This document shows, one piece after another, positions 1-64,000 of a stretch of DNA of 64,000 nucleotides. The stretch is from Microthyrium microscopicum (lineage: Eukaryota), in the NCBI GenBank assembly GCA_010405405.1, contig MU004238.1, positions 1,685,530 through 1,749,529 of the forward strand, written 5' to 3'. A model generated the notes under the pieces. That model worked only from the letters and a program-made list of their open reading frames with translations, was not told the DNA's origin and did not search any database. The position numbers and the translations under genes are program-made. Within the stretch, counting starts at the first letter, position 1; each line of letters opens with the position of its first letter.

Positions 1-3000
1 AGGCACGCTTCTTCCGTTGACAACAGCACCGAACACTACGTCGTGGAGACCCTGCGAGCGTGCGAGTACGATGGCCCAGGCGACAGTGAGAATGGTAGCT
101 AAAGTGAAGTTTCCAGGGTTTGAGGGAACAGAGCAGGCTTTTGTAAGGAAAACAGTCCCAGCCGCGGCACTGGATCCACCAAGCTTGTCAAGCACTGTCA
201 TTTGTGAACCATTAAGTTTTTGTTTCCAATAGGATTGAGCAGCTTGCTTTGATTCGCCGTTGATATAGTGCATATATCTGGAAAATGGGATGGATTGAGG
301 TAAGATTGCTCCGCCATATGTCGTATTAATATGACGAACCAATTCTGACAGCGAAACTCCATCGTACTGGGCGTGAGATATCCTGAACACCAGTGCCTGT
401 TTGGATGGGCCGCGGATGAAGAAGAACCTGAGAAAGCTAGAGCCCAAGGCAAATTCAGACTCGATATCGGCCTTGCAGAGCTTATTGCAGTAATTGGCGA
501 CATCTTCTTTCGTTTCATGCTTTTCTCTGGGAGCTTCTAGATTTTGCAGCACAACTTGAAGGTACGAACCTTCATTTTTCACAAAGACTGTCCGCAAAAT
601 CTCATAATGATCGACAAGGTCATCGCATGCCTTTGCTAGTCGGGCCAGATCGATAGAGTGGTCGAAGTAAAATATGTTGTACTGGACTGAACTACGCGGT
701 CGACGAATTGTCGCATTGATATCCATGTCTTGAGTGTCGGATACCGGCAGAGCATCAGCAATATCCCAATTGTGGTTCTCCAGTAATGAAAGGATTTTGG
801 TTTCGGCAAACTTTGTTGAATTGGAGAGCTTAAGCAAAGAGAATGGTATTATTTTCGCCTTCGGTAATTCCTCTTCCGAAGATAAGCTGGTAAGACCCAA
901 GGCCATTTCTCTGAAATGCATTCGACGGAAAATATCGGCGACACTCAAACTATAGCCAGAAGCCCGTACAATAGAAACAAGCTTCATCGCTATTATGGAG
1001 TCTCCACCTATTTGGAAAAAGCTATCATTGGGCTTGAAGTCCTTAGATTCTAGACGAAGAACTTTCTGCCACGCTCGACGAAGAACTGCCTCTTTTTCCG
1101 ACTCCGGAGCTTGTGAAGTCGATTTTTCATTCATGTGCATCCTTTGATCATCATCAGGCTCTTGAGCCACTGCCTTCTCTATTGACCGACCCTGGTTAAT
1201 GATAATAATAGAGCCATCATTGTCGTATCTCGCCAACGCTCCTGTTTTGGAGAGACGACCAGATCGCCCAGATATTGCGCCATGTCCTTTGATGAGCCAT
1301 GACGGGTCTTGAATGGTATTTGTGGACTTAATAGGGCCTTCCAGATGTAGTTCACCAACGAAACCAATTGGGGCAAGCTTTTCATTGTCAGAAAGATGCG
1401 TGATCCACGGCACAACAACTTTCGAAAGTCGGGATTCCTCCTTGGAATTCAAAGTTGAAACGACTATGTCGTTCGTCGCTTCATCCAGTCTAGCAGGAGG
1501 TATGGCATTCCAGCTCCAGATTTGAGAAAGATCTGCATGAGACATCAAACTGACATCATGAATCAGACTATCGTGTGACCCCAAGAGTTGTTGTGTGGCA
1601 ATCTCAAACTTATCCAAGATACGCTCCATTGATTTAACAGAAATGAGGCCAGAGTCGAAGCTGGCATGTACTACAATGTCCGTTGAGCGCAAAGCACAGG
1701 CTATCATCAACGGATAAGAATTGAACTCTATGGCCTCTTCGGCAGGATCACCTCCTTTCGCAAGGAATATATTCGAACTTGGAATAATTTCATCGTCAGA
1801 TGCAGGCTCGAAAGGCTGGATAACGAATCCTGTTTTGATCTCACAGGCAAGCTGCAAATCCGAACTCAAGCGGCGAATATATTGTAACCCAGTATGCTCA
1901 TGTGGTATTCTTGTAATAGCCTCAGTATGAATGTTATGTAGATAATGGCTGCACGAAATTGCAGGATCAACAGATATCTTGACTGGCACTGTCGTAATCA
2001 TTGGGCCTTCGATCTCACCAGGTTCAGGAATTGATATTGAGCGGCCCGTCAGTGTTTCGCCAATGATGACGGAATCAGCACCTGTCAATTGCGAGGAAAT
2101 CAATGCCCACGCCCCGCGTAAAATAGTGGCAGTGGAGATGGTTGACTCGCTGGAGGGCTGCAAGATAAAGGTCTTTTTCAGTCGGACGTCGGGACGTGGT
2201 ATGTAGTTCCTGGACGGAAGTGCAGGAAACTGACGCCCACTTGCTCCCGTTAGTTCTGCTAGCCAATAATTCTTGGATTGGACAGCACTGGGTTTTGAGA
2301 TGTGTTGAATAAAACTCTTGAAAGATGGTCGCATGGGAAGCGTCAGACCTTGGTATACGGACTTGAGTCTATCAATAATAAGAGGTGTAGACCAACCATC
2401 GTAAATGGAGTGGTGGATAGTCCATACAATGGTGTACTCTTGGTGTGAGTTTGAAATCGCAGCGAAAGAGCAAAGCCTATCACCCAACGCGCGTTTTGTC
2501 TTGTGGTCTTCCTCAAGGTAATTTTGTAGGTCAGTGCCTCTGTGCCAGATGATTGTTCCCTCTGTAACAATTTGCATCAGTCCATGGCTTTCAAATTGGG
2601 CCACTCTAGTCCTCAGGGCGGAAACATCGCGAAAGACAGCGTCCCATGCTTGTATGAACTTTTCTACAGTTGATGGAGAGGGTAATTTGAAGATTCGTTG
2701 AGCTATGAAAGACTCTTCTGATCGAACAGAGAAGGCGATGAGTTGCTCTTGAAGTGGCGAGCAAGGGTAAATATCTTCGACCTCTGACACGTCAATGTCA
2801 CAAAGTTTCGCCGCCTCTGTACGAGCCTCACCGACGTCCCAGGTACTTGGTATCAGACTGAATGCAGGAATATTGGTCGAGTTGATATCATCAACAGACT
2901 GCATCTTGTGTGACATGTCAGTCAGAACTGGACTGGCAAGTATTTCAGCAACACTCAGTAGATATCCCTTAGATCGGGCAGCAGATACAAGCTTCATTGC

Positions 3001-5452
3001 CGAAATAGAATCACCTCCCATGCTAAAGAAATTGGAATCGACATTCAGCGTCGTGGGAGAGACACCCAGAACCGTGCTCCAGAGCACTCGCATCAACTCC
3101 TCCTCTGGAATACCAGTTTCCGATTTTCCATTGGCCAAGGTACCATTGGCTGTTTCTCTTGGTGCGATCAAACTTCGAAGTGTCTTCCGGTCGATTTTAC
3201 GAGAGACCATTAAGGGCAACAAGTTCACGAGAATATACTCCGAGGGGACCATATATCGAGGTAAAGTATGAGAGAGATGACTTTGCAAGCCTTCAGCCCT
3301 AGTTGCAAACCCAGAAGGCCGTGAAATGATTTTGAGCGGTTCCGAAGTTCGTGCTTCGCTTAGAGCAACAAAAGCGACTAAAGCTGGCTGAGAATTGTCG
3401 TTCTTTTTCACAACTTCGGCAACGATATCGAAGCCAGGACCCAGATATTGACGGATATGATGTTCAACTTCTCCTAACTCAACTCTCTGACCTCTGATCT
3501 TGACCTGGGTATCCTTTCGACCCACAAAAATAAGTGCCCCAGAGCCATCAGGATCATATCTGACCAAGTCGCCTGTTCTATAAAGGGGGCCCGGGCGAGG
3601 ATCAGCAGATTGGTCACTGTTGTGAAGCCATATTGGAGGTGGAATGAAAGAGGCTGCAGTCTTCTCGGGATCATTGAGATAGCCTTGTCCGACTACGGGT
3701 CCTTCAACCAACAGCTCGCCTACTGCGCCAATTGGGACAAGCAATTCCGCATCATCAGGGTCTGCAAGCCACAGACATGCTCCAGTTGGCTGGCCAATAT
3801 TGACATAGTCCTTTCCTGTGTCTGCAGAACTATTGATGGTGCATCCCACCGTACATTCTGAGGGACCATAGCCAATCACGATTCTGGTGGACTTTCCCCA
3901 AAGAGAGACATCGCGAGGAGATACAGCTTCGCCACCCAGTCCGAGGCTATGTAACTGACTGATGACATCGTCGTCTAGAATCCGAGCAATCGAAGGTGTA
4001 AGGTTAGCCATGGTGATGGACATGTTGCGAATCAAGCCATTAAGATTGTTGAGTCGGTCTTCGTCAGATGGTATACACAAGCAGCCGCCTTGCATGAGAG
4101 TGCACAGCATGCTGTCAATGCTCACGTCGAAAGCATAAGAGGCAAAGTCCAATACTCGAGTGTCGGATTTGTAGCCTACAGTTTGACATCGCGGGATAGC
4201 TCCACTAGTATAAGTTTCATGAGAGATAACGACTCCTTTGGGCTTCCCTGTGCTTCCAGAAGTGAAAATTATATATAAAATCGAGGAAGGTGAAACATTT
4301 GGTAAAGTAGTGATGCTTTCTCCAGCTGTGACTATTTGCTCAGTGCTGAAGAAAGTTTCAGAGAGAGCAAAGACATGCGCATCTGGGAGAATATCTTTTC
4401 CGAGTTGAGATAAAGACTTGGATGTGATCATAGTAGTGGCCGAAACTTGTTCTGCAATAGTGGCAAGTCGAGCTTTGGGCTGACTCGGATCCATGAGAAC
4501 AAAGGTGAATCCAGCTTTCATAACAGCAAGAACTGCAATTACCGTCCAGCGAGATTTGGAAAAGCATATCGGAATGGCTGCTCCTTGTTTGATCCTTAAT
4601 TTCAAGATCATATACGCCAGTTGTGTAGAGTATGTTTGGACTTGTGTATATGTGAATTTGCCATCCCAAGCATCAATAGCGAGGGCATTGGGTGAGACAT
4701 TTGCTTGGGAAGAAATCAGTTCGTGGCTACATTGAGATATATTTGCAGGGAGGCGATGATTCCAAGTCCACAACTGGCTCAGCTCCCAGTCTTGAACTTT
4801 GGTCGCCTCCTTGATGCTAATATTTTGATTTGCAATCAGCAGGTTCAAAATATGAGCCAGAGATCTGATGTGACAATTGGCTGAGAACTCGTCTCTCGAT
4901 TTTGGATTCCATGAGGATCGAGCCCAAAGATATCCTTCCAAGATAAAGCAATCAATCCTTATTTGAGCCTTGAAGATAATGTTAGTAGGAACTCAAGATA
5001 CGTGTGATATAGCAAGGAGTGCTGCTTACTTCCGAATCGTCTGGCTCCAAGCCTGCAGCTAACAATGATCCATCAATGAATGATAGAGTCCTGATTTTGC
5101 GATGCGTGGTTCCAATGGATAGGTTTGTCGAAGACAACTGGTCTCGAATGGAATTAGTGAATCTATCAAGTGCGATATCCCTATCCTGGAGCAAGTTCTC
5201 CTGGATAAATGCGCGCGACAAGATATTGTCTGGGTGGCCCTGATTTTCGATATGACCTTGACCCCAACCAAGAGCTGGTATAGCATCGCCATGGTACCGG
5301 TAAACCGTTAGTATCCAAGAGAGAAGTAGCAAGTGCTCGAAATCGGAGCTACATGCAGGATGATCCTTCAAACCCGAGTCTAGCTTGTAATCGACCTTGA
5401 AAGGTTGAAAGCCAGACTGAGTGGTAAATTGGACTTGTAGTATATCCGTCAT
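1..5452 (-). CDS. sidD: Siderophore non-ribosomal peptide synthetase, SidD/NPS6 type (A-T-C-dA-T-C), 3' end outside window
   Basis: ATG at 5452; intron 5029-4969 (GTAAG...CTAAC...AAG). Exon 2 appears open to the window edge; frame was checked at several motifs. A-domain motifs AIDAWDG, YIIFTSGSTGKPKG (~4230-4280) and GELLVEGP. T domains FFSMGGDSI (~3010) and FFQIGGDSI (~1005). C-domain motifs HHSIYDGW (~2410) and SHAQYDGVS (~370). Lies among siderophore genes. Confidence 0.9.
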
Positions 5453-6384
5453 GTTCAACAGGCGTTAGACGTTAATGAACGCCTTTCTGAATTTGAAACC
5501 AATATTCTGGTCTCGATACCTATCATTCGAGGAGCTTCAAAGACAATGTAGAATAGGAAATTAGATCTTTTGCAGCACTAATCCCCAAGAGAATACATGC
5601 TTGGTCGAACATCTGAAAATACACGGTGACGCTGTCAACCCTTCGCGAGGAGGACGACGAAAAGGAAAGCCGGATTCAAACCTGCATGACAAAAGGTATT
5701 GAATGCTTACCATTCTTTACAGTCGCAAACAGATCGCACTGTGACCTACCTAATGGAGCTGGGCCCGACCTGAAAATGACATACGGTGCCTTCGCAAGTT
5801 TAGCGAACACATTTCTCTCTTAATCCCTTGTAGCCAGCTAGGGTCAAAGGTAGGGAAAGTAGTCAATGGAGTGATCTTCATGGCTACCATAATCAACACG
5901 CACTATGGTGACATTGAGTATGCCGCCTGCAACAGCCGAGGCGGCAAGGGCCAAAATTGCGGTGATATTCCAAAGCAGTCGAAACTTGAATGTGCTGTTT
6001 GGCTGGTCGGTCAAACCACACTACCGTATATCTTGCTCTTGCACGGCGAATGTGTTCACTGGCAAACTTGCCCATGCAGCAAAACACTAGGTTTAGAGAT
6101 AGTGGCAGGCGCCCGAACGGCGGTGCCAAAATTCCAGCATGTATCATCATGTAATTGGTGGCGCGTCTTTGAGCCGAGAACAGACGGGCCAGGTTTCGAG
6201 GCACTAAGGTGGTTATGTATGCTGCAAGAGCTAGGACGGGTATCGCGACATGATCTTCCACGGCTTCACCAAGCTGCTGGTCGTCGAAAACCGGCAACTG
6301 GTTGGGATAGATGGAAAGCAAAGTTGAGAAAATGTGGATAGGCGAAGGACTACACGAAAAATGGATCTGAATCCCTGAATATCA

Positions 6385-6413
6385 TTATCTAATCTGATGC
6401 CATCTTATCAGAT
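6385..6413. promoter_or_regulatory. SreA-type GATA boxes in the divergent NRPS/sidF promoter
   Basis: TTATCAGAT at 6405-6413 (reverse complement ATCTGATAA) and variant TTATCTAAT at 6385-6393. Confidence 0.65.
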
Positions 6414-6766
6414 TTTTGCCCCTTTTGTTTACTACCAAGCAACTGCATCCCACGAACTTTGCTGGCATTGCTGCAACCCAGGAAAATCTCGCTCTCCCTA
6501 GTCGTGTTGACGAGCAATCCAACAGCTTGTTCTGAGACCCACCATCTCGTCATACGGAAGCGTAAGAAAAAAAATGTCAAAGAAGCAATGGCGCTTCCTA
6601 ACCCCGATGTCGCCAGCGATTGCTGCGCGATTGTCCGACTGCTACTTTGCGCTCATGAATGCCCCGTTGATTTTTGGTCCTGGTGAGATTCTACACTTTC
6701 GTAGTTGCCCTGATTGACGCCCTTTCGTGTTTGCTACGCTTTGTATTTGATAAGCTATCTGAAGCA

Positions 6767-8089
6767 ATGGCTCTATTACCGGAATCAAGCAGTCAAGCGC
6801 CTCTCAAGTCTATGGCACTGGCAAAGCTTGCATTACCACATCCATTCCTGACTGAATTTCTTGTTGTACCATCATTGAACACCAACAATGATGGGTCTAC
6901 TCTTTTGCAGATACGTCCTGCCCAATCAGGAAAGGGCATCGCACTGAGCTCACCACTTCATCGCGATGACCTTCACTTCACCGTTCCTCAGGCCACAGAG
7001 CACTCATCACAGTTAGACTCGTCGGACAACACTCAATGGGCGAGGTCTCAAAGAGCATCACGGGCTATCTTCTGGTGGGAAACCACCTCACCACCTACTA
7101 CTGGTCAAATATGGCTGATCGTGTATGCGCTTCTCATCATGAAGCCAGAGTTGGAGGTCTTTCGTGTCGAACTCAGCGGACACGATAACTCTATCGTTGC
7201 GACAAACCTCAAATCATCCAGTCTTGCCCATGAGCATCCAAGACCCCATGGACAGGACGACTTTTCTATTTGCACAGACCTGATTATATCGAGAAGTGCT
7301 TTTTGGCAAGGGGCAGCTTCTCCTTTTGGAGCTCGTTCAGCTTGGACCCCTTCATCTCGCGAGACAATCAACGTTGAAGCGACCGACTTTACGATCACCA
7401 CCAGATTTCCAGACCGTCTGGTACACCAACGACATCCTCGCCGACCTCACAAACCTACACCTAATAGCGTCGTATACAGCCGCTACATCCCATCGCTTGA
7501 CGAGCATTTTTCGTTGATAGCCCTCGACTATGAAAACGAGAAACATGTCCAGCTGTTCCATAAATGGCAAAACGATCCACGAGTTGCGCAAGGCTGGAAG
7601 GAAACTGGCACGCTCGAAGAGCACCGCACCTATCTCAAGAAACAGAATGACGATCCTCACACGTTGACAGTATTTGGCCGATTTAATGACACCTGCTTTT
7701 CATACTTTGAAATATATTGGGCCAAAGAAGACCATGTAGGAGCACATTACAATGCTGGAGATTTTGATCGAGGTCGCCACTCTCTAGTAGGAGACGCTAG
7801 GTATAGAGGGCGACATAGGGTTCTCGCTTGGTGGTCATGTATTGTGCACTACATATTCCTCGACGATCACCGTACCGATGCCGTTATTGGGGAACCTCTT
7901 TGGTCAAATGATCAAGTTTTGATCTATGATTATACACACGGCTTCCATTTGGTCAAGTATATCGACTTTCCTCATAAACGTGCGGCTTTGGTTCAAGTGT
8001 CGAGAGAACGATTCTTTCAAATTTCACCTTTGACTCAAAAAGGCGGGTTTGTCGCAGGTACTGGTTTGCCGCTACCAGCGAGATTGTAG
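6767..8089 (+). CDS. sidF: N5-hydroxyornithine acyltransferase (SidF, IucB-like GNAT), C-terminal PTS1-like ARL
   Basis: Intronless ORF with HKWQNDPRVAQGW, YFEIYWAKED, DRGRHSLVG and FPHKRAAL motifs; first ATG at 6767; ends PARL. Confidence 0.9.
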   Translation: MALLPESSSQAPLKSMALAKLALPHPFLTEFLVVPSLNTNNDGSTLLQIRPAQSGKGIALSSPLHRDDLHFTVPQATEHSSQLDSSDNTQWARSQRASRAIFWWETTSPPTTGQIWLIVYALLIMKPELEVFRVELSGHDNSIVATNLKSSSLAHEHPRPHGQDDFSICTDLIISRSAFWQGAASPFGARSAWTPSSRETINVEATDFTITTRFPDRLVHQRHPRRPHKPTPNSVVYSRYIPSLDEHFSLIALDYENEKHVQLFHKWQNDPRVAQGWKETGTLEEHRTYLKKQNDDPHTLTVFGRFNDTCFSYFEIYWAKEDHVGAHYNAGDFDRGRHSLVGDARYRGRHRVLAWWSCIVHYIFLDDHRTDAVIGEPLWSNDQVLIYDYTHGFHLVKYIDFPHKRAALVQVSRERFFQISPLTQKGGFVAGTGLPLPARL

Positions 8090-8440
8090 TGTAGCATTTT
8101 ACGATAATATTCATAACGCAACATTGCAAGTAATTTTTAGTTCCATGTGCCTTTCGTAATCCAAAGCTTTCTCGACCATACATGTGGCCTGCTAAATTGA
8201 CGATGACCACTCTGGCGTAGAGCCGATTTTGACTTAGCCAGTAGAACTGAGTAATCAACGAGAACGAGCTTAGAGAGGCAGCGATTTTCAACGAAAGAAT
8301 AAATTTAGCGCACATGTGTTGCAGGGACAAATTTAAAGCTTTGCTGCACCCACAGAGTACTTTGACTTGGTACCTCGTCCCCAACCACGCTTTTCAACCT
8401 TTAATATCTCAACCCAAAGCCAATTCCGATTCAAGTCAAC

Positions 8441-10221
8441 ATGGCAGAATATATGCAAGCCCATATCAATCAAAGTGCTCCTGCTGGATCAAAACAATCC
8501 CTTTCTATTATTCATGGCCCATCGTATCCTCCACTTATTACATTGACCATTTCACAAATGCTAGATCTACAATGTCGACAATTTGGCTCGCGAGAATGTC
8601 TTATTGTACCTTGGACTGGAGCAAGATGGACATACAACCAACTGCGGGAGCAAAGCATTGTCCTCGCCAAAATGATGCTTGACGTTGGAATTCTACCTGG
8701 AGATCGAATTGCCATAATGGCAGGAAACTGCGAACAATATGTGGCAACATTGTTTGCCGCTTCTCGCATTGGTGCCATTCTAGTAGTTTTGAACAATACG
8801 TACACTGCATCAGAAGCACTGCGAGCTATCCATCATACCGAAAGCAGACTGCTTTTTACTACACTCAAAATTGGGAGCTTGGATAATTCACTTTTACTCT
8901 CTGAGCTTTGCAGCAGTTTAGACTCTGCCCCGGCTCTGGAGGAAATCATCATTCTGACCGGCGAGTCCAATGGGTTCCGCGCATATGAGGAAGCTATTGA
9001 AGCTGGTAATTACCTGAACAGCGAGGCCCTTGACAGCATTCAAGTGACTATTAAATCTCACGAGGTTTGCATGCTTTTGTTCACTTCAGGTTCCACTGGC
9101 AATCCCAAAGCCGCGAGTCTCACACATCAGTAAGTGTAAGATGATAGATTCCTTAGACCTACCATGCTAATAAAATTAGTAACGTTGTCAACAACTCTCG
9201 ATTCATCGGCAATCGCATGAATCTCACCAAAGACGATGTACTATGTTGTCCACCACCACTTTTCCATTGCTTCGGCCTAGTGCTTGGTCTGTTGGCAGTA
9301 ATGACACATGGCGGAAAAATTGTATATCCTGCAGAAATTTTCGATCCTCCAGCAACCCTCAAAGCCATCTACGATGAAGGATGTACCGCACTACATGGAG
9401 TGCCAGCCATGTTTGATTCCCTCTTCTCCTTACCGAGGAAGGGGCTTGGCAAACCAAAACTGCGCACGGGAATCGTTGCTGGTTCGCCTGTCCCTCGTCA
9501 CATCATGGAAAAAATGATCAACGAGTTTGGCATGTCGGAATTTACCAGTAGCTATGGTCTGACTGAAGCGTCCCCAACATGTTTCAACTCTTTTACGCAC
9601 GACAGCATCAGAAGGAAACTTACCACTGTTGGTACGCTGATGCCGCATGCGCATGCAAAGATTGTCGATCGAAAAGGAAGGATTGTGCCAACTGGCCAGC
9701 GAGGCGAGTTGTGCATTGCGGGCTATCAGCTGCAGGCTGGATACTGGCAAAATCAAGAGAAGACATCGGAGGTCATGATGTATGATCAAGACGGTGTTCT
9801 ATGGCTACATACTGGTGATGAGGCGGTCTTCGACAATGATGGGTACTGCAGTATCACTGGGAGATTTAAGGACCTCATTATCAGGGGCGGCGAGAACATA
9901 TATCCACTGGAGATTGAAGAGCGACTGGTTGCTCATCCTGGAGTTCTGCGCGCTGTGGTGGTAGGCATCAAGCACCATAGACTTGGAGAGGTTGTAGGTG
10001 CGTTTTTGCAAGGCAAAGAACAAAGCTCTCACCCAACTGATTTGGAATTGCGATCATGGACGCAGAGACGCTTGGGTAAGCATAAAAGCCCGCAGCATAT
10101 CTTCTGGCTTGGGGAAGGTGGTATGCCAGCTCAAATTCCTTTGACTGGTAGTGGGAAGATTCAGAAATATGTGTTGAGGGATATTGCAGAAAGCTGTCTC
10201 ATGAGAGCTTCAAAATTGTGA
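8441..10221 (+). CDS. sidI: Acyl-CoA ligase, mevalonyl-CoA ligase SidI-like, C-terminal SKL
   Basis: Exons 8441-9129 and 9180-10221 (GTAAGT...CTAAT...TAG). AMP-binding motifs FTSGSTGNPK, CCPPPLFHCFG, YGLTE, TGD and GRFKDLIIRGGENIYP. Confidence 0.85.
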
Positions 10222-10342
10222 ATACGTCATCAAGGTTGCCCAATAGATTAGAATATTTGCAGAGACGTTTTATAGCAAGACATGAATATACGAGAGCTAA
10301 GCTAATGAAGAGCAAATTACACTTGTGTACCAAATTCAAAAA

Positions 10343-11695
10343 TCATAGGCGGGCAGTTTCAGGAATTACTCTACGACCGGTATATCCCTCTGGCGACTCG
10401 GAAGATGAATATTGTGTCAAAGTGCGCAGAAGTTGCTCTGTCCTGAGAGCTAGATTCTCAAAAGAGTTTCCGGTAGCATACTCATCTCGTAGAATCCATG
10501 CGCCATTGGCACCTTCAATCCGAGGAGCCAAAGGCTCGTCCTCGGCACTGTTGACAACTTTCTCTGAACGACCAATGATATTCTTCAATTGTGCCATCAA
10601 ATGTGATTGCTTCACGTCGGCGTATCTGGAGGAGACAAAAATATAGTCAAACGCGTCAGAGCAAAATCCAGAGTCGGTACCAGTGTTCCAACATTTCAAG
10701 ACAATTTGATCGAACAGTTTAGAGGTTCCTATGACAGAAGTGCAAGGAAAGATCTCCGAGTTTCCTGGCTTTTGTTTGTGCTTTCGTACCAACTCAGTGT
10801 AGCGCTTTTCGTACAGGCTATGTAGTTGCTCATGCTGCACACTAGGATGAATTGAAGCTTGGGTAGTCGACTCGGAAAACTCGTGTGCTGCTAGACTGGT
10901 TAAGCTATTGTCGTGTTAGTTCTACTGTGAGATGAGTAGAAACGCAGCTTACAATGGGTTGCTATCATGCAAGCGCAGAAATGGCCCCTCATGAAGTAGT
11001 GTGATCTTTGCACCATCCAACCGTTGGCAATACTGGAAAATATCCAAAGCCTCGTCATTGCCGCCTACTACGGCTATGTTAAGAGATGATCCGTTCCATT
11101 GATTCAGGTCGGAAGTATGTTGTGTGAACTCAGAGGTGTGAAAGATACGTTGCCCGACGTTGTGATATGGTACCCATTTGGGCATATCAGGACTGCTAGT
11201 CTGTGAGAGGATGATTGTTTTTGCTCTTATCTTAGTCTCCTGCCCATCGCATTTCCTGGACGTGACCTGAAATTGCCGGCGAGCAGAGGCATGACCGCTG
11301 AGCTGAGCAATAGACTGAACATCCTGATCATATTTGACCCATCCTGTAGTTTCCATTTTCTCTGCACACCAATTCAGATAGTTGCTGAATAGCTGGCGGG
11401 GAGGGTTTATTGCAGAAAGGTTGGTATACATGACAAGCATATCGGTGCTCCACAGATAATTGACGAGCGTAAATTTGGAGAGCGGATTTCGAGGAGTGAC
11501 CAGATCCTGCATGAAGTTCGATTGCATCTTGGACCTCTCGAAGGGTAACCGGCTGCCTTGCCATGAGAACCGTTTCTCCTTTTCCAGGAAGAGCACCTTG
11601 AGTTTTGGCTGTTGCTCATAAAGCCCAATCGCGAGAGATAGAGCAGCAGAACCAAAGCCCACACAAACAATGTCGTAGACTTCGGTGGCGGCCAT
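10343..11695 (-). CDS. Divergent L-ornithine N5-monooxygenase (SidA) paralog, 434 aa
   Basis: Exons 11695-10953 and 10904-10343, joined in frame by a GTAAG...CTAAC...TAG intron. N-terminus YDIVCVGFGSAA, VLFLEK and DLVTPRNPLSKFTLVNYL matches the SidA family; ends ARL. Confidence 0.8.
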
Positions 11696-12023
11696 AATCT
11701 TGTTCTGAAGAGAGATTAAAAAAATGATCTTAAATAGAGAATATGTCAGTCACAAAATGATCAAACGTTCTTGCAAAACCTCTTGACTTCGCGAAGCCAG
11801 TCTACGAATGAAAAAGGCACATCCCGCTAAGTGTCTTCAAAACATAGTTTACAAAACGGCTTGGCTTGTTAATTACCGACTAAGTTTCACTCTGTCATTG
11901 TCCGATCGCAAAGTTGCACAAAGACTGTCAGTGATCTACCGGACGCTGAATGCAACGTGCGCAAGGCGTCGAAATGACAGCATTAAGGACTATCTGCCTA
12001 GAATTACACCACTTTGACCTAGA

Positions 12024-12175
12024 TGTTATAAGAATATAAGAAATAAAGCGTAGTTAATTACTATAAGAGTCTAAGGGCCTAATATAGTTTTTAAGACACG
12101 CTAATTAAGGAATTATATTATCCTTAATTAGGTCCTATAATTATCTAATCCTTTAGTATATTCTTTATTATAATA
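12024..12175 (-). repeat. 3' LTR
   Basis: Direct repeat of 21474-21625; differences are mostly transitions. Confidence 0.9.
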
Positions 12176-15100
12176 TTCTTCCTTACTAGTATAAACTCTT
12201 CTAAGATTATAAATCTTATAGCTATAGCTTTAATAAATAAGTAAAATAAAAAGAATATTATAATAATTAATAAAGAATCTTTACCTAGAAACTAGGTCTA
12301 TTACTCTAGCTATATTAAATAGTAATTTCTAAAATATTATTCTCTAAGAACTCTTCTTAAGATCTTAGTTAACCTATTATAAATAGTACTTAGGTATTTA
12401 TAGCTCCTTAATCTTTTTAAGAAGGTTTATCTATATAAAAGCTATTAGTAGTAGTATATTAAGAAATTATAAAGAGTTTATATAAGTATACTAAAGCTAC
12501 TTAATCTAGTAAGGAATATATATAATCTACGTATTAAGGCCTTAAAGGATAAAGTTTATAAGAAGTAATATATAGGTAGTAATAAAGAACTAAGTAGTAA
12601 TTACTAGTCTAAATAAATATAGAGATAAGAGCTTAATTTTATATTTATAAAGCTTTATAATTTATTATCTTTTCTTTTTCTTCTTTATTATACTTCTATA
12701 ATATTTTTAAGCTAGTAGAAGTAAATTTCCTTTTATACTTTTAATATTATTAAATATAAGTAACTTTATATATTCTCTTTACTTAAAACTTACTATTTAT
12801 ACTTTCTAAAGCTCTTAAAATAGCTCTTCTAGGTATTCTAAAAAAGAATAGCTTTTAAAAGTTTAATAAAGGAAACTCTTTCTATTTAGGTACTTATTAG
12901 AAAATTATTAACGCTTTAAAGGAAGATAAGTAGAAATAGCTCTTACCTTATATAACTTATTTATATAAAAAGGTTAAGACTAAGGTTTTATCCTCTTTAC
13001 TAAGTTATAAAGAAACTTTTATAAAATTAGTTTATAACTTAATTAAGCGTTATTCTTATTCTATAAGTTTCTAGCTAATTAACTAAATTTTAAAGGCTAA
13101 TAAGGAAGAGGAAAATCTCTTTAGTAATACCTCTAATAATATTTTTTATTCTTATTATAAGTTTTTAATATCTTTTATAATGCTAAGAATATTTTATTAA
13201 ATAATTTATATTAATAATACTCTTACTTAGAAATTAGTATATATAATAAAAAGTCTAGACTTATTAGAAAGTAATTATAAAGCTAAGTATAGAACTTTTA
13301 TACTTTTTAACTTATTATAGATATGTAATTTTTATATTAAGACTTTTATAATAGTTTTAACTTATAAGTATAAGGTTACTAAAAAAGAGTTAGTAAACTT
13401 AGTAAAGTATTAAGAGTTTATAAAGTAAAAAATAAAAGGTTATAAAGATTAACTAGTTTTTACTAATAAGAGCTTAGAAGATACTTATAAGTATATTAAA
13501 ACTACTAAAGCTATATATAATAAATATAAGTAAAAGTTAAAGTAAATAAAATTTTAAAAGTATAAACGTAAAGTAAGCTTAATAGTAATTCTAAAAAAGC
13601 TATTTACTACGCGTAGTTATATAAATATAGTAAAACTAACTACTAAGAAGAGTATAAATTATTAAGAGAAGTAGATTAAGTTCCTAAATTCTAACTAGTA
13701 TCTTATCTTTAAAGATATTAAATTTTTAAAGAAGAAAGTAACTTAGGAATTACTTTTTTAGCTCCTAAAGTATTATTAGAAAAATAGAAGTATTTTAATA
13801 AAAGTTACTAATATCTTAGTACTTATATCTTAGTAAGGAATTTATTAATATTTAAGTACTTTACTCTTAACTAAAAATATCTTATTATTATCTTCTTATT
13901 TAAAGACTTCTATAATATATATAACTATAGAAAGAAAGTAAGAAAAGGCTTATAAGCGTTATTAAGATTCGTTATAAGTCTATACTTATAATAAGTATAT
14001 TATTAATATATATAAAGAGAATAAAGCTTTTTTTCTAAATAGCGTCTATACTAATTATATATTTAATAATAAGCCTTAAACTTATTTATTTTATAAGGAC
14101 TACGTTCTACTATAGAGTTAGAAGAAAAGTTTAAATCTTATTATTATTTAGTTATCTACTTCTCTTAGTATTCTTAAATTACTAATTAATAAGAAGTACT
14201 TTAAAATAGCTAAAATTACTATAGAATTAGTAGCCTAAATAAAGCTCTTAGAAAATAATAAGAAGAAGTAAATATAGGCCTTAAAGAGATAAGACTCTAT
14301 AGGATTATAGTAGGATATATAGTAATAGTTCTTTAATATTTCTATATTTCTTAGTCTTATTTTATTAGTTTATTAAAGAGTAGACTTTAGTAATAATCCT
14401 AGAGATTACTAAAAAGATCTAAAGATAACTTATTATATTTAAATATTCTTAATAATAGTCCTAAGGATTACTAAGAAAATCTAAGGATTTAGCTTATTTA
14501 TTATAGCTTATAATAGTTTACTTAAATTAATAATAAAATAAAAGTAATTTCTTATAAATAGTTTCTTAAATAAATATAATTAAGAAAGATTATAAAAGAG
14601 ATAATAAAAGGTTAATTTTTCTTTTCTTTCTTATAGGCACCTTACCTATATTTATATATAAGATAATCTCTTATTTAGAAGTAGCCTTTTATTATCTTTA
14701 TTCTAATCTTAAATATTATAGACTAGTACTAGGATATATAGAACTACTAGGTATTATAGTTAGCTTAAATATATTAGTATTCTATAAGAATTCTTTAGTT
14801 ATATCTATTTCTTATAGTAAACTAAGTTTAAAATAATTTATAAGAAGAACTTCTACTTTTATAGTATTTAGTAATAAAGAGTTAATACTCTAATAGTTCT
14901 CTTTAGGATTAAATACCTATTTATATAAATTTATTATCTCTAGTATAAGTATATAGATAATTAGGATAGTAATCCTATTATAACTTCTTAGCTTTAATAA
15001 TTTATTTTTTTAATCTTATTATTCTAGTAATATAAAAATTAATTCTTAATTTATTATAGCTAGGAGGATTTCCTTCTTTACTAAGCTTTAATTTAAAGAA

Positions 15101-18100
15101 ATAGAAATATTATTATTATTTTTTTTTATTAAATTTTATAGTACTATAAAATATTTTATCTTCTATATAATTTACTTTATTTACTCTAGATTACTTTATA
15201 CTAAAGCTAAAATTAGATTAAAAGGAATATATTCTAATACTATAAGAGTTTCTAAGTTACTACTTAGATTATAGATAGTTACTATAGAATATTTTTTTTC
15301 TTATTTATAAATACCTACTTTAGCTTCTTAAATTTTTTTTATAAAGTTAAGAGAAATAGTAGGTAGACTTAAGTAATATCTCTTAGTACTAAACTTCTTA
15401 ATATTAATTAACTTTACTAAAAGGTTTCTTAATCTATTAAGCTAGTTTTTCTTAATTATAATAGATATATTTATTTTACTTCTATACTCTTTATTTAAGA
15501 CGCTTTTAAAGTTATTCTTACTTAATTACTTATACTTAGGATATAGCTAGTTTTAGTAATAGTATTTTTTTTTTTTTATATATATATCTATATAAAGTAA
15601 TTCTTATAAATAAGGTTTTTAAGTACTTTTCTATTAAGTATCTTAAGAGTATATATTCTTAAGGAATAAGCCTTTAAAACTTTATAAAAGCTAAACTATA
15701 CTACTTAGAACTTAGTTTTATTTAAGTTTTTAAGAAGTATATAAAAACCTATAAAGAACTTAATAATAAAGTCTTTTTTTAAAATTATATTATTATTAAT
15801 AAGGTTTAAGGCTATAGCTTATTTTAATAAAGTATTATAATAGACTTACTTAGTAATTCTAACCTTCTTTAGGTAATCTTTAGTAATTATATAGATAAGA
15901 GGTATAATACTAGTTAATTTAGCCTATTTATTTTCTTTTACTTAGTTTATTTTAAAATCTTTAAAATCTCTTTTATAGATAAGAAAGAAGAGAAATATTT
16001 CTAATATAGTATAAGCTTATACTCTAGTAGTATAAACTACTTAATTTAGATATAAATCTTAGCTAGCTATAAGTTTTCTTTTTAAGAACTTAGTTAAGAA
16101 TATATCTAGTAAGCTATTAAATTTTTTAACCTTTTTATTAGACTAGGAGTTATATAAAGCTATTAAGTAGTACTTAGTCTTTATTTATTATAATAAGAAT
16201 AAAATTACGTTTAAAATAAATTAAGGTCTATTATTTAAAGTTAATAATTAAAAAGGACTATATTCTAAAATAATTTTTCTATAGATAAATTCTATAACTA
16301 TAAAAGTAGTAGTATTTAGTATTACTTTTATAATAAACTATCTTATAGTATAGTTAATTATATAAATAATATACTAGTTCTTAAGAAGACTCTATAAAAG
16401 TTTACTAATTAAGTTAATTTTCTAAGCCTTAAATAGCTATAGGTTTTATACTTAATAGTAAGACTTATATTTAGGCTTACTTTAATCTATCTATTAAACT
16501 TAATATATAGAATAGAACTTAGTAAATTCTTAGAAGTTATCCTCTATTCCTAACTACTAACTCTTTAGTTTAAGAATACTAGTAAGGCTTATATATAATA
16601 AGTACTTATACTAATTATATATTTTCTTAATAAGGTCTTAGTAATAAAGAGAATAAATATAGAGTAAACTAGTAAGTATCTTAGCTTTAATAGAATCTTT
16701 TTCTAAGAATAAATACTTATATTTTTTTTTAATATTACTATTAGGATTAATCTAAAAATAATTAAGAACGCTTTTTTAAAGCTTCTTCTATATACTAGTA
16801 GAAATAATATAATCTTTCTTTTTTAATACTTTTTATAAGCTCTATATATAGAGAGCTTCTTATTCTTTTTACTCTTATAAGGATTCTAATAGGGTAGCTT
16901 ATACCTTAAAAGATAAATTATTATTATTATTTTTAGACTCTATTTCCTAAATAGTATTAATTTATCCTTCTTAAAAGTTTAAATAATAACTAAGAGTATT
17001 AAGAATTACTACTTAAAAACTCTTATAATATATAAAGATAAGATTAAATTCTTAGAACTTTTTAATCTATTAAGTAATATATTAGATATTATTTTTAATT
17101 ATATTTATATACTATAAGCTATTATAATCTATAATTACTTTAGTAGTCTTCTTTAGAAAGTAATATTAATATCTCTTAATTATATTCTTAACTATAAAAA
17201 GCTCTTTCTTATATACTAGATAGTTAAGTTTAGCTTTACTTAGCTTATAGCTATTAAAAGTAACTAAGTATTATTTACTCTAGTTATTTTTTTATACTAG
17301 CTTATAACTAATTATATAATCTAAAGTATTTATCTAGAGTTTTATAGGCTTTTATAAATTATATACTACTAAGATAAGTAATAAAGTTAATAAAGTCTTA
17401 ATTCTATTAAAGGCTATAGTATATTAATAAGTCTAAGTAATAAAGTAGTATTTCTTTTTTTTAATATTTAAGTTAGCCTTCTTTAGAAGGTTAAAGATAA
17501 AGGTAGTAATCTTAGTAAAGTTCTTAATATATTACTAGTAGTATAAGGTAAAATTAAAGAATTAATATACTTTATATATATTTTTAGTTATAAGCTAAAA
17601 CTTAATTAAGGTAGTCTTTTTATATAAGGATTAAATTTACTAATTTTCTACTTTATAGCTATAAAATTTAATCTTTTTAACTCTAAAGACGTATTTATTA
17701 GAATAAGTATAAAGCTTATTATTCTAAAAGATTTTTAAAACCTAGGTAATATACTTATAATATTCTTCTATAATATTTAAGTAAATAATAATATTATTTA
17801 AGTAAATAACTACGTAGGTTAATAGAAAGAGTTAAAGAAATATATTTATTATATATTAAAAGAATAATAGCATATTTATTAATTTAAAAGATATAATAAG
17901 GAACTTATACTTCCTAAACTTAGTATTAAAGGCTATTTTCTTAATATTTTTTTCTATTATATAGATTTACTAATAGCTTAATAGGAAGTTAAGCTTAAAG
18001 AAAAATTTTACTTTACTAATAGTATTAAAATACTTATTAATCTATAGTAAGGAATAAGTATTCTTACGTATAACTATATTAAGTAAATAGTAGTTAATAT

Positions 18101-21100
18101 ATATTCTTTATTTTCCTTCTAGCTTTAATACAAATAAGATAAAAAAACTTTAAAAACTTTCTAAGACTCTAATAAGTTCTTTAGTAAGTAGTTCTTAAAT
18201 CTACTTTTCTTATTCTTTTAGTTATAAGCTAGATATTTAATAATAAGCCTAGTTATAAAGAGAGACGTCCTTTATAGAGATTTTATAATTAAACTTAGAA
18301 TATAGTAAGAGTTTAAGAAGGATATAATAAAAGGACTTATAATAATTATTTAAAAGTTTCTATATATCTTTATCTTTTAGAGCAAGTTTATTAATATTAA
18401 GGTTATTAGTTATTAAGAAGATATTAGGCTATTCTTATATTTCTTAAATTAGCTAAAGAACACTCTTAACTTTATCTTTTACTCTTTTTACTCTATTTTA
18501 AAGTATTTAAAAAATTATATAAAGAGAGCTAGCTATAAACTACTCTATTTATTCTAAGTAGCTTCTCTTATTCTAAAGAGGCTCTACTTAGCGTTTTATA
18601 GTAAGCTTATAAATATATAAGCCTTTTAAGTATTACTCTATAAGCTTAATTTACTTTATTATCTAGTTAATCTATAGATTATATAATTAGAACTATAAGA
18701 GTCTAAAAATAATATTAAGATTAAAGATATCTAAGATATAAGCCTTAAAGTAGCTATAAAAGGTTCTAATATAATAAAGTAAGTAAATCCTAAAGAAAGT
18801 TATAATTATATAGCTATCTATAAGAATAACTTCTTTCTCTAGAATAAATATTATAAGAGCTTTAAGTTTCCTAATAATCTTTTAACTAATATAAATAAAG
18901 TTAGCTTCTAAGTCTAAGAAAGCTATAATTTTAATAGAATAATTTTTATAATATAAGTAAATAAGTAGATATAAGAGAGTATTACTATATCTACTTATAT
19001 AGTTAAGGAAAGCTTATTAGTTATTATATAAATAAATAAAGTATTCTAGTTCTAAGCTAGAAGATTCTTATTTATCTCTTAGTAATAATAGTTTTTTAAA
19101 CTCTATTATTATTAGTTAAGCTTTTTATAATCTATAGCGCAATAGCTAAGTTTACTATAATTTTAGTACTTAAGTTTAGAATTATTTATAAAAGCTTTTC
19201 TATTTTTAGAGTCTTTTTTATAAGAAGGCTATAACTTCTTATTAAAGTTAAATTTCTTAGAGTATTAAGTATTATATTATCTTCTAGGATAGTAACTATA
19301 GCTATTTATAGTATTAAGCTACTCTAAATTATTATTATTTAACTTAGGCTTATTATTAGTATAGCTATTATTATTAACTTCTTTAAGATATTTCTTAAAA
19401 CTAGTATTTAGAGTAAGCTTTTTATCTTCTTTAAAACTAAAGGAAATTTTATTAAGCTACCTTAGCCTATAAGCATTATAAGTATTATATATATTCTTAT
19501 AGAAGTTTATATTATATTTAATAATCTTTTATTTAAAGGCTAAAATATTAATTATAGAATTAAGAATAGTACTATGCCTATACTTAGCTTTAAAGATAAC
19601 TTATTCTTTAAGGCCTCTTTAAATTTAGATACTTAATTTATAATTAGTAAGTATAGGATTTATTTAAGTCTATAGAATATAAAGATAATAAATAAATTCC
19701 TTAGTAAATAAAACCTATAATATATAGTTCTACTAAATACTAATCTTAAGTATATCTTTTTTAATACTAAATATAGGTTAAAAATAGGTAAAGAAGTAAA
19801 ATAAACTTTTAAGTATCTTAAACTTCTCTATAACCTATTATTAAGCTAAATTAGCCTATAGAAAACGTTACTTAATAAGGAGATATTTTCTAACCTTAAT
19901 AATTTTCTATTACTTAGGTAGGGTAGAATCTAATAGGATAATATCCTTATTAGCTTTAAAGATATAAAGAAGACTCTTAGTCTAGGTATTATACTTACTT
20001 AGTTTCTTAGAGAATAAACTATTAGGAAGTATCTTAAACTTAGTTAAATATTATCTTTATTTCTAAAGAACGTCTCTTATTATCTTAATAAGTTTTTAGG
20101 GGCTAAAGGTTTAGAAGAGTAATTTAATAGTCTTATCTAACTTCTTACTTAGCTTTTTTATAAAGTCTAAGTAAGTAATATTTATTTATAAAGTATCTTA
20201 AGTTAACGCCTATATCTAGGTATAAGCCTTAATTTTATCTATTTAATAATTTTAAGTACGTAGAGTAAACTTATTTACGTTAAAGTAAAAGGTTAATTTA
20301 ATAATATAATTTACTATCTTTTATTACTAGGTATATTAGATATCCTTTATAAGTTTAAGGCTATAATCTTATTTAATTTACCTATTAGTAATAAAGTAAA
20401 ATAATACTTCTTAAAGAAGAATAAGCCTATTTATAAACTACTAATTTCTATTATTATTACGTTAAAAAGTTTAGTTATAGGTCTAAGAAACGTAGTTAAA
20501 TCCTTTAGGAGTATAGTTCTAAGTCTAAGAGAGAGTTTATAGTTTAGTAAGAAGATAGTTAATAGTCTAGAGATTAACTTACTATACGTTAATAAAATAG
20601 TTTAAGGCTTAAGGCCCTAATTACTAAATATTAATAACCTAAGTTATAAAGTTAAGACTAAGATTTAGTATACTAGAAAGGTTATCTAGTAATATAAGAG
20701 TAAGTTACTTATTCTAAAGATTTAGGTTAATAATCTAAGCTTAGTATTATATCTACTAAGTATTTTATTCTATAGCTTAGGCTATAATATTATTATACTA
20801 GTTATTTATTTTAGTAAAGAGAAGTAATAGTTTTAATAAAGAGTATAATCTTAGTAAAGTAAAAAAAAAGTCTTAAGATCTAAAAGTTCTTATACTAAAG
20901 TTAGTTAAATAGAATCTAGAGTTAGAAGATTATTTTAAGGTAGATTTTTATACTTCCTTAATATAAATAAGATTTTAATCTAATTTCCTAAGATAACTTA
21001 AGGCTAAGAGTCTACGTTATTACTTATTAGCTTTAATCTATATAGTAAAGTTCTTATAACGTTATTCTAAAAGATTTTTTAAGAAGAAATTCTTATATTT

Positions 21101-21473
21101 TATCTAATAGCTATATAATTAATATAGCAAAGGTTAGTAGGGATAAAGAGGATATTATTATAAGAGAGATAATTTTTATAATATATTTAATAATTTTTAA
21201 AATAGTAGTTTAAATTAAAGATAATTTAAGATATTTTTAGAATATATTATAGTAAGGAATATTATTATATATAAATCTTAAGAATTATTTCCTAATATAT
21301 AGTTATTAAGTATTAGGCTATAATAAGGCTAGCTAATTAAGAGATAATATTCTTAGAGTATATTTTACTAAATATTAATCCTAAGTAATTATTAATAATA
21401 AGATAAATCTAGGGATTTCTATAAGAGGTCTATTATCTAGAGGTCTTAATTAAATTAAATTATTACTACTAGA

Positions 21474-21625
21474 TATTATAAGAATATAAGAAATAAAGCG
21501 TAGTTAATTACTATAGGAGTTTAAGGGCCTAATATAGTTTTTAGAATATACTAATTAGGGGATTATGTTATCCTTAATTAGGTCCTATAATTATCTAATC
21601 CCTTGGCATGTTCTTTATTACAACA
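21474..21625 (-). repeat. 5' LTR
   Basis: Direct repeat of 12024-12175; ends CAACA followed by the TSD. Confidence 0.9.
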
Positions 21626-21968
21626 CTAGAGAACGTCTTAGCTAGATGGACCCTACGCGAATACTAGTACCCAGCCATACAAGCGTAGAATAACTCGAAA
21701 TGGAATGGTCTCCTAGTTGCGACTAACAGGACTAATCTCGCCCAACACGGACTACCGCATTTATCGGAAAAGCGCAGACCCGTGAGAATGAGAGTCGCCA
21801 GAGATGAAGAAAATTTGCAGAAACTTTTAGGTCATTTCTGTGCTCGCGTGTACGTATACAAAGCTGGCACGGTGGGATACAAGAGCGCGTGTGGTTGGAG
21901 ACTTGGAGAGGAAATGACGCTAATGCATGCCAAGGGTGTGATCCGAGCACCGCGCTAAGCATTTTAGG

Positions 21969-21999
21969 TTATCTGATCCGCCTTTTTAAGTTATCTGAT
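21969..21999. promoter_or_regulatory. Tandem SreA-type GATA boxes
   Basis: Two copies of GTTATCTGATCCGC; TTATCTGAT at 21969-21977 and 21991-21999 (reverse complement ATCAGATAA). Confidence 0.65.
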
Positions 22000-22689
22000 C
22001 CGCTCAATGCAGCTAATCCTTGTCTCCAGTCCCCAATAGCGAGGATTTGCATGATTGACCTGAGGTGATGCCCACATTTGCTCGAAAATGAGGAAATCCA
22101 ATTTCGGGCAGTTTCTAAGCTAAAGATACCTTCGCAAAATCTGGACTCTAGTGCTCACTTGGCTACTAAAATATTTAGTCAGTCGTCAATAGCGGCCTCG
22201 GGATTTCACTCAGGCATGCAGCTACCGGTATGAAGTCAAATGGCAATTTGAGTCTACATCGAAAAGCATTTCTCGGGAAGAGGTTACATAATGTTATGAG
22301 ACAATATGTAGCTCTATAGATTGTGTAGGCTCGCAAGCTTTGAGTGTGCTTTGGCACTGAAAATATTCTGCGCCAGTAAAAAAGCCAATCGTCAGGATGA
22401 GTGCCATGAATTGTGTGTATTCCCAAAATAAATCAGCACTCAAAGGATATCATGGTGTTCATATTGGAATGAGCGCTTGAAAGATACATAGAACAAACAC
22501 CTTCGCTCTGGTTATTAACCTCATTAAGGCATCTCATTTCACCAAATGTTTATAACGAATAAATATAGAAATCCAGATATGCATATTCAGATTGGAATAG
22601 TTATTATGTGTTCTCTAGTACTAAGCTAAGTACGTATACTACACGTCATCCTTTGTATTCTCTCATTTTGTCAACATAAACGTTTAGGC

Positions 22690-24618
22690 TTAGAAGACTA
22701 GTCCCTTAGTTTGCTTGACGCGGTTGACGTTGACATCCTTAATCATAAACACCCAAATCAGTGAAGTTGCCATGATGCAGACACCAGCAGTGCACATATA
22801 CTTCTGTGCCACAGCATAAGATGTGATGATAGCATCCCGCACAGGATCGCCCATGGGGTAACTCAGTTGAGTATCGAGATCATTGTAGATATCCGTGAGA
22901 TTAGCTTGCGCATAGTCAGGAAGATTCTTGGCCAAAGCTTCCGGGAAGGTGTTTGTCCAGACAGCGCCAGAAATTGAGTTCCCAATGGCGCCGCCAATGT
23001 ATCCAAACAGTCCAAGTAAAGCCAAAACAGCTGCGAATTGCTCATGCTCAACAACAGACATGATGGATATTTGTTGAGTCAAGATGAGAGTGCCGCCGGA
23101 GATAGCTATGAATATCTGGCACATGACCACGTAGCCAACGCTCCAGCCTGGCTGTCTGAAATAAATCATAAGTCCAATGCCTAAGATATCCATGGGAACA
23201 GCGATGATCATGATCCACTTGAAATGTCCAGTTTTGCGGACCAGATATCCAATAAAGAAAGTCCAGATTCCAGATACAACGTCAAAGACGCTGCCAACAT
23301 ATCCAGCCTCTGAAATGCCAAGGTTATGAACCACCTGTAGATAAGAGGTAAAATAACCGCTCCAGCAATAATATCCGACTTGAAAAGCAAGGGTCAACAT
23401 GCAAGTACCCAGAACTGAGCGATGCAGTAGAATGCTGAATGGTAAGAAAGGCTTCGGGGCGAGGAACTTTTCGTATAGGACAAAAGCGATGAGTAACACG
23501 AAGCCGAGGACGAGCATGGCAATGATGTGTGGTGTTTTCCATTGGTCGACGGCATCTCCAGCAATCGAGAAAGGGAGGAGGAAGAGACAGAAGCCAGCTG
23601 CGAATAGAAATACACCAAAGGCTGTTGACATATGAGCTCAGGTTGCATACTCAGGATTCCAAGGAGAACATACCGTCCACATCAACAATATAAAACCAGA
23701 TACTCTGGTTCCATTTCCTACCACTGTTCCTGGGAGTCAACAGTCCTGATTTCTTTGCCTTCTGCTGCCAAAGCATAAGGGTAATGAATAATGGCGCAGC
23801 TACGACTGGCAAGATGATGCAGAAAATACCAAAGGCCCATTGCCAACTGATTTTCTCATAAAAACCTTCAGCCGCTTTGGGACCTGCAAAAGCGGTGATG
23901 ATATACGGCGATGAGGTAAAAGCATAAGCCAGAGCTCGATTTTTAAGGGAAGTGACATCAGCAGTAACGACGTCACAAGAGTAGATGAGCGCATCGAAGC
24001 CGACAGTGTAAAAGACCTGTCATGTTCATCAGTACCAATCTCGAATATAAATAAGCATAGCTGCCTACCTGTGCTGCCGCGAATGTCTCCACGTTTGTCG
24101 TTTTGGCCATCAAGATCAATCCCAAAGTTGCTACGCAAAGCGCAACCGCGAAACCTTGTGGTCGACCCCACAGGTCAAGTAATCTCGACACAGCAAGCCG
24201 CAAGGAGCCAGCCATGACATTGGACACAATGTATATTGTTGGTACCAAAGAGTGAGCTGCAAAATCTGACAAGACAAAAGGCGTCAAGTTGCTGGTGATT
24301 GAAGATTGGAAAGCATTGGCAAAATACACCAGCCAGATTCTACAAACATCAGCATGGGGTTTCTTCGAATGTGTATGCCACTCACGATGCGAAGACAGTA
24401 ATCAAGAATGGTTTTGTCCATGTCAGAGTAATGGCTTCAGCGTTCCGAACTCCATTCTGTACTTCTGGATCTGGTACGTCACTGAGACTTTCCGAGACAT
24501 CTCTGGTGTTTTCGGCCACATTTTTATCTTCGGCAGAGATATGGACTGGCTCTTCGTGCAGACTGCTTGGCTCATTCTCGAGGCGAGATCTAAAGCGAGA
24601 TCTCACTTTGGAAAACAT
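22690..24618 (-). CDS. MFS siderophore-iron transporter (SIT/Arn family, MirB-like)
   Basis: Four exons (24618-24386, 24339-24069, 24016-23674, 23621-22690) with canonical splice sites. Motifs GVRNAEAITLTW, DLWGRPQG, DVTSLKNRA and YFTSYLQVV; multiple TM segments. Confidence 0.88.
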
Positions 24619-25161
24619 GGTGTTGATTGTTCAAGACGACAAACTAATTGATAGTTCGAGATGTTGGACGAAAAAAAAGACTAGCAGCCAAGACAGGAAT
24701 CCCAAAGTCTGGAATTTGGGGACAATAATGATCTCTGCAGCGATCACTGACACTAACATACTGTCGACCAGCAACATATCACGGCTTGACGAGTAAAAAC
24801 CTTGAAGCATCTAGAATATGCAGGCGTAGGCCGAAGCCGGAGGATTCGTCGCAAAGTTGACGACCGGGCATAGCGAGCAATTGCATGTTTTACTCTCTAA
24901 AGCCCCATTGAAGGACATGACTTTAGAAGATTTACCCAAAAACTCGAGTTTGTCCACAAAGCAAGAGAGCAAGAAGGAGTTCAGAAGGCATACTACAGAC
25001 TGGGAAATCCCTGCAGCCCCACATGCATGGACCCAGGATTGCATTAGCGTTCCCATCGTGGCCTACCAGGAAGGTTAAAGTTCAAAAACGTTGCTCACGA
25101 TGCAAGCGCCGTTCCCAGTGGACTGGTAAAGTGGCTGGAAACCCACGCACATCCTGGGCTC

Positions 25162-25205
25162 ATCTGATAAAAGTTATCTAATCGAAAATGAAAATCTTAT
25201 CTGAT
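25162..25205. promoter_or_regulatory. Cluster of SreA-type GATA boxes in the divergent MFS/ABC promoter
   Basis: ATCTGATAA at 25162-25170, TTATCTAAT at 25174-25182 and TTATCTGAT at 25197-25205. Confidence 0.7.
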
Positions 25206-25279
25206 CCCGTGCTAGTGTTTTCAAATTTTCATCTCCTTCTTCCTTCGAGCAGCCCAGCTCTGTCGTTGCGTCTTCGCGG

Positions 25280-26628
25280 CAGTGTTGGAACTCGAGTTAG
25301 TATAGTCGAGTACTAGTACTAGTACGGCTAGTATAGGATTATTTTAATACTAACTCGACTAGACTAGTCTAATCAAGATCTAGGACTAGTACTAGTACTA
25401 TACCAGTCTAGAATTATATAATAAATACTCTACTAGTACTTAAGTACTAGTACTAGTATTACTAGTATACTAGTAGTAGTTTTATATATAGATTAGGGTT
25501 AATATTATAGGGTTATTTTTATATTATTTAATTTAGAATTTTACGTAGATTACAATAGTGTTATTAGTTTTCTAATAGCTAGTCTTATTCTATAGTTATT
25601 ATACTTTAAACATAAAGTTATTTAATTATATTATATTTTTAAAGGTTATTTAGTTATATAGCACTTAATATTATAAATTACTTAATAATATCTTAGATTT
25701 AGTATTCTAGATTTATAATACATATAAAAATATAAAAATTAGAGCTAAATATACTAATAATTAGTTTAAATACTAATATTTAGAAGTTAGGAGTATAAAA
25801 CAATTAAGAAAAAGAGATAAGTTTATATAAATAACTTAATAGTAGTAAATTTTAAGATAAATATATAAATTATTATATATTTAGATTCGTTAAAGTATAA
25901 AGAAAACAGCCCTAGAGTTAGTTTTTAAATAAATAGCTTATATACTAATATATATTAGTATTTAAAAGTTTTTAATAAATAAATTAATAAAAGTTTAAGT
26001 TTTATATTTTAAATACTAGTAAATAAGAAAAACTATTATTACTACCTTCTAGAGCTAGTAATAAGGATTATAAAAATATATAGAACTTATACTAAATATA
26101 GCTAAAAGCTATTATAACTTATATTTAAAGATTTTAATTAGAATATAAAAGTAAATAATAACTATTAACCTAAAATATATAAAGGTTTTACTTATAATAT
26201 AATACTAAATAGGTATAACTAATTCTAAGCTATTTAATACTATAGCTTTTTATTCTTAACTTCTTTTAGTTATATCTTAATACTAATTATAAATATATTA
26301 ATATTTAGTTTTATATTCTTTATAACTCTATAACTAATAGAGCTATACTAAATCTAAGACTAGATCTAGATTCTTTAGATTTAGAGCTATAAAAAGGTAT
26401 ATTATATCACGTGACTAGTATCTTAGCAAGTACTCTAATATACTATAGTATTACTATACTAGACTAGAGTATTAATTAGTTAGTACTAGTACTAACTCGT
26501 TCTAAAAAATTCTAATACTAGTACTAGTACTAGACTAGTTAGATTATTTAAAATACTAGACTACTAGTACTCGAGTACTAGTATACTATACTAGACTAGT
26601 TTTAGTACTAACTCGAGTGCCAACACTG
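25280..26628. mobile_element. RIP-mutated non-autonomous hAT DNA transposon (1349 bp)
   Basis: TIRs CAGTGTTGGAACTCGAGTTAGTA and TACTAACTCGAGTGCCAACACTG; perfect 8 bp TSD CTTCGCGG (25272-25279 and 26629-26636). Subterminal TACTAG/CTCGAG arrays and AT-rich interior. Confidence 0.9.
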
Positions 26629-26959
26629 CTTCGCGGCAGGTTTTGCAGGCTTGGAAGCACCATCAGATGTGCTTTCTTTTGGCCCTGGCTCTTTTGCTCG
26701 TGATTCACCGCGGTCAGTCCGACTAACCCAGACAAGGTCAAGATGGGCGGTAGCTTGACCCGCTCGTTTTCGTCGATGGAGACGGCGTCCTGTTTATGGG
26801 ATTGTCCTCTACTAGCCAAGGAATGCGGCGATGCCGGAAATGAATTTACGCTTGCGCGAGAATGCCTGGATTCCATGGCTTCTATGTAGGGTCTGGTTCT
26901 GGAGATAGTTAGACACCTAGGGTGTTACTCCAAAATTTGAACAATGTCAATTCTTGACA

Positions 26960-29900
26960 ATGGTAGAGAAGACAAGTGAACCGCCGGCAACGGTGACCGA
27001 TACTGTAACAGAAGTGGTGGTGGATGGATTTTGGGTGAGAAGACCTATTGCAACTCAACGTTGATAAGACGAGCCCAACTGATCACTCTCGTAGACGAAA
27101 GTTTGCAAATTCAATCAGTACTTCAACCTGTTAGTTTCTGCAAAGCCATCAAAATGGGACATCTTTATGCTCTGTCTTGGCTTCATTGCCGCCGTCGCCT
27201 CTGGTCTTCCATTTCCTCTCATCGGAATAATTTTCGGCCAGCTAGTTGATGAATTTAATTCGACAACATGCAGCAACTCGGTCGACCCCGACGAATATCA
27301 AAACAGTGTCAACCACAAAGTCTTGCTGGTGTTATATGTGGCGATCGCTCAATTCGTCCTCATGTACACATATCTCGCATGCTGGAGTCTGACTGGAGCA
27401 AGACTTGCACAGAGACTTCGAGAACAGTATTTGCATCATCTACTAAAGCAATCGCCAACCTTCTTTGACACTCGGCCAGCTGGGCAAGTGTCTTCTCGAC
27501 TCAATGGCGATATCCAAACCATACGCGCTGGCACATCCGAGAAGGTTGGAATATGCATCTCCAGTCTCTCCTTTTTCGTAACAGCGTACATTGTCGCCTT
27601 CATCAAACAAACAGATCTCGCTGCAATGCTGTTGTCGCTCGTCCCTGCATACTTTCTCATGTCCTTGGTTGGAAACAGATTCATTGAGAAGTACGCCGAA
27701 CAAGTGTCCGATCATATCGCCAAATGCGCATCCGTTGCTTTGGAGGCCCTTTCTCACATCAACGTTGTCCAAGCATTCAATGCAAATAGACGGCTCGAAC
27801 TAAGATTTAGCAAAGACCTTGTCAATGCTAGGACAAACGGTATAAACAAAGCTGTCGCGATCGGCATCCAGGCAGGCTCGATGTATTTTATTGCCTACGC
27901 TGCCAATGCGCTTGCATTCTGGCAAGGCAGTAGAAGCATTGCTCAAGCTGTTGAAGGGTCTGGTAACTCAACTGTTGGAAAAACGTATACAGTCATCTTC
28001 ATTTTAGTAGATGGTATGTTCTCTATTGCAAGAGGCCGCCAAATTGTTTCGCAGCTCAACTAACAAGACAATAGCTACCCTCGTTCTGAGTCAAGTTGCA
28101 CCCTTTGTCCAAATTTTCTCCGCTGCGGTCGGATCTGCAAACTCGCTGCATCAAGACATGGCTCTAGAACACAATGATACGCCCGAGTATGATAATGAAG
28201 ATGTGTCATCAGGTATTGATGGTCATGTCAAGTTCTTTAACGTTTGCTTCGAGTATCCTTCTAGACAAGGAGTCACTGTACTCAAAGACGTAAACATGGA
28301 CTTTCCAGCAGGCAAGCACACTGCTATTGTCGGTCAATCTGGCAGCGGTAAATCAACGATAGCCGAGCTTATCACCAAGCTGTATGAACCAACCGGCGGC
28401 GCAATCCTGATTGATAAACATGACTCTCGATACATCAGCCCTGTCAGTTTGCGAAGCTTCATTGGATCTGTGGAACAAAATCCGACGTTGTTGAATAGAT
28501 CGATCCTGGAGAACATCGCGCTGGGTCTGCTCAGTTCTTCTTCTCCTGGCCATTCAAATCTGCGTACAACGCTACTCGACTCTACCTTCCAGCAATTTGT
28601 TGACTATCTGAGAGCTCATGGGAATGGAGAGCTTGACGCCAGCAAAATATCTACCGACAGCAATGTCATGAGAATTATTGAACTGGTGAAACAAGCCGCC
28701 ACTCTCGCTGACGCCGATGCATTCATAAGACAACTCAAGGACGGCTATACCACAACTCTAGGCTCTAAAGGGCGGACTCTAAGCGGAGGCCAGCGACAAA
28801 GAATTGCTTTGGCTCGCGCTTTAGTGAGAGATCCGAAGATACTCATTCTTGATGAAGCTACATCTGCGCTCGACTCTCAAACTGAGATCCGCGTTCACCA
28901 GGCATTGGAAGCGGTGGCATCGGGACGTACACTCATTACGATCGCCCACAGGCTCTCTACAATCCAGAATGCCGACAATATCATCGTTTTAAGAGATGGC
29001 CGAGTAATGGAACAGGGCACTCATGTAACCCTCATGGCAGCGAATGGAGCTTATGCTGAGATGGTATCTCTCCAATCTCTGACTTCACCAACTACAAGTA
29101 GCTCAGATTCAGATCTGGACTCCATCACAAGTGACGCTCCAAAAACCGAAGCACTAATAGACATTCCACTGGATATCCCTCTCGTGGGCGATGAAGAAGA
29201 TAGCTCGGTGTCGTCAAAACGACCTTTAGGTCGAATCTTCTCGGGTGTTTGGAGACTTGTCAATAAATACACCGTCATCATCTTGGCCGCGTTTGTTGGA
29301 TCGCTTGTTGTAGGTGGATCATTCTCGGCTGAGTCAATTATATTTGGAAATACTGTCGGAGAGCTCAACACGTGCCGATCCCCAGCTGATATTCTGGCCA
29401 GTGGAAAATTCTTTGCGCTCATGTTCTTCATTCTCGGCGTAATTGAGTTTTTCGCCAACATAATCAGTTGGGCCGGTTTTGGCCTTGTATCGGAAAGGCT
29501 GCTCTACAGAGTGCGGGTTTCGACATTCAAGACGATGCTAAAGCAGAACCTCGATTGGCACAACATAGAGAGGCGCACTCCAGCGTCATTGCTCTCGATC
29601 ATCACCAAAGATAGTGCGGCTCTGGGTGGGATTAGCGGATCGGTTATCGGGACAATACTCTCAATCTTGATCAATCTTGTTGCTGCAATAATTCTAACCA
29701 CTGTAATCGCATGGAAGATTGCTCTGGTCTGCCTTTCAACAGTACCACTTCTCCTTGGAGCTGGCTTGATTCAACTGCGAGTTCTAACCAAATTCGAAGA
29801 AAAGCATGAGACTGCATACTCCGAGTCTGTTGATCTGGCCATTGAAGCGGTCGAGTCCATCAAAACCGTTGCTAGTTTCTCCCTGGAAGAAGACACCATG

Positions 29901-31055
29901 GCTCGATACAGAAGAGCCTTGGCTGGACCTCGGGAAGAAACAACTAGAGTATCTCTGGAAGCAAGTCTCTGGCAAGCAATCACTTATTTACTTGGAAACT
30001 TGTCCTACGCTTTAGCATTTTGGTGGGGCTCCAAGCAGATCATTGCCGGGACTTACAGCACTACTCAATTCTTGATTGTCATTATGGCTCTACTTGTATC
30101 GGCCCAGCTTTGGAGTCAGATGTTTGCTTTAGCACCTGAACTGTCAAGCGCCAGGTCGGCTGTAGCACGTATCCTCAATCTTTTGGACTTGGACCAGGAA
30201 AACTACAGGAAATCCCAAGAATCAGATTCTGTATCCAAAAATTTTGATCTTGAGGCTATGCATGAGCTTAAGGCCCAGTCCCCAATTGCCACTTCAGCTC
30301 TAGCTGTGGAGTTCCAGAACGTACAATTTTCATATTCAGGAAGACCAGATCTGAAAGTACTCCATGACTTGACCATGCAAATCAAGCCTGGCCAGTTCAC
30401 TGCATTCGTGGGTCCTAGTGGTGCCGGGAAATCCACCATAATTTCTCTCATCGAACGTCTCTACACTCCTACCAGTGGCACAGTGAAAATTGGCGGACTC
30501 GACATAAACAAGACTCGAGATCTGGGATTTCGCGACAATATCTCACTAGTTCCACAAGACAGTGCACTGTTTGATGGCAGTGTCCGGTTCAATGTTTCAC
30601 TTGGTGCAAGACCTGGCCATGAAGCTACAGATGAAGAAATCGAAGAGGCTTGTCGCCTGGCAAATATCCATGAGACTATTACCAAGCTTCCTGAAGGGTA
30701 CGAGACTGACTGCGGCTCGAACGGAGGCTTGCTATCTGGCGGACAAAAACAACGAATTGCTATCGCTCGAGCGCTGGTGAGGAAGCCAAAATTGCTGATA
30801 TTGGATGAGTCTACGAGTGCTCTGGATGCCGAGTCTGAACGAGCAATCCAAGAGAGCTTACAGAATGTAGCAGGAGGCGTGACTATCATTGCTATTGCAC
30901 ATCGTCTGAACACAATTCAGCACGCGGATACCATTTTTGTTATTGAGAGTGGTAGGTGTGTGGATCAGGGGAAGCACGAGGAGTTGATGAGACGGAGTGA
31001 AATGTATAGGAGCAGTGCTTTGTATCAGCAGTTACATTCTGTGTCTTCTAGCTAG
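26960..31055 (+). CDS. ABCB/MDR full-size transporter (SitT/AbcB-like siderophore exporter)
   Basis: Exons 26960-27034, 27095-28013 and 28075-31055. Two TMD-NBD halves with Walker A GQSGSGKST and GPSGAGKST, LSGGQ signatures, and ILDEATS/ILDESTS. Confidence 0.9.
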
Positions 31056-31192
31056 ATATTTTGTTTGCGGAGAAACCCAATTGCAATTACGAAAACCAAG
31101 ACATGTCCATAGCATTGACCAAAACTTGACTAAATTAAAACGCGAACAGTTGATCATCTACGAGACCATATTTCAGTAAGCGCGAGAACAAT

Positions 31193-32711
31193 CTACAAGC
31201 GAGCCTGAGCTGGTTTCTGACTTTCTCCAAAAATGGACTGAACCAACTGCCCTCCACGAACAGCAAGACCACTCAAAAGGGTATCTGCAAGCTGATTGAG
31301 AGTTAGCAACGACAAGAGCCCGAAATCAGAGGAGAAAACTCACGCCATGAGTAGCTTCATTACAGCCTTGCAACCAAACACCACAATCATTTCTCGCTGA
31401 CCCCGGCAACAAGACTCGATAATCCTTCGACGCCTTTGCCCACTGATCCGTGGGGCCAAAAACCTCAGTCAGCGGCTCGAGCAACTTCTGATACCCATCA
31501 TGCCGGTACCCAGTGGCGAAAATGACAAGATCAAACGGGACTGTCTGGCGTGTTGGATGTGAAGCGACATCGGACGCGTATTCCAAGTCAATGGCCAGAC
31601 GACCAGGGTCTGCAAAGTCGACGTGGTGGATACGAGTGCCTCGCATGATGCGATGCTGCCATGCATCTTGATCCACCCCGGTATTGATGCGTTGCAAAAA
31701 CATGGTAGCGTACAATTCTTCGAGCAACTCTTGGCGGACCACGCCATAGTTGGTGTTGCGATTAGAATTGCGGATTGCTGCGCGCACATCGGAGGGCGAG
31801 TCGAAAAACCGGGCTATGCGGTCTGGGTCGAAAATTTCATTGACGAACGGTGAGTCGTCGCTGGGTCGGAGGGCTGATCCGCGCAGAAGAAGGCAGGTCT
31901 TGGAAGCTGGGTAGCGAGCGTGGAGGTCGTGGAATATCTCTGCTGCTGATTGACCGCCTCCCACAACAGCAACGGAGTATGCAGCCTTGGGGTCCGGGAG
32001 GTACTTGGCAATGTTGTGATTGTATTGTGAAGAGTGTATGTACCGCGAGTGAGGGCTGGATTTGAACGGCTGGGGGATATCGGGATAGCCACCAATGGCT
32101 ACAACGACATGTTTGGCTCGTCTTGTAAACATTTCTCCAGATTCTGAACGGCTCTGGACAGTCAAATGGTCGAGTGTAGAGGACAGTCTGTCTGGAGGAA
32201 TGATAGACTCAACCTTTTCGCCGTATCTTACGACATCTTGAAAGTGACATGCACACCAGCCGAGATAGTCTTCAAACTCTTCTCTAGTCGGCAAAAATGT
32301 GTTCAGATTAGAGAACTCAACCATGCGCTTGTTGTTGTGGAGATAATTGAGAAAGGTGAATTTTGATAATGGGTTGCGAAGTGTTGCCATATCCTTGATG
32401 AAAGATATCTGCATCTTTGCGCCTGGTATAAGCATTCCAGCATGCCATGCAAATGAAGCCTGTTTCTCGAGAAAGAGAACTCGTGGTTGTCGGCCTGTAA
32501 TGCCATTACCATTGGATTGCTCCAGAGAATCATGTAATGCAATAGCAATAGCAAGGGCTGCCGGTCCAAATCCAGCTACAATGAGGTCAAATAATTCATC
32601 GTCAGGAAATGAATCCAATTGAGGAATGAAACCTGGTATGGCTCTTGAATCTCCGGTATTGGTCGTACATTCGTCAAAAGCGGCGTGGAGTGGAGAGAAC
32701 ATATTGGCCAT
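31193..32711 (-). CDS. sidA: L-ornithine N5-monooxygenase (canonical SidA), 488 aa, C-terminal ARL
   Basis: Exons 32711-31344 and 31291-31193. Motifs GFGPAA, WHAGML, MQISFIKD, VVGGGQSAAE, DDSPFVNEIF, NTNY, FATGY and HGLADTLLS; the last exon ends QARL*. Confidence 0.93.
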
Positions 32712-33040
32712 TTGATCAAGGTAGGTCGGAATGAAAAAGTTCAAGACTGTAAAGCTGTCAAAATTAGATGCAAAGAAATCCAGTTGGTAGAATAAGAGAA
32801 TTTAAGAAGACAATACCAGTATTGATTCGCTCCAACTGGCTAGTCATTGCATAGAGTAGTACGGAAAGACCCGAGGAGCGTGTCCATGCATTTAACGACC
32901 CTAGACACCTTTGTACCGGCAAACATTGAAGATTCTCGTCTACAAATGCCTACTCAGGAACACCTAAGACCTTGGAAGTGATGTCTTGTGTTTTGGATCT
33001 ATCGTTTTACCCAGCTTGTTTGTACCAGTCTTGAGGCTAT

Positions 33041-36000
33041 TCACGTTGACTTGTATTCCGGATCCAGCTTGCTTTGTTTGAAAAAGCTCTTTCCCTTAAG
33101 CCATTGCCGATAAGCTTTATATCGTTTCCTACCGCCATCCTCATCACTAACAGTAAGTGGATTTTCATTCTCCGCAATGGCCAAAAACTCTGCAAAATCA
33201 GCCAAATTCTCTTCAAATACATCCAACTCAGCGTCATCCGCAAGCGTTGCGCGAGTGTGCACAGCGTTGAGAACCCAATCTGCTTCATTCCCTGCTACAC
33301 CGGCCGCTGCACTCTCCGCACGCGAGATGTACGCAGCGAAATCAGAATGGGCGCCAATTTCCATGTCAGAAGGCTCTGTGCTGGTGACCAGTGGAAGTGT
33401 CAGCGGATGGTTAACGTAGGCGATATATTCATCCTCTTGCGTGACAGTGGGCGATAGACTGTTGTCCCAGAATTGTTTCAGCGTCCATTGGTTTTTATCT
33501 GCTGGAAGTGATGATCTCGCGTTTTTACTTGATACGCTGTTGGTGTCTAGTAGACCGGAAAAGGCATTAGCATTCTCGTTCGGATTGAAGGATCGGATAG
33601 ATCTCATATCATCGCTCTGTGGATCAAGGATGGTAACATGCTGGCCTTTACGAGGCTTTTTTCCAGGTGAGTCTGGCGGCTCCAGGTTGGCATGTCGGCG
33701 AGGTATGAACGGGGATGGATTCCGAGCTAGCTCAGCAGCCGTTGTCTCTGGCAAATATCGTGGCCGTGAGGATAGTTTCCATGAGAACAGTTTGACGAGT
33801 GATGAAATTGCTAGGGGCCGGTAGTACTCTAGCCAGTAATTGTCCACCGCCTCGACTGGAACACGAACGGGCATCGGAGCTGGAAGCATTGGAACTGGTA
33901 GCTTTCTTTCGCGAAGGTTTTCAGGTGTGTACCAGTTAACATAGTGCCGCGCTGTTCGAGTAATCCATTCTCGAGGATCAGCATGATGAAGGTAGTAATC
34001 CGATGGCAGATCCCACAACATCGGTTGCCCTTGTGCGTAAATGTAGTTGCCTAAAAAGAGATTGTACGCTTCCTGCCTTTGGGAATCTAAGAAGGAGTTG
34101 TGGTAGTATCTTTTGAACGATTCGACCATGTCTCGTGAATGATTCTTCCACTCGTTCAATTTTCGATAGGTTGAGAGTGTGTGTGCCAGATGCGAACCAC
34201 CATACTGAATAGCAATCGTATCTCCATGCGCATGGTACATGTGTGTAAATGTATTGACAACGTCCGAGTCGTACTCCAAATGGGGGCCATCAATGACGCC
34301 CAAAGCCTGCAACTGATGGCCAAGCGCCCGTTTTCCAATGACAAACTGAGCTGCGTTCGTACGATCCAGGCAATCGATACAATTGGTCCGCGCAATACCG
34401 TTTTGCATCTTCGGTATGGAGTTGACACAATCACCATTTTGAAACATTCCAGTTTCCTCCATAATGTCCTGAGCGATAAGCTCCAGCACACCTACAACAT
34501 CCTGGCCTCGGGTTTTGGCTGCACGGCTCATATCAAAAGCCTTGTATAGGATTCGTTTGTCTTCGGGCAAGGACTGATTGAGAAATGCTAAAGCTCTTTC
34601 AAACTCTATCCCCAATTTTGACTCTCGAGGATTTCGCTCGCGAGCTTTGATCAGGTTCAGAACATAGACTGGTGCACCATAACGCTTGAACAAGTCATCA
34701 AAATGCAAAGCGGCTGCGGCATAGAATGGGTCGACAAGATTGACTGGCAGTTGTTAGTCATAATCAGATACGTTTGACTCGCACTTACTATCGATATCTG
34801 GCTTTGGGGTCACTCCAGAATTATCTTGGCTCCAATGAAGCGGAATGCTCCCACGGTGCTGTACATACGAGGTGTAGTTCGGGCTCGAAAACAGAACCGG
34901 GCCCGGCCCATGAAAAGACGTAGTAACAACATCAGACACAATCTGCTCCGTTTCAACATCATTTGCAACATAGCCTTGATCATTCGCTCCACGCTTGAGA
35001 TATCTCGCGCCAGCAAAATATCTCGATCGTCGAGCGATGATGGTGAGATATATTCTGCGACCAAAAATATCCAAAGAGGATTGTTCGACATAGCCATGAA
35101 TCGTTGGAACGCACCAGTCATAAGGACGCTTTAGCGCGCCATTCGCTGGTTCGAGTAGATGATGGTTCCAGACGAACATGTCGTGCCAGTCTCGTGTGTT
35201 GTGAGGGACACCTTGGTTGAATGCTTCCCTCTCTCGTTGGATGTTCTCTTGCAGCGTGCGCGTGATGTTATAGGAGTAGCTAAAGTAGAAGAACTTTGTG
35301 AGATCTAGATTTTGTAGAATTCCAAGATATCGAGCTTCTTCTGGGTTTCTATCCCGTTGGAAGCGCGATGTAGATCCGGTAGTCAGTGGTACCACTTCCG
35401 TAGCTTCTATCTGGAAAATAAAGTGACCCCCAACCATGGCAACCTATCCTCTAGTTAGACAGACATTATCGAAGCGAAACGATATAACTACCTGTGTTCT
35501 TTTTGTGATCAGAATCATATAATACGCCTCAGTAAATCTGACAAATCCCAACAAACCACAACTATTCGATTTGGTTCGAAGTCCACCAGAAGCTTTGTTA
35601 CCGTCCTCTATCGTGGCGAGGAGTTCGTTGATAGACTGGCGATCATAAACATTTTCGTCCTCGAAAATGTTCAGCAGGCCTGGAGGAGAGGTCCGATCAA
35701 TCTTCAAAACCCGGAAATTCTGCTCCAACATATCCTGCCCGACTAAATAGAATCTTGACGCCGTTTCATAAAGAACAAACCGCTGCATAGTTTTGGCATT
35801 TTCAGAGAGTTGGCCTGGCAAAGCCTCGAGCTGATGTCCGTGGGACTTTCCGTTCAAGAATTGATGTGGTGATATTTCTTCATCTTCACCTGTGAATTGC
35901 GACTCGGAATTTCCATCCATGTTCAAATTTTGGCCAAGTCGTGCATTGGAGTCCGTTCGTGACAATGCATCTTCCTGCACTGTACTACGAGTGTCCTGGT

Positions 36001-36100
36001 CGATTTTCTCTAGTTTCGCCGGAAGAACATGTACCTCTGGGACGCGAGACACGTCATCTTTGGATTCATCGCCAACTTGACTTCTTATCGATGGCGGCAT
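33041..36100 (-). CDS. FIG4: Sac-domain polyphosphoinositide phosphatase Fig4
   Basis: Three exons (introns near 35490-35444 and 34788-34745). Motifs IARRSRYFAGARYLKRG, NDVETEQ, QHRGSIPL and catalytic CX5R RTNCIDCLDRTN. Confidence 0.92.
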
Positions 36101-36919
36101 GTTGCAATGCTGTTCACCTACGCGTGAAACTTGTCATGGCAAACAGCAGGCGCAAACAGGGCGCAGGGACAAGCAAAAGCGACAACAAACTGGAAAGGGG
36201 TCAGAGAGATAGGGCCGGCATAACAAGTTGTACACGAGAGGCTTGAGGGGCGTATGAACTACGATGTAGATGGAATGAAGTTGTCGTCACATCAATAATC
36301 ATAGGTCTTCAATAATGAATGCGGCTAAAATGCAGTCTGGCTGTCACCAATTCAGCATGGATCGCCCTGTGGTAAAGACCCCGCGTTTTACCTCAGGCCG
36401 CTTTGCCTTTCGCCTTCTATTGTAACTTAAGTGCCAGTTCACAAAGAGGTTGATTCTGAGCTTAGCAGCAGACGTAGTATTATAGGAAGATTGGTTCAAG
36501 TGATTATAGAGCAGCTCAGTCTCCTATTCGATATCGCTTAGAAAGAACTTAAGTTACAGCAACGAAAACGAATATTATACGCCAAAGAACAAACTTCAAT
36601 AAATCGCTAACCTTCCATGCCCGACCTCAAACAAATTAAAGCACAATTTTCAAAGCCTGCTCGTAAAGTAGTATTGAAAGTCGCAACGCAACACATGCAT
36701 CGCTCCTAGAGAGATTACATTGAACCAAGAAGTGGCACGGTGGCCATCGACTTGCACAATCTGAAAAGAAAGCCCATGCGCCATGCTCAAAGAACACCAA
36801 GAAAAGAAAGGATGAATACAATCCTGAATCATTTTGCGGAAAATCTCTCATGACATGTCATCTAGCCTGTTATTTGCACAAGCATTGGTCGCCGTTTTAT
36901 TTACACCTCACCACCGATT

Positions 36920-39900
36920 CTATTTTGGGCTGGCTAGATAGTCGGCGGCCTGTAACTCAAGTTAGCTAGGCGTCCATCAAGGCATAAAGTCTGTCAGAGG
37001 TGGCTTACCTTATTCAAATCGTAGTCAAACTTTTCCAGAGCGTTTAGTGCTAGGGGCCGTGGATGTCCCATGGAGGTCAATCGCTTCAGTATCGGATCAT
37101 CATGCTCAGTGCCTGTGGAGATTGCGCTGGACAACTTGGGGCGAGATGAAGGTGGCTGTGGGGCTTCTGGGAACGCTGGGCCGTGATCATCAAAGTCTTT
37201 GCCTCCAAAATGTACATTAAGTGACTGGCCGGCATTGGGAGGGGAAGGTGCGGTCAGAGGAGCTCCAGATGACGATGTTGGTGGCATGGGAGCCATTGGG
37301 GGCATCGGTGCTGAGGGAGGCGTGCCCGAGTGATCTTCATCTATGCCCTTGAACATGGCGTCCCAATCATGAGGTGAACCAGCAGTAGCAAGTTTGCTCG
37401 ATGGCCCTGAAGAAGATGAAGGTTTGGCACCAAAGTTTGATTCAAAGTCGTCAAACGCGTTGTCGTTGGAAAAGGCTGACTTGGGAGCGCCTGAGCCAGT
37501 GGCAGTGCGATCGGATAACGGCTTCGACTTGGACATGCTTGCTGTCGGGCTGTCAAAGGAGGGGATAAATTCGTGGTCATCTCCATGGCTGGAGTCAAAC
37601 AGAAGATCATCGTTATCTTGTTCATCGGCTTCCTTTGCATCAGTAAGATTATCAAAACCACTGTCAAAATCATCGAAAGCAGAGGGAGCCATTGGCAACT
37701 TGCTGGGGGCTTGAGCTGTAGAAGATGTGGCGTCTGTCAATGGAAAGTCCTGATCAGTACTCTGGTGGGATACCGCGGATTGATATGTATCAGATCGATT
37801 GGATGTTCGATTGGTTTCGGGAGGAGAGGTAGAAGTAGAGTACATACTTGCTGATGGTCCACCGGCTACTTTTGGTCCCGATGGAGGGCCGAATAGATCT
37901 TCACCTCTAGAGCCACTTGAAGGTGCACCAAATGCGCGATCTCCAGACAGCTGCTTGGGTAGCGGAGCACCAAAATCGGGGCCTCCTGAACTAGAAGGAG
38001 GGTCGGGGGCCGGGAAACCTTGGAACATGGAGTTGAAGTCTTGAGAAGACGATCCAAACCCACGCTCCGTGTCATTATTAGGTTTCTTGGAAGGAGGGGA
38101 GGCCTTGGTAAAGTCATCATCAAAACCACCAACATCAGATTCGCTATCCTCTCCAACATCGGTTTCTTTGATTGGCGGAAATTCGTCTTTGCTCTTAGGC
38201 TTCGACGACGGCGCTGGGAACTCATCCTTAAGAGGCGGGAACTCGCTGTTGAATTTGTCTAAAGGATCGTTACCTCCATTGATGGGCGCGTCAGTGGGTC
38301 TCTTTCCTTCTTTTCCGAGCGACGCAAACGCATCGTCAAATTCACTCTTGCCACCAGCTTGTCCCTGTCCGGAGGGGAATGAAAATGGGCCACCACGAGG
38401 AGGTTCCGGGGCTTCTGGTTTCGCACTGTCCCTGCTTTGATCGGTGAAAGCACTGGTGCCAGTGTAGTTTCTCTCCACTGCAGGGGGAGCACCAAAAGGA
38501 CTAGCATCTTTAGTCGAGGACATGCTTTGGAAGAGGTCTGAATGATCTTTATTTGCAGGCTTAGACGCCTCACTTCTCAAGCTAGCAACGGGAGAAGATG
38601 TCTTGTCAAACATGCTTGCACCAGTGCTTGTAGGTCCCCTAGCAGCTTGGACCGATGAAGTCTGGGGAGATGATCCAACATTGGTGGGAGTACTAAAGTC
38701 ATACCTGCTGGAGGGTGTCTCGACTCGAACCGAGGTAGCCAAAGAATCCGACTCCGAGGGCTTCTCGAGTGGGAGATCTTTGGATGTCATTTGTCGAGAT
38801 ATAGGTGCCATGGGAACCTGGGGCGACTCCTGATACGCAGAAGCAGAAAGCGGCGGAGAAGTAGAAGGAGTTGGCATGTCGGGCTCGGATGATCGTACAG
38901 ACGAGCCAGGTGGGTGATTAAAGGCGTCGCGGAATGATGTAGATGGTGCTGTGGCCGTGGAAGGGCTAGAGAATGTGGTGGTATTGAAAATATTCTCATA
39001 CTTGTTTGATTCATTAGACATGGTTCGAGAAAAACCAGAGGGCGTCATTGTGTTATCAACAGAGGTCTGTGGCGAACGTCTCATAAATGGATTGGTTGAG
39101 CTTGACGAACCTGATGTTACTTCGCGCGATGCTGGAGGGCGAGAGGCGGCTTGCTGTTGTATTTCATTCATCTCGGATTTCATCTTCTCTAGCTGTGCTT
39201 TCTCTTCGTCGAGCTTTTCGGCCTGCTTTTTCTGAATGGCTACCATTCCCTTTTGATGTCGAAGTTCAGATTGCATCTTCTCAATCTCGGGTTGTGCTTG
39301 ATTGATGTACTCATTCATCTGGCGAAGTCGATCCTTCAAAGAGGCGTTTTCAGCTTTTGTTGACTCAAGGGTAGTCGAAACTTGATGGTGTCTTGTTTGA
39401 ACATCCTGGAAGGAGCTTTGAACCATGGAGATTTGCTGGCCGATTTTGGATGCCTCGGTTCGCTCTGCAGTGAGTTGATCCTCAAGGGTTTTCAATGCTT
39501 TAACTTCCTGTTCGTACTGAGAGCGGAATTGTTGGAGGCGCAACTCCATGTCTCGCTTCTGCGTAGAGCTACTGGCTAATTCACTCTCAGCTGATTGTTT
39601 TTTGGTATGGACGGCTTGCATTTGTGTTCGCAACATACTCATCTGATTGGACATATCTGCAAGATCTCCAGTTTCCTGTGTAAGCTTTTTACTTGCTGTC
39701 GGATCATGATCGGACAAAAGATCACTCATGGGGTTGGCCTGCTTCTGAGAAACACTTGGGGATGATCCAGTAGAAGCGCCGGTGTTCTGAGTAGCAAGAG
39801 TTTGACCAAAACTTGACGATGGAGCGAAAGACTTGAAAAATGTGTTAGCGCCGGCAGTGTTCTGATTGCCTCTTGGGTTGAAGTTTTGTGACGATCCAGG

Positions 39901-41410
39901 AGAGCTAGCAGCTGGGCCGAAAGGATCCGACTCTACTGGTCTATTCAGAGGAGCAGACTCGCCAGTGTTTTGCTCCTTGACCGGTGCACCTGGCGATGAT
40001 GTAAGTGCATCTAACCCAAACAAGTCTTCGGCGTGTGACTTTGGAGGCGCTGGAGCTGGAATAGGTGCTTGCTGAGGTGCGGCAGGATAGGGAAGTCCAG
40101 TAGACTGCGGCACCACCTGTCTCATGCTTGGGGGAATCAGATTTGGAGGCAGCTCAGTTGGCAGGTCAGATTGTTGCTTGCCACGTTGGTTGCGAATCAA
40201 ATACATTGCAACTGCAAATTCGTCGCGGTTGAGCTGGTCAAGTCGACGGATATTGGCTAGATCCCAAATAGCGGCAAGAACTTCAGACGGCAATCCAGAG
40301 TCCGAGAAGAACTGAACTGCCTGTTCTCCAGAGATATGATTCTGTCGTAGCGTATCGACCTTGTCAAAGAGTTCATCATACGATGTTTTTTCTCGGGGAC
40401 CGATGGCCCACTCGGCAGCTGGGGGAGGCTGAGAAGCGAACGGCCGTGGCTGTTGACCCGACCGCATGGAATTAGAGCCACTGGCTTGTCTAGGAATCTG
40501 CTGGAACTCTCCAGGACGCGCCAAAGGTGACCGAACAGGGGCGTTTCCTGGTCGTCGAGAGGCGGCTTCATACAGCCCAGGAGGTATTGTCGGAGGAAGT
40601 TGGGTTAGTGTCTTCGCTTTGTACGAGGCCAAAAGATGCATGGCGATTATAAATTCAGTCAAGTTCAGAGACCCTCGTTGTTCTGTGTCCACCAGATTCC
40701 ATATTTGAGCTAGAATCTCACCGGGCAAGCCGGAAAGTTCAAAGGATGTACGCGCAATGTCTCCTGGCAACAGTCCATTTTGTGCGCCAGCCCGGTCAAA
40801 CAGTCGCATATATTCTTGAATTCGATCTGGTGTAAGAGGAGGCACACGAATGGGTCCGCTATGCTGGGATGTAATGGCAGCCGGGGGAGGGAAGCTAGCG
40901 CCACCTGTTGGCTGCATATTGATGCCATCAAATTTGGGTAGAGGACCAGGACTCAAGGCTATTTCCGGTCTTAGAGTGATGCCGGGACTGGCTTGATATT
41001 GGCCAACTAATCGCATGGCCTTTGCAAAGTCTTCCTGGACAAGAAATCCGCGGTTTTCAGTATCAGCCATAGCCCAGATCTGTTACCGCATGTCAGTATT
41101 CCCGTGTGTGATATCCAGTATATCTCGAGTCTCGACATACTTCTGAAAGGACTTGCTCGTTCAATCTTGAGCGCTGAAACATGCGAACTGCTGCTTCGCC
41201 AGTAACTATTCCTGATCCTTCGGTGTCACATTCGCGGAATAGGCGGCCAAATAGTTGACGCTCATCGGGGGTATAGTTTTGCTTGGAATTTGGCAGGCTG
41301 CCGGCTGCAGGAGAACGGAGTTAGCTTAGGATCTAGCGGAAGCAAAGCATGCAGCTTGAAGTAGGTAGCAGAAACGGAGAGAACGTACATTTAGATAGAG
41401 GATCAGCCAT
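36920..41410 (-). CDS. EDE1: EH-domain/UBA endocytic scaffold Ede1 (Eps15-like)
   Basis: ATG at 41410, short 5' exons, large exon of about 41080-37009 and last exon AADYLASPK* ending at 36920. Three EH domains, coiled coil, NPF/DPF motifs and C-terminal UBA (LTSMGH...ALEKFDYDLNKAADYL). Confidence 0.88.
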
Positions 41411-42135
41411 ACTGGCGCTGGAGGGACAAAAACGGGCTTGAAGATGACTGGATGTTGCGAAAGGTTGTGAACCTCTTGAAGGTCAGGTAGAAGGCAGCGC
41501 AAGCAAATGCAGTCAATGAAGGTTGGTAACACGAGGCCTAAGGCCTAACAGTATTGGTTTCGGCAGTAGGATGCGCCGGCCGAGGGACTGTTTGGTAAAG
41601 TCGAGATTATTGAATGAAGATGAACAAGTTGAGGGTTTTCAGACGGGAAGAAAGTGAAGTGAAGATGCGGAAAGAGCAACCAGCCATGCGAGCACAGACC
41701 AGGCAGCTTCGACCGTAGAGAGGGAAAGCACGATCCCACAGCGACAAGAACTCGGAGGGCAGGCAGGTTGGAAGGCTGGACTCTTTACAACACCAACCAA
41801 TTACCTGCGAACACAATGCACTCGCCCACTTCAATATCCAATAATCTGATGGCTGCACCATGCTCTTTTGAGCTTCTCCATACTCTTCCCCGCTCTGTAA
41901 ATGCCAGATACTTCAGAGCTGCGTCTTTCTATCAAGTAAAACCAAGCAGGCAATGCGATCATTATCAACGACAACAGTTTACCATTCTCGTATGAGCCAT
42001 CTTACACAATCCATCGAGGGCTTCTCAAGGTCTTACTCCCTCAGTGAGCAATATAGGATCTATAGCCTAGGACTTCAAGTACCTACAGTAGTACGGATTA
42101 TAGGTTGTTTGTCAAGTGTCAACGATGATAAGTAC

Positions 42136-42348
42136 CAACGGCATGGCAAAATAAATGGCGTACTCCCATCAACTCTGATGGCGCCCAGAGGCTACGGTCT
42201 GTTATTAAGTGCTTTATCTGCCATAAAGGGCGTTCGGATTGGGAGTATTTATCAGATACGATGGGAATTAAAGCGCCTTTTGGTTAGCAGCGCTGGTGGT
42301 AGCCATCAGAGTTGATGGGAGTACGCCATTTATTTTGCCATGCCGTTG
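42136..42348. mobile_element. MITE, 213 bp, perfect 47 bp TIRs
   Basis: 42136-42182 is the exact reverse complement of 42302-42348; flanked by the direct repeat AAGTAC (42130-42135 and 42349-42354). Confidence 0.85.
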
Positions 42349-42509
42349 AAGTACCATCTCTCGCCCATCATTTTCAACAGTGGAATATCACAGCTCGCCT
42401 AAAATTCGCCATACAGTTAGAGTATACAAGATTTGTTCTAAAGGCTTAAAACTGATGTCTCTCATAGACTTATACTACTATTATCTCTAAGATTGTTATT
42501 ACCTGAATG

Positions 42510-43255
42510 TCAAGGCGCAGAAACCCTTCGATGGTTCGTACCACTCTTCATGTTCCCCAGCGCCAATATCAAAACTCTGCAGAAATTCACAATATCACTA
42601 TCACCCTCGGATTCAAGCCCTTTCAAGATCTCCACATGGCGCTGACTTAAAGAGGTTGTAAACCAACGACAAAAACCTTCTTCTTCAATCACACCACATC
42701 GTAATGCCTCCAGAGCAACTTTAACCAAGTCTTGGATGTTCCGTGTCGGTTCATGGAGGTTACGAAGTATAATGACACATAGATCTTTGAGCCTAATGAC
42801 TTGAGGTTAGTCATGGCCAGCAAAGCAGGAGGTACTACCACAAGTTTGAAGAACTTACGCCAATGATAAAGCCAACTTGTATAGCCGGATGAAGAACACA
42901 GCGTCGTGTTTTTCGGACAGTAGAACGAATGCGCTATCGTCGTATGCGTGCTTTAAATAGTCAATCACCACTTCTACGATATCTCCTTCGCTGTTTAATG
43001 TCAAAGTCCCGGGTCCGTTCCTCGTCAAGCCTTCAGGTATCGTATCGGGGTTTTCAAGATAACCTTCTAGAACAGGAGATATGTTTAAGACGTTTTGAGG
43101 AACAGTAAATAGTGTTCTGCTTTCTGGATTCGCCCAGGGACAAGCAAATACTGGTATTGATCTGGAAGTAACAAGTTAGCAATAGTATTGAAGACAGACC
43201 CAAGTTTCTAAACTTACTCTTCAATATATAAGTGAGCAGCTGCATTTCCCATCAT
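42510..43255 (-). CDS. Small 3-exon hypothetical protein, possibly BTB/POZ-like
   Basis: ATG at 43255 and two GTAAGT...CTAAC...AG introns give a continuous frame: FTVPQNVLNISPVLEGYL...VEVVIDYL...FIRLYKLALSLALKDLC. The pattern is reminiscent of fungal BTB domains. Confidence 0.6.
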
Positions 43256-44084
43256 GTCAGTAAGGATTGGGGAGATATCGAAGTATTGGTAGCGATTCTC
43301 TTGAAATAAAATTGTTTGTAATGATTATGGTGTCGTAAGATAAAGATACAAATTGATCAGAACTACATAATCATTAATGGTTTATATGCTCCTCAATTTT
43401 GATATTGGAGCTACCCCGTCGATATCCAAGCCACGATGACTTCTTGAAACCAGCGATAAATCGGCGCTTAGATTGTTGAAGTGATGGTAATGCTGAAACT
43501 TCCCTGCTAATGTGGTCAATACCTAGGTAGGTACCATTGGTTACATTTGGGCGGCACAACAAAACAGTGATAAGAACGAGAGATCCAAGCCTCGACTGCG
43601 AGGCTGGTACTGTATTAGCCTATAAGTTCCCAGTATTTTCCTCGAAGGATTAGGAACTGGCAAAGGGACTTATCTGTCAAACCACTTTGATAACCCAACA
43701 ACACCCTGGAACTGGCATATCTGCACTGCCACATTGGAGCACTTGCAACCGAGCTTACCAAACCATGATCTGGTGAGAAGAAGTAGTTGAAACAATCTGA
43801 AGCCGCTCGATTGAAGATGGCGCTAGCTTTTCCTAGCCACGATCCCATCAGATGATACTGTAACCCAACAAGCGTTGATTATATCGCATTATTCTACATT
43901 TATAGAACAGGCCGATCAGGAGGAGTGTTTGAGATTATAACTACAGCCGCCGATAGAGAGTTGGAAGCACCGTCATATCCGTACTTAGTGGAGAGTATCG
44001 TCCCATGGATTCCATATCCATAATGCACGCATTGCAACCATAACCGCAAAATACAACGCCACGCAATGCAAATCATCTTAATCC

Positions 44085-44978
44085 TTAGGACCTTCTCTGT
44101 CCATGGCCATTACCATCTCTATCCCTGTTATCACTATCACAAATCGCCAGCTCAGGAACCTCCTCTTTCTTCCCCCAAGCCTTGCCCAACAACCAATCCG
44201 TCACACTGATCACTCTCGCCGTCTCCCAATTATTACGTTCTTCGACATGCTCGATAGTATGGCTACTGATGCGTCCTTCACCGTCAAATTCGAATATAAA
44301 AAGCCCGTGGAACTCATGCTGTTCCGCGTACGCTTTGCTTTGCCCACGGCCTAGGATTGCAATCATCTTCTTAATCTGTTCTGTGACATCGCCGCGTGTC
44401 TTGACACAGGTTTTCCATCGCACTACTAACTTCTCGCTCCCTTCTTTGCCATGGCGCATCATGCGCTCGGAGAGAATTATTAGTTTGACATTGCCTAGGA
44501 CTGGCATACGACCCCAGGCTACTGGCGATGTCCATAGCGCTGCTGTGTATGCGATGCGTCCGGTGACGCTCGGCAGATGTGGGTGTGTTGAGGGAAAAAG
44601 GCGCAAAGTGATTTGAGGGGAGAGTATGTCCTGAGGTAAGGGGGTAGCGAGGAGGGTCGGTAAGCGTTCGTGAAGAGTTCGAATGGCTAGAAGTCACACT
44701 AATCAGCTTCGAAACCTTCCTCTCATAACTAGAGCGGAGAACGTACTTTTGCCTAGCTTTAGCTTGCGCTCATCTACAGGTTTATGATCCGGCGCGAACT
44801 TGTGTACAGACGAACTGCTGAACCAAACGTTCGAAGCGTACTCGCCATGATCTCTCACGTTAGCCAGATATCGCTTCGAGGTGGTTTGAGGTAGTAGGCG
44901 GACAATGCTGGCTGGACAAGGCCGGGTGGCAGAATAAAGCTGTCCGCGGAGACTACTACAAGTTGCGAGTCTCCGCAT
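44085..44978 (-). CDS. Conserved fungal protein with mitochondrial-like presequence (MMU163/Mug163-like)
   Basis: Arg-rich N-terminus MRRLATCSSLR; one intron (~44745-44700); motifs LFPSTHPHLPSVTGRIAY and FHGLFIFEFDGEGRI. Family name is recalled, not searched. Confidence 0.6.
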
Positions 44979-45450
44979 CAGCTCGGTTGGAGCAGAGACA
45001 TCGATAGCTCGACAAAGAACCGAGAGATCAATAGAAGTCTGGAGCTGTATTGATTATGAGTGATGTTTGGAAGAAATCTCAAGAGTCATCCGATCGATTG
45101 GACTATCAAACAACTTTTGAAGGACTCAAATCCGGTCTGAACCAGGCCTTAGTAAGAGTGAGGTCATTGGCTATAACTTGCTGCAAGGCTAGCTGCAAAC
45201 GCTAGTCTCTATTCTGTCTAGCGTATATTTATGTTGACAATACTCGCGTTTGCGTCTACTAGGTATGTTTAGATTTTCGATATGTCGATTAAAGATTATC
45301 TTAAACAAGTCTCCATATGATCGCTTAGTAGCAGCTCTCTTGAGATCAAACCACCCTGAACGCCATCAAAGATGTTGTCCTCCTGCATTGCCTGCCTTCA
45401 GCCGAGAGTCTAACAAATCAAAAGTGATCATACAATTTGAATAGCAATGA

Positions 45451-47368
45451 TTACACCTTCTCGCTAACATCATGTTTCTCTTGACCGGCTGTGCGTTCGG
45501 TGGGAGGTGTAGCCGGTCCACTCTCCTCGTCTGGAAATCGAATGCTTCTGTTCCAAAAGGCATTTCCAGTCTCCAAGTTCGGGTTACGCCCAGTGACATT
45601 TCCTTCCTCTGGAGTTCCGGTGCCGTTTTTAGGACTATGAGCGCTTGCGCTGTCTCCTAGATGGGCCGGTATGGGAGTACCAATTTTCCATCCACGTGGA
45701 GGTGTGGGCACACGAGATGTTCCACCATGTGGCGAACCGCTGGTTCCGGTTCCGTCGGTACCAGCAGGACGATTTCGCTCAAAGTCAAGGTTTGTTTCGG
45801 ACATTTCTGAGATGGCCCTCGAGAGCGTACGCGGGATGTAGAAACCAAGTTTGCCTAATGGGATTGACAGGCCATGGACGAACTGCTATGGTCAGCGGTT
45901 TGATGGGAAAGTTATTGATGGGTATACATACCACGCTACAAACCACAGAGAACCAGATAACGATTCGTAGAATCTCTTCTAGCCTTCTGGCATCATCTCT
46001 CTCTTCACCTTCATACTGAATATTCTTCCTCAGCCAATCTATTGTGACGTAGAGATAGAACAGTGCAGACACCCCGATTGGACCGAAAAACCCAACGAAC
46101 ATAGCCTGGCGAATGTGTTCGATTTGATGAATTCTTTTGTGCATCAGTAGGACAACCGGAGGTCGTCGAAACAGTAATATCATGATACCAAGAGGGACCA
46201 AACGATATAATGGAATGACAGAATTATGAGCGAACTCATACCAAGGTGCGGTAGCTCCAATCCAGATGAAGAATGCGACGTTGAGAAGCATGTCAATCGT
46301 CGGCTGCAGTGAGTCGTCCTCAGTCTCTACTCGAAACCAGTCACTACAATTGTCAGTAAAGTCTACCTAGAGAAGCAATCGATGAGCTTACTCCCATGTA
46401 AAGGTGTTGCCAGCAATGAAACAAGCCAGAACATCATCGGTGCCTATCATACCAGCAGTGCCCACGATGAATAGCTAGAGCAGGGTCAGTCGAGGTTCTC
46501 CTACTAAGAAGCTATCGAACTTACCGCTACTGCAATTGCAAACACCAAGAAACTTTCACGATCTACATATTTGTTCTTCTCGGCCCAGTGAAGTAGCTCT
46601 TTGGCAAGCCAGCCCACTACAGCCCCGTATATGATCCCTAACAGAATCTCGTATACCCAAATTTCGTACATCCACATCCCAATCGCCGTGCCGGCATTTC
46701 CATGTGAGCCTCTACCACCTTCCAGAACGAACTTGATGAGATAAAGCGCAAAGAATAGAAATGGATAGCCTAGTCCGTCATTGGCTCCACTTTCCGCAAT
46801 GATGATGCGCTGCAGTTCCCGAGGAATGTTCTTGTCTGCGAACTTGCCCTTGACGATGTTGTTGGCAAGTACGGGGTCGGTGGGCGTGATACATGCCCCG
46901 ACTGCCATGGCATACAGAATTGTCAGGTTTGGTACCATTGCCCAAATCAGAAAGCTTGATAGTAGCCACATGCCAATCATGCCAGGGCCTAGAAGGTAGG
47001 CGAGTGATCGCCATTCGAGCTGCAAGTATTTACTAGGCAGTTGAACGCCGGCGATGAAAAGCTGAATTCCCAGAACTAGGCGAGAGAAGTCGAGCGTAAT
47101 CGTATTGAGTGTCTCTTCGCTGCCCAGAGCATACTCTAATGGGCGAATGAGATTGGCGGCATGCGGTGAGAATATGACGCCAGCTATGGTTGAGATAACT
47201 GTACGGAAGATTAGTGAATTATAATTCAGGTAGGAAGTTCTAATACTCACGGGTTTCAGAGAGGTAAAACTTCTCTTTGAACAAGAACGATATCAAGCCA
47301 AAGAGCGCAATGAATGCTCCCAGGGTGGCGCAGACAATGTTGAAACTGACAACAGCAAGAGTTGGCAT
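45451..47368 (-). CDS. Plasma-membrane Na+(K+)/H+ antiporter, Nha1/Sod2 (CPA1) family
   Basis: Multi-exon; start MPTLAVVSFN. Motifs KEKFYLSE, TPTDPVLA, AESGANDGLGYPF, GTDDVLACF and GFFGPIGV. Confidence 0.88.
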
Positions 47369-48328
47369 ATTGGTGACAAGATTGAGACAAAGAGTAGCTA
47401 GTCGACACCCAGACACGAGCCTGGATAAGTAATTACTGTTATTGAATCATGTGGATAATTGAGATATTGTTCATCAGCACTTCTCATCGACGTGGAGTTT
47501 GGCGGAAGTAGAGGGACTGCGATCACTGATCTTTCACCTCAGTCGTGACTTTTGAGCTACCAGGACGGGGTACGACAATAAGCTGAAAATGCAAGATGGA
47601 AGAGGCAAGTTAAGGCGATTTTGGTGTCAAAAGCCAAAATCTGGGGAGAAAAGAAGAAGAGAGGATTACACAGGACGCGATTGGGGCTCAAGAAGCTTTA
47701 AGGCGTGAATTTGGTTGGTGATCAGCAGGGATGCGCCGGATAGCAACCATTACGACAGAAAACCAAGACTAACTTTTCTTTCTGTCCCTCTCTCGGATAC
47801 TTTTCCGACTTAACCAGCGGATACTTACCAGACCTGTGCCCTGCCTTGAGTCCCCGGGTCCAGTTTTCAAGTTTTGAAGTACTCTAAAAGACGCAATCAT
47901 TGACTCAGTCTTCGCGTTTCATTTGGTGATGAGCAAGTCCTTCCACCTCGCGCAAACACAAACCTTTAGGCAAAGGATCTTATCTCAAGAGATGGGAAAG
48001 AGACATATTGCCAAGGTCAGCCAAGGCAGCCAAGCTACTCTATAGATCATGTTGAGGCAAACAATGGACTCATCAACGCTACGATTATCTAGAGCACTTG
48101 TCAACTGTAAGTATTCTCTACGCAATCGTGAACTTACACCACTTCAGCCAACTGTTTTTCGTTACCGAGTACACCAAGAGATCATTGTTTGATTTGGCTT
48201 CAGCCTTAAGCTGATTCATGAAAATTGTCAAACTCTATCAAATTCCAAACGATTGCTAAATTACATTGTATGATGCTCTCCACCCGACTTTGGTACTCCG
48301 TCGACCTCCAAAGAAAAGTCAGATCCTC

Positions 48329-50694
48329 TCAATCCTTTCGATTGTTCGGATGAAAACTGCACTTCCTTCCATGAGCGCTGTTATCGCTGTCGACTATCTT
48401 TTTATGAGAGGCTAGACATTCGTAACAGAACTGGTATTCGCAACTCGAACCTGTACGAAAGCCACGGGTCAGGATACGTTCTCTCGATTATGACAGCAAC
48501 GACAAGTGCTATGATGTTCCTGAGCATCCAGGAGCATGACGGGATCTGTATGGATTGAGGCATCCCCAACAGAATTCATGGCGACATTTGATACCTAATG
48601 AGAACAATTAAAGCCATCCCTCAACGCATTTCTGATGGATGAAGACAATGTACTAAGGATCATTTCGAAAAGCTGACGTACCATATGAAGGCGAGTTCAA
48701 AGACAGCAAGGCGGGAAACTAGAAAAGAGCAGCGAAACAACTTACAGGTCATATGAGCACTATCAAAATCAGTAAAGGTTCACTAGTAACAAAGCAGATC
48801 ATAAACTCACCATCCATCGTTCTTCTCAATAGGCCATGTACATTTCGGGCACTTCTTTGTGGTCCTCGCTATAGTACGAAGATTAGCCTGTTCTTCTTTA
48901 GCTTTCTTCTCAGCTTCTCTCCGAATCTGCTGCCTGGCAGCTTCCGCTTTTTGTCGTTCTGCCTCTCGTCTAGCCTGTTCCCGGCGATCTCGTTCAAGCC
49001 GCGCTTTTCGATCTCGCTCGGCTTGTCGCTGGGCTTCCTCTCGCTCATCCTGTGCCATAAGAGATTGTGCGAATCTTTGATCAGCTTCCTCTTGCTCTCG
49101 TCTTATGCGCTCGACTTCTCTTTGACTTTTCTCATTCTGCTCGTTTTGTAGCTCTAGTCGACTTTGGAAATTGTCCGGATCTGCAAGAAACTCATCATAT
49201 TCTTCGCAGGAAAGTGTCTCGTGCCATGGGACCTTGTGGTGAAAGCAGAACTGTTGTTTGCATCCAATGCATCTGATTATTGGTGAGTTAGTTCCCGATT
49301 CATGAATATGCGCTGCACCGCAGGTTGGCAGTGGACAACGGAACAGTCCCGGAATCTGATCAATTGTGCTTTCGGTTGCTAGACTGGAGAACCTAAGTTT
49401 ATAGATTAATGCTTCGTTTGCTGAACTAATTGTTGATATCTATACGCACTTCTGAAAAGTGACAGGATCCGAGTATCTTTGAACGTCACTAACTTCCAAA
49501 GACTTGGAGCACTCTGGACACTTGATAGACCCTTCGTTGAATACCTTGTTCTCCATTTGAGTCTTGATATATGTTTGCAAGCAAGTCAGACACGTAGTTG
49601 CTTCATGTTGACAGTCTCTTGTAGGTCTTTGTAACGGAAAGTCGCCAGGTGGCTTTTCTTCAGCACAAATGACACATTCTCGAATATTAAGTGCCCAGTC
49701 TACAAAAGCGTCAATCATGCTAGGAAACGTTAGTGAGGATATGCACAAAAATACCACGATTCTGGTGGAAGCATCCAGTTCTTACCCTTCCGTAGCTTTA
49801 TCTGAACCTTTCTGCCGGTCTGTTGAGAGGAACGGGCTTCCTCTGCTTGTGTTACTCTTTGGGAAGGTGGATTTTCTCTGGACGTTTTCATTTCCCTGCT
49901 CAGCATAAAAATTATCAGCTCTAAATTCTGGTTGAACATGACTCAACATCTCTCTGGACTCAATATGCTTTGGATGAGAGGATCCAGGTGTTTTTCCTTG
50001 GGCCGTGTCCCACGCCTGCTCGTCATATGGTTGCCATAAACTCTCATCTATTGCGTTCAATACAAATTCACTTGCTTCATAGTCGTGGTTTCTGCTGCTT
50101 GTGCTCCCTCGCGGGACAGGTTGGGTGTTGAGGAGGGTCATCAGTTCTTCCTTGTATAACTCTTGAGCTCTTGATCTTGTTAGTATCTCGTCTTTGAGTC
50201 GAGTCCCATAGAATGGCAACTTACAACGCCTGGTCTCCTTCTAGAGTTGGCGCTGGAGGTGAGGATGCGCAATTATCGGCTAAATCGTTCAGTGTAGGTC
50301 TGCGAGGCTTACTAACTGGAGCATAGATGGATGTAGCCAAACCACTGGTCTGCTCAACGGGATTCTTCGGTGCATATGGACCTGCCTGCCGACCTGGAGC
50401 ATATCTAGAGGTTGCCAGCTCATTGCCAGGCCTGAAAGAGAAGTTCGACGTGACGCTAGGAGGCTCGCGTACTGGAGCGTCTATCAAAGTACTCAATCCA
50501 TGAGATCGATTGCCATTCTTTCCAGGTACAGCTCTGCTGAGTCTACTCCTCGGCGCGTAAATCGAACTAGCCAACCCAAGATCGGGTGCAGAATTGCTCG
50601 TGGCACTAACTGGCCTACGCCGAATTTGGCTATGAAAGCCATTTTGTGGCATTTCGTTTGGAAGAGCGGTATGAACGTCCCAGGAGCCTGGCAT
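48329..50694 (-). CDS. RING-IBR-RING (RBR, Ariadne-like) E3 ubiquitin ligase; 5' end uncertain
   Basis: RING1 CVIC...CQH...CLTC...CPEC, then IBR exons, a charged coiled coil, and RING2 KKCPKC...IEKNDGCAHMTC built with a 14 nt micro-exon (48759-48746). Two candidate last exons. Confidence 0.75.
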
Positions 50695-51634
50695 CGCAGG
50701 TGACGTTCTGATAGGCAAAGGATGTATTTTCGAACTGTACTGGAAGGGGCTTCGGCCACCACTATAAAGCTGATCAGCATTGTTCCAACACTCCACGATG
50801 TATCAGATCCACACTCATTAGCATTTCAAAGAGTAACACTAATGTCTTGGCTACTACAGCACCTAGTCTGGAGGGCTCATCTCACTGATTTGCTGTCTCA
50901 ATATCTTCTACTATTGCATCCTCGTAGACTGTGGAAAATGTATGAGCTCTGCGCGGGTAGTAGGTCTCCCTAGAGCGCTCGTCGTCAACGTAAGGCTGAA
51001 CATCGTGCTTCTCATCACGGTCGATATTGAACACCTGGCTGACTTTTTGAGAAAGTCGCCGAAGCATTCTTGAAACGCAACGGAAAGGTCTACGCAAAGT
51101 GAATGTTCGGGTCTTGGTTTCAAAGTAGAAGAAAGTACAAAAGGCAGATGGACGTGAGGATGTACAACACCAGGCTATGAGGTATATAGCTCCATCTCGG
51201 TCATGCCAGGCTGGCTTTCGTATAGCGGGTTGCTACTCGTCGCGTTAGGTTAGATCAGCCAACTCATCATCAGGCTGAGAACAGACCTGTAATCGAGTTA
51301 CTATCAATACCTCAAAAATGGAGTTTAGTTTGGCGTAAAGTCATGTTAACACTGACGTGCTCCAACCAAAAAGATGATCGTCGAAATGTAACTAAAAACA
51401 CGTCCTGATTAGGTTGATTTGAATGGACAGACCAAAGGTTCAGCCGAACCAGTGTCTAGCTAACACTGGTATATGCATGTTGCTAAAGTAGCCAATAAGA
51501 GACCCCTTACTACACATGCTTGTTTCTGCAAACATGGCGCCTACGTCTCCAAGTAAACAGCGCTATGCAGAAAACCCAATGGCCAAAACGCGAACGAGCT
51601 CTTAGGCCTCAATATCATTAGTAACACGCCAGAA

Positions 51635-52711
51635 TCATATCGATGACCTCGAACCACGACTAAACACCCGCTTTAGTGACCAAAATGCAGTCTTGTCTTC
51701 AGGATTTGGCTCCTCAAACTCAAACGGATCACGCAGACTGCCAGGAACAGATGTCCGTCTACCATCCAATTTGTCACGCCCGAAAAGCGCCCAAAGTCCA
51801 CCATTCGGCTCGCCTCCGCCATCCACTTCAGTCAGTCCATTGTCATCATTATCATCATCGCTTCTCTGACGTCTCCGTCCTCTAGTGACTGATGGTGTCC
51901 TGGCATATAGCATTGAACTGCGAGCACTCGCGGACTTGTCTCTTTGATCCATTAATCTCTGTAGACGACCGCGCTCTTTTTTGGCGAAGCGATCATAGCG
52001 TACTGCGATATCATGTTCCATTTGGCGCTCTAGCTCCTGTGGTGAGGGAGATGGTGAGGGCCGTATGATTTTGGATTTCCTGACTTTCTTTGTGTTTTGT
52101 GCTTCGAGTTCGGCTTTGGCGGCCTCGTCTTCTTCTTTCTGCTGCTTTTGCTGTCGATCTTTGCGCATAGCGACCAGGCTGGGATCTGAGAGAATTCTAG
52201 ACCCTAAATAATCTGATGAGGTCCATCCAAGGCATCGTGTCCATAGAGAGTCTAGCGCATCTTGCGCGCAGTCAGCGAAGATGCCAGCTACAACGATATC
52301 TTCAAGAGGGATTTGGCCAACGCTGACATCTCGTAGCTTAACGAGTGTGGCAATGAAAGAAGCAGGGCCTGGGCCCTCGAGGGCTGAAGCTTGCACGAAG
52401 AGCGCCAGATGGATTTGAGATGGATGCGCAAGTTTTGGATGGACAGTGGTGACGAATGCTTCGAGAATGAGATCAGATAGTTGGTGACAAGCTTGTTGAG
52501 CGGCAAAATACTCGGGGTACATTTTCGCGATGTGGAGCTCGATGAGAAACATGTGTGGGTCGGGAACGATTGTGTAGGAGATTTCTTCTGGGTTCAGTCC
52601 GCGGTCTGGTCGAGATTGCGAATGATCATTGTCGTAGCGTGTTACGAGCGCGCCTTTGGGAATATAGCTGTGGTTATAGTCGTCTGACATTTGCCATGCC
52701 TTGGGGTACAT
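51635..52711 (-). CDS. Hypothetical protein
   Basis: Open frame of about 358 aa from the first ATG; charged low-complexity C-terminus; no family recognised. Confidence 0.55.
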   Translation of the reverse strand: MYPKAWQMSDDYNHSYIPKGALVTRYDNDHSQSRPDRGLNPEEISYTIVPDPHMFLIELHIAKMYPEYFAAQQACHQLSDLILEAFVTTVHPKLAHPSQIHLALFVQASALEGPGPASFIATLVKLRDVSVGQIPLEDIVVAGIFADCAQDALDSLWTRCLGWTSSDYLGSRILSDPSLVAMRKDRQQKQQKEEDEAAKAELEAQNTKKVRKSKIIRPSPSPSPQELERQMEHDIAVRYDRFAKKERGRLQRLMDQRDKSASARSSMLYARTPSVTRGRRRQRSDDDNDDNGLTEVDGGGEPNGGLWALFGRDKLDGRRTSVPGSLRDPFEFEEPNPEDKTAFWSLKRVFSRGSRSSI

Positions 52712-53082
52712 CTTGAAATTTTCTCTGGTACGGCCAGGTTCAATGGTTGGGCGAGTCTTGGGTTGCGTAGGCGACACAATTTCTGAGCAGAAGGATGGGA
52801 AGAGGTAGACAATTCACTTTGAAGACCACGTCTGGCTAAGACAAATCTTTGGTAGTATCCAGGAAAGTCGGTCCGCAGATATTCCGGTGGTTTGAGGATC
52901 CAGGATTAGATGAAATCGAGGTGTTTACATAGGTCAGGAGCTTAGAGATTAGGGAGAGCAAACCATTGAGGTGCTTAAGAGGAGCTCAAACCTGAGGACT
53001 TGCTTTATATGCTACATACGCAAGTTACTGAATCGATAGTGAAATCCTAGCATAGCCGTCTCCCAGAAAAAAGTTACTCTGC

Positions 53083-55518
53083 TTATTCTGCAAGTAATGC
53101 GAACAAGAGATATGTCCGCTTCCAGTAATCCGTCGCGCTCTTTTCAATCCGTGATAGTTCCGGGGTGCCAAGTCTGGCCAGGTCTTTGAAGGAGTTTTCT
53201 AACACGTCACTGTTGTTTTCACTATCAGGATTCACAGTTAAGGCGGACTGTAAAAAGTAGTGATCGAACAGTAGCTGCACCAGCTTTTGGGTGGCAAGTG
53301 ATTGACTTTCAGCAGTAGAGGTCTCTAAAGCTTCCGTTTCTGTAGCTGGAGGAGAACTTTCGCCATTTACAATTGCTTCTTGCTCGCTAGCTGTGTGTCC
53401 ATTTGTGGTTGAGCTGTCCACGGTCGATTCAATGCTACGAAAAGCATCCTGTATACAAGACAGTATTTGACTCCGCGATTCGATTTTCAAGGCCCGCGTC
53501 GTTCCTGGAGACCAAAGATCGTTACCTATGGAAGCCATTGAATTGTTCAAATCACGCAAAAACCGGTAAGTTGAAGATGATGGCTGTATAGGAAGTGATG
53601 GGGTTCCTTCCCATAACAAAAGAGCTGGTAGACGTGATGAGCCAGCGAATTTTGACAGGTTCAGTTGAAAGGACTCAAGGGGTCCATGAGTCGCATGATG
53701 AGTCAACTTGGACTGTAACGGTGATATGACCTTGTATCCTAGTTGTGGGGCAACCTGAAGCTTACGACTGAATCCTTCTCCAATGGTTCGCTGTGATAGC
53801 TCTCGGATTATGCGCAGGCAGATGACGGTTGTATGTGGACTAGTGAGAGTAGTATCCTCTGTGACTTTAGATATCATGCTATGCAGTTGCTGCTCTAGTT
53901 CAGTGAAAGCTTTCTTCAGAGAGCCAGAGAGAGCTTCTTCCAAATCTCTTGGGTCGTCTTCACTCAGTAGAGCTCGCCGCGAATCTGCGTCGCCGTCATC
54001 ATCGTCGTCTGCTATATCAAGATCCCAACGGTCATCTTTCATAGTCTTAATAGAGCCCATCAAAGAAGTTATCTCGTTGAGCCAATGATCGTACTCGTCG
54101 GTTACCGCACGTGTAACTTCATCATCGCCTTGGTAAGTATTTCGTACCTTATTCTTGAAAGTAACTGCTCCATTGGAAGCATCGGCAGAAACAAGGATTG
54201 GATCCCATAGCTTGTCTACTGTTTCACTCTCGGTTCTGGACTCGATGGCTGATCGAAGCTTTGCTAATACCTCACTAAACTCGCTCGTCCTCAGAGTGAC
54301 AACATTGGCTAACTTAAGGTTCAAAATTTCGCGGAGCTGGTCGATGATCTCTTCTGGGTCCACGCCAGGAAGGCCTCGTCCACTCCACGGCCAGGCTTGA
54401 AATATTTCCTTGCGCACTTCAACCACCTTGTCAAAATCGGTGATGTGAGCTAGACTCTGCTGTAAGCTCTGGACGAATAATTCAACAGCCTTCTTAGTCC
54501 ATGTTTTCAGGTGTCGGTCAGCTTCAAGTTTCTGAAGTTCGTCATGTCGTGGCCAGGGTGTATATGTTCGTAGTTCTTCCGCAATCCATGGCGCGTGTAC
54601 ATTTAGCTCCAGTTCATTTAACGATGCCACATCCTTTTGCTGCATCAAAGGCAGATCTTTCAAATGACCTAGAGCATCGGAGAGACGTTTGGGAAATATA
54701 AACTGGGAAATGTGAGCGGTTATGACGACCAGTTTGATGGCTTTAGTGGGGTCCGCAGCACCAGACTCATCGTCCACGAGGCACCTTTCCATGGCCCTCA
54801 GCCGAGTACTATGGAAGTGACGGAAGATATCGGTGGGAGTGGCGCTTGTGGTCAGATAATGTGCACACATATGGTCAACTAAGCTTTTCCATTCGGCTTC
54901 GGGATCAGCCAGCCTGTCGTTGATGACTTGGAGCAAGCGGCGTTTCAAAGCGTCTAGCCGAGTCCATAGTGACTCTATCAACTCAGTCGGTGGTTGGTTT
55001 TGGGATAGTACTTTGTATGTCAACCGTGAGAGCACGATGACTTTGGCAGCCAACAGCGGAGAGGAACCAGATTTGAGGAGTCTAGCGAGTACGGCAGCAC
55101 ATTGTCGAAGAAGGGATACTTGGGAGGCTAGGGAAAAGGAAGCTTTACCTAGACACGTATGTTAGTCGTTGTATGGATATATTGTCATCGTATATAGCTT
55201 ACGACGCAATAGTTGGTTCGCATTGAACTTTGCTCGGTTGGCGAATATGCGCTCCACTGCCTTAGAGTTTGATTTCTGAGCCGAGAGGGCGAGGTTCGTT
55301 TCGACAAGCTTCATTTGGGTATCCATGGCAATTATTCTATCAGCGGTGGCCAGCAAGTCGCGATAGCTGGCACCAACGATAGTGCGCAGCTTTTGGGCGT
55401 TCTCATCGGCATGGCTTCGCAGCTGCTGTTCGAACTTTCGAGTCGTGGCGATGGGATGTTGGAAAGCTTCCTCCCAGTCCTTGAAGTCGCGAGGATCTGG
55501 GACTTGGGCGCTCGCCAT
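53083..55518 (-). CDS. COG1: Vps51/Vps67-domain protein, COG complex subunit Cog1-like
   Basis: N-terminal KLRTIVGASYRDLLATADRII (Vps51 domain); one intron near 55200-55130; C-terminal QLLFD and YWKRTYLLFALL. Confidence 0.75.
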
Positions 55519-56538
55519 TTTTTAGCACCAGAAAAGTTTGGCAGTTCTTAAAGGCGCGTTCGGAGATGATCCAAAAGCGGGTATAATTCGCAAAAGGAGG
55601 GAAGAAGTTGGGCAGGGCGGGACAGCTATTTTGAAACTTCACCTCCTCCGGATGCACTTCCAGGTTGTGTGCAAGATAGGTTGCATTGTAATCAGTACCC
55701 ATGCTTTCCGAACACCCCTTACAATTTCTAGATTCCAATCCACGATAGCTCCCAAGTTGTTTGCTCAACACTGGATAGAGTATTTGGCGATACAAAGTCT
55801 TGTGGTCTTTCTCAATTTCTTCATGCTCTGCCTGTCTTGAATAGACAAAAGCAAAAGCAGCTACCGTGATACTATCACCTTTCTCAACACCAAGCGCGAG
55901 CAGGGACATCTTGATCCAACTCCATCTCACCTTGCACTCTTTGCTCTTCTGGTAATGGCTTCATTCTTCCGTCGAATTATCATCTCGTCGGATCAAATGG
56001 TATCCTAAGGCACTCCAACTATTTCTTGAAACCCAAGTGCTCTTTGAACTTTGTCCATCGCTCACATCAAATGCAGCAAGATTTCCACCATCAGTCAGAG
56101 CAAAGACGCATGTCCAATGATGATCCCTACTCAGCAGCCCACGTGCTCGCATCGTTCAAGGCAAAGATGCGCTACAACCTTGCTCAGTGCTATCAACTAC
56201 AGTACTCTTTTCCTGCATGATACCTGTACCAAGCTCCCAAGTAGCGAGTAACATTGGATGTACTATGGAGATCGTCCAAGGGATTGCCATCTAAAGCTTT
56301 CTGACCTCGTGCCGGGCGATTGGACTTTTTCTACTACTGCCGACTGGAATACCAACTCCAAGCGGTGCCATGCAGACAAATCCGGCACCATGAACGGCGT
56401 TGATCACACCAAAGCTTGGCTAGCACCCTAGTACTTATACTAGTCTCAAGAACCGTACCAGAGTACATATTGAGTGGCACCGAAGCTCAGCTACCTCAAC
56501 TTCCATCTCTCTGTCTCTGAAATATTCCCCTCTTCATC

Positions 56539-58367
56539 ATGGCGAACCCATATCATGTCCCCGACCAGGAGAAGAAGGCGCCTCTGCACTCGCCCGATGC
56601 AGAGTCTGAGATTAGCTATGATAAGGGTGATCTGCTCTCCCTTGAGTCAACCGATCCCGCCCTCAATGCTAAAATGCATCTGGTGAACGATGTAAGGAAA
56701 GACCAAATACGATGTAAAGTTCCTCAAGATTGATATTCATACCTCAGGCCATTGACGAGATCGGGTTCACACCTTATCATGCTAAACTCTTCTGCCTTAA
56801 TGGATTCGGGTAAAAATGATTGTTGTCCACGTTTGGAATCGCTTCTTATACATTGATATTTAGCTATGCCACGGATTCTCTACTACTTCTTGTGCAATCA
56901 ATCATTGCCACAAATGCCGGCAACGAATTTCATCCATCTTTCAAACGAGGCCTTACTGTTGCTGTCTACGTAGGAATGCTCGTCGGTGCCATTTTCTGGG
57001 GTCTGTCAGCCGATATCATAGGGCGGCGATTTGCCTTTAATACGTCCCTACTCATCAGTTCCATCTTCGCTATTGTTGCCGGAGCCTCACCCAATTGGAT
57101 TGTGCTGGGACTTTTCACTTGTCTCTCAGCTTTCGGGTCCGGTGGCAACCTTGTCCTTGATACGGCAGTTTTTCTCGAATTTCTACCATCGAAAAGACAA
57201 TGGCTCTTAACTCTAATGGCGGCCTGGTGGGGAGTTGGTCAACTAATAGCTGGACTCTTCGCATGGGCTTTTCTACCAAACTACTCGTGCAAAGATCCAA
57301 ATAACTGTCCAAGATCTTCGAACATGGGCTGGAGATATGTGTGGTTCGCCAACGGTGCTCTAGTTCTGGTCATGTCCATTCTCCGTCTCACAGTAATCCG
57401 ACTACGCGAAACGCCAAAGTTCCTAGTCGGTGAAGGCGAAGATGAAAAAGTGGTCGAAGTACTTCAAAGCATCGCTCAAAAATACAACCGCCCATGTTCT
57501 CTCACCCTCGAGAAGCTCACCGCATGCGGAGTGACCGGAGCATGGAATCAAGAGCGAAGAGGCTCTGTGTCAGCCCACGCAAAGAAACGTTACTCACCGA
57601 GTGAAGTCTTAGTCCATCTACGCGGTCTTTTCGAGACCAAGAAAATCGGTCTATCGACTTCTCTCATATGGCTCTCTTGGCTCTTGATTGGTCTTGCGTA
57701 TCCACTATATAACGTCTTCCTGTTAGTTCCACTGCATCTAATATCGCATTCACGCTAACAATAATAGTCCATCATATCTAGCAACCAGAGGTGCCCAATT
57801 CGGCGCAGACAGCGACTTCATCACCTGGCGCAATTACGCAATCGTAAACACAGCCGGCATCTTCGGTCCCGTTCTAGCAGGCGGGATGTGTGCGTCCGGC
57901 TGGTTCTGGGGTCGCAGAGGTACGATGGTCATAGGCGCACTTGTGACTATGATTTTCTTCTTCTGCTATACTCAGGTCCGCAGCGAGTCACAGAACTTGG
58001 GCTTCAACTGTGCTATCAGTTTTTGCTTAGTAGGTTTCCCCAGATTTCGAGGTCACTCAAGGCTAACTCGTTAAGAACATTTATTACGGCACCCTTTATG
58101 CTTATAGCCCAGAGGTCCTGCCATCTGCGCATCGTGGAACGGGAAATGGCATTTCAATTGGTTTGAACCGCGTTATGGGAATCCTCTCGGCTGTTATTGC
58201 TACCGTTGCTGATGTATGTCCAAGATCTCTAAATTTTGTGTGGATACTGACTACAGCTCTAGACCAACACGCCTGTGCCCATATATATTTGTGCGGCTTT
58301 GTATATCGTCATGGCTATTGTTGCTGCTATATTCCCATTCGAGCCTTACGGCTCAAGGAGTTCATGA
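56539..58367 (+). CDS. MFS transporter (sugar-porter/SV2-like)
   Basis: Multi-exon; IDEIGFTPYH, ADIIGRR, GGNLVLD, YAYSPEVLPSAHRGTG; ends EPYGSRSS*. Confidence 0.85.
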
Positions 58368-58619
58368 TTAATGGCCATGTCAAGTTGAATGGTTGCTACT
58401 TTCGAAGAGAAATACTCTATGCTGCTGTCAGTATCATTTATTCCTCCATACCCGCAAGTTAAAGTGAATGTTACGATTTATCAATTGATTCTTTCAAGCG
58501 AAACAGATAATTTCAAATCTATCCCAAAATTTACATCTATTCCAACGGTCTACTACAATACCCCTATTCTAAATTGATTAATGTACAGCGCCCCAAACAC
58601 TCCCCAAAGTCAAAACTCT

Positions 58620-60873
58620 CTACAGCCTCGACTTGACGATAACCGGAGAATCCGGATACGGATCAGCAGTCAAGTCGTTCAGCGGATTCAACTCACTCGC
58701 CCGATAAAACATATCACTATACACATCCCCGTCCTTCCGTCCCAAACTACTATCAAGCTGAAAGTCTGGGAAATCCCATGCATCCACCAAAGTCACCGCA
58801 TGCGGCCGTATCTCTTTCAACAACCTCATCACCGTAGCCCTACACAGCGTAATCTGATGCACCGTCAACGCTGAGCTCGTGAAGAACTCATTCGCTTCGC
58901 TCTCTAGCGTGTGTAGCGCGTATAGTCTGAAGAGGAGGTACATGATGCCCTTGGTGTCATCGTCTAGCGCATTCTCGGGGTCTTCCGTCACGAGTGTGTC
59001 GTAAAAGTTTTTAACGATGAAGTATTGTGAGTGTGCTTTGGACAGACGGTAGAAGTCGACGAGGAGATCGTTCCATGGCTTTTTCGCCTCGTCGCGTTGG
59101 CGCATGGCGTCGAAGGAGAGGTAGGCGGAGCGCCAGGCGAAGGCGGCGACGAGGTCGGTGTCTGAGCCGAGAACGTCAAAGGCGGCGCCAATTTCGGCGC
59201 GCGATTGGTAGTAGCTGAAGATCTTGGTGGTGTCGTTGGTGATAGGGGCACCGTCCATGACGGAGCGGGCGGTTTTGATTAGCTAGGGTTGAGTTAGTGG
59301 TGGTTCTCGAAGTGTCTTGCGGTACGGAACTTACGTAGCGGGCTACTTGTTGCGTGAGCATGTAGTTGTCGCCTTCCCAAGTGACGTTGGGGAGATAGTT
59401 GGTGGATACATCGCCAATGCCGCTGAAACTTGAGTAGCCGTGACCACCACACGCTCGCCGAGAAGTTTCTAGGCCATCGGCGGTCGTAGTACTGGCTAGA
59501 GACTTTAGGCCACAGGAGGTAGCGTGGAGGTCGGCGAGTTCAGCAATGGCAAATTCCTGCTCTTGTTTGGAGGTGCTGTCAGTTAGCAAGCCCTGCTTTT
59601 GCTGATACATGTCCATCATGATTTTGCCTGTAAAGTGTAGAGCATAGCATGCGGCAAGAAGTGGCAGTAGGCGGTAAGCTACCATTGAGTAGTCCAAGAC
59701 TTGAGTTTCTCCCTTTTGGGAATCCGGAGCTTCTTCATCTTTGAACTGTCTGCGAACGGCACAGTATCTAACGGCGATGGTGACTCCTCGAGCTAGGTAA
59801 CCTCCCGATTGCCATACCTTGGAAGATTAGTTCAACTTCAATCAGCATCAGTATCAAATACGGGAGCTCACAATTGTAGAACGGACCCAAGTCATCGTTC
59901 CGTAAACTTGGGCAGCAGACTTGGGAGGCACATATTGATTCGTCTCTGGGTCAACACTGGAGAATTTGGCAAGCATAGCTTCGTGTGGTACTTTATGATT
60001 GTTGAAAAGAAGAAAGCCATTGTCCATAGTGCTGTAATAGTCAGAAAGGAATATCCCAAGTGTTTTGTACTTTCTGGAAACTTACTTGTATCCTATTTTA
60101 GGTCCAACGTCGCCTACATGTATGTTCTCTAGAGGCTGGTGGGTCTTCATATCGCGAATTTTGACGATGAATGGATGAGGGCCATGGTTCTTGCCATTGA
60201 CTATAAGCTGAGCCATTACGACAGCATGGTTTGCAGTTCTTCCCAAGGTTCCTATCCACCATTTCGAAGCTGTAAGAGTGGGCGAGTGAATGGTGAAAGT
60301 TTTGTCGTCTGAGTTCCATGTTGCTGTTGTTTCTAGTCCCTTTACGTTTGAACCATGTCCAAGTTCAGTTTGAGCATAACAGCCTATGATTTTGTAGTCC
60401 ATGGCGCGCATGAAATACTTTGCGCCTTGCTCATCACTACATTGGCTGAACAGTGTAAGCTACAGAACATCAGTCAGTTACTGTCCTACTATTACTGGGA
60501 GGAAACTCACAAGAAACATTGTCCCATGAAGCATGTATGGAATAGGCTCAGCAATTAAATCCACAGCTACATTATGATCTTCCAGTGACCAATCATGCTC
60601 AACAGCCAGTTGACGAAGCCGCTTTGCTCTCGCCAGTGATTTCTCCCATCGTTCTACACGTCCTTGGAAGTAATTTTGCGATTTGTCGAAAAGGGGTTCA
60701 GCTTGGAGGATTTTGAGAATCTTGGCCTTGATGTCGATGAACTCCTGGCCATACAGAAAGAGCGTAAGCTTGTCGACTGGAATGCTTGACTTGGCCCGTT
60801 CCGCGTCTAGGAGTTGGCTCCCTAGTGGCTCTGCAGGCCTTAGCTTCTTGACCCAAGGTGGAACTGGTGCCAT
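58620..60873 (-). CDS. Peroxisomal acyl-CoA oxidase (Pox1/AoxA-like), PTS1 SRL
   Basis: Multi-exon; GCYAQTELGHGSNV, KWWIG, RRACGGHGY, TWEGDNYML, LDSSLGR; ends KSRL. Confidence 0.92.
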
Positions 60874-61719
60874 GTTGTTTGTTGTGGAGTAGTGAACGCG
60901 CTGAAGTTGAATTGCCTTGACAAAGTTGCGTGGGCAGGCAGCACGATATCTATTTATTTGTTTGACTGACGTTATGATTCTTTTCGGCCGATGGTTAATA
61001 CCAGGTATCCCTGTCCATGTTTCTTTCGGCACATGTGCGTTTCTCGCAAGGTTTGAAGGTAGGGAAACGGAGGCTTAAAATGTATCTAGACTTGTATGCC
61101 ATTTTTTTGCGTACAAATATGGATTATTATATATTACTCTAATTTTATAAGCACGCAACACAACCAATTGGTCGGTCGTCAGAATCCAGGCCGGATGTTT
61201 AATGAGCTGAGGACAATCATACTTCTTTCTTTTACAGCATCAACATACTTCTTTTACCTGCAAAACAGTGTGTATCCAAGTCTGGACTACAAGCCCTATG
61301 ATTTCTAGAGGCAAATTGTCATAGGAAAGCGTGATGTGAATAGCGATACCGAGGCACATGCTACTACACATTTGTTACATTTAATTACTCTACCTTTTCA
61401 AGCCCCTGCTTCGGCTCATTCCGATGCTTTTTGACAGCATTAACACGCCATCATACGATCGTGCTCCAGGCAGTCACAATCGCAAACTGCTAGGTACATG
61501 CGGTGTCGTAGCTCGAACCATCATGCAATTGTAGAACGACACTAGCTTCCGCAATACTGATGGAAGTCTGTACCTGGTCGGCAGGTTTACCCCAGATTCG
61601 AGATCAAGTAGCTACTGATATGCGCTTTGATAATCCTGGGCCGATAATCCAACGGCGAAAGATATGATCTTGCATACTTACCCAGTCAGTGAAGCCGTGA
61701 TGCAAGCAGGATGGTTTCT

Positions 61720-62925
61720 TCACAATTCGAATCCAGCGTTGCTGATGATATCAGTCGGTTCTGCCAGAAATGTTGCAAAGCCGGTATAAAATGCACTACC
61801 TTCGATCTGAATCTTGACACTGTCGTCAGCACCTCGAGCAGTACGATCGTTGTTATTGCAAGCAAGCTTTGCTATAAAGGCGCCGACACCATCATGGGCA
61901 ACGGAGACAAGACTATGATAGGTCCACTTGTTGTCTGGCGGTAAGATACCTTTCGCGTGTGCAAGTGCTCTTCTAGCGGCGACTCCAGAACCGGTAGGAG
62001 ATCTGTCAATCTGTCCACCAGCGAAGAAGCAGAGACACGTATCTCCGCCAGCCGTTTCTTTGGCAGCCTCGCCTTGTTGCTCGTCTGTGATAATCACGCC
62101 GTATAGAAAGCTTAATTCTTGGCTCGCTGGATGTTGGTAAAGCCTCTTGTATTGCGGATTGGCGACAATTGCAGCCTCGAGGCACGCTGCAGCTCGCTGG
62201 TAGACATCGATATTTGAGCTTTTCAGTCCTTCAGCAAAGCCTAGTTCTCGAGCTTCGATCACGCAGTAGAATGCTCCACCGTAGCAAAAGTCGGCCGTGA
62301 CTGCAGTTCTGTTGCCCAGCTCTGGCCACCTATAGGCTGGTGTCAAAGAGATCTCAGTAGCAATTCCTAGTGCATAGGACTCAACGCTGACGAAAGACAC
62401 ATCGCGCTCAGGATCACTCTTCAATTTTTCATTCGTGTCAATGGTAACAGGTACTGTAATGTTTACCACACCGCATGGGCAGTGTAGATTGATGGTCGTC
62501 GTCATAGTACCTGTATCCAGCTTCAAGTCCCGCCGAGGAAACAGCTCTGGGCAGGCATTGGTGTCAAAATCAACCAAGAAGCGGCCTAAAGCGATAGTAG
62601 CATGACCGCACATGGTTGACCATCCCTCGTTATGCATGAACAGCACTCCGACGTCTGCTTCTCCTGTGGAGGTAAATTCCGTGCCATGAATTAATAACGC
62701 CCCATACATAATGCTATGGCCTCGTGGCTCAAGCATCAGCCTTCTCCGTAAATTATCGTACCTGAGTTTTGCATCCGTCATCTTCTGAAGCAGCGTATGT
62801 CCTTGAGGTTGAGGGAAACCAGAGTATATGATGCGTGTGGGCTCGCCAGTCGTATGCATCTCGACAGTGTTGATCGGCTGGCCGTGAACTGACACAAAGT
62901 CGGAAAGAATTGACACGTTTGCCAT
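61720..62925 (-). CDS. Proline racemase family, trans-3-hydroxy-L-proline dehydratase-like
   Basis: MHTTGEPTR, EPRGH, STMCGHA and DRSPTGSG (Cys/Thr active-site pair); probable start MANVSIL at 62925. Confidence 0.85.
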   Translation of the reverse strand: MANVSILSDFVSVHGQPINTVEMHTTGEPTRIIYSGFPQPQGHTLLQKMTDAKLRYDNLRRRLMLEPRGHSIMYGALLIHGTEFTSTGEADVGVLFMHNEGWSTMCGHATIALGRFLVDFDTNACPELFPRRDLKLDTGTMTTTINLHCPCGVVNITVPVTIDTNEKLKSDPERDVSFVSVESYALGIATEISLTPAYRWPELGNRTAVTADFCYGGAFYCVIEARELGFAEGLKSSNIDVYQRAAACLEAAIVANPQYKRLYQHPASQELSFLYGVIITDEQQGEAAKETAGGDTCLCFFAGGQIDRSPTGSGVAARRALAHAKGILPPDNKWTYHSLVSVAHDGVGAFIAKLACNNNDRTARGADDSVKIQIEGSAFYTGFATFLAEPTDIISNAGFEL

Positions 62926-63536
62926 GACTGTTATTGTCCATCCAGAACGGGATGGATAGCGTGGAGTTGAAGAATGGGGATCACTGAATGTCATTGAGAA
63001 GGGGTGCACTGTGCAGATATCAAAGACCGGAATTTGCCGGGGTCTGTTCATCCCATCCCCAAGCAGCAACTTCATCTCCATTTCCCGCTCTGTCACCATT
63101 TTTCTTATCCTTCAAGCAACAGTCCCATCATCCACTGAACGGCGGGTCCTAGTACAGATTGTCCTCCTCCATCGGCACATTTCGCCCCCGTCTGATCACA
63201 ACCATCGGCTCGGCATCCTGCGAGACAAGCGCACGACACGTCTATAACATCACAAGCTAGTTTTTGATAAGGGAACGTGTGGACAGAATCAATGGCGCAC
63301 TCAGCTATTGTAGCTCTGACGTTCAGGTTCCAGCGTATTGAATCAAGAACTGAGAAGTCGGTGCGTTCAAATGGGAAGCAAGCACCGAGTGACACAGCAT
63401 AACGGACGGTAAATATTACCCCAGATGGAACAATACATGATGGCAACGCCTTTTCAAAACTCATCGAGACAATTACAATACGCACTCGGGCGCATGTAAA
63501 CACTATCCTTGCCTTAGGCATCAGTTCTACTGACCT

Positions 63537-64000
63537 TCAGATCGCAATTTCAGTTTCGCCAGCCACTCTCCTGATAACGTTTGCAACAACATCCGGACGA
63601 TCTAAGAATGGGGAATGGTCTGCGCCCTCCAACGTCACGACCTCCATCGCCGGCGTCGTTCCATCCACTTTCTTCTTGCCTAAGATTCTCTCGAATGACT
63701 CTGGAATCATACTCTTATCTTCAGTGGAGAAGATATACGTGGTTGGGATGTGCCTCCAGGCAGCGTAAGTAGTCTTCGTCATAGAAACGCCCATCGCCCA
63801 CGGCTTAAGCAGCTTGCCGACATGTGAAATTACATCTGGCGACTGGCTTCCATAGAAGAACGACACTGCGTCTTCCGGGCTGACTCGCAAATACCCATCT
63901 CCGTCTTTCATAGCCTGCTCGAAGTAGAACTGCGCGACCTTAGGCTCCATAACCTGGTGATCACTCAAGGCTTCACCTTCCTCGAGTAGATTGGCGCCTC
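63537..64000 (-). CDS. Alpha/beta hydrolase (methylesterase-like), 5' end outside window
   Basis: C-terminal AAWRHIPTTYIFSTEDK and ADHSPFLDRP (catalytic Asp/His region). Confidence 0.7.
   Translation of the reverse strand, partial: GANLLEEGEALSDHQVMEPKVAQFYFEQAMKDGDGYLRVSPEDAVSFFYGSQSPDVISHVGKLLKPWAMGVSMTKTTYAAWRHIPTTYIFSTEDKSMIPESFERILGKKKVDGTTPAMEVVTLEGADHSPFLDRPDVVANVIRRVAGETEIAI

Follow-up and report, generated by a model that had tools for sequence, protein, structure and literature searches.

The window, which is the whole 64,000-nt stretch of Microthyrium microscopicum DNA analysed here, contains two genes for N-hydroxylating monooxygenases (NMOs), a canonical SidA and a strongly diverged paralogue located inside a siderophore cluster. 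The paralogue belongs to an old, strongly supported clade of fungal SidA-derived paralogues, defined in this analysis as the SidA2-type clade. We propose that it is a transcribed SidA2-type member lacking NADPH-dependent ornithine N5-hydroxylase activity, and that it most likely acts as a non-catalytic accessory protein of the peroxisomal hydroxamate-building module. We assign this reading, which is drawn mainly from residue changes, a probability of about 0.5. Hydroxamate siderophore biosynthesis in fungi is a drug and virulence target and is considered well mapped (SidA, SidF/L, SidI, SidH, SidC/D, and SidG). The extracellular-siderophore clusters may nevertheless have a component without an assigned role.

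The paralogue gene is composed of two exons separated by a short intron:

10343-11695, minus strand: whole gene of the SidA paralogue, two exons, 434 amino acids.
11696-11744, minus strand: 5' untranslated end of the transcript, up to the limit of an RNA-derived contig (record 6 of run X1, ending at 11744).
11695-10953, minus strand: exon 1, codons 1-247 and two bases of codon 248, encoding the FAD-binding domain and the first part of what was the NADPH domain.
10952-10905, minus strand: intron of 48 nt, GTAAGC...ACTAAC...AG, following ..NPF.
10904-10346, minus strand: exon 2, beginning with the third base of codon 248 and running through codon 434, the strongly diverged C-terminal half of the NMO fold, followed by the TGA stop at 10345-10343.

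The intact 434-codon frame and clean intron described in the first-pass annotation are both borne out. The spliced translation of 434 residues matches the database protein P0003 letter for letter, which NCBI names 'hypothetical protein BT63DRAFT_442096 [Microthyrium microscopicum]' and UniRef labels automatically as 'L-ornithine N(5)-monooxygenase'. In addition, a 3267-nt contig of the public run X1 omits exactly positions 10905-10952 (CT..AC on the plus strand), with the joint at 10953, and the same contig also omits the intron of the neighbouring SidI-like gene (9130-9179). Since X1 contigs lack the predicted 48-nt intron, the paralogue is transcribed. The library kind of run X1 is a guess, its contigs proved spliced, and contig depth gives no gene ranking and thus no expression level. 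The annotation had also stated that absence of a transcript, dN/dS near 1, and a lack of conserved orthologues would suggest a young pseudogene; the spliced contig, together with the open-frame simulation described below, supports an intact transcribed gene instead.

The paralogue is surrounded by genes of siderophore assembly, and the canonical SidA gene is located about 20 kb away within the same window:

1-6374, minus strand: NRPS, its in-window part reading A-T-C-T-C, with an X1 contig reaching 6374.
6767-8089, plus strand: SidF-like N5-hydroxyornithine transacylase (GNAT Acetyltransf_8), ending in PARL, covered by X1 contigs.
8405-10221, plus strand: SidI-like acyl-CoA ligase (AMP-binding), intron 9130-9179, ending in ASKL, covered by X1 contigs.
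10346-10354, minus strand: C-terminal Ala-Arg-Leu of the paralogue, a PTS1-type tripeptide that would direct it to the peroxisome.
31193-32711, minus strand: canonical SidA, 488 amino acids, intron 31292-31343, all catalytic motifs intact.

The SidI-like gene and the paralogue are convergent, with 121 nt between both stop codons. From its architecture and neighbours, we infer that the NRPS is SidD/NPS6-like; the adjoining SidF-like, SidI-like, and NRPS genes place the paralogue inside a SidD/NPS6-type extracellular-siderophore cluster.

The PTS1 consensus is a C-terminal [S/A/C]-[K/R/H]-[L/M]. The C-terminal ARL, earlier pointed out in the paralogue, is present but nothing special to it, as PTS1-type ends are found on all four enzymes (QARL in canonical SidA, PARL in the SidF-like, and ASKL in the SidI-like protein). 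The -ARL end is described as a functional PTS1 in the part of PMC3709128 available to us, and this tripeptide suggests that the paralogue is probably peroxisomal. Most relatives terminate in A-V-L, A-T-L, or A-M-L, without the basic residue of the classical PTS1.

A second sidA in such a cluster has been published before. According to the available part of PMC10382037, a 'sidA2' lies inside the sidD-sidF-sidH-sidI cluster in Cladophialophora carrionii (CLCR_02414) and C. bantiana, with the first copy elsewhere, and two sidA orthologues are termed common (citing Haas et al. 2008). The earlier suggestion of an undescribed cluster component is therefore overstated in this respect. The same part of that paper treats the Cladophialophora sidA2 as an ornithine monooxygenase orthologue and holds no function, expression, or motif analysis. 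Among the fungal literature found, judged by titles and abstracts, PMC10382037 is the only paper naming a sidA2, and no function or motif loss is reported for such a paralogue. The Cladophialophora gene resembles the present one as a second sidA-like gene within a sidD-sidF-(sidH)-sidI cluster, a likeness of cluster position; it differs in that the canonical SidA gene here lies in the same window and not beside sidC.

The canonical copy carries the motifs GFGPAA, WHAGML, MQISFIKD, VVGGGQSA, FVNEIF, NTNY, and FATGY. Every motif difference listed in the first-pass annotation for the two NMO genes is confirmed in the translations; the paralogue has WQGSRL at residue 45, together with the following altered motifs:

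11642-11659, minus strand: GFGSAA (residues 13-18), FAD fingerprint, both glycines kept; the Pro of all 11 subfamily relatives is Ser here.
11504-11527, minus strand: MQSNFMQD (residues 57-64), the counterpart of SidA M101-D108, with Gln63 in place of Lys107, which is a ligand of the ornithine carboxylate.
11048-11071, minus strand: VVGGNDEA (residues 209-216), former NADPH GxGxxA loop, with G255N, Q256D, and S257E in SidA numbering.
10622-10639, minus strand: FVSSRY (residues 337-342), degenerate ATGY linker motif, Gly changed to Arg (codon AGA); subfamily relatives keep ASGY.

FVNEIF and NTNY are absent as described, but their loss is no simple deletion: the 37 canonical residues between SPF and QELLEELY, which include Asn323 and Tyr324 of Aspergillus fumigatus SidA, are replaced by 23 unrelated residues.

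The Pfam family PF13434 (Lys_Orn_oxgnase) matches the paralogue with 182.8 bits (cut-off 21.3), aligning residues 5-321 with profile positions 1-317 of 339, and exon 1 alone reaches 1.4e-51. The canonical copy scores 345.2 bits (4.9e-103) against the same family and 1.2e-131 in a sequence search against the A. fumigatus SidA structures. In BLASTP, the two copies share 32% identity over the N-terminal 262 residues (3e-38), with no similarity found beyond them. Bacterial PvdA, KtzI, and MbtG also match the N-terminal half of the paralogue (8e-34 to 4e-23), and DfoA-type enzymes match exon 1 (2.8e-10). Judged by the PF13434 and BLASTP scores, the homology of the paralogue to SidA is far beyond chance. 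Searched on its own, exon 2 gives no Pfam family and no PDB sequence match better than E = 1.2, so that the C-terminal half has no detectable sequence similarity by itself. The NCBIfam search of the paralogue returned sub-threshold matches only; a histamine N-monooxygenase model, for example, scored 84 bits where its cut-off is 700.

The AlphaFold2 model of the paralogue (mean pLDDT 86.6, pTM 0.87) is predicted to retain the full-length three-domain NMO fold. In a Foldseek search against the PDB, the best matches are SidA entries (A. fumigatus SidA, PDB 4B63, 6X0H, and others) with TM 0.78-0.79 over about 450 columns, and the top SidA and PvdA matches lie between 0.77 and 0.79. The proposed comparison with A. 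fumigatus SidA thus yields a predicted match over the full length (TM 0.78). Despite the lack of sequence matches of its own, the exon 2 part is modelled confidently within the SidA fold. The bacterial NMOs PvdA, KtzI, MbtG, and DfoA match the model with TM 0.74-0.78; these are active NADPH-dependent enzymes, whereas the paralogue is without the NADPH-loop and substrate residues. When the exon 1 part of canonical SidA was modelled in complex with the paralogue, without controls, the score was 0.21 and the mark 0.34, which speaks neither for nor against their pairing.

The FAD fingerprint is maintained. Its GxGxxA/G sequence is G13-F-G15-S-A-A18, and the acidic residue expected after it, where strand 2 ends, is Glu38. 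The paralogue also possesses equivalents of Glu83, Trp90, Met101, Asp108, and Arg284 of A. fumigatus SidA. The second dinucleotide fingerprint (SidA G253-A258) is broken, as the corresponding G211-G-N-D-E-A216 has Asn in place of the second Gly and Glu in place of Ser257. ATG(Y) is the linker motif of class B monooxygenases. At this point the paralogue has S-S-R-Y, whereas all four full-length subfamily relatives have A-S-G-Y, and the glycine is present in 10 of 11 broad-clade rows.

The roles of the altered residues are described in the available part of PMC7347517. Lys107 of SidA is a ligand of the ornithine carboxylate, and K107A loses hydroxylation; N293, N323, and S469 also bind ornithine. 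S257 binds the NADPH pyrophosphate and R279 its 2'-phosphate, with R279E leading to NADH preference and uncoupling. Among the ornithine ligands, the paralogue has Gln for Lys107, Thr for Asn293, a replaced segment at Asn323, and Gly for Ser469, the alignment at Asn323 and Ser469 being uncertain because the region is diverged. Moreover, Arg279 is replaced by Glu and His91 by Gln.

The rewiring is shared by relatives of the paralogue. The trees took in canonical fungal SidA and other NMOs beside the diverged clade. In the careful likelihood tree of 40 rows, the 17 diverged rows are set apart from the rest by a branch with support 100/98, which is present in 100% of 200 bootstrap trees; a subfamily of five rows (the window copy, two Venturia proteins, Tothia fuscella, and Rhizodiscina lignyota) has support 100/100 in the same tree, and a quick 98-row tree shows identical groups. 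The diverged clade includes Chaetothyriales proteins from Exophiala viscosa and Lithohypha guttulata, and Aureobasidium melanogenum also has a member. Residues were compared among 11 subfamily relatives (environmental fragments included), 11 broad-clade rows, and 16 canonical rows. Lys107 is present in 16/16 canonical rows and in none of the broad-clade rows (0/11) or subfamily relatives (0/11, Gln in 9/11). Within the subfamily, position G255 is Asn or Asp in 11/11 relatives and S257 is Glu in ten and Ala in one, forming a shared acidified NADPH loop G-x-[N/D]-[D/N]-E-A. Arg279 is kept in only one of the ten relatives that cover the column. Position H91 is Arg in 10/11 relatives, Q102 is basic (Arg or Lys) in 11/11, and the full-length members have a shortened ornithine-domain segment in common. 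The orthologues of Venturia inaequalis and V. effusa share 88% identity, and each of these residue changes is present in both. The search for orthologues suggested in the annotation thus finds the rewired motifs common to Venturia, Tothia, and Rhizodiscina, and the automatic name 'L-ornithine N5-monooxygenase' appears misleading for the whole SidA2-type clade.

Of 6413 candidates in a homologue search with the clade profile, 16 proteins reached E <= 1e-60. Cladophialophora contributed none of these, and four Penicillium matches of this search turned out to be canonical SidA. A metagenome scan with the subfamily alignment gave six loci, all 30-37% identical to the query; with no close orthologue among them, these loci were left out of the comparison. 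In the atlas look-up, only generic NMO clusters appeared, two Ascomycota clusters of 57 members each being nearest or near.

Taken together, the SidA-derived paralogue retains its FAD fingerprint and, in the model, the three-domain NMO fold. Its ornithine-binding determinants (Lys107, Asn293, and the Asn323 segment) and NADPH-binding determinants (the second GxGxxA glycine, Ser257, and Arg279) are lost or replaced. We read the loss of both sets as the loss of NADPH-dependent ornithine N5-hydroxylase function. The C-terminal -ARL would deliver the protein to the peroxisome beside the SidF-like and SidI-like enzymes and canonical SidA with their PTS1-type ends, where it could serve the hydroxamate-building module as a non-catalytic accessory. 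In that case, a class B flavoprotein monooxygenase would have turned into a non-redox protein.

Two sets of retained features speak against a non-catalytic role. The FAD fingerprint is kept together with Glu38, Trp45, Asp334, and the G-x-W motif; and the subfamily residues (Arg at H91, Arg/Lys at Q102, Gln at K107, Glu at S257) are conserved and clustered in former active-site loops. In total, 14 columns distinguish the subfamily from the canonical clade and are conserved within the subfamily; they are located in the 90-110 loop, the P-loop, and the 284-289 loop. The conserved loop residues would be equally consistent with a locked pseudoenzyme and with a ligand pocket that is still in place and might even be catalytic. 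With the FAD fingerprint, the fold, and these 14 columns, they lend some weight to a neofunctionalised catalytic flavoenzyme that would no longer hydroxylate free ornithine with NADPH. Its FAD chemistry would be directed at another amine or at an intermediate of the siderophore, and it would either draw on a different reductant or work as an oxidase/dehydrogenase. Since 5/11 broad-clade members keep the second GxGxxA glycine, an active NMO acting on a new substrate may have been the ancestral state of SidA2. We nevertheless consider such an enzyme somewhat unlikely: the window copy and nearly all subfamily relatives have Asn or Asp for the second dinucleotide-loop glycine (11/11) and Glu for the Ser that binds the pyrophosphate (10/11), Arg279 is almost always gone, the ATG-motif glycine and G166 have disappeared from the window copy, and no alternative cofactor site is evident. 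If the protein is active, it would extend NMO chemistry beyond the NADPH-dependent hydroxylation of free amines.

Both possibilities enter a wider and more tentative proposal on the clade. In Dothideomycetes and Eurotiomycetes, the peroxisomal assembly of fusarinine/coprogen-type siderophores might depend functionally on SidA2-type proteins as a component that has so far escaped recognition. The acidified NADPH loop and the arginines in the flavin/substrate loop could have converted them into a pseudoenzyme that binds hydroxyornithine or an intermediate and feeds SidF, or into a flavoprotein with new NADPH-independent chemistry.

The family may also be functional while the Microthyrium copy would be a transcribed relic under relaxed selection, heading for pseudogene status. 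The rate evidence was collected at the protein level by comparing branch lengths, counting departures with each row left out in turn, and simulating the appearance of stop codons. In the 40-row tree, the window copy has an end branch of 1.76 (Tothia 0.69, Rhizodiscina 0.91, Venturia stem plus tip 0.70-0.73) and thus evolves about 2.4 times faster than its sisters. It departs at 48 of 141 columns where the three sisters agree, with 12/105, 18/111, and 25/118 for the sisters, and may therefore be losing the family function. Its private changes are also more drastic, with a mean BLOSUM62 score of -0.12 (0.42, 1.44, and 0.08 in the sisters), and P16, G166, and G341, all kept in the sisters, are lost (P16S, G166T, and G341R). 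In addition, a 9.5-kb AT-rich, RIP-like block starts about 300 nt upstream of the ATG and lies between the gene and a pair of ATCWGATAA motifs (21969 and 21991). Decay remains unlikely in our view, as the intron is spliced and the frame of 434 codons is unbroken. Under random substitution, the probability of no stop is 0.085 at 10% neutral amino-acid change and 0.01 at 19%, which argues against long neutral decay. Moreover, among 33 columns deeply conserved in fungi the window copy departs from only 4, as other rows do from 0-7, and its GC3 of 0.49 (0.50 in canonical SidA) and RIP indices are like those of neighbouring genes, without a RIP signature. RIP leakage from the AT-rich block was rejected as the cause of the fast evolution, the composite RIP index being -0.43 and -1.09 in the exons, as in neighbour genes, and +1.6 in the block.

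The first-pass annotation had also considered a catalytically dead partner in the SidA tetramer. A non-catalytic subunit that joins the tetramer and modulates or localises canonical SidA has circumstantial points in its favour, namely, descent from a tetrameric enzyme, location in the same cluster, and -ARL on both copies. We regard it as distinctly improbable, since canonical SidA has its own -ARL, which makes piggy-back import unnecessary, and the 32% identity of the two copies is confined to the N-terminal 262 residues. That the gene encodes a redundant ornithine N5-hydroxylase isozyme, as its UniRef label and PF13434 match would imply, is very unlikely and close to negligible: it carries K107Q, N293T, S257E, G255N, R279E, and a replaced Asn323 segment, it matches PF13434 with 183 bits where the canonical copy reaches 345, and K107A alone abolishes SidA hydroxylation in the mutagenesis reported in the available part of PMC7347517.

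The intron point of the paralogue recurs among its homologues. Among database proteins shorter than 330 amino acids from the homologue searches, 14 terminate in ..PL at this point, which would fit read-through into a GTAAG intron. An intron at the ..SPF/NPF point seems present in canonical-type homologues of A. fumigatus SidA too, as fragments ending in SDDSPL suggest, and its position looks common to many fungal homologues.

The second SidA-like gene of the siderophore cluster is a real, spliced and transcribed gene. Its spliced product of 434 residues is identical, letter for letter, to database protein P0003, which is named 'hypothetical protein BT63DRAFT_442096 [Microthyrium microscopicum]' by NCBI and L-ornithine N(5)-monooxygenase by UniRef.

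Features of the siderophore cluster (window positions)
1 to ~6374, minus: NRPS, A-T-C-T-C
6767-8089, plus: SidF-like transacylase (Acetyltransf_8), ends -ARL
8405-10221, plus: SidI-like AMP-binding ligase, ends -SKL
10343-11695, minus: paralogue, ends -ARL
11695 (ATG) to 10953, minus: paralogue exon 1 (translation)
10952-10905, minus: paralogue intron, 48 nt, GTAAGC...ACTAAC...AG
10904-10346, minus: paralogue exon 2 (translation)
10345-10343, minus: paralogue stop codon TGA
12001-21500: AT-rich block
~22690-24630, minus: MFS transporter
27095-31055, plus: ABC transporter
31193-32711, minus: canonical SidA, intron 31292-31343, 488 aa

Two public sequencing runs, neither on record as RNA, were compared with the window. 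A single 3267-nt contig of run X1 spans 8392-11744 and omits two segments. One, 9130-9179, is an intron of the SidI-like gene with GT..AG borders on the plus strand; the other, 10905-10952, has CT..AC borders there and hence GT..AG on the minus strand. Because the two introns are gone at proper splice sites, one per strand, the X1 contigs derive from spliced RNA, which shows that the paralogue is transcribed and that its splicing matches the 434-codon model exactly. The first-pass annotation's unbroken frame and clean intron are thus borne out, and the transcript whose absence it would have taken as a sign of a pseudogene is present. As two convergent genes share this contig under one depth figure, its depth is no measure of the paralogue's expression level. 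Only 121 nt lie between the stop codons of the SidI-like gene and the paralogue, which this contig joins, making a 3' overlap of the two transcripts probable. Two low-depth contigs of 191 and 255 nt come from run X2, whose label names a different organism; they match the SidF-like gene (7721-7911, 0 differences) and the paralogue (11154-11408, 1 difference), respectively, and may reflect library carry-over or a close relative.

The paralogue matches Pfam PF13434 with 182.8 bits over residues 5-321 (345.2 bits for the canonical copy). BLASTP aligns the two proteins at 32% identity across the first 262 residues and finds no similarity beyond; exon 2 on its own has no match in Pfam or PDB sequences. 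The proposed comparison with A. fumigatus SidA was made using a confident AlphaFold2 model (105 aligned homologues; mean pLDDT 86.6, pTM 0.87), which is weak at residues 251-270, 364-375 and the tail. The model is closest to A. fumigatus SidA entries (TM 0.78-0.79 over ~450 columns) and next to PvdA, and the predicted structure thus keeps the whole three-domain fold.

All motifs previously listed for the paralogue (GFGSAA, WQGSRL, MQSNFMQD, VVGGNDEA, FVSSRY and terminal ARL) are found in the translation, as are those of the canonical copy (GFGPAA, WHAGML, MQISFIKD, VVGGGQSA, FVNEIF, NTNY and FATGY). The segment carrying FVNEIF...NTNY is indeed gone, but not by a clean deletion: in place of 37 residues stand 23 that are unrelated. 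Residue equivalences were taken from HMMER alignments to SidA structures and from a 40-sequence alignment. The relatives in the following table are the four full-length members of the paralogue's subfamily and seven environmental fragments.

Residues at SidA positions (A. fumigatus numbering): SidA; paralogue; 11 subfamily relatives
His91; Gln; Arg in 10
Gln102; Gln; Arg or Lys in 11
Lys107; Gln; Gln in 9
Gly255; Asn; Asn or Asp in 11
Gln256; Asp; Asp or Asn in 11
Ser257; Glu; Glu in 10
Arg279; Glu
Asn293; Thr
Asn323/Tyr324; within replaced stretch
ATGY; SSRY

According to a review (PMC7347517), hydroxylation is lost in SidA K107A, Ser257 is a ligand of the NADPH pyrophosphate, and Arg279 binds the 2'-phosphate, with R279E favouring NADH and uncoupling the reaction. 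Asn293, Asn323 and Ser469 are ornithine ligands, and variants R279A, N323A and M101A appear in PDB titles. Judged by these published roles, the paralogue would be unable to act as SidA does, and NADPH-dependent hydroxylation of ornithine has very probably been lost.

When 1.84 billion representatives were searched exhaustively without a profile, 1015 proteins reached E <= 0.001 and 39 reached E <= 1e-30. The nearest full-length relatives, identified by word-index searches, are from Venturia inaequalis (454 aa, 38% identity), V. effusa (453 aa), Tothia fuscella (463 aa) and Rhizodiscina lignyota (452 aa, 35% identity). The suggested search for orthologues recovered proteins sharing the rewired residues. 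A quick tree of 98 rows (all listed matches of 400-560 aa plus both window proteins) agrees with a careful mixture-model tree of 40 chosen rows (17 diverged, 13 canonical fungal and 10 others). A single branch (support 100/98; recovered in all 200 bootstrap trees) sets the diverged rows, nested among fungal SidA sequences, apart from the rest, and the paralogue belongs to this old SidA-derived clade. It groups with the Venturia, Tothia and Rhizodiscina proteins (100/100), while the wider clade includes proteins from Aureobasidium, Lecanosticta, Neodothiora, Lophium, Exophiala, Lithohypha and Phaeomoniella. The replacement of ornithine- and NADPH-binding residues is conserved among the relatives. 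All 16 canonical rows have lysine at position 107, which is absent from the 11 broad-clade rows and the 11 subfamily relatives alike. Fourteen columns have one fixed state in the canonical clade and another in the subfamily, concentrated in the 89-110 loop, the P-loop and the 285-289 loop. The V. inaequalis and V. effusa orthologues (88% identity) both keep all rewired subfamily features.

We favour, at a probability of about one half, a reading in which the paralogue would serve as a non-catalytic accessory of the peroxisomal hydroxamate module. This reading rests on the dinucleotide loop, where two or three acidic or amide residues occupy the place of the pyrophosphate, and on the loss of Arg279, together with the ATG glycine, which is also lost in the window copy. 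As the main alternative, the paralogue could be a flavoenzyme whose chemistry has changed. The new active-site loop residues are conserved, which speaks for this alternative, and we consider it possible, if somewhat unlikely.

The Microthyrium copy has changed faster than its subfamily relatives. Its end branch measures 1.76 changes per column, whereas Tothia has 0.69, Rhizodiscina 0.91 and Venturia 0.70-0.73 (stem plus tip); the careful tree places the copy weakly (63/57) as sister to Venturia, not as outgroup. Of the 141 columns on which Venturia, Tothia and Rhizodiscina share a residue, it departs at 48 (12/105, 18/111 and 25/118 with each other subfamily row as focal in the leave-one-out equivalent). 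Among its private changes are P16S (FAD fingerprint), R46Q, R58Q, G166T and G341R (ATG motif), and these changes are more radical on average (mean BLOSUM62 -0.12 versus 0.42, 1.44 and 0.08). The long branch could signal decay in the Microthyrium lineage. However, under simulated unconstrained substitution of the coding sequence, 8.5% of trials still have an open frame once 10% of the amino acids have changed, and 1% once 19% have; only 4/33 deeply conserved fungal columns are broken, a count that falls inside the range of the other rows. Most of the extra change thus arose with the frame still under selection. We consider decay unlikely, although function may have been lost recently. The GC3 of the paralogue is 0.49 (0.50 for SidA), and its RIP indices are within the range of other cluster genes. 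A putative role as partner of the SidA tetramer is doubtful. The replaced ornithine- and NADPH-binding residues contradict a redundant ornithine hydroxylase isozyme, an option raised in the first-pass annotation that we regard as highly improbable.

The proposal of an undescribed cluster component is overstated, as a second sidA inside a sidD-sidF-sidH-sidI cluster is already in print (PMC10382037). Cladophialophora carrionii has sidA1 beside sidC and sidA2 within that cluster; C. bantiana has the same arrangement, and two sidA orthologues are termed common. Expression in that study was measured for sidA1, not for sidA2. Cladophialophora sidA2 may belong to the diverged clade, which has proteins from other Chaetothyriales. 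A literature search, largely of listings and abstracts, returned no described function or catalytic-motif loss for such a SidA paralogue.

The terminal ARL of the paralogue is not peculiar to it. All four biosynthetic enzymes carry PTS1-type ends: SidF-like PARL (8087-8089), SidI-like ASKL (10219-10221), paralogue ARL (10343-10354) and canonical SidA QARL (31193-31204), which suggests that the paralogue shares its destination compartment with the other cluster enzymes. Most relatives end in AVL, ATL or AML, with no basic residue, which weakens this suggestion for the family as a whole. Some canonical-clade SidA proteins of other fungi (database proteins P0023 and P0025) also end in -SKL or -ARL. 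For A. fumigatus, a peroxisomal location is reported only for SidF, SidH and SidI, and Table 1 of PMC3709128 lists PTS2 for SidI of its one Dothideomycete.

The 9.5-kb AT-rich block begins ~300 nt upstream of the paralogue ATG and is strongly RIP-like (GC 0.19, TpA/ApT 1.62, (CpA+TpG)/(ApC+GpT) 0.02). The MFS and ABC genes are separated by a second AT-rich stretch (25001-27000; GC 0.30, composite index 1.04), and the genes flanking these stretches have no RIP signature. The extended SreA motif ATCWGATAA (PMC10382037) occurs six times in the window (2.15 expected; six reached by 2/100 shuffles), with five matches in intergenic DNA of the siderophore cluster.

ATCWGATAA matches (window positions)
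6405
21969
21991
25162
25197
42249

The pair at 21969/21991 lies between the block and the MFS 3' end, separated by the block from the paralogue start, and may once have belonged to the upstream region of the paralogue before the insertion displaced it.

The single introns of the two copies differ in place: that of the canonical copy lies near the C-terminus after ..ATHG, and that of the paralogue after ..NPF. Fourteen short database proteins, some of them canonical-type (SDDSPL), stop in ..PL exactly at the end of the paralogue's exon 1, which suggests that gene callers read into an intron at the same site and that this intron is old. Canonical-type fragments from other fungi stop at the ..SPF position, and the canonical copy in the window thus seems to have lost this older intron.

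What the first reader, a model, noticed from the sequence alone, without database searches (positions are those of the whole stretch)
48329..48761. RBR ligase with two duplicated, mutually exclusive terminal exons for RING2
Seen: after a 14 nt micro-exon (48759-48746, C-A-H-M-T, containing the catalytic Cys) a phase-1 donor can join either of two acceptors. Exon A (48594-48509, TTAAT...CATTAG) gives CIKCRHEFCWGCLNPYRSRHAPGCSGTS*. Exon B (48450-48329, CTGAC...TACAG) gives CSSCEYQFCYECLASHKKIVDSDNSAHGRKCSFHPNNRKD*. Both are in frame, both supply CxxC-xx-FC-xx-C plus a His-x3-Cys tail, and each has its own stop. Inference: exon duplication allows alternative catalytic-domain C-termini. This type of alternative splicing is rarely described in fungi and would be missed by gene predictors.
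Basis: seen in the sequence. Interest (0 to 1): 0.72.

Follow-up and report, generated by a model that had tools for sequence, protein, structure and literature searches.

The report
Fungal E3 ligase with two swappable catalytic tails
A fungal ubiquitin ligase gene can finish its catalytic domain with either of two neighbouring coding segments, an arrangement kept in many related fungi that most automatic gene models get wrong.

Summary
On the minus strand lies the RBR E3 ligase gene of Microthyrium microscopicum (public model BT63DRAFT_427519). A 14-nt micro-exon (48759-48746) carries the catalytic Cys-x-His. Its donor can reach two phase-1 acceptors. Tail A (48594-48509) and tail B (48450-48329) each supply the remaining zinc ligands of RING2 and have their own stop.

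RNA contigs of one run show the micro-exon-to-A junction exactly, then run unspliced through A's stop and through B into the 3'UTR. So this is best described as a choice between two 3' splice sites, not as two exons with separate poly(A) sites. No B junction appeared in those contigs, which cannot show absence.

The strongest evidence is conservation. Of 25 related metagenome loci with enough downstream DNA, 25 have the micro-exon and 24 have intact A and B in the same order and phase. One locus has a decayed A. In Fusarium oxysporum, single locus tags carry an A-tail, a B-tail and an intron-retained protein record. Of 108 public family proteins, 53 use B, 16 use A and 36 are truncated at the micro-exon.

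Verdict: a real and ancient alternative catalytic tail. It is a new variant of known kinds, and what distinguishes the two isoforms functionally is unknown.

The parts
50886..51067 (-). Coding exon 1. The ATG is at 51067-51065.
   Evidence: Sequence. An RNA contig joint, 50761/50886, skips 124 nt with GT..AG ends. The spliced translation equals P0001 up to the micro-exon.
50225..50761 (-). Coding exon 2, a low-complexity N-terminal region.
   Evidence: RNA joints 50761/50886 and 50169/50225. No Pfam family matched.
49786..50169 (-). Coding exon 3.
   Evidence: RNA joints 50169/50225 and 49719/49786.
49450..49719 (-). Coding exon 4, which holds RING1 (a C3HC4-type Cys/His pattern).
   Evidence: ORF. 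Pfam RING hits are only sub-threshold (zf-C3HC4 14 bits against a cut-off of 21). RNA joint 49390/49448 read with the cut +2, so the intron is 49449-49393.
48811..49392 (-). Coding exon 5: the IBR domain, a long charged helical linker, and the first half of RING2 (CPKC ... IEKNDG plus two bases of the catalytic Cys codon).
   Evidence: Pfam IBR PF01485 at 53.3 bits against a cut-off of 24.3. The RNA contig ends at 48811 with 17 loose letters, which are the micro-exon plus GTA.
48760..48810 (-). A 51-nt phase-2 intron inside the catalytic Cys codon.
   Evidence: GTGAGT ... GATAG. The same intron position is found in all 25 related loci.
48746..48759 (-). The 14-nt micro-exon. It completes the catalytic Cys and encodes A-H-M-T plus the first base of the next Cys codon.
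   Evidence: It is present in RNA as loose ends at 48594, 48760 and 48811. It is conserved as a 14-nt unit with a GTRAG donor in 25 of 25 loci, plus L022. The motif aligns with the GC-x-HM of parkin RING2 in the orthologue alignment.
48595..48745 (-). The 151-nt intron removed when acceptor A is used. Its donor GTAAGT starts at 48745. A non-canonical branch candidate, TTAAT, lies at 48611-48607.
   Evidence: The exact junction is shown by the RNA contig. No CTRAY motif lies within 50 nt of acceptor A here, and it is found in only 1 of 16 lineages.
48676..48681 (-). An alternative donor, GTACGT, inside that intron. Joined to acceptor A it makes a 78-nt exon, shifts the frame and stops 6 codons into exon A.
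   Evidence: RNA joint skipping 87 nt (48595-48681), depth 48.9. The translation is 683 aa with a premature stop.
48509..48594 (-). Tail A. It encodes 28 codons (the first Cys codon takes its first base from the micro-exon) and then TAG, and completes RING2 in the canonical form C-x2-C-x4-C-x2-C-x7-H-x3-C.
   Evidence: Pfam IBR_1 at 27.9 bits. The RNA junction lies at 48594. Intact in 15 of 16 distinct relatives, which keep all ligand positions.
48451..48508 (-). The 58-nt spacer between A's stop and acceptor B. It holds a canonical branch motif, CTGAC, at 48472-48468.
   Evidence: Sequence. CTRAY at -22. In relatives the spacer diverges to about the alignment floor (0.34-0.63 identity in distant pairs) while the exons stay at 0.6-0.8.
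48329..48450 (-). Tail B. It encodes 40 codons (the first Cys codon takes its first base from the micro-exon) and then TGA. It has the same C-x2-C-x4-C-x2-C core, followed by a family-specific extension (H-x2-I ... DNS-x-H-x3-C-x-F/W-H-P-x-N).
   Evidence: It matches the annotated C-termini of orthologues. It aligns without gaps over 39 codons in 16 of 16 lineages, with third-position entropy about twice that of positions 1 and 2. No RNA junction was seen here.
47704..48328 (-). The 3'UTR, shared by both forms if B is used. In the A form the UTR begins at 48508 and contains B.
   Evidence: An RNA contig of 891 nt is colinear over 47704-48594.

Best explanation
The gene encodes an RBR (RING1-IBR-RING2) ubiquitin ligase whose catalytic RING2 domain is assembled from three pieces. 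Exon 5 supplies the first zinc pair. A 14-nt micro-exon supplies the catalytic Cys-x-His. One of two adjacent alternative segments supplies the last six zinc ligands.

The single donor after the micro-exon (48745) pairs with one of two acceptors. The proximal acceptor (48595) gives tail A: a short canonical RING2 end whose stop codon leaves B in the 3'UTR. The distal acceptor (48451) gives tail B, with the same core, a 12-residue longer loop containing a short helix, and a conserved H-P-x-N end.

The choice is most likely made by competition between two branch sites. One is a conserved weak, non-consensus site upstream of A. The other is a consensus CTRAY site in the A-B spacer.

Shown here: the anatomy, the A junction in RNA, conservation of both tails under coding constraint, and both tails as annotated isoforms in another genus.

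Inferred: use of B in this species, the branch-site competition, and the idea that the two enzymes differ in acceptor choice or regulation.
For: - Anatomy and reading frames.
- RNA: run X1 is spliced, with 6 GT..AG joints on the minus strand. One 891-nt contig (depth 116.7) carries exon 5 end + micro-exon + A, and is colinear through B to 47704.
- Conservation: 33 loci were fetched. 3 end before RING2, 3 belong to an intronless other RBR family, and 2 have under 200 nt downstream. Of the remaining 25, all 25 have the micro-exon and 24 have both A and B intact, in the same order and phase. L002 has B plus a decayed A remnant. These are about 16 distinct lineages, at only 38-57% identity to the window in exon 5.
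- Constraint: in divergent pairs synonymous differences are saturated (pS 0.5 to above 1) while pN is 0.03-0.4 in both tails. Codon-position entropy is 6.9/5.7/10.3 bits for the A core and 27.2/22.4/47.9 bits for 39 B codons, and A keeps its last ligand pair (H or C, then C) in 16 of 16.
- Isoforms: FOIG_03643 has three protein records identical for 537 residues that diverge right after the micro-exon into an A tail, a B tail and a retained intron. FOCG_06954 also has three records (A, B and intron-retained), and FOXG_07719 has an A-tail and a B-tail record.
- Different annotations of closely related fungi pick different tails: Colletotrichum scovillei has P0133 with B and P0138 with A, and Neonectria has P0034 with A and P0147 with B.
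- Branch motif: CTRAY lies within 50 nt upstream of A in 1 of 16 lineages and of B in 9 of 16.
- RBR identity: Pfam IBR, PDB sequence hits to parkin and ARIH1 RING2, and Foldseek hits to HOIP, HOIL-1, ARIH1/2, RNF216 and parkin.
- Models of the two Fusarium isoforms are alike up to residue 545. B adds a helix at 552-557.
Against: - No joint or loose end at 48450 was seen in the only RNA data set available. It consists of assembled contigs from one run, which drop rare variants.
- A de Bruijn contig does not prove that one molecule carries A and runs through B.
- For the closest locus pairs, dN/dS of A is near 1 on very few changes (1 synonymous against 4-5 non-synonymous). The variable part of A therefore evolves fast.
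- One lineage (L002) has lost A, so A is dispensable there.
- The branch-site count (1/16 against 9/16) is a motif tally, not a test, and 7 of 16 B acceptors also lack CTRAY.
- That the Fusarium isoform records rest on RNA is my recollection of how those annotations were made. No call shows it.
- Nothing here bears on whether the two proteins differ in activity.
Confidence: 0.75

Rival explanations
1. In this species only tail A is used. B is an ancestral terminal segment that still looks intact but is now merely 3'UTR, meaning a recent, lineage-specific loss of the alternative.
For: Only the A junction is seen in RNA, and the contig runs straight through acceptor B. Loss of one tail does happen: L002 has lost A.
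Against: B in the window keeps the open frame, the AG|GT phase-1 acceptor, a canonical CTGAC branch motif at -22, and every position that is invariant across the 16 lineages. The one example of an unused tail, L002's A, decayed to a truncated remnant. Contigs cannot show absence.
Confidence: 0.13
2. B is the only active enzyme form. A is a regulatory decoy: the proximal acceptor brings in an early stop and so turns down the amount of active ligase, as in unproductive splicing.
For: Annotators chose B more often (53 against 16 of 108). B's RING2 is modelled with higher confidence than A's (pLDDT 75-83 against 61-76). Frame-shifted and intron-retained forms exist at the same site, so the junction is leaky. 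The variable part of A evolves fast.
Against: A is not just a stop. It keeps all six zinc-ligand positions in 15 of 16 lineages, with H-to-C swaps that preserve metal binding, and shows a third-position excess of change. It fits the general RING2 profile better than B (27.9 against 11.5 bits). It aligns with parkin and ARIH1 RING2 through its last Cys. A decoy needs none of this.
Confidence: 0.1
3. Chance open frames or an annotation artefact: the two segments are not coding.
For: None beyond the fact that the public model of this gene contains neither tail.
Against: The motif occurs twice in the window and only here, against 0.32 expected per window. There is a Pfam hit, an RNA junction, and conservation in 24 of 25 loci.
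Confidence: 0.01

Closest known systems
RBR E3 ubiquitin ligases (parkin, ARIH1/HHARI, HOIP, HOIL-1, RNF216)
   Same: It has the RING1-IBR-RING2 order and an IBR above the Pfam cut-off. RING2 has CPxC ... G-C-x-H-M-x-C ... FCWxC and aligns with parkin and ARIH1. The fold matches HOIP, HOIL-1, ARIH1/2, RNF216 and parkin. That the Cys and His of GC-x-HM are the catalytic pair is established knowledge for parkin and HOIP, recalled here and not tested.
   Different: The linker between IBR and RING2 is a single helix of about 165 residues in the orthologue models. The catalytic motif sits on a 14-nt micro-exon. The second half of RING2 comes in two genomically encoded alternatives. I know of no solved or described RBR with alternative RING2 halves. 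Searches listed none.
Tandem exon duplication with mutually exclusive splicing in animals (for example U2AF1 exons 3/Ab, and human tandem duplicated exon substitutions)
   Same: Two adjacent homologous segments with the same phase, one used per mRNA, produce isoforms identical except for a homologous stretch inside a folded domain. The arrangement is ancient and conserved. Seen only as search listings and abstract starts: PMC5224494, PMC9741552, PMC8373072.
   Different: Those are internal exons flanked by shared exons. Here the alternatives are terminal, A has its own stop, and B is not spliced out of the A form but stays in the 3'UTR. The host is a filamentous fungus. None of the 15 papers listed held the term 'filamentous fungi' together with the mutually-exclusive-exon or exon-duplication terms, and no paper listed concerns a fungal gene, judging by title and abstract start.
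Alternative last coding exons where the upstream one carries a stop and leaves the downstream one untranslated (KRAS 4A/4B type; recalled)
   Same: There are two alternative C-terminal coding segments, and use of the first puts the second into the 3'UTR. PMC9882654 appeared in the listing; only its abstract start was seen.
   Different: In KRAS the upstream segment is a cassette exon with its own donor. Here there is no splice between A and B, so the event is a choice between two acceptors 144 nt apart. The tails complete a catalytic zinc domain rather than a membrane anchor.

Membership tests
RBR (RING-between-RING) E3 ubiquitin ligase | N-terminal RING1 (C3HC4) that binds the E2 | tested here: inconclusive
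   The Cys/His pattern is visible in the exon-4 ORF. Pfam RING models score only below their cut-offs (zf-C3HC4 14.0 bits against 21). In the Fusarium orthologue model, Foldseek matches HOIP RING1 (7v8f_B, TMt 0.59).
RBR (RING-between-RING) E3 ubiquitin ligase | IBR domain | tested here: met
   PF01485 at 53.3 bits against a cut-off of 24.3, E 2.9e-14, on exon 5.
RBR (RING-between-RING) E3 ubiquitin ligase | RING2/Rcat with a Cys-x-His catalytic motif and two zinc sites | tested here: met
   The CPKC ... G-C-A-H-M-T-C motif spans exon 5, the micro-exon and the tail. Exon A alone reaches IBR_1 at 27.9 bits against 27. The orthologue's A isoform aligns with parkin RING2 over 72 residues, E 1.2e-8.
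RBR (RING-between-RING) E3 ubiquitin ligase | Forms a ubiquitin thioester on the RING2 cysteine | not testable with these tools
   Needs biochemistry.
Mutually exclusive exons in the strict sense | Homologous neighbouring exons with the same phase and compatible reading frame | tested here: met
   Both have phase-1 AG|GY acceptors. They share a 12-residue core, 6 of 12 identical in the window and up to 10 of 12 in L016. Coding lengths are 86 and 122 nt.
Mutually exclusive exons in the strict sense | Internal exons, each spliced to shared exons on both sides, with exactly one retained | tested here: not met
   Both are terminal and each has its own stop. The RNA contig that uses A is colinear through B. 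I therefore do not file it as a strict MXE cluster. It works like one at the protein level.
Alternative 3' splice-site choice from one donor | Both junctions present in RNA of one organism | tested here: inconclusive
   The A junction is shown and no B junction appears in the contigs of the single run. In F. oxysporum both tails exist as protein records of one locus tag, but the RNA behind those records was not seen.
Alternative 3' splice-site choice from one donor | Both acceptors and both downstream frames conserved across species | tested here: met
   24 of 25 loci (15 of 16 distinct lineages), with the constraint shown.

The most novel reading that the evidence does not exclude
Ascomycete moulds have kept an ancient splice switch since before the classes Sordariomycetes and Dothideomycetes separated, and possibly before Eurotiomycetes did. 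The switch gives one RBR ligase two different catalytic-domain endings. One is a minimal canonical ending. The other has a family-specific loop, helix and H-P-x-N tail next to the active site. The two enzymes would differ in what they ubiquitinate (acceptor residue, chain type or substrate) or in self-inhibition, with the ratio set by competition between a deliberately weak and a strong branch site. That would make it the first conserved, duplication-derived alternative coding segment in a fungal enzyme active site, and a natural experiment on what the C-terminal half of Rcat contributes.
Probability: 0.4. Interest if true: 0.78.

Novelty: new variant of a known kind. Interest (0 to 1): 0.64.

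Why it matters
- In fungi, alternative splicing is mostly intron retention and is often treated as noise. A splice choice that swaps half of an enzyme's catalytic zinc domain, and that is kept with both frames intact across lineages sharing only about 40-55% identity in the neighbouring exon, argues for real isoform function.
- It offers a clean handle on an open question in RBR enzymology: what does the C-terminal part of Rcat contribute to acceptor and linkage choice? Nature supplies two versions on an otherwise identical enzyme.
- There is a practical annotation issue. 36 of 108 public models of this family stop at the 14-nt micro-exon, and the rest pick A or B arbitrarily. Orthology tables, domain counts and knock-out designs for this ligase are therefore unreliable.

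Tried and rejected
- **Whole genome:** none is held for this window, so I could not search for paralogues.
- **RNA runs:** no RNA holder is listed on record. The single run X1 is labelled 'RNA?' as a guess. It proved to be spliced, but it is kept only as contigs, so junction counts, 3' ends and rare isoforms cannot be read. The absence of a B joint is not evidence of absence.
- **Homologue search with a Dothideomycete-centred alignment:** only 5 hits. Taxonomic breadth within Dothideomycetes stays open, with only Microthyrium and Periconia named.
- **The 210-aa exon as query:** also 5 hits.
- **First motif scans:** these used wrong spacing or required a whole first Cys codon and found nothing. 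Corrected. The strict AG|GT rule missed AG|GC acceptors, which was fixed after reading the DNA.
- **dN/dS for the closest pairs:** uninformative for A, with too few changes.
- **A splice between A and B (a protein carrying both):** rejected. The RNA contig is colinear from 48594 to 47704 with no joint.
- **Foldseek on the whole 577-residue model:** this confirms only the RBR class. It says nothing specific about tail B.
- **Earlier findings of this scan:** none exist.
- **Literature:** no listed paper describes this gene family's alternative tails, the locus tags, or duplicated alternative exons in filamentous fungi. I saw only listings and abstract starts, and subscription journals are not covered.
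Full report
**What is there.**

The finding lies at the 3' end of a minus-strand gene running from the ATG at 51067 to 48329. Read with the intron after the micro-exon retained, it translates exactly to the public protein BT63DRAFT_427519 of Microthyrium microscopicum (P0001, 684 aa).

RNA contigs of one coded run (X1) fix the upstream introns. There are four further GT..AG joints within the gene, all on the minus strand. Exon 5 (49392-48811) carries a Pfam IBR domain (53.3 bits, cut-off 24.3), a long charged linker, and the start of RING2.

**Check of the observation.**

Every coordinate is right.
- Exon 5 ends two bases into a Cys codon.
- A 51-nt intron follows.
- The 14-nt micro-exon 48759-48746 completes that Cys and adds A-H-M-T plus one base.
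- Its GTAAGT donor can join AG|GT at 48594 (tail A, stop ending at 48509) or AG|GT at 48450 (tail B, stop ending at 48329).

Spliced by coordinates, the products are 684 aa (A) and 696 aa (B). The core motif ..C...[FWY]C..C occurs twice in the six-frame translation of the whole window, only at these two places. Simulated windows average 0.32 hits. Tail A alone reaches the Pfam IBR_1 cut-off (27.9 bits), whereas tail B scores 11.5 bits.

**RNA in this species.**

X1 is labelled RNA only as a guess, but its contigs are spliced, so it is RNA or cDNA.
- An 891-nt contig (depth 116.7) is colinear with 47704-48594. At 48594 it carries 27 loose letters, equal to the last 13 nt of exon 5 plus the micro-exon. 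This shows the exon 5, micro-exon, A junction to the base.
- The same contig continues unspliced through A's stop, the 58-nt spacer, all of B and about 620 nt more.
- A second contig (depth 48.9) uses another donor, GTACGT at 48681, to the same acceptor A. This shifts the frame and stops early.
- A loose end at 48760 shows the micro-exon followed by retained intron, which is the form the public model encodes.
- No joint or loose end at 48450 was reported.

Contigs drop rare variants, and a contig is not one molecule. So this shows that A is used and says nothing firm about B. The upstream exons have depth 252.9, but contig depths cannot be used to apportion isoforms.

**Relatives: both tails are conserved.**

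A scan of metagenome contigs with an alignment of the exon-5 region returned 33 loci.
- Three end before RING2.
- Three are an intronless, different RBR family.
- Two have fewer than 200 nt downstream, and one of these, L022, still shows the micro-exon.
- In the other 25, all have the phase-2 intron inside the catalytic Cys codon and a 14-nt micro-exon with a GTRAG donor.
- 24 of the 25 have an A-type ORF followed 53-214 nt later by a B-type ORF, each behind an AG|GT or AG|GC phase-1 acceptor.
- Removing duplicates leaves about 16 lineages, which share only 38-57% identity with the window in exon 5.
- The exception, L002, has B and, at the expected place, a decayed A remnant that has lost the FCW motif and stops early. 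That is what an unused tail looks like.

**Constraint on both tails.**

B aligns without a gap over 39 codons in all 16 lineages. Summed entropy is 27.2, 22.4 and 47.9 bits at codon positions 1, 2 and 3. For the 12-codon core of A the figures are 6.9, 5.7 and 10.3.

A always ends 1-9 codons after its last Cys. It always keeps a final ligand pair, sometimes with Cys in place of His (16 of 16).

In divergent pairs synonymous differences are saturated while non-synonymous ones stay low in both tails. The intron and spacer fall to about 0.35-0.65 identity while the exons stay at 0.6-0.8. For the three closest loci the counts in A are too small to read, and nominally dN/dS is about 1.

**Annotated proteins.**

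I classified 108 family proteins from two searches.
- 53 end in a B-type tail.
- 16 end in an A-type tail.
- 17 read the micro-exon and then run into intron.
- 19 stop or run on at the first donor.
- 3 are otherwise odd.

Three weak hits of other families (P0109-P0111) were left out.

In F. odoratissimum, locus tag FOIG_03643 has three protein records that are identical for 537 residues. They diverge immediately after the micro-exon into an A tail, a B tail and a retained intron. FOCG_06954 also has three records (A, B and intron-retained), and FOXG_07719 has an A-tail and a B-tail record. I recall that those annotations drew alternative transcripts from RNA data, but no call shows it.

Two annotations of Colletotrichum scovillei choose different tails, as do two Neonectria species placed in one 90% cluster.

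A profile search of 1.84 billion representatives found 860 proteins at E below 1e-30. Among the 132 newly fetched representatives in the best 150, 43 are B-type and 7 A-type, and many stop at the micro-exon. The named ones include A-like and B-like tails in different Aspergillus species and a B-like tail in Phialocephala. This is a lead that the arrangement may be wider than the two classes shown here.

**What kind of protein.**

It is an RBR ligase.
- IBR is above the Pfam cut-off.
- RING2 of the Fusarium A isoform aligns with parkin and ARIH1 RING2 (E about 1e-8).
- The model of the B isoform matches HOIP, HOIL-1, ARIH1/2, RNF216 and parkin by Foldseek.
- RING1 is visible as a Cys/His pattern but scores below the Pfam cut-offs.

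AlphaFold models of the two Fusarium isoforms are the same up to residue 545 and include a single helix of about 165 residues between IBR and RING2. Tail A ends after the last strand (pLDDT 61-76). Tail B adds a short helix at 552-557 (pLDDT 75-83). Tail A has the general RBR form (FCW-x-C, an aromatic residue, then H-x3-C). Tail B is the family-specific form.

**How it most likely works.**

There is one donor and two acceptors 144 nt apart. Upstream of A there is almost never a consensus branch motif (CTRAY within 50 nt in 1 of 16 lineages). Instead there is often a TTAA-type element. Upstream of B there is one in 9 of 16 lineages, including CTGAC at 48472-48468 here.

I infer that choosing the weak upstream branch site leads to the first AG, giving A, while choosing the strong site in the spacer leads to B. 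Because A carries a stop, B is then simply 3'UTR.

The protein consequence is an otherwise identical ligase whose active-site domain ends in one of two zinc knuckles. A difference in acceptor choice, chain type or self-inhibition is plausible but untested.

**Comparison and novelty.**

At the protein level this behaves like the tandem-duplicated, mutually exclusive exons of animals. At the RNA level it is an alternative 3' splice-site choice, resembling alternative last coding exons in which the upstream one hides the downstream one in the UTR. It fails the strict definition of mutually exclusive exons, because the exons are terminal and there is no splice between A and B.

Five literature searches (listings and abstract starts only) found nothing on this family, its locus tags, or duplicated alternative coding exons in filamentous fungi. 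The isoforms do exist as unremarked database records in Fusarium.

I rate it a new variant of known kinds, with real interest for fungal splicing and for RBR enzymology, tempered by the missing B junction in this species and the unknown functional difference.

Noticed in passing
window 48746-48759 and family proteins P0001-P0108: The 14-nt micro-exon that carries the catalytic Cys-x-His defeats gene predictors. 19 of 108 public family models stop or run on at the donor before it, and 17 read it and then run into the next intron. The public model of this very gene is one of the 17.
   Followed up: yes
window 48676-48681 (alternative donor), joined to 48594: An RNA contig (depth 48.9) uses a GTACGT donor 64 nt into the intron. 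This makes a 78-nt exon that shifts the frame and stops 6 codons into exon A. It may be noise or unproductive splicing. I did not check whether it is conserved in relatives.
   Followed up: partly
window about 48870-49160; residues 351-515 of models m110021b3b1ae and m94203d9750f9: The linker between IBR and RING2 is a highly charged E/R/K/Q-rich stretch. In the Fusarium orthologue it is modelled as one continuous helix of about 165 residues with pLDDT above 90, far longer than the IBR-RING2 linkers of the solved RBRs it matched.
   Followed up: partly
L002:2023-2500: This is the one related lineage that has lost tail A. A remnant sits behind an intact AG|GC acceptor at the expected place, but the FCW motif is gone and a stop follows after 13 codons. 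B is intact.
   Followed up: yes
P0195, P0190, P0193 (Aspergillus); P0233, P0227, P0257: A-like and B-like tails follow near-identical RING2 first halves in different Aspergillus species. Among more distant representatives, one is named from Geosiphon. This hints that the two-tail arrangement, or at least the B-type tail, is much older than the Sordariomycetes-Dothideomycetes split. No DNA was available to check.
   Followed up: partly
window 47000-47632: The next gene downstream, also on the minus strand with an intron at 47199-47250, is covered by an RNA contig about twenty times deeper (2724 against 117-253). That contig starts about 70 nt from the end of the ligase 3'UTR contig. Its ORF looks like a membrane transporter, but I did not test this.
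   Followed up: no
window 50886-52000: The 6.4-kb RNA contig that covers the ligase exons continues unbroken upstream past the ATG (51067) and into the neighbouring minus-strand ORF (51635-52813). The cause could be overlapping transcripts or a long 5' leader.
   Followed up: no
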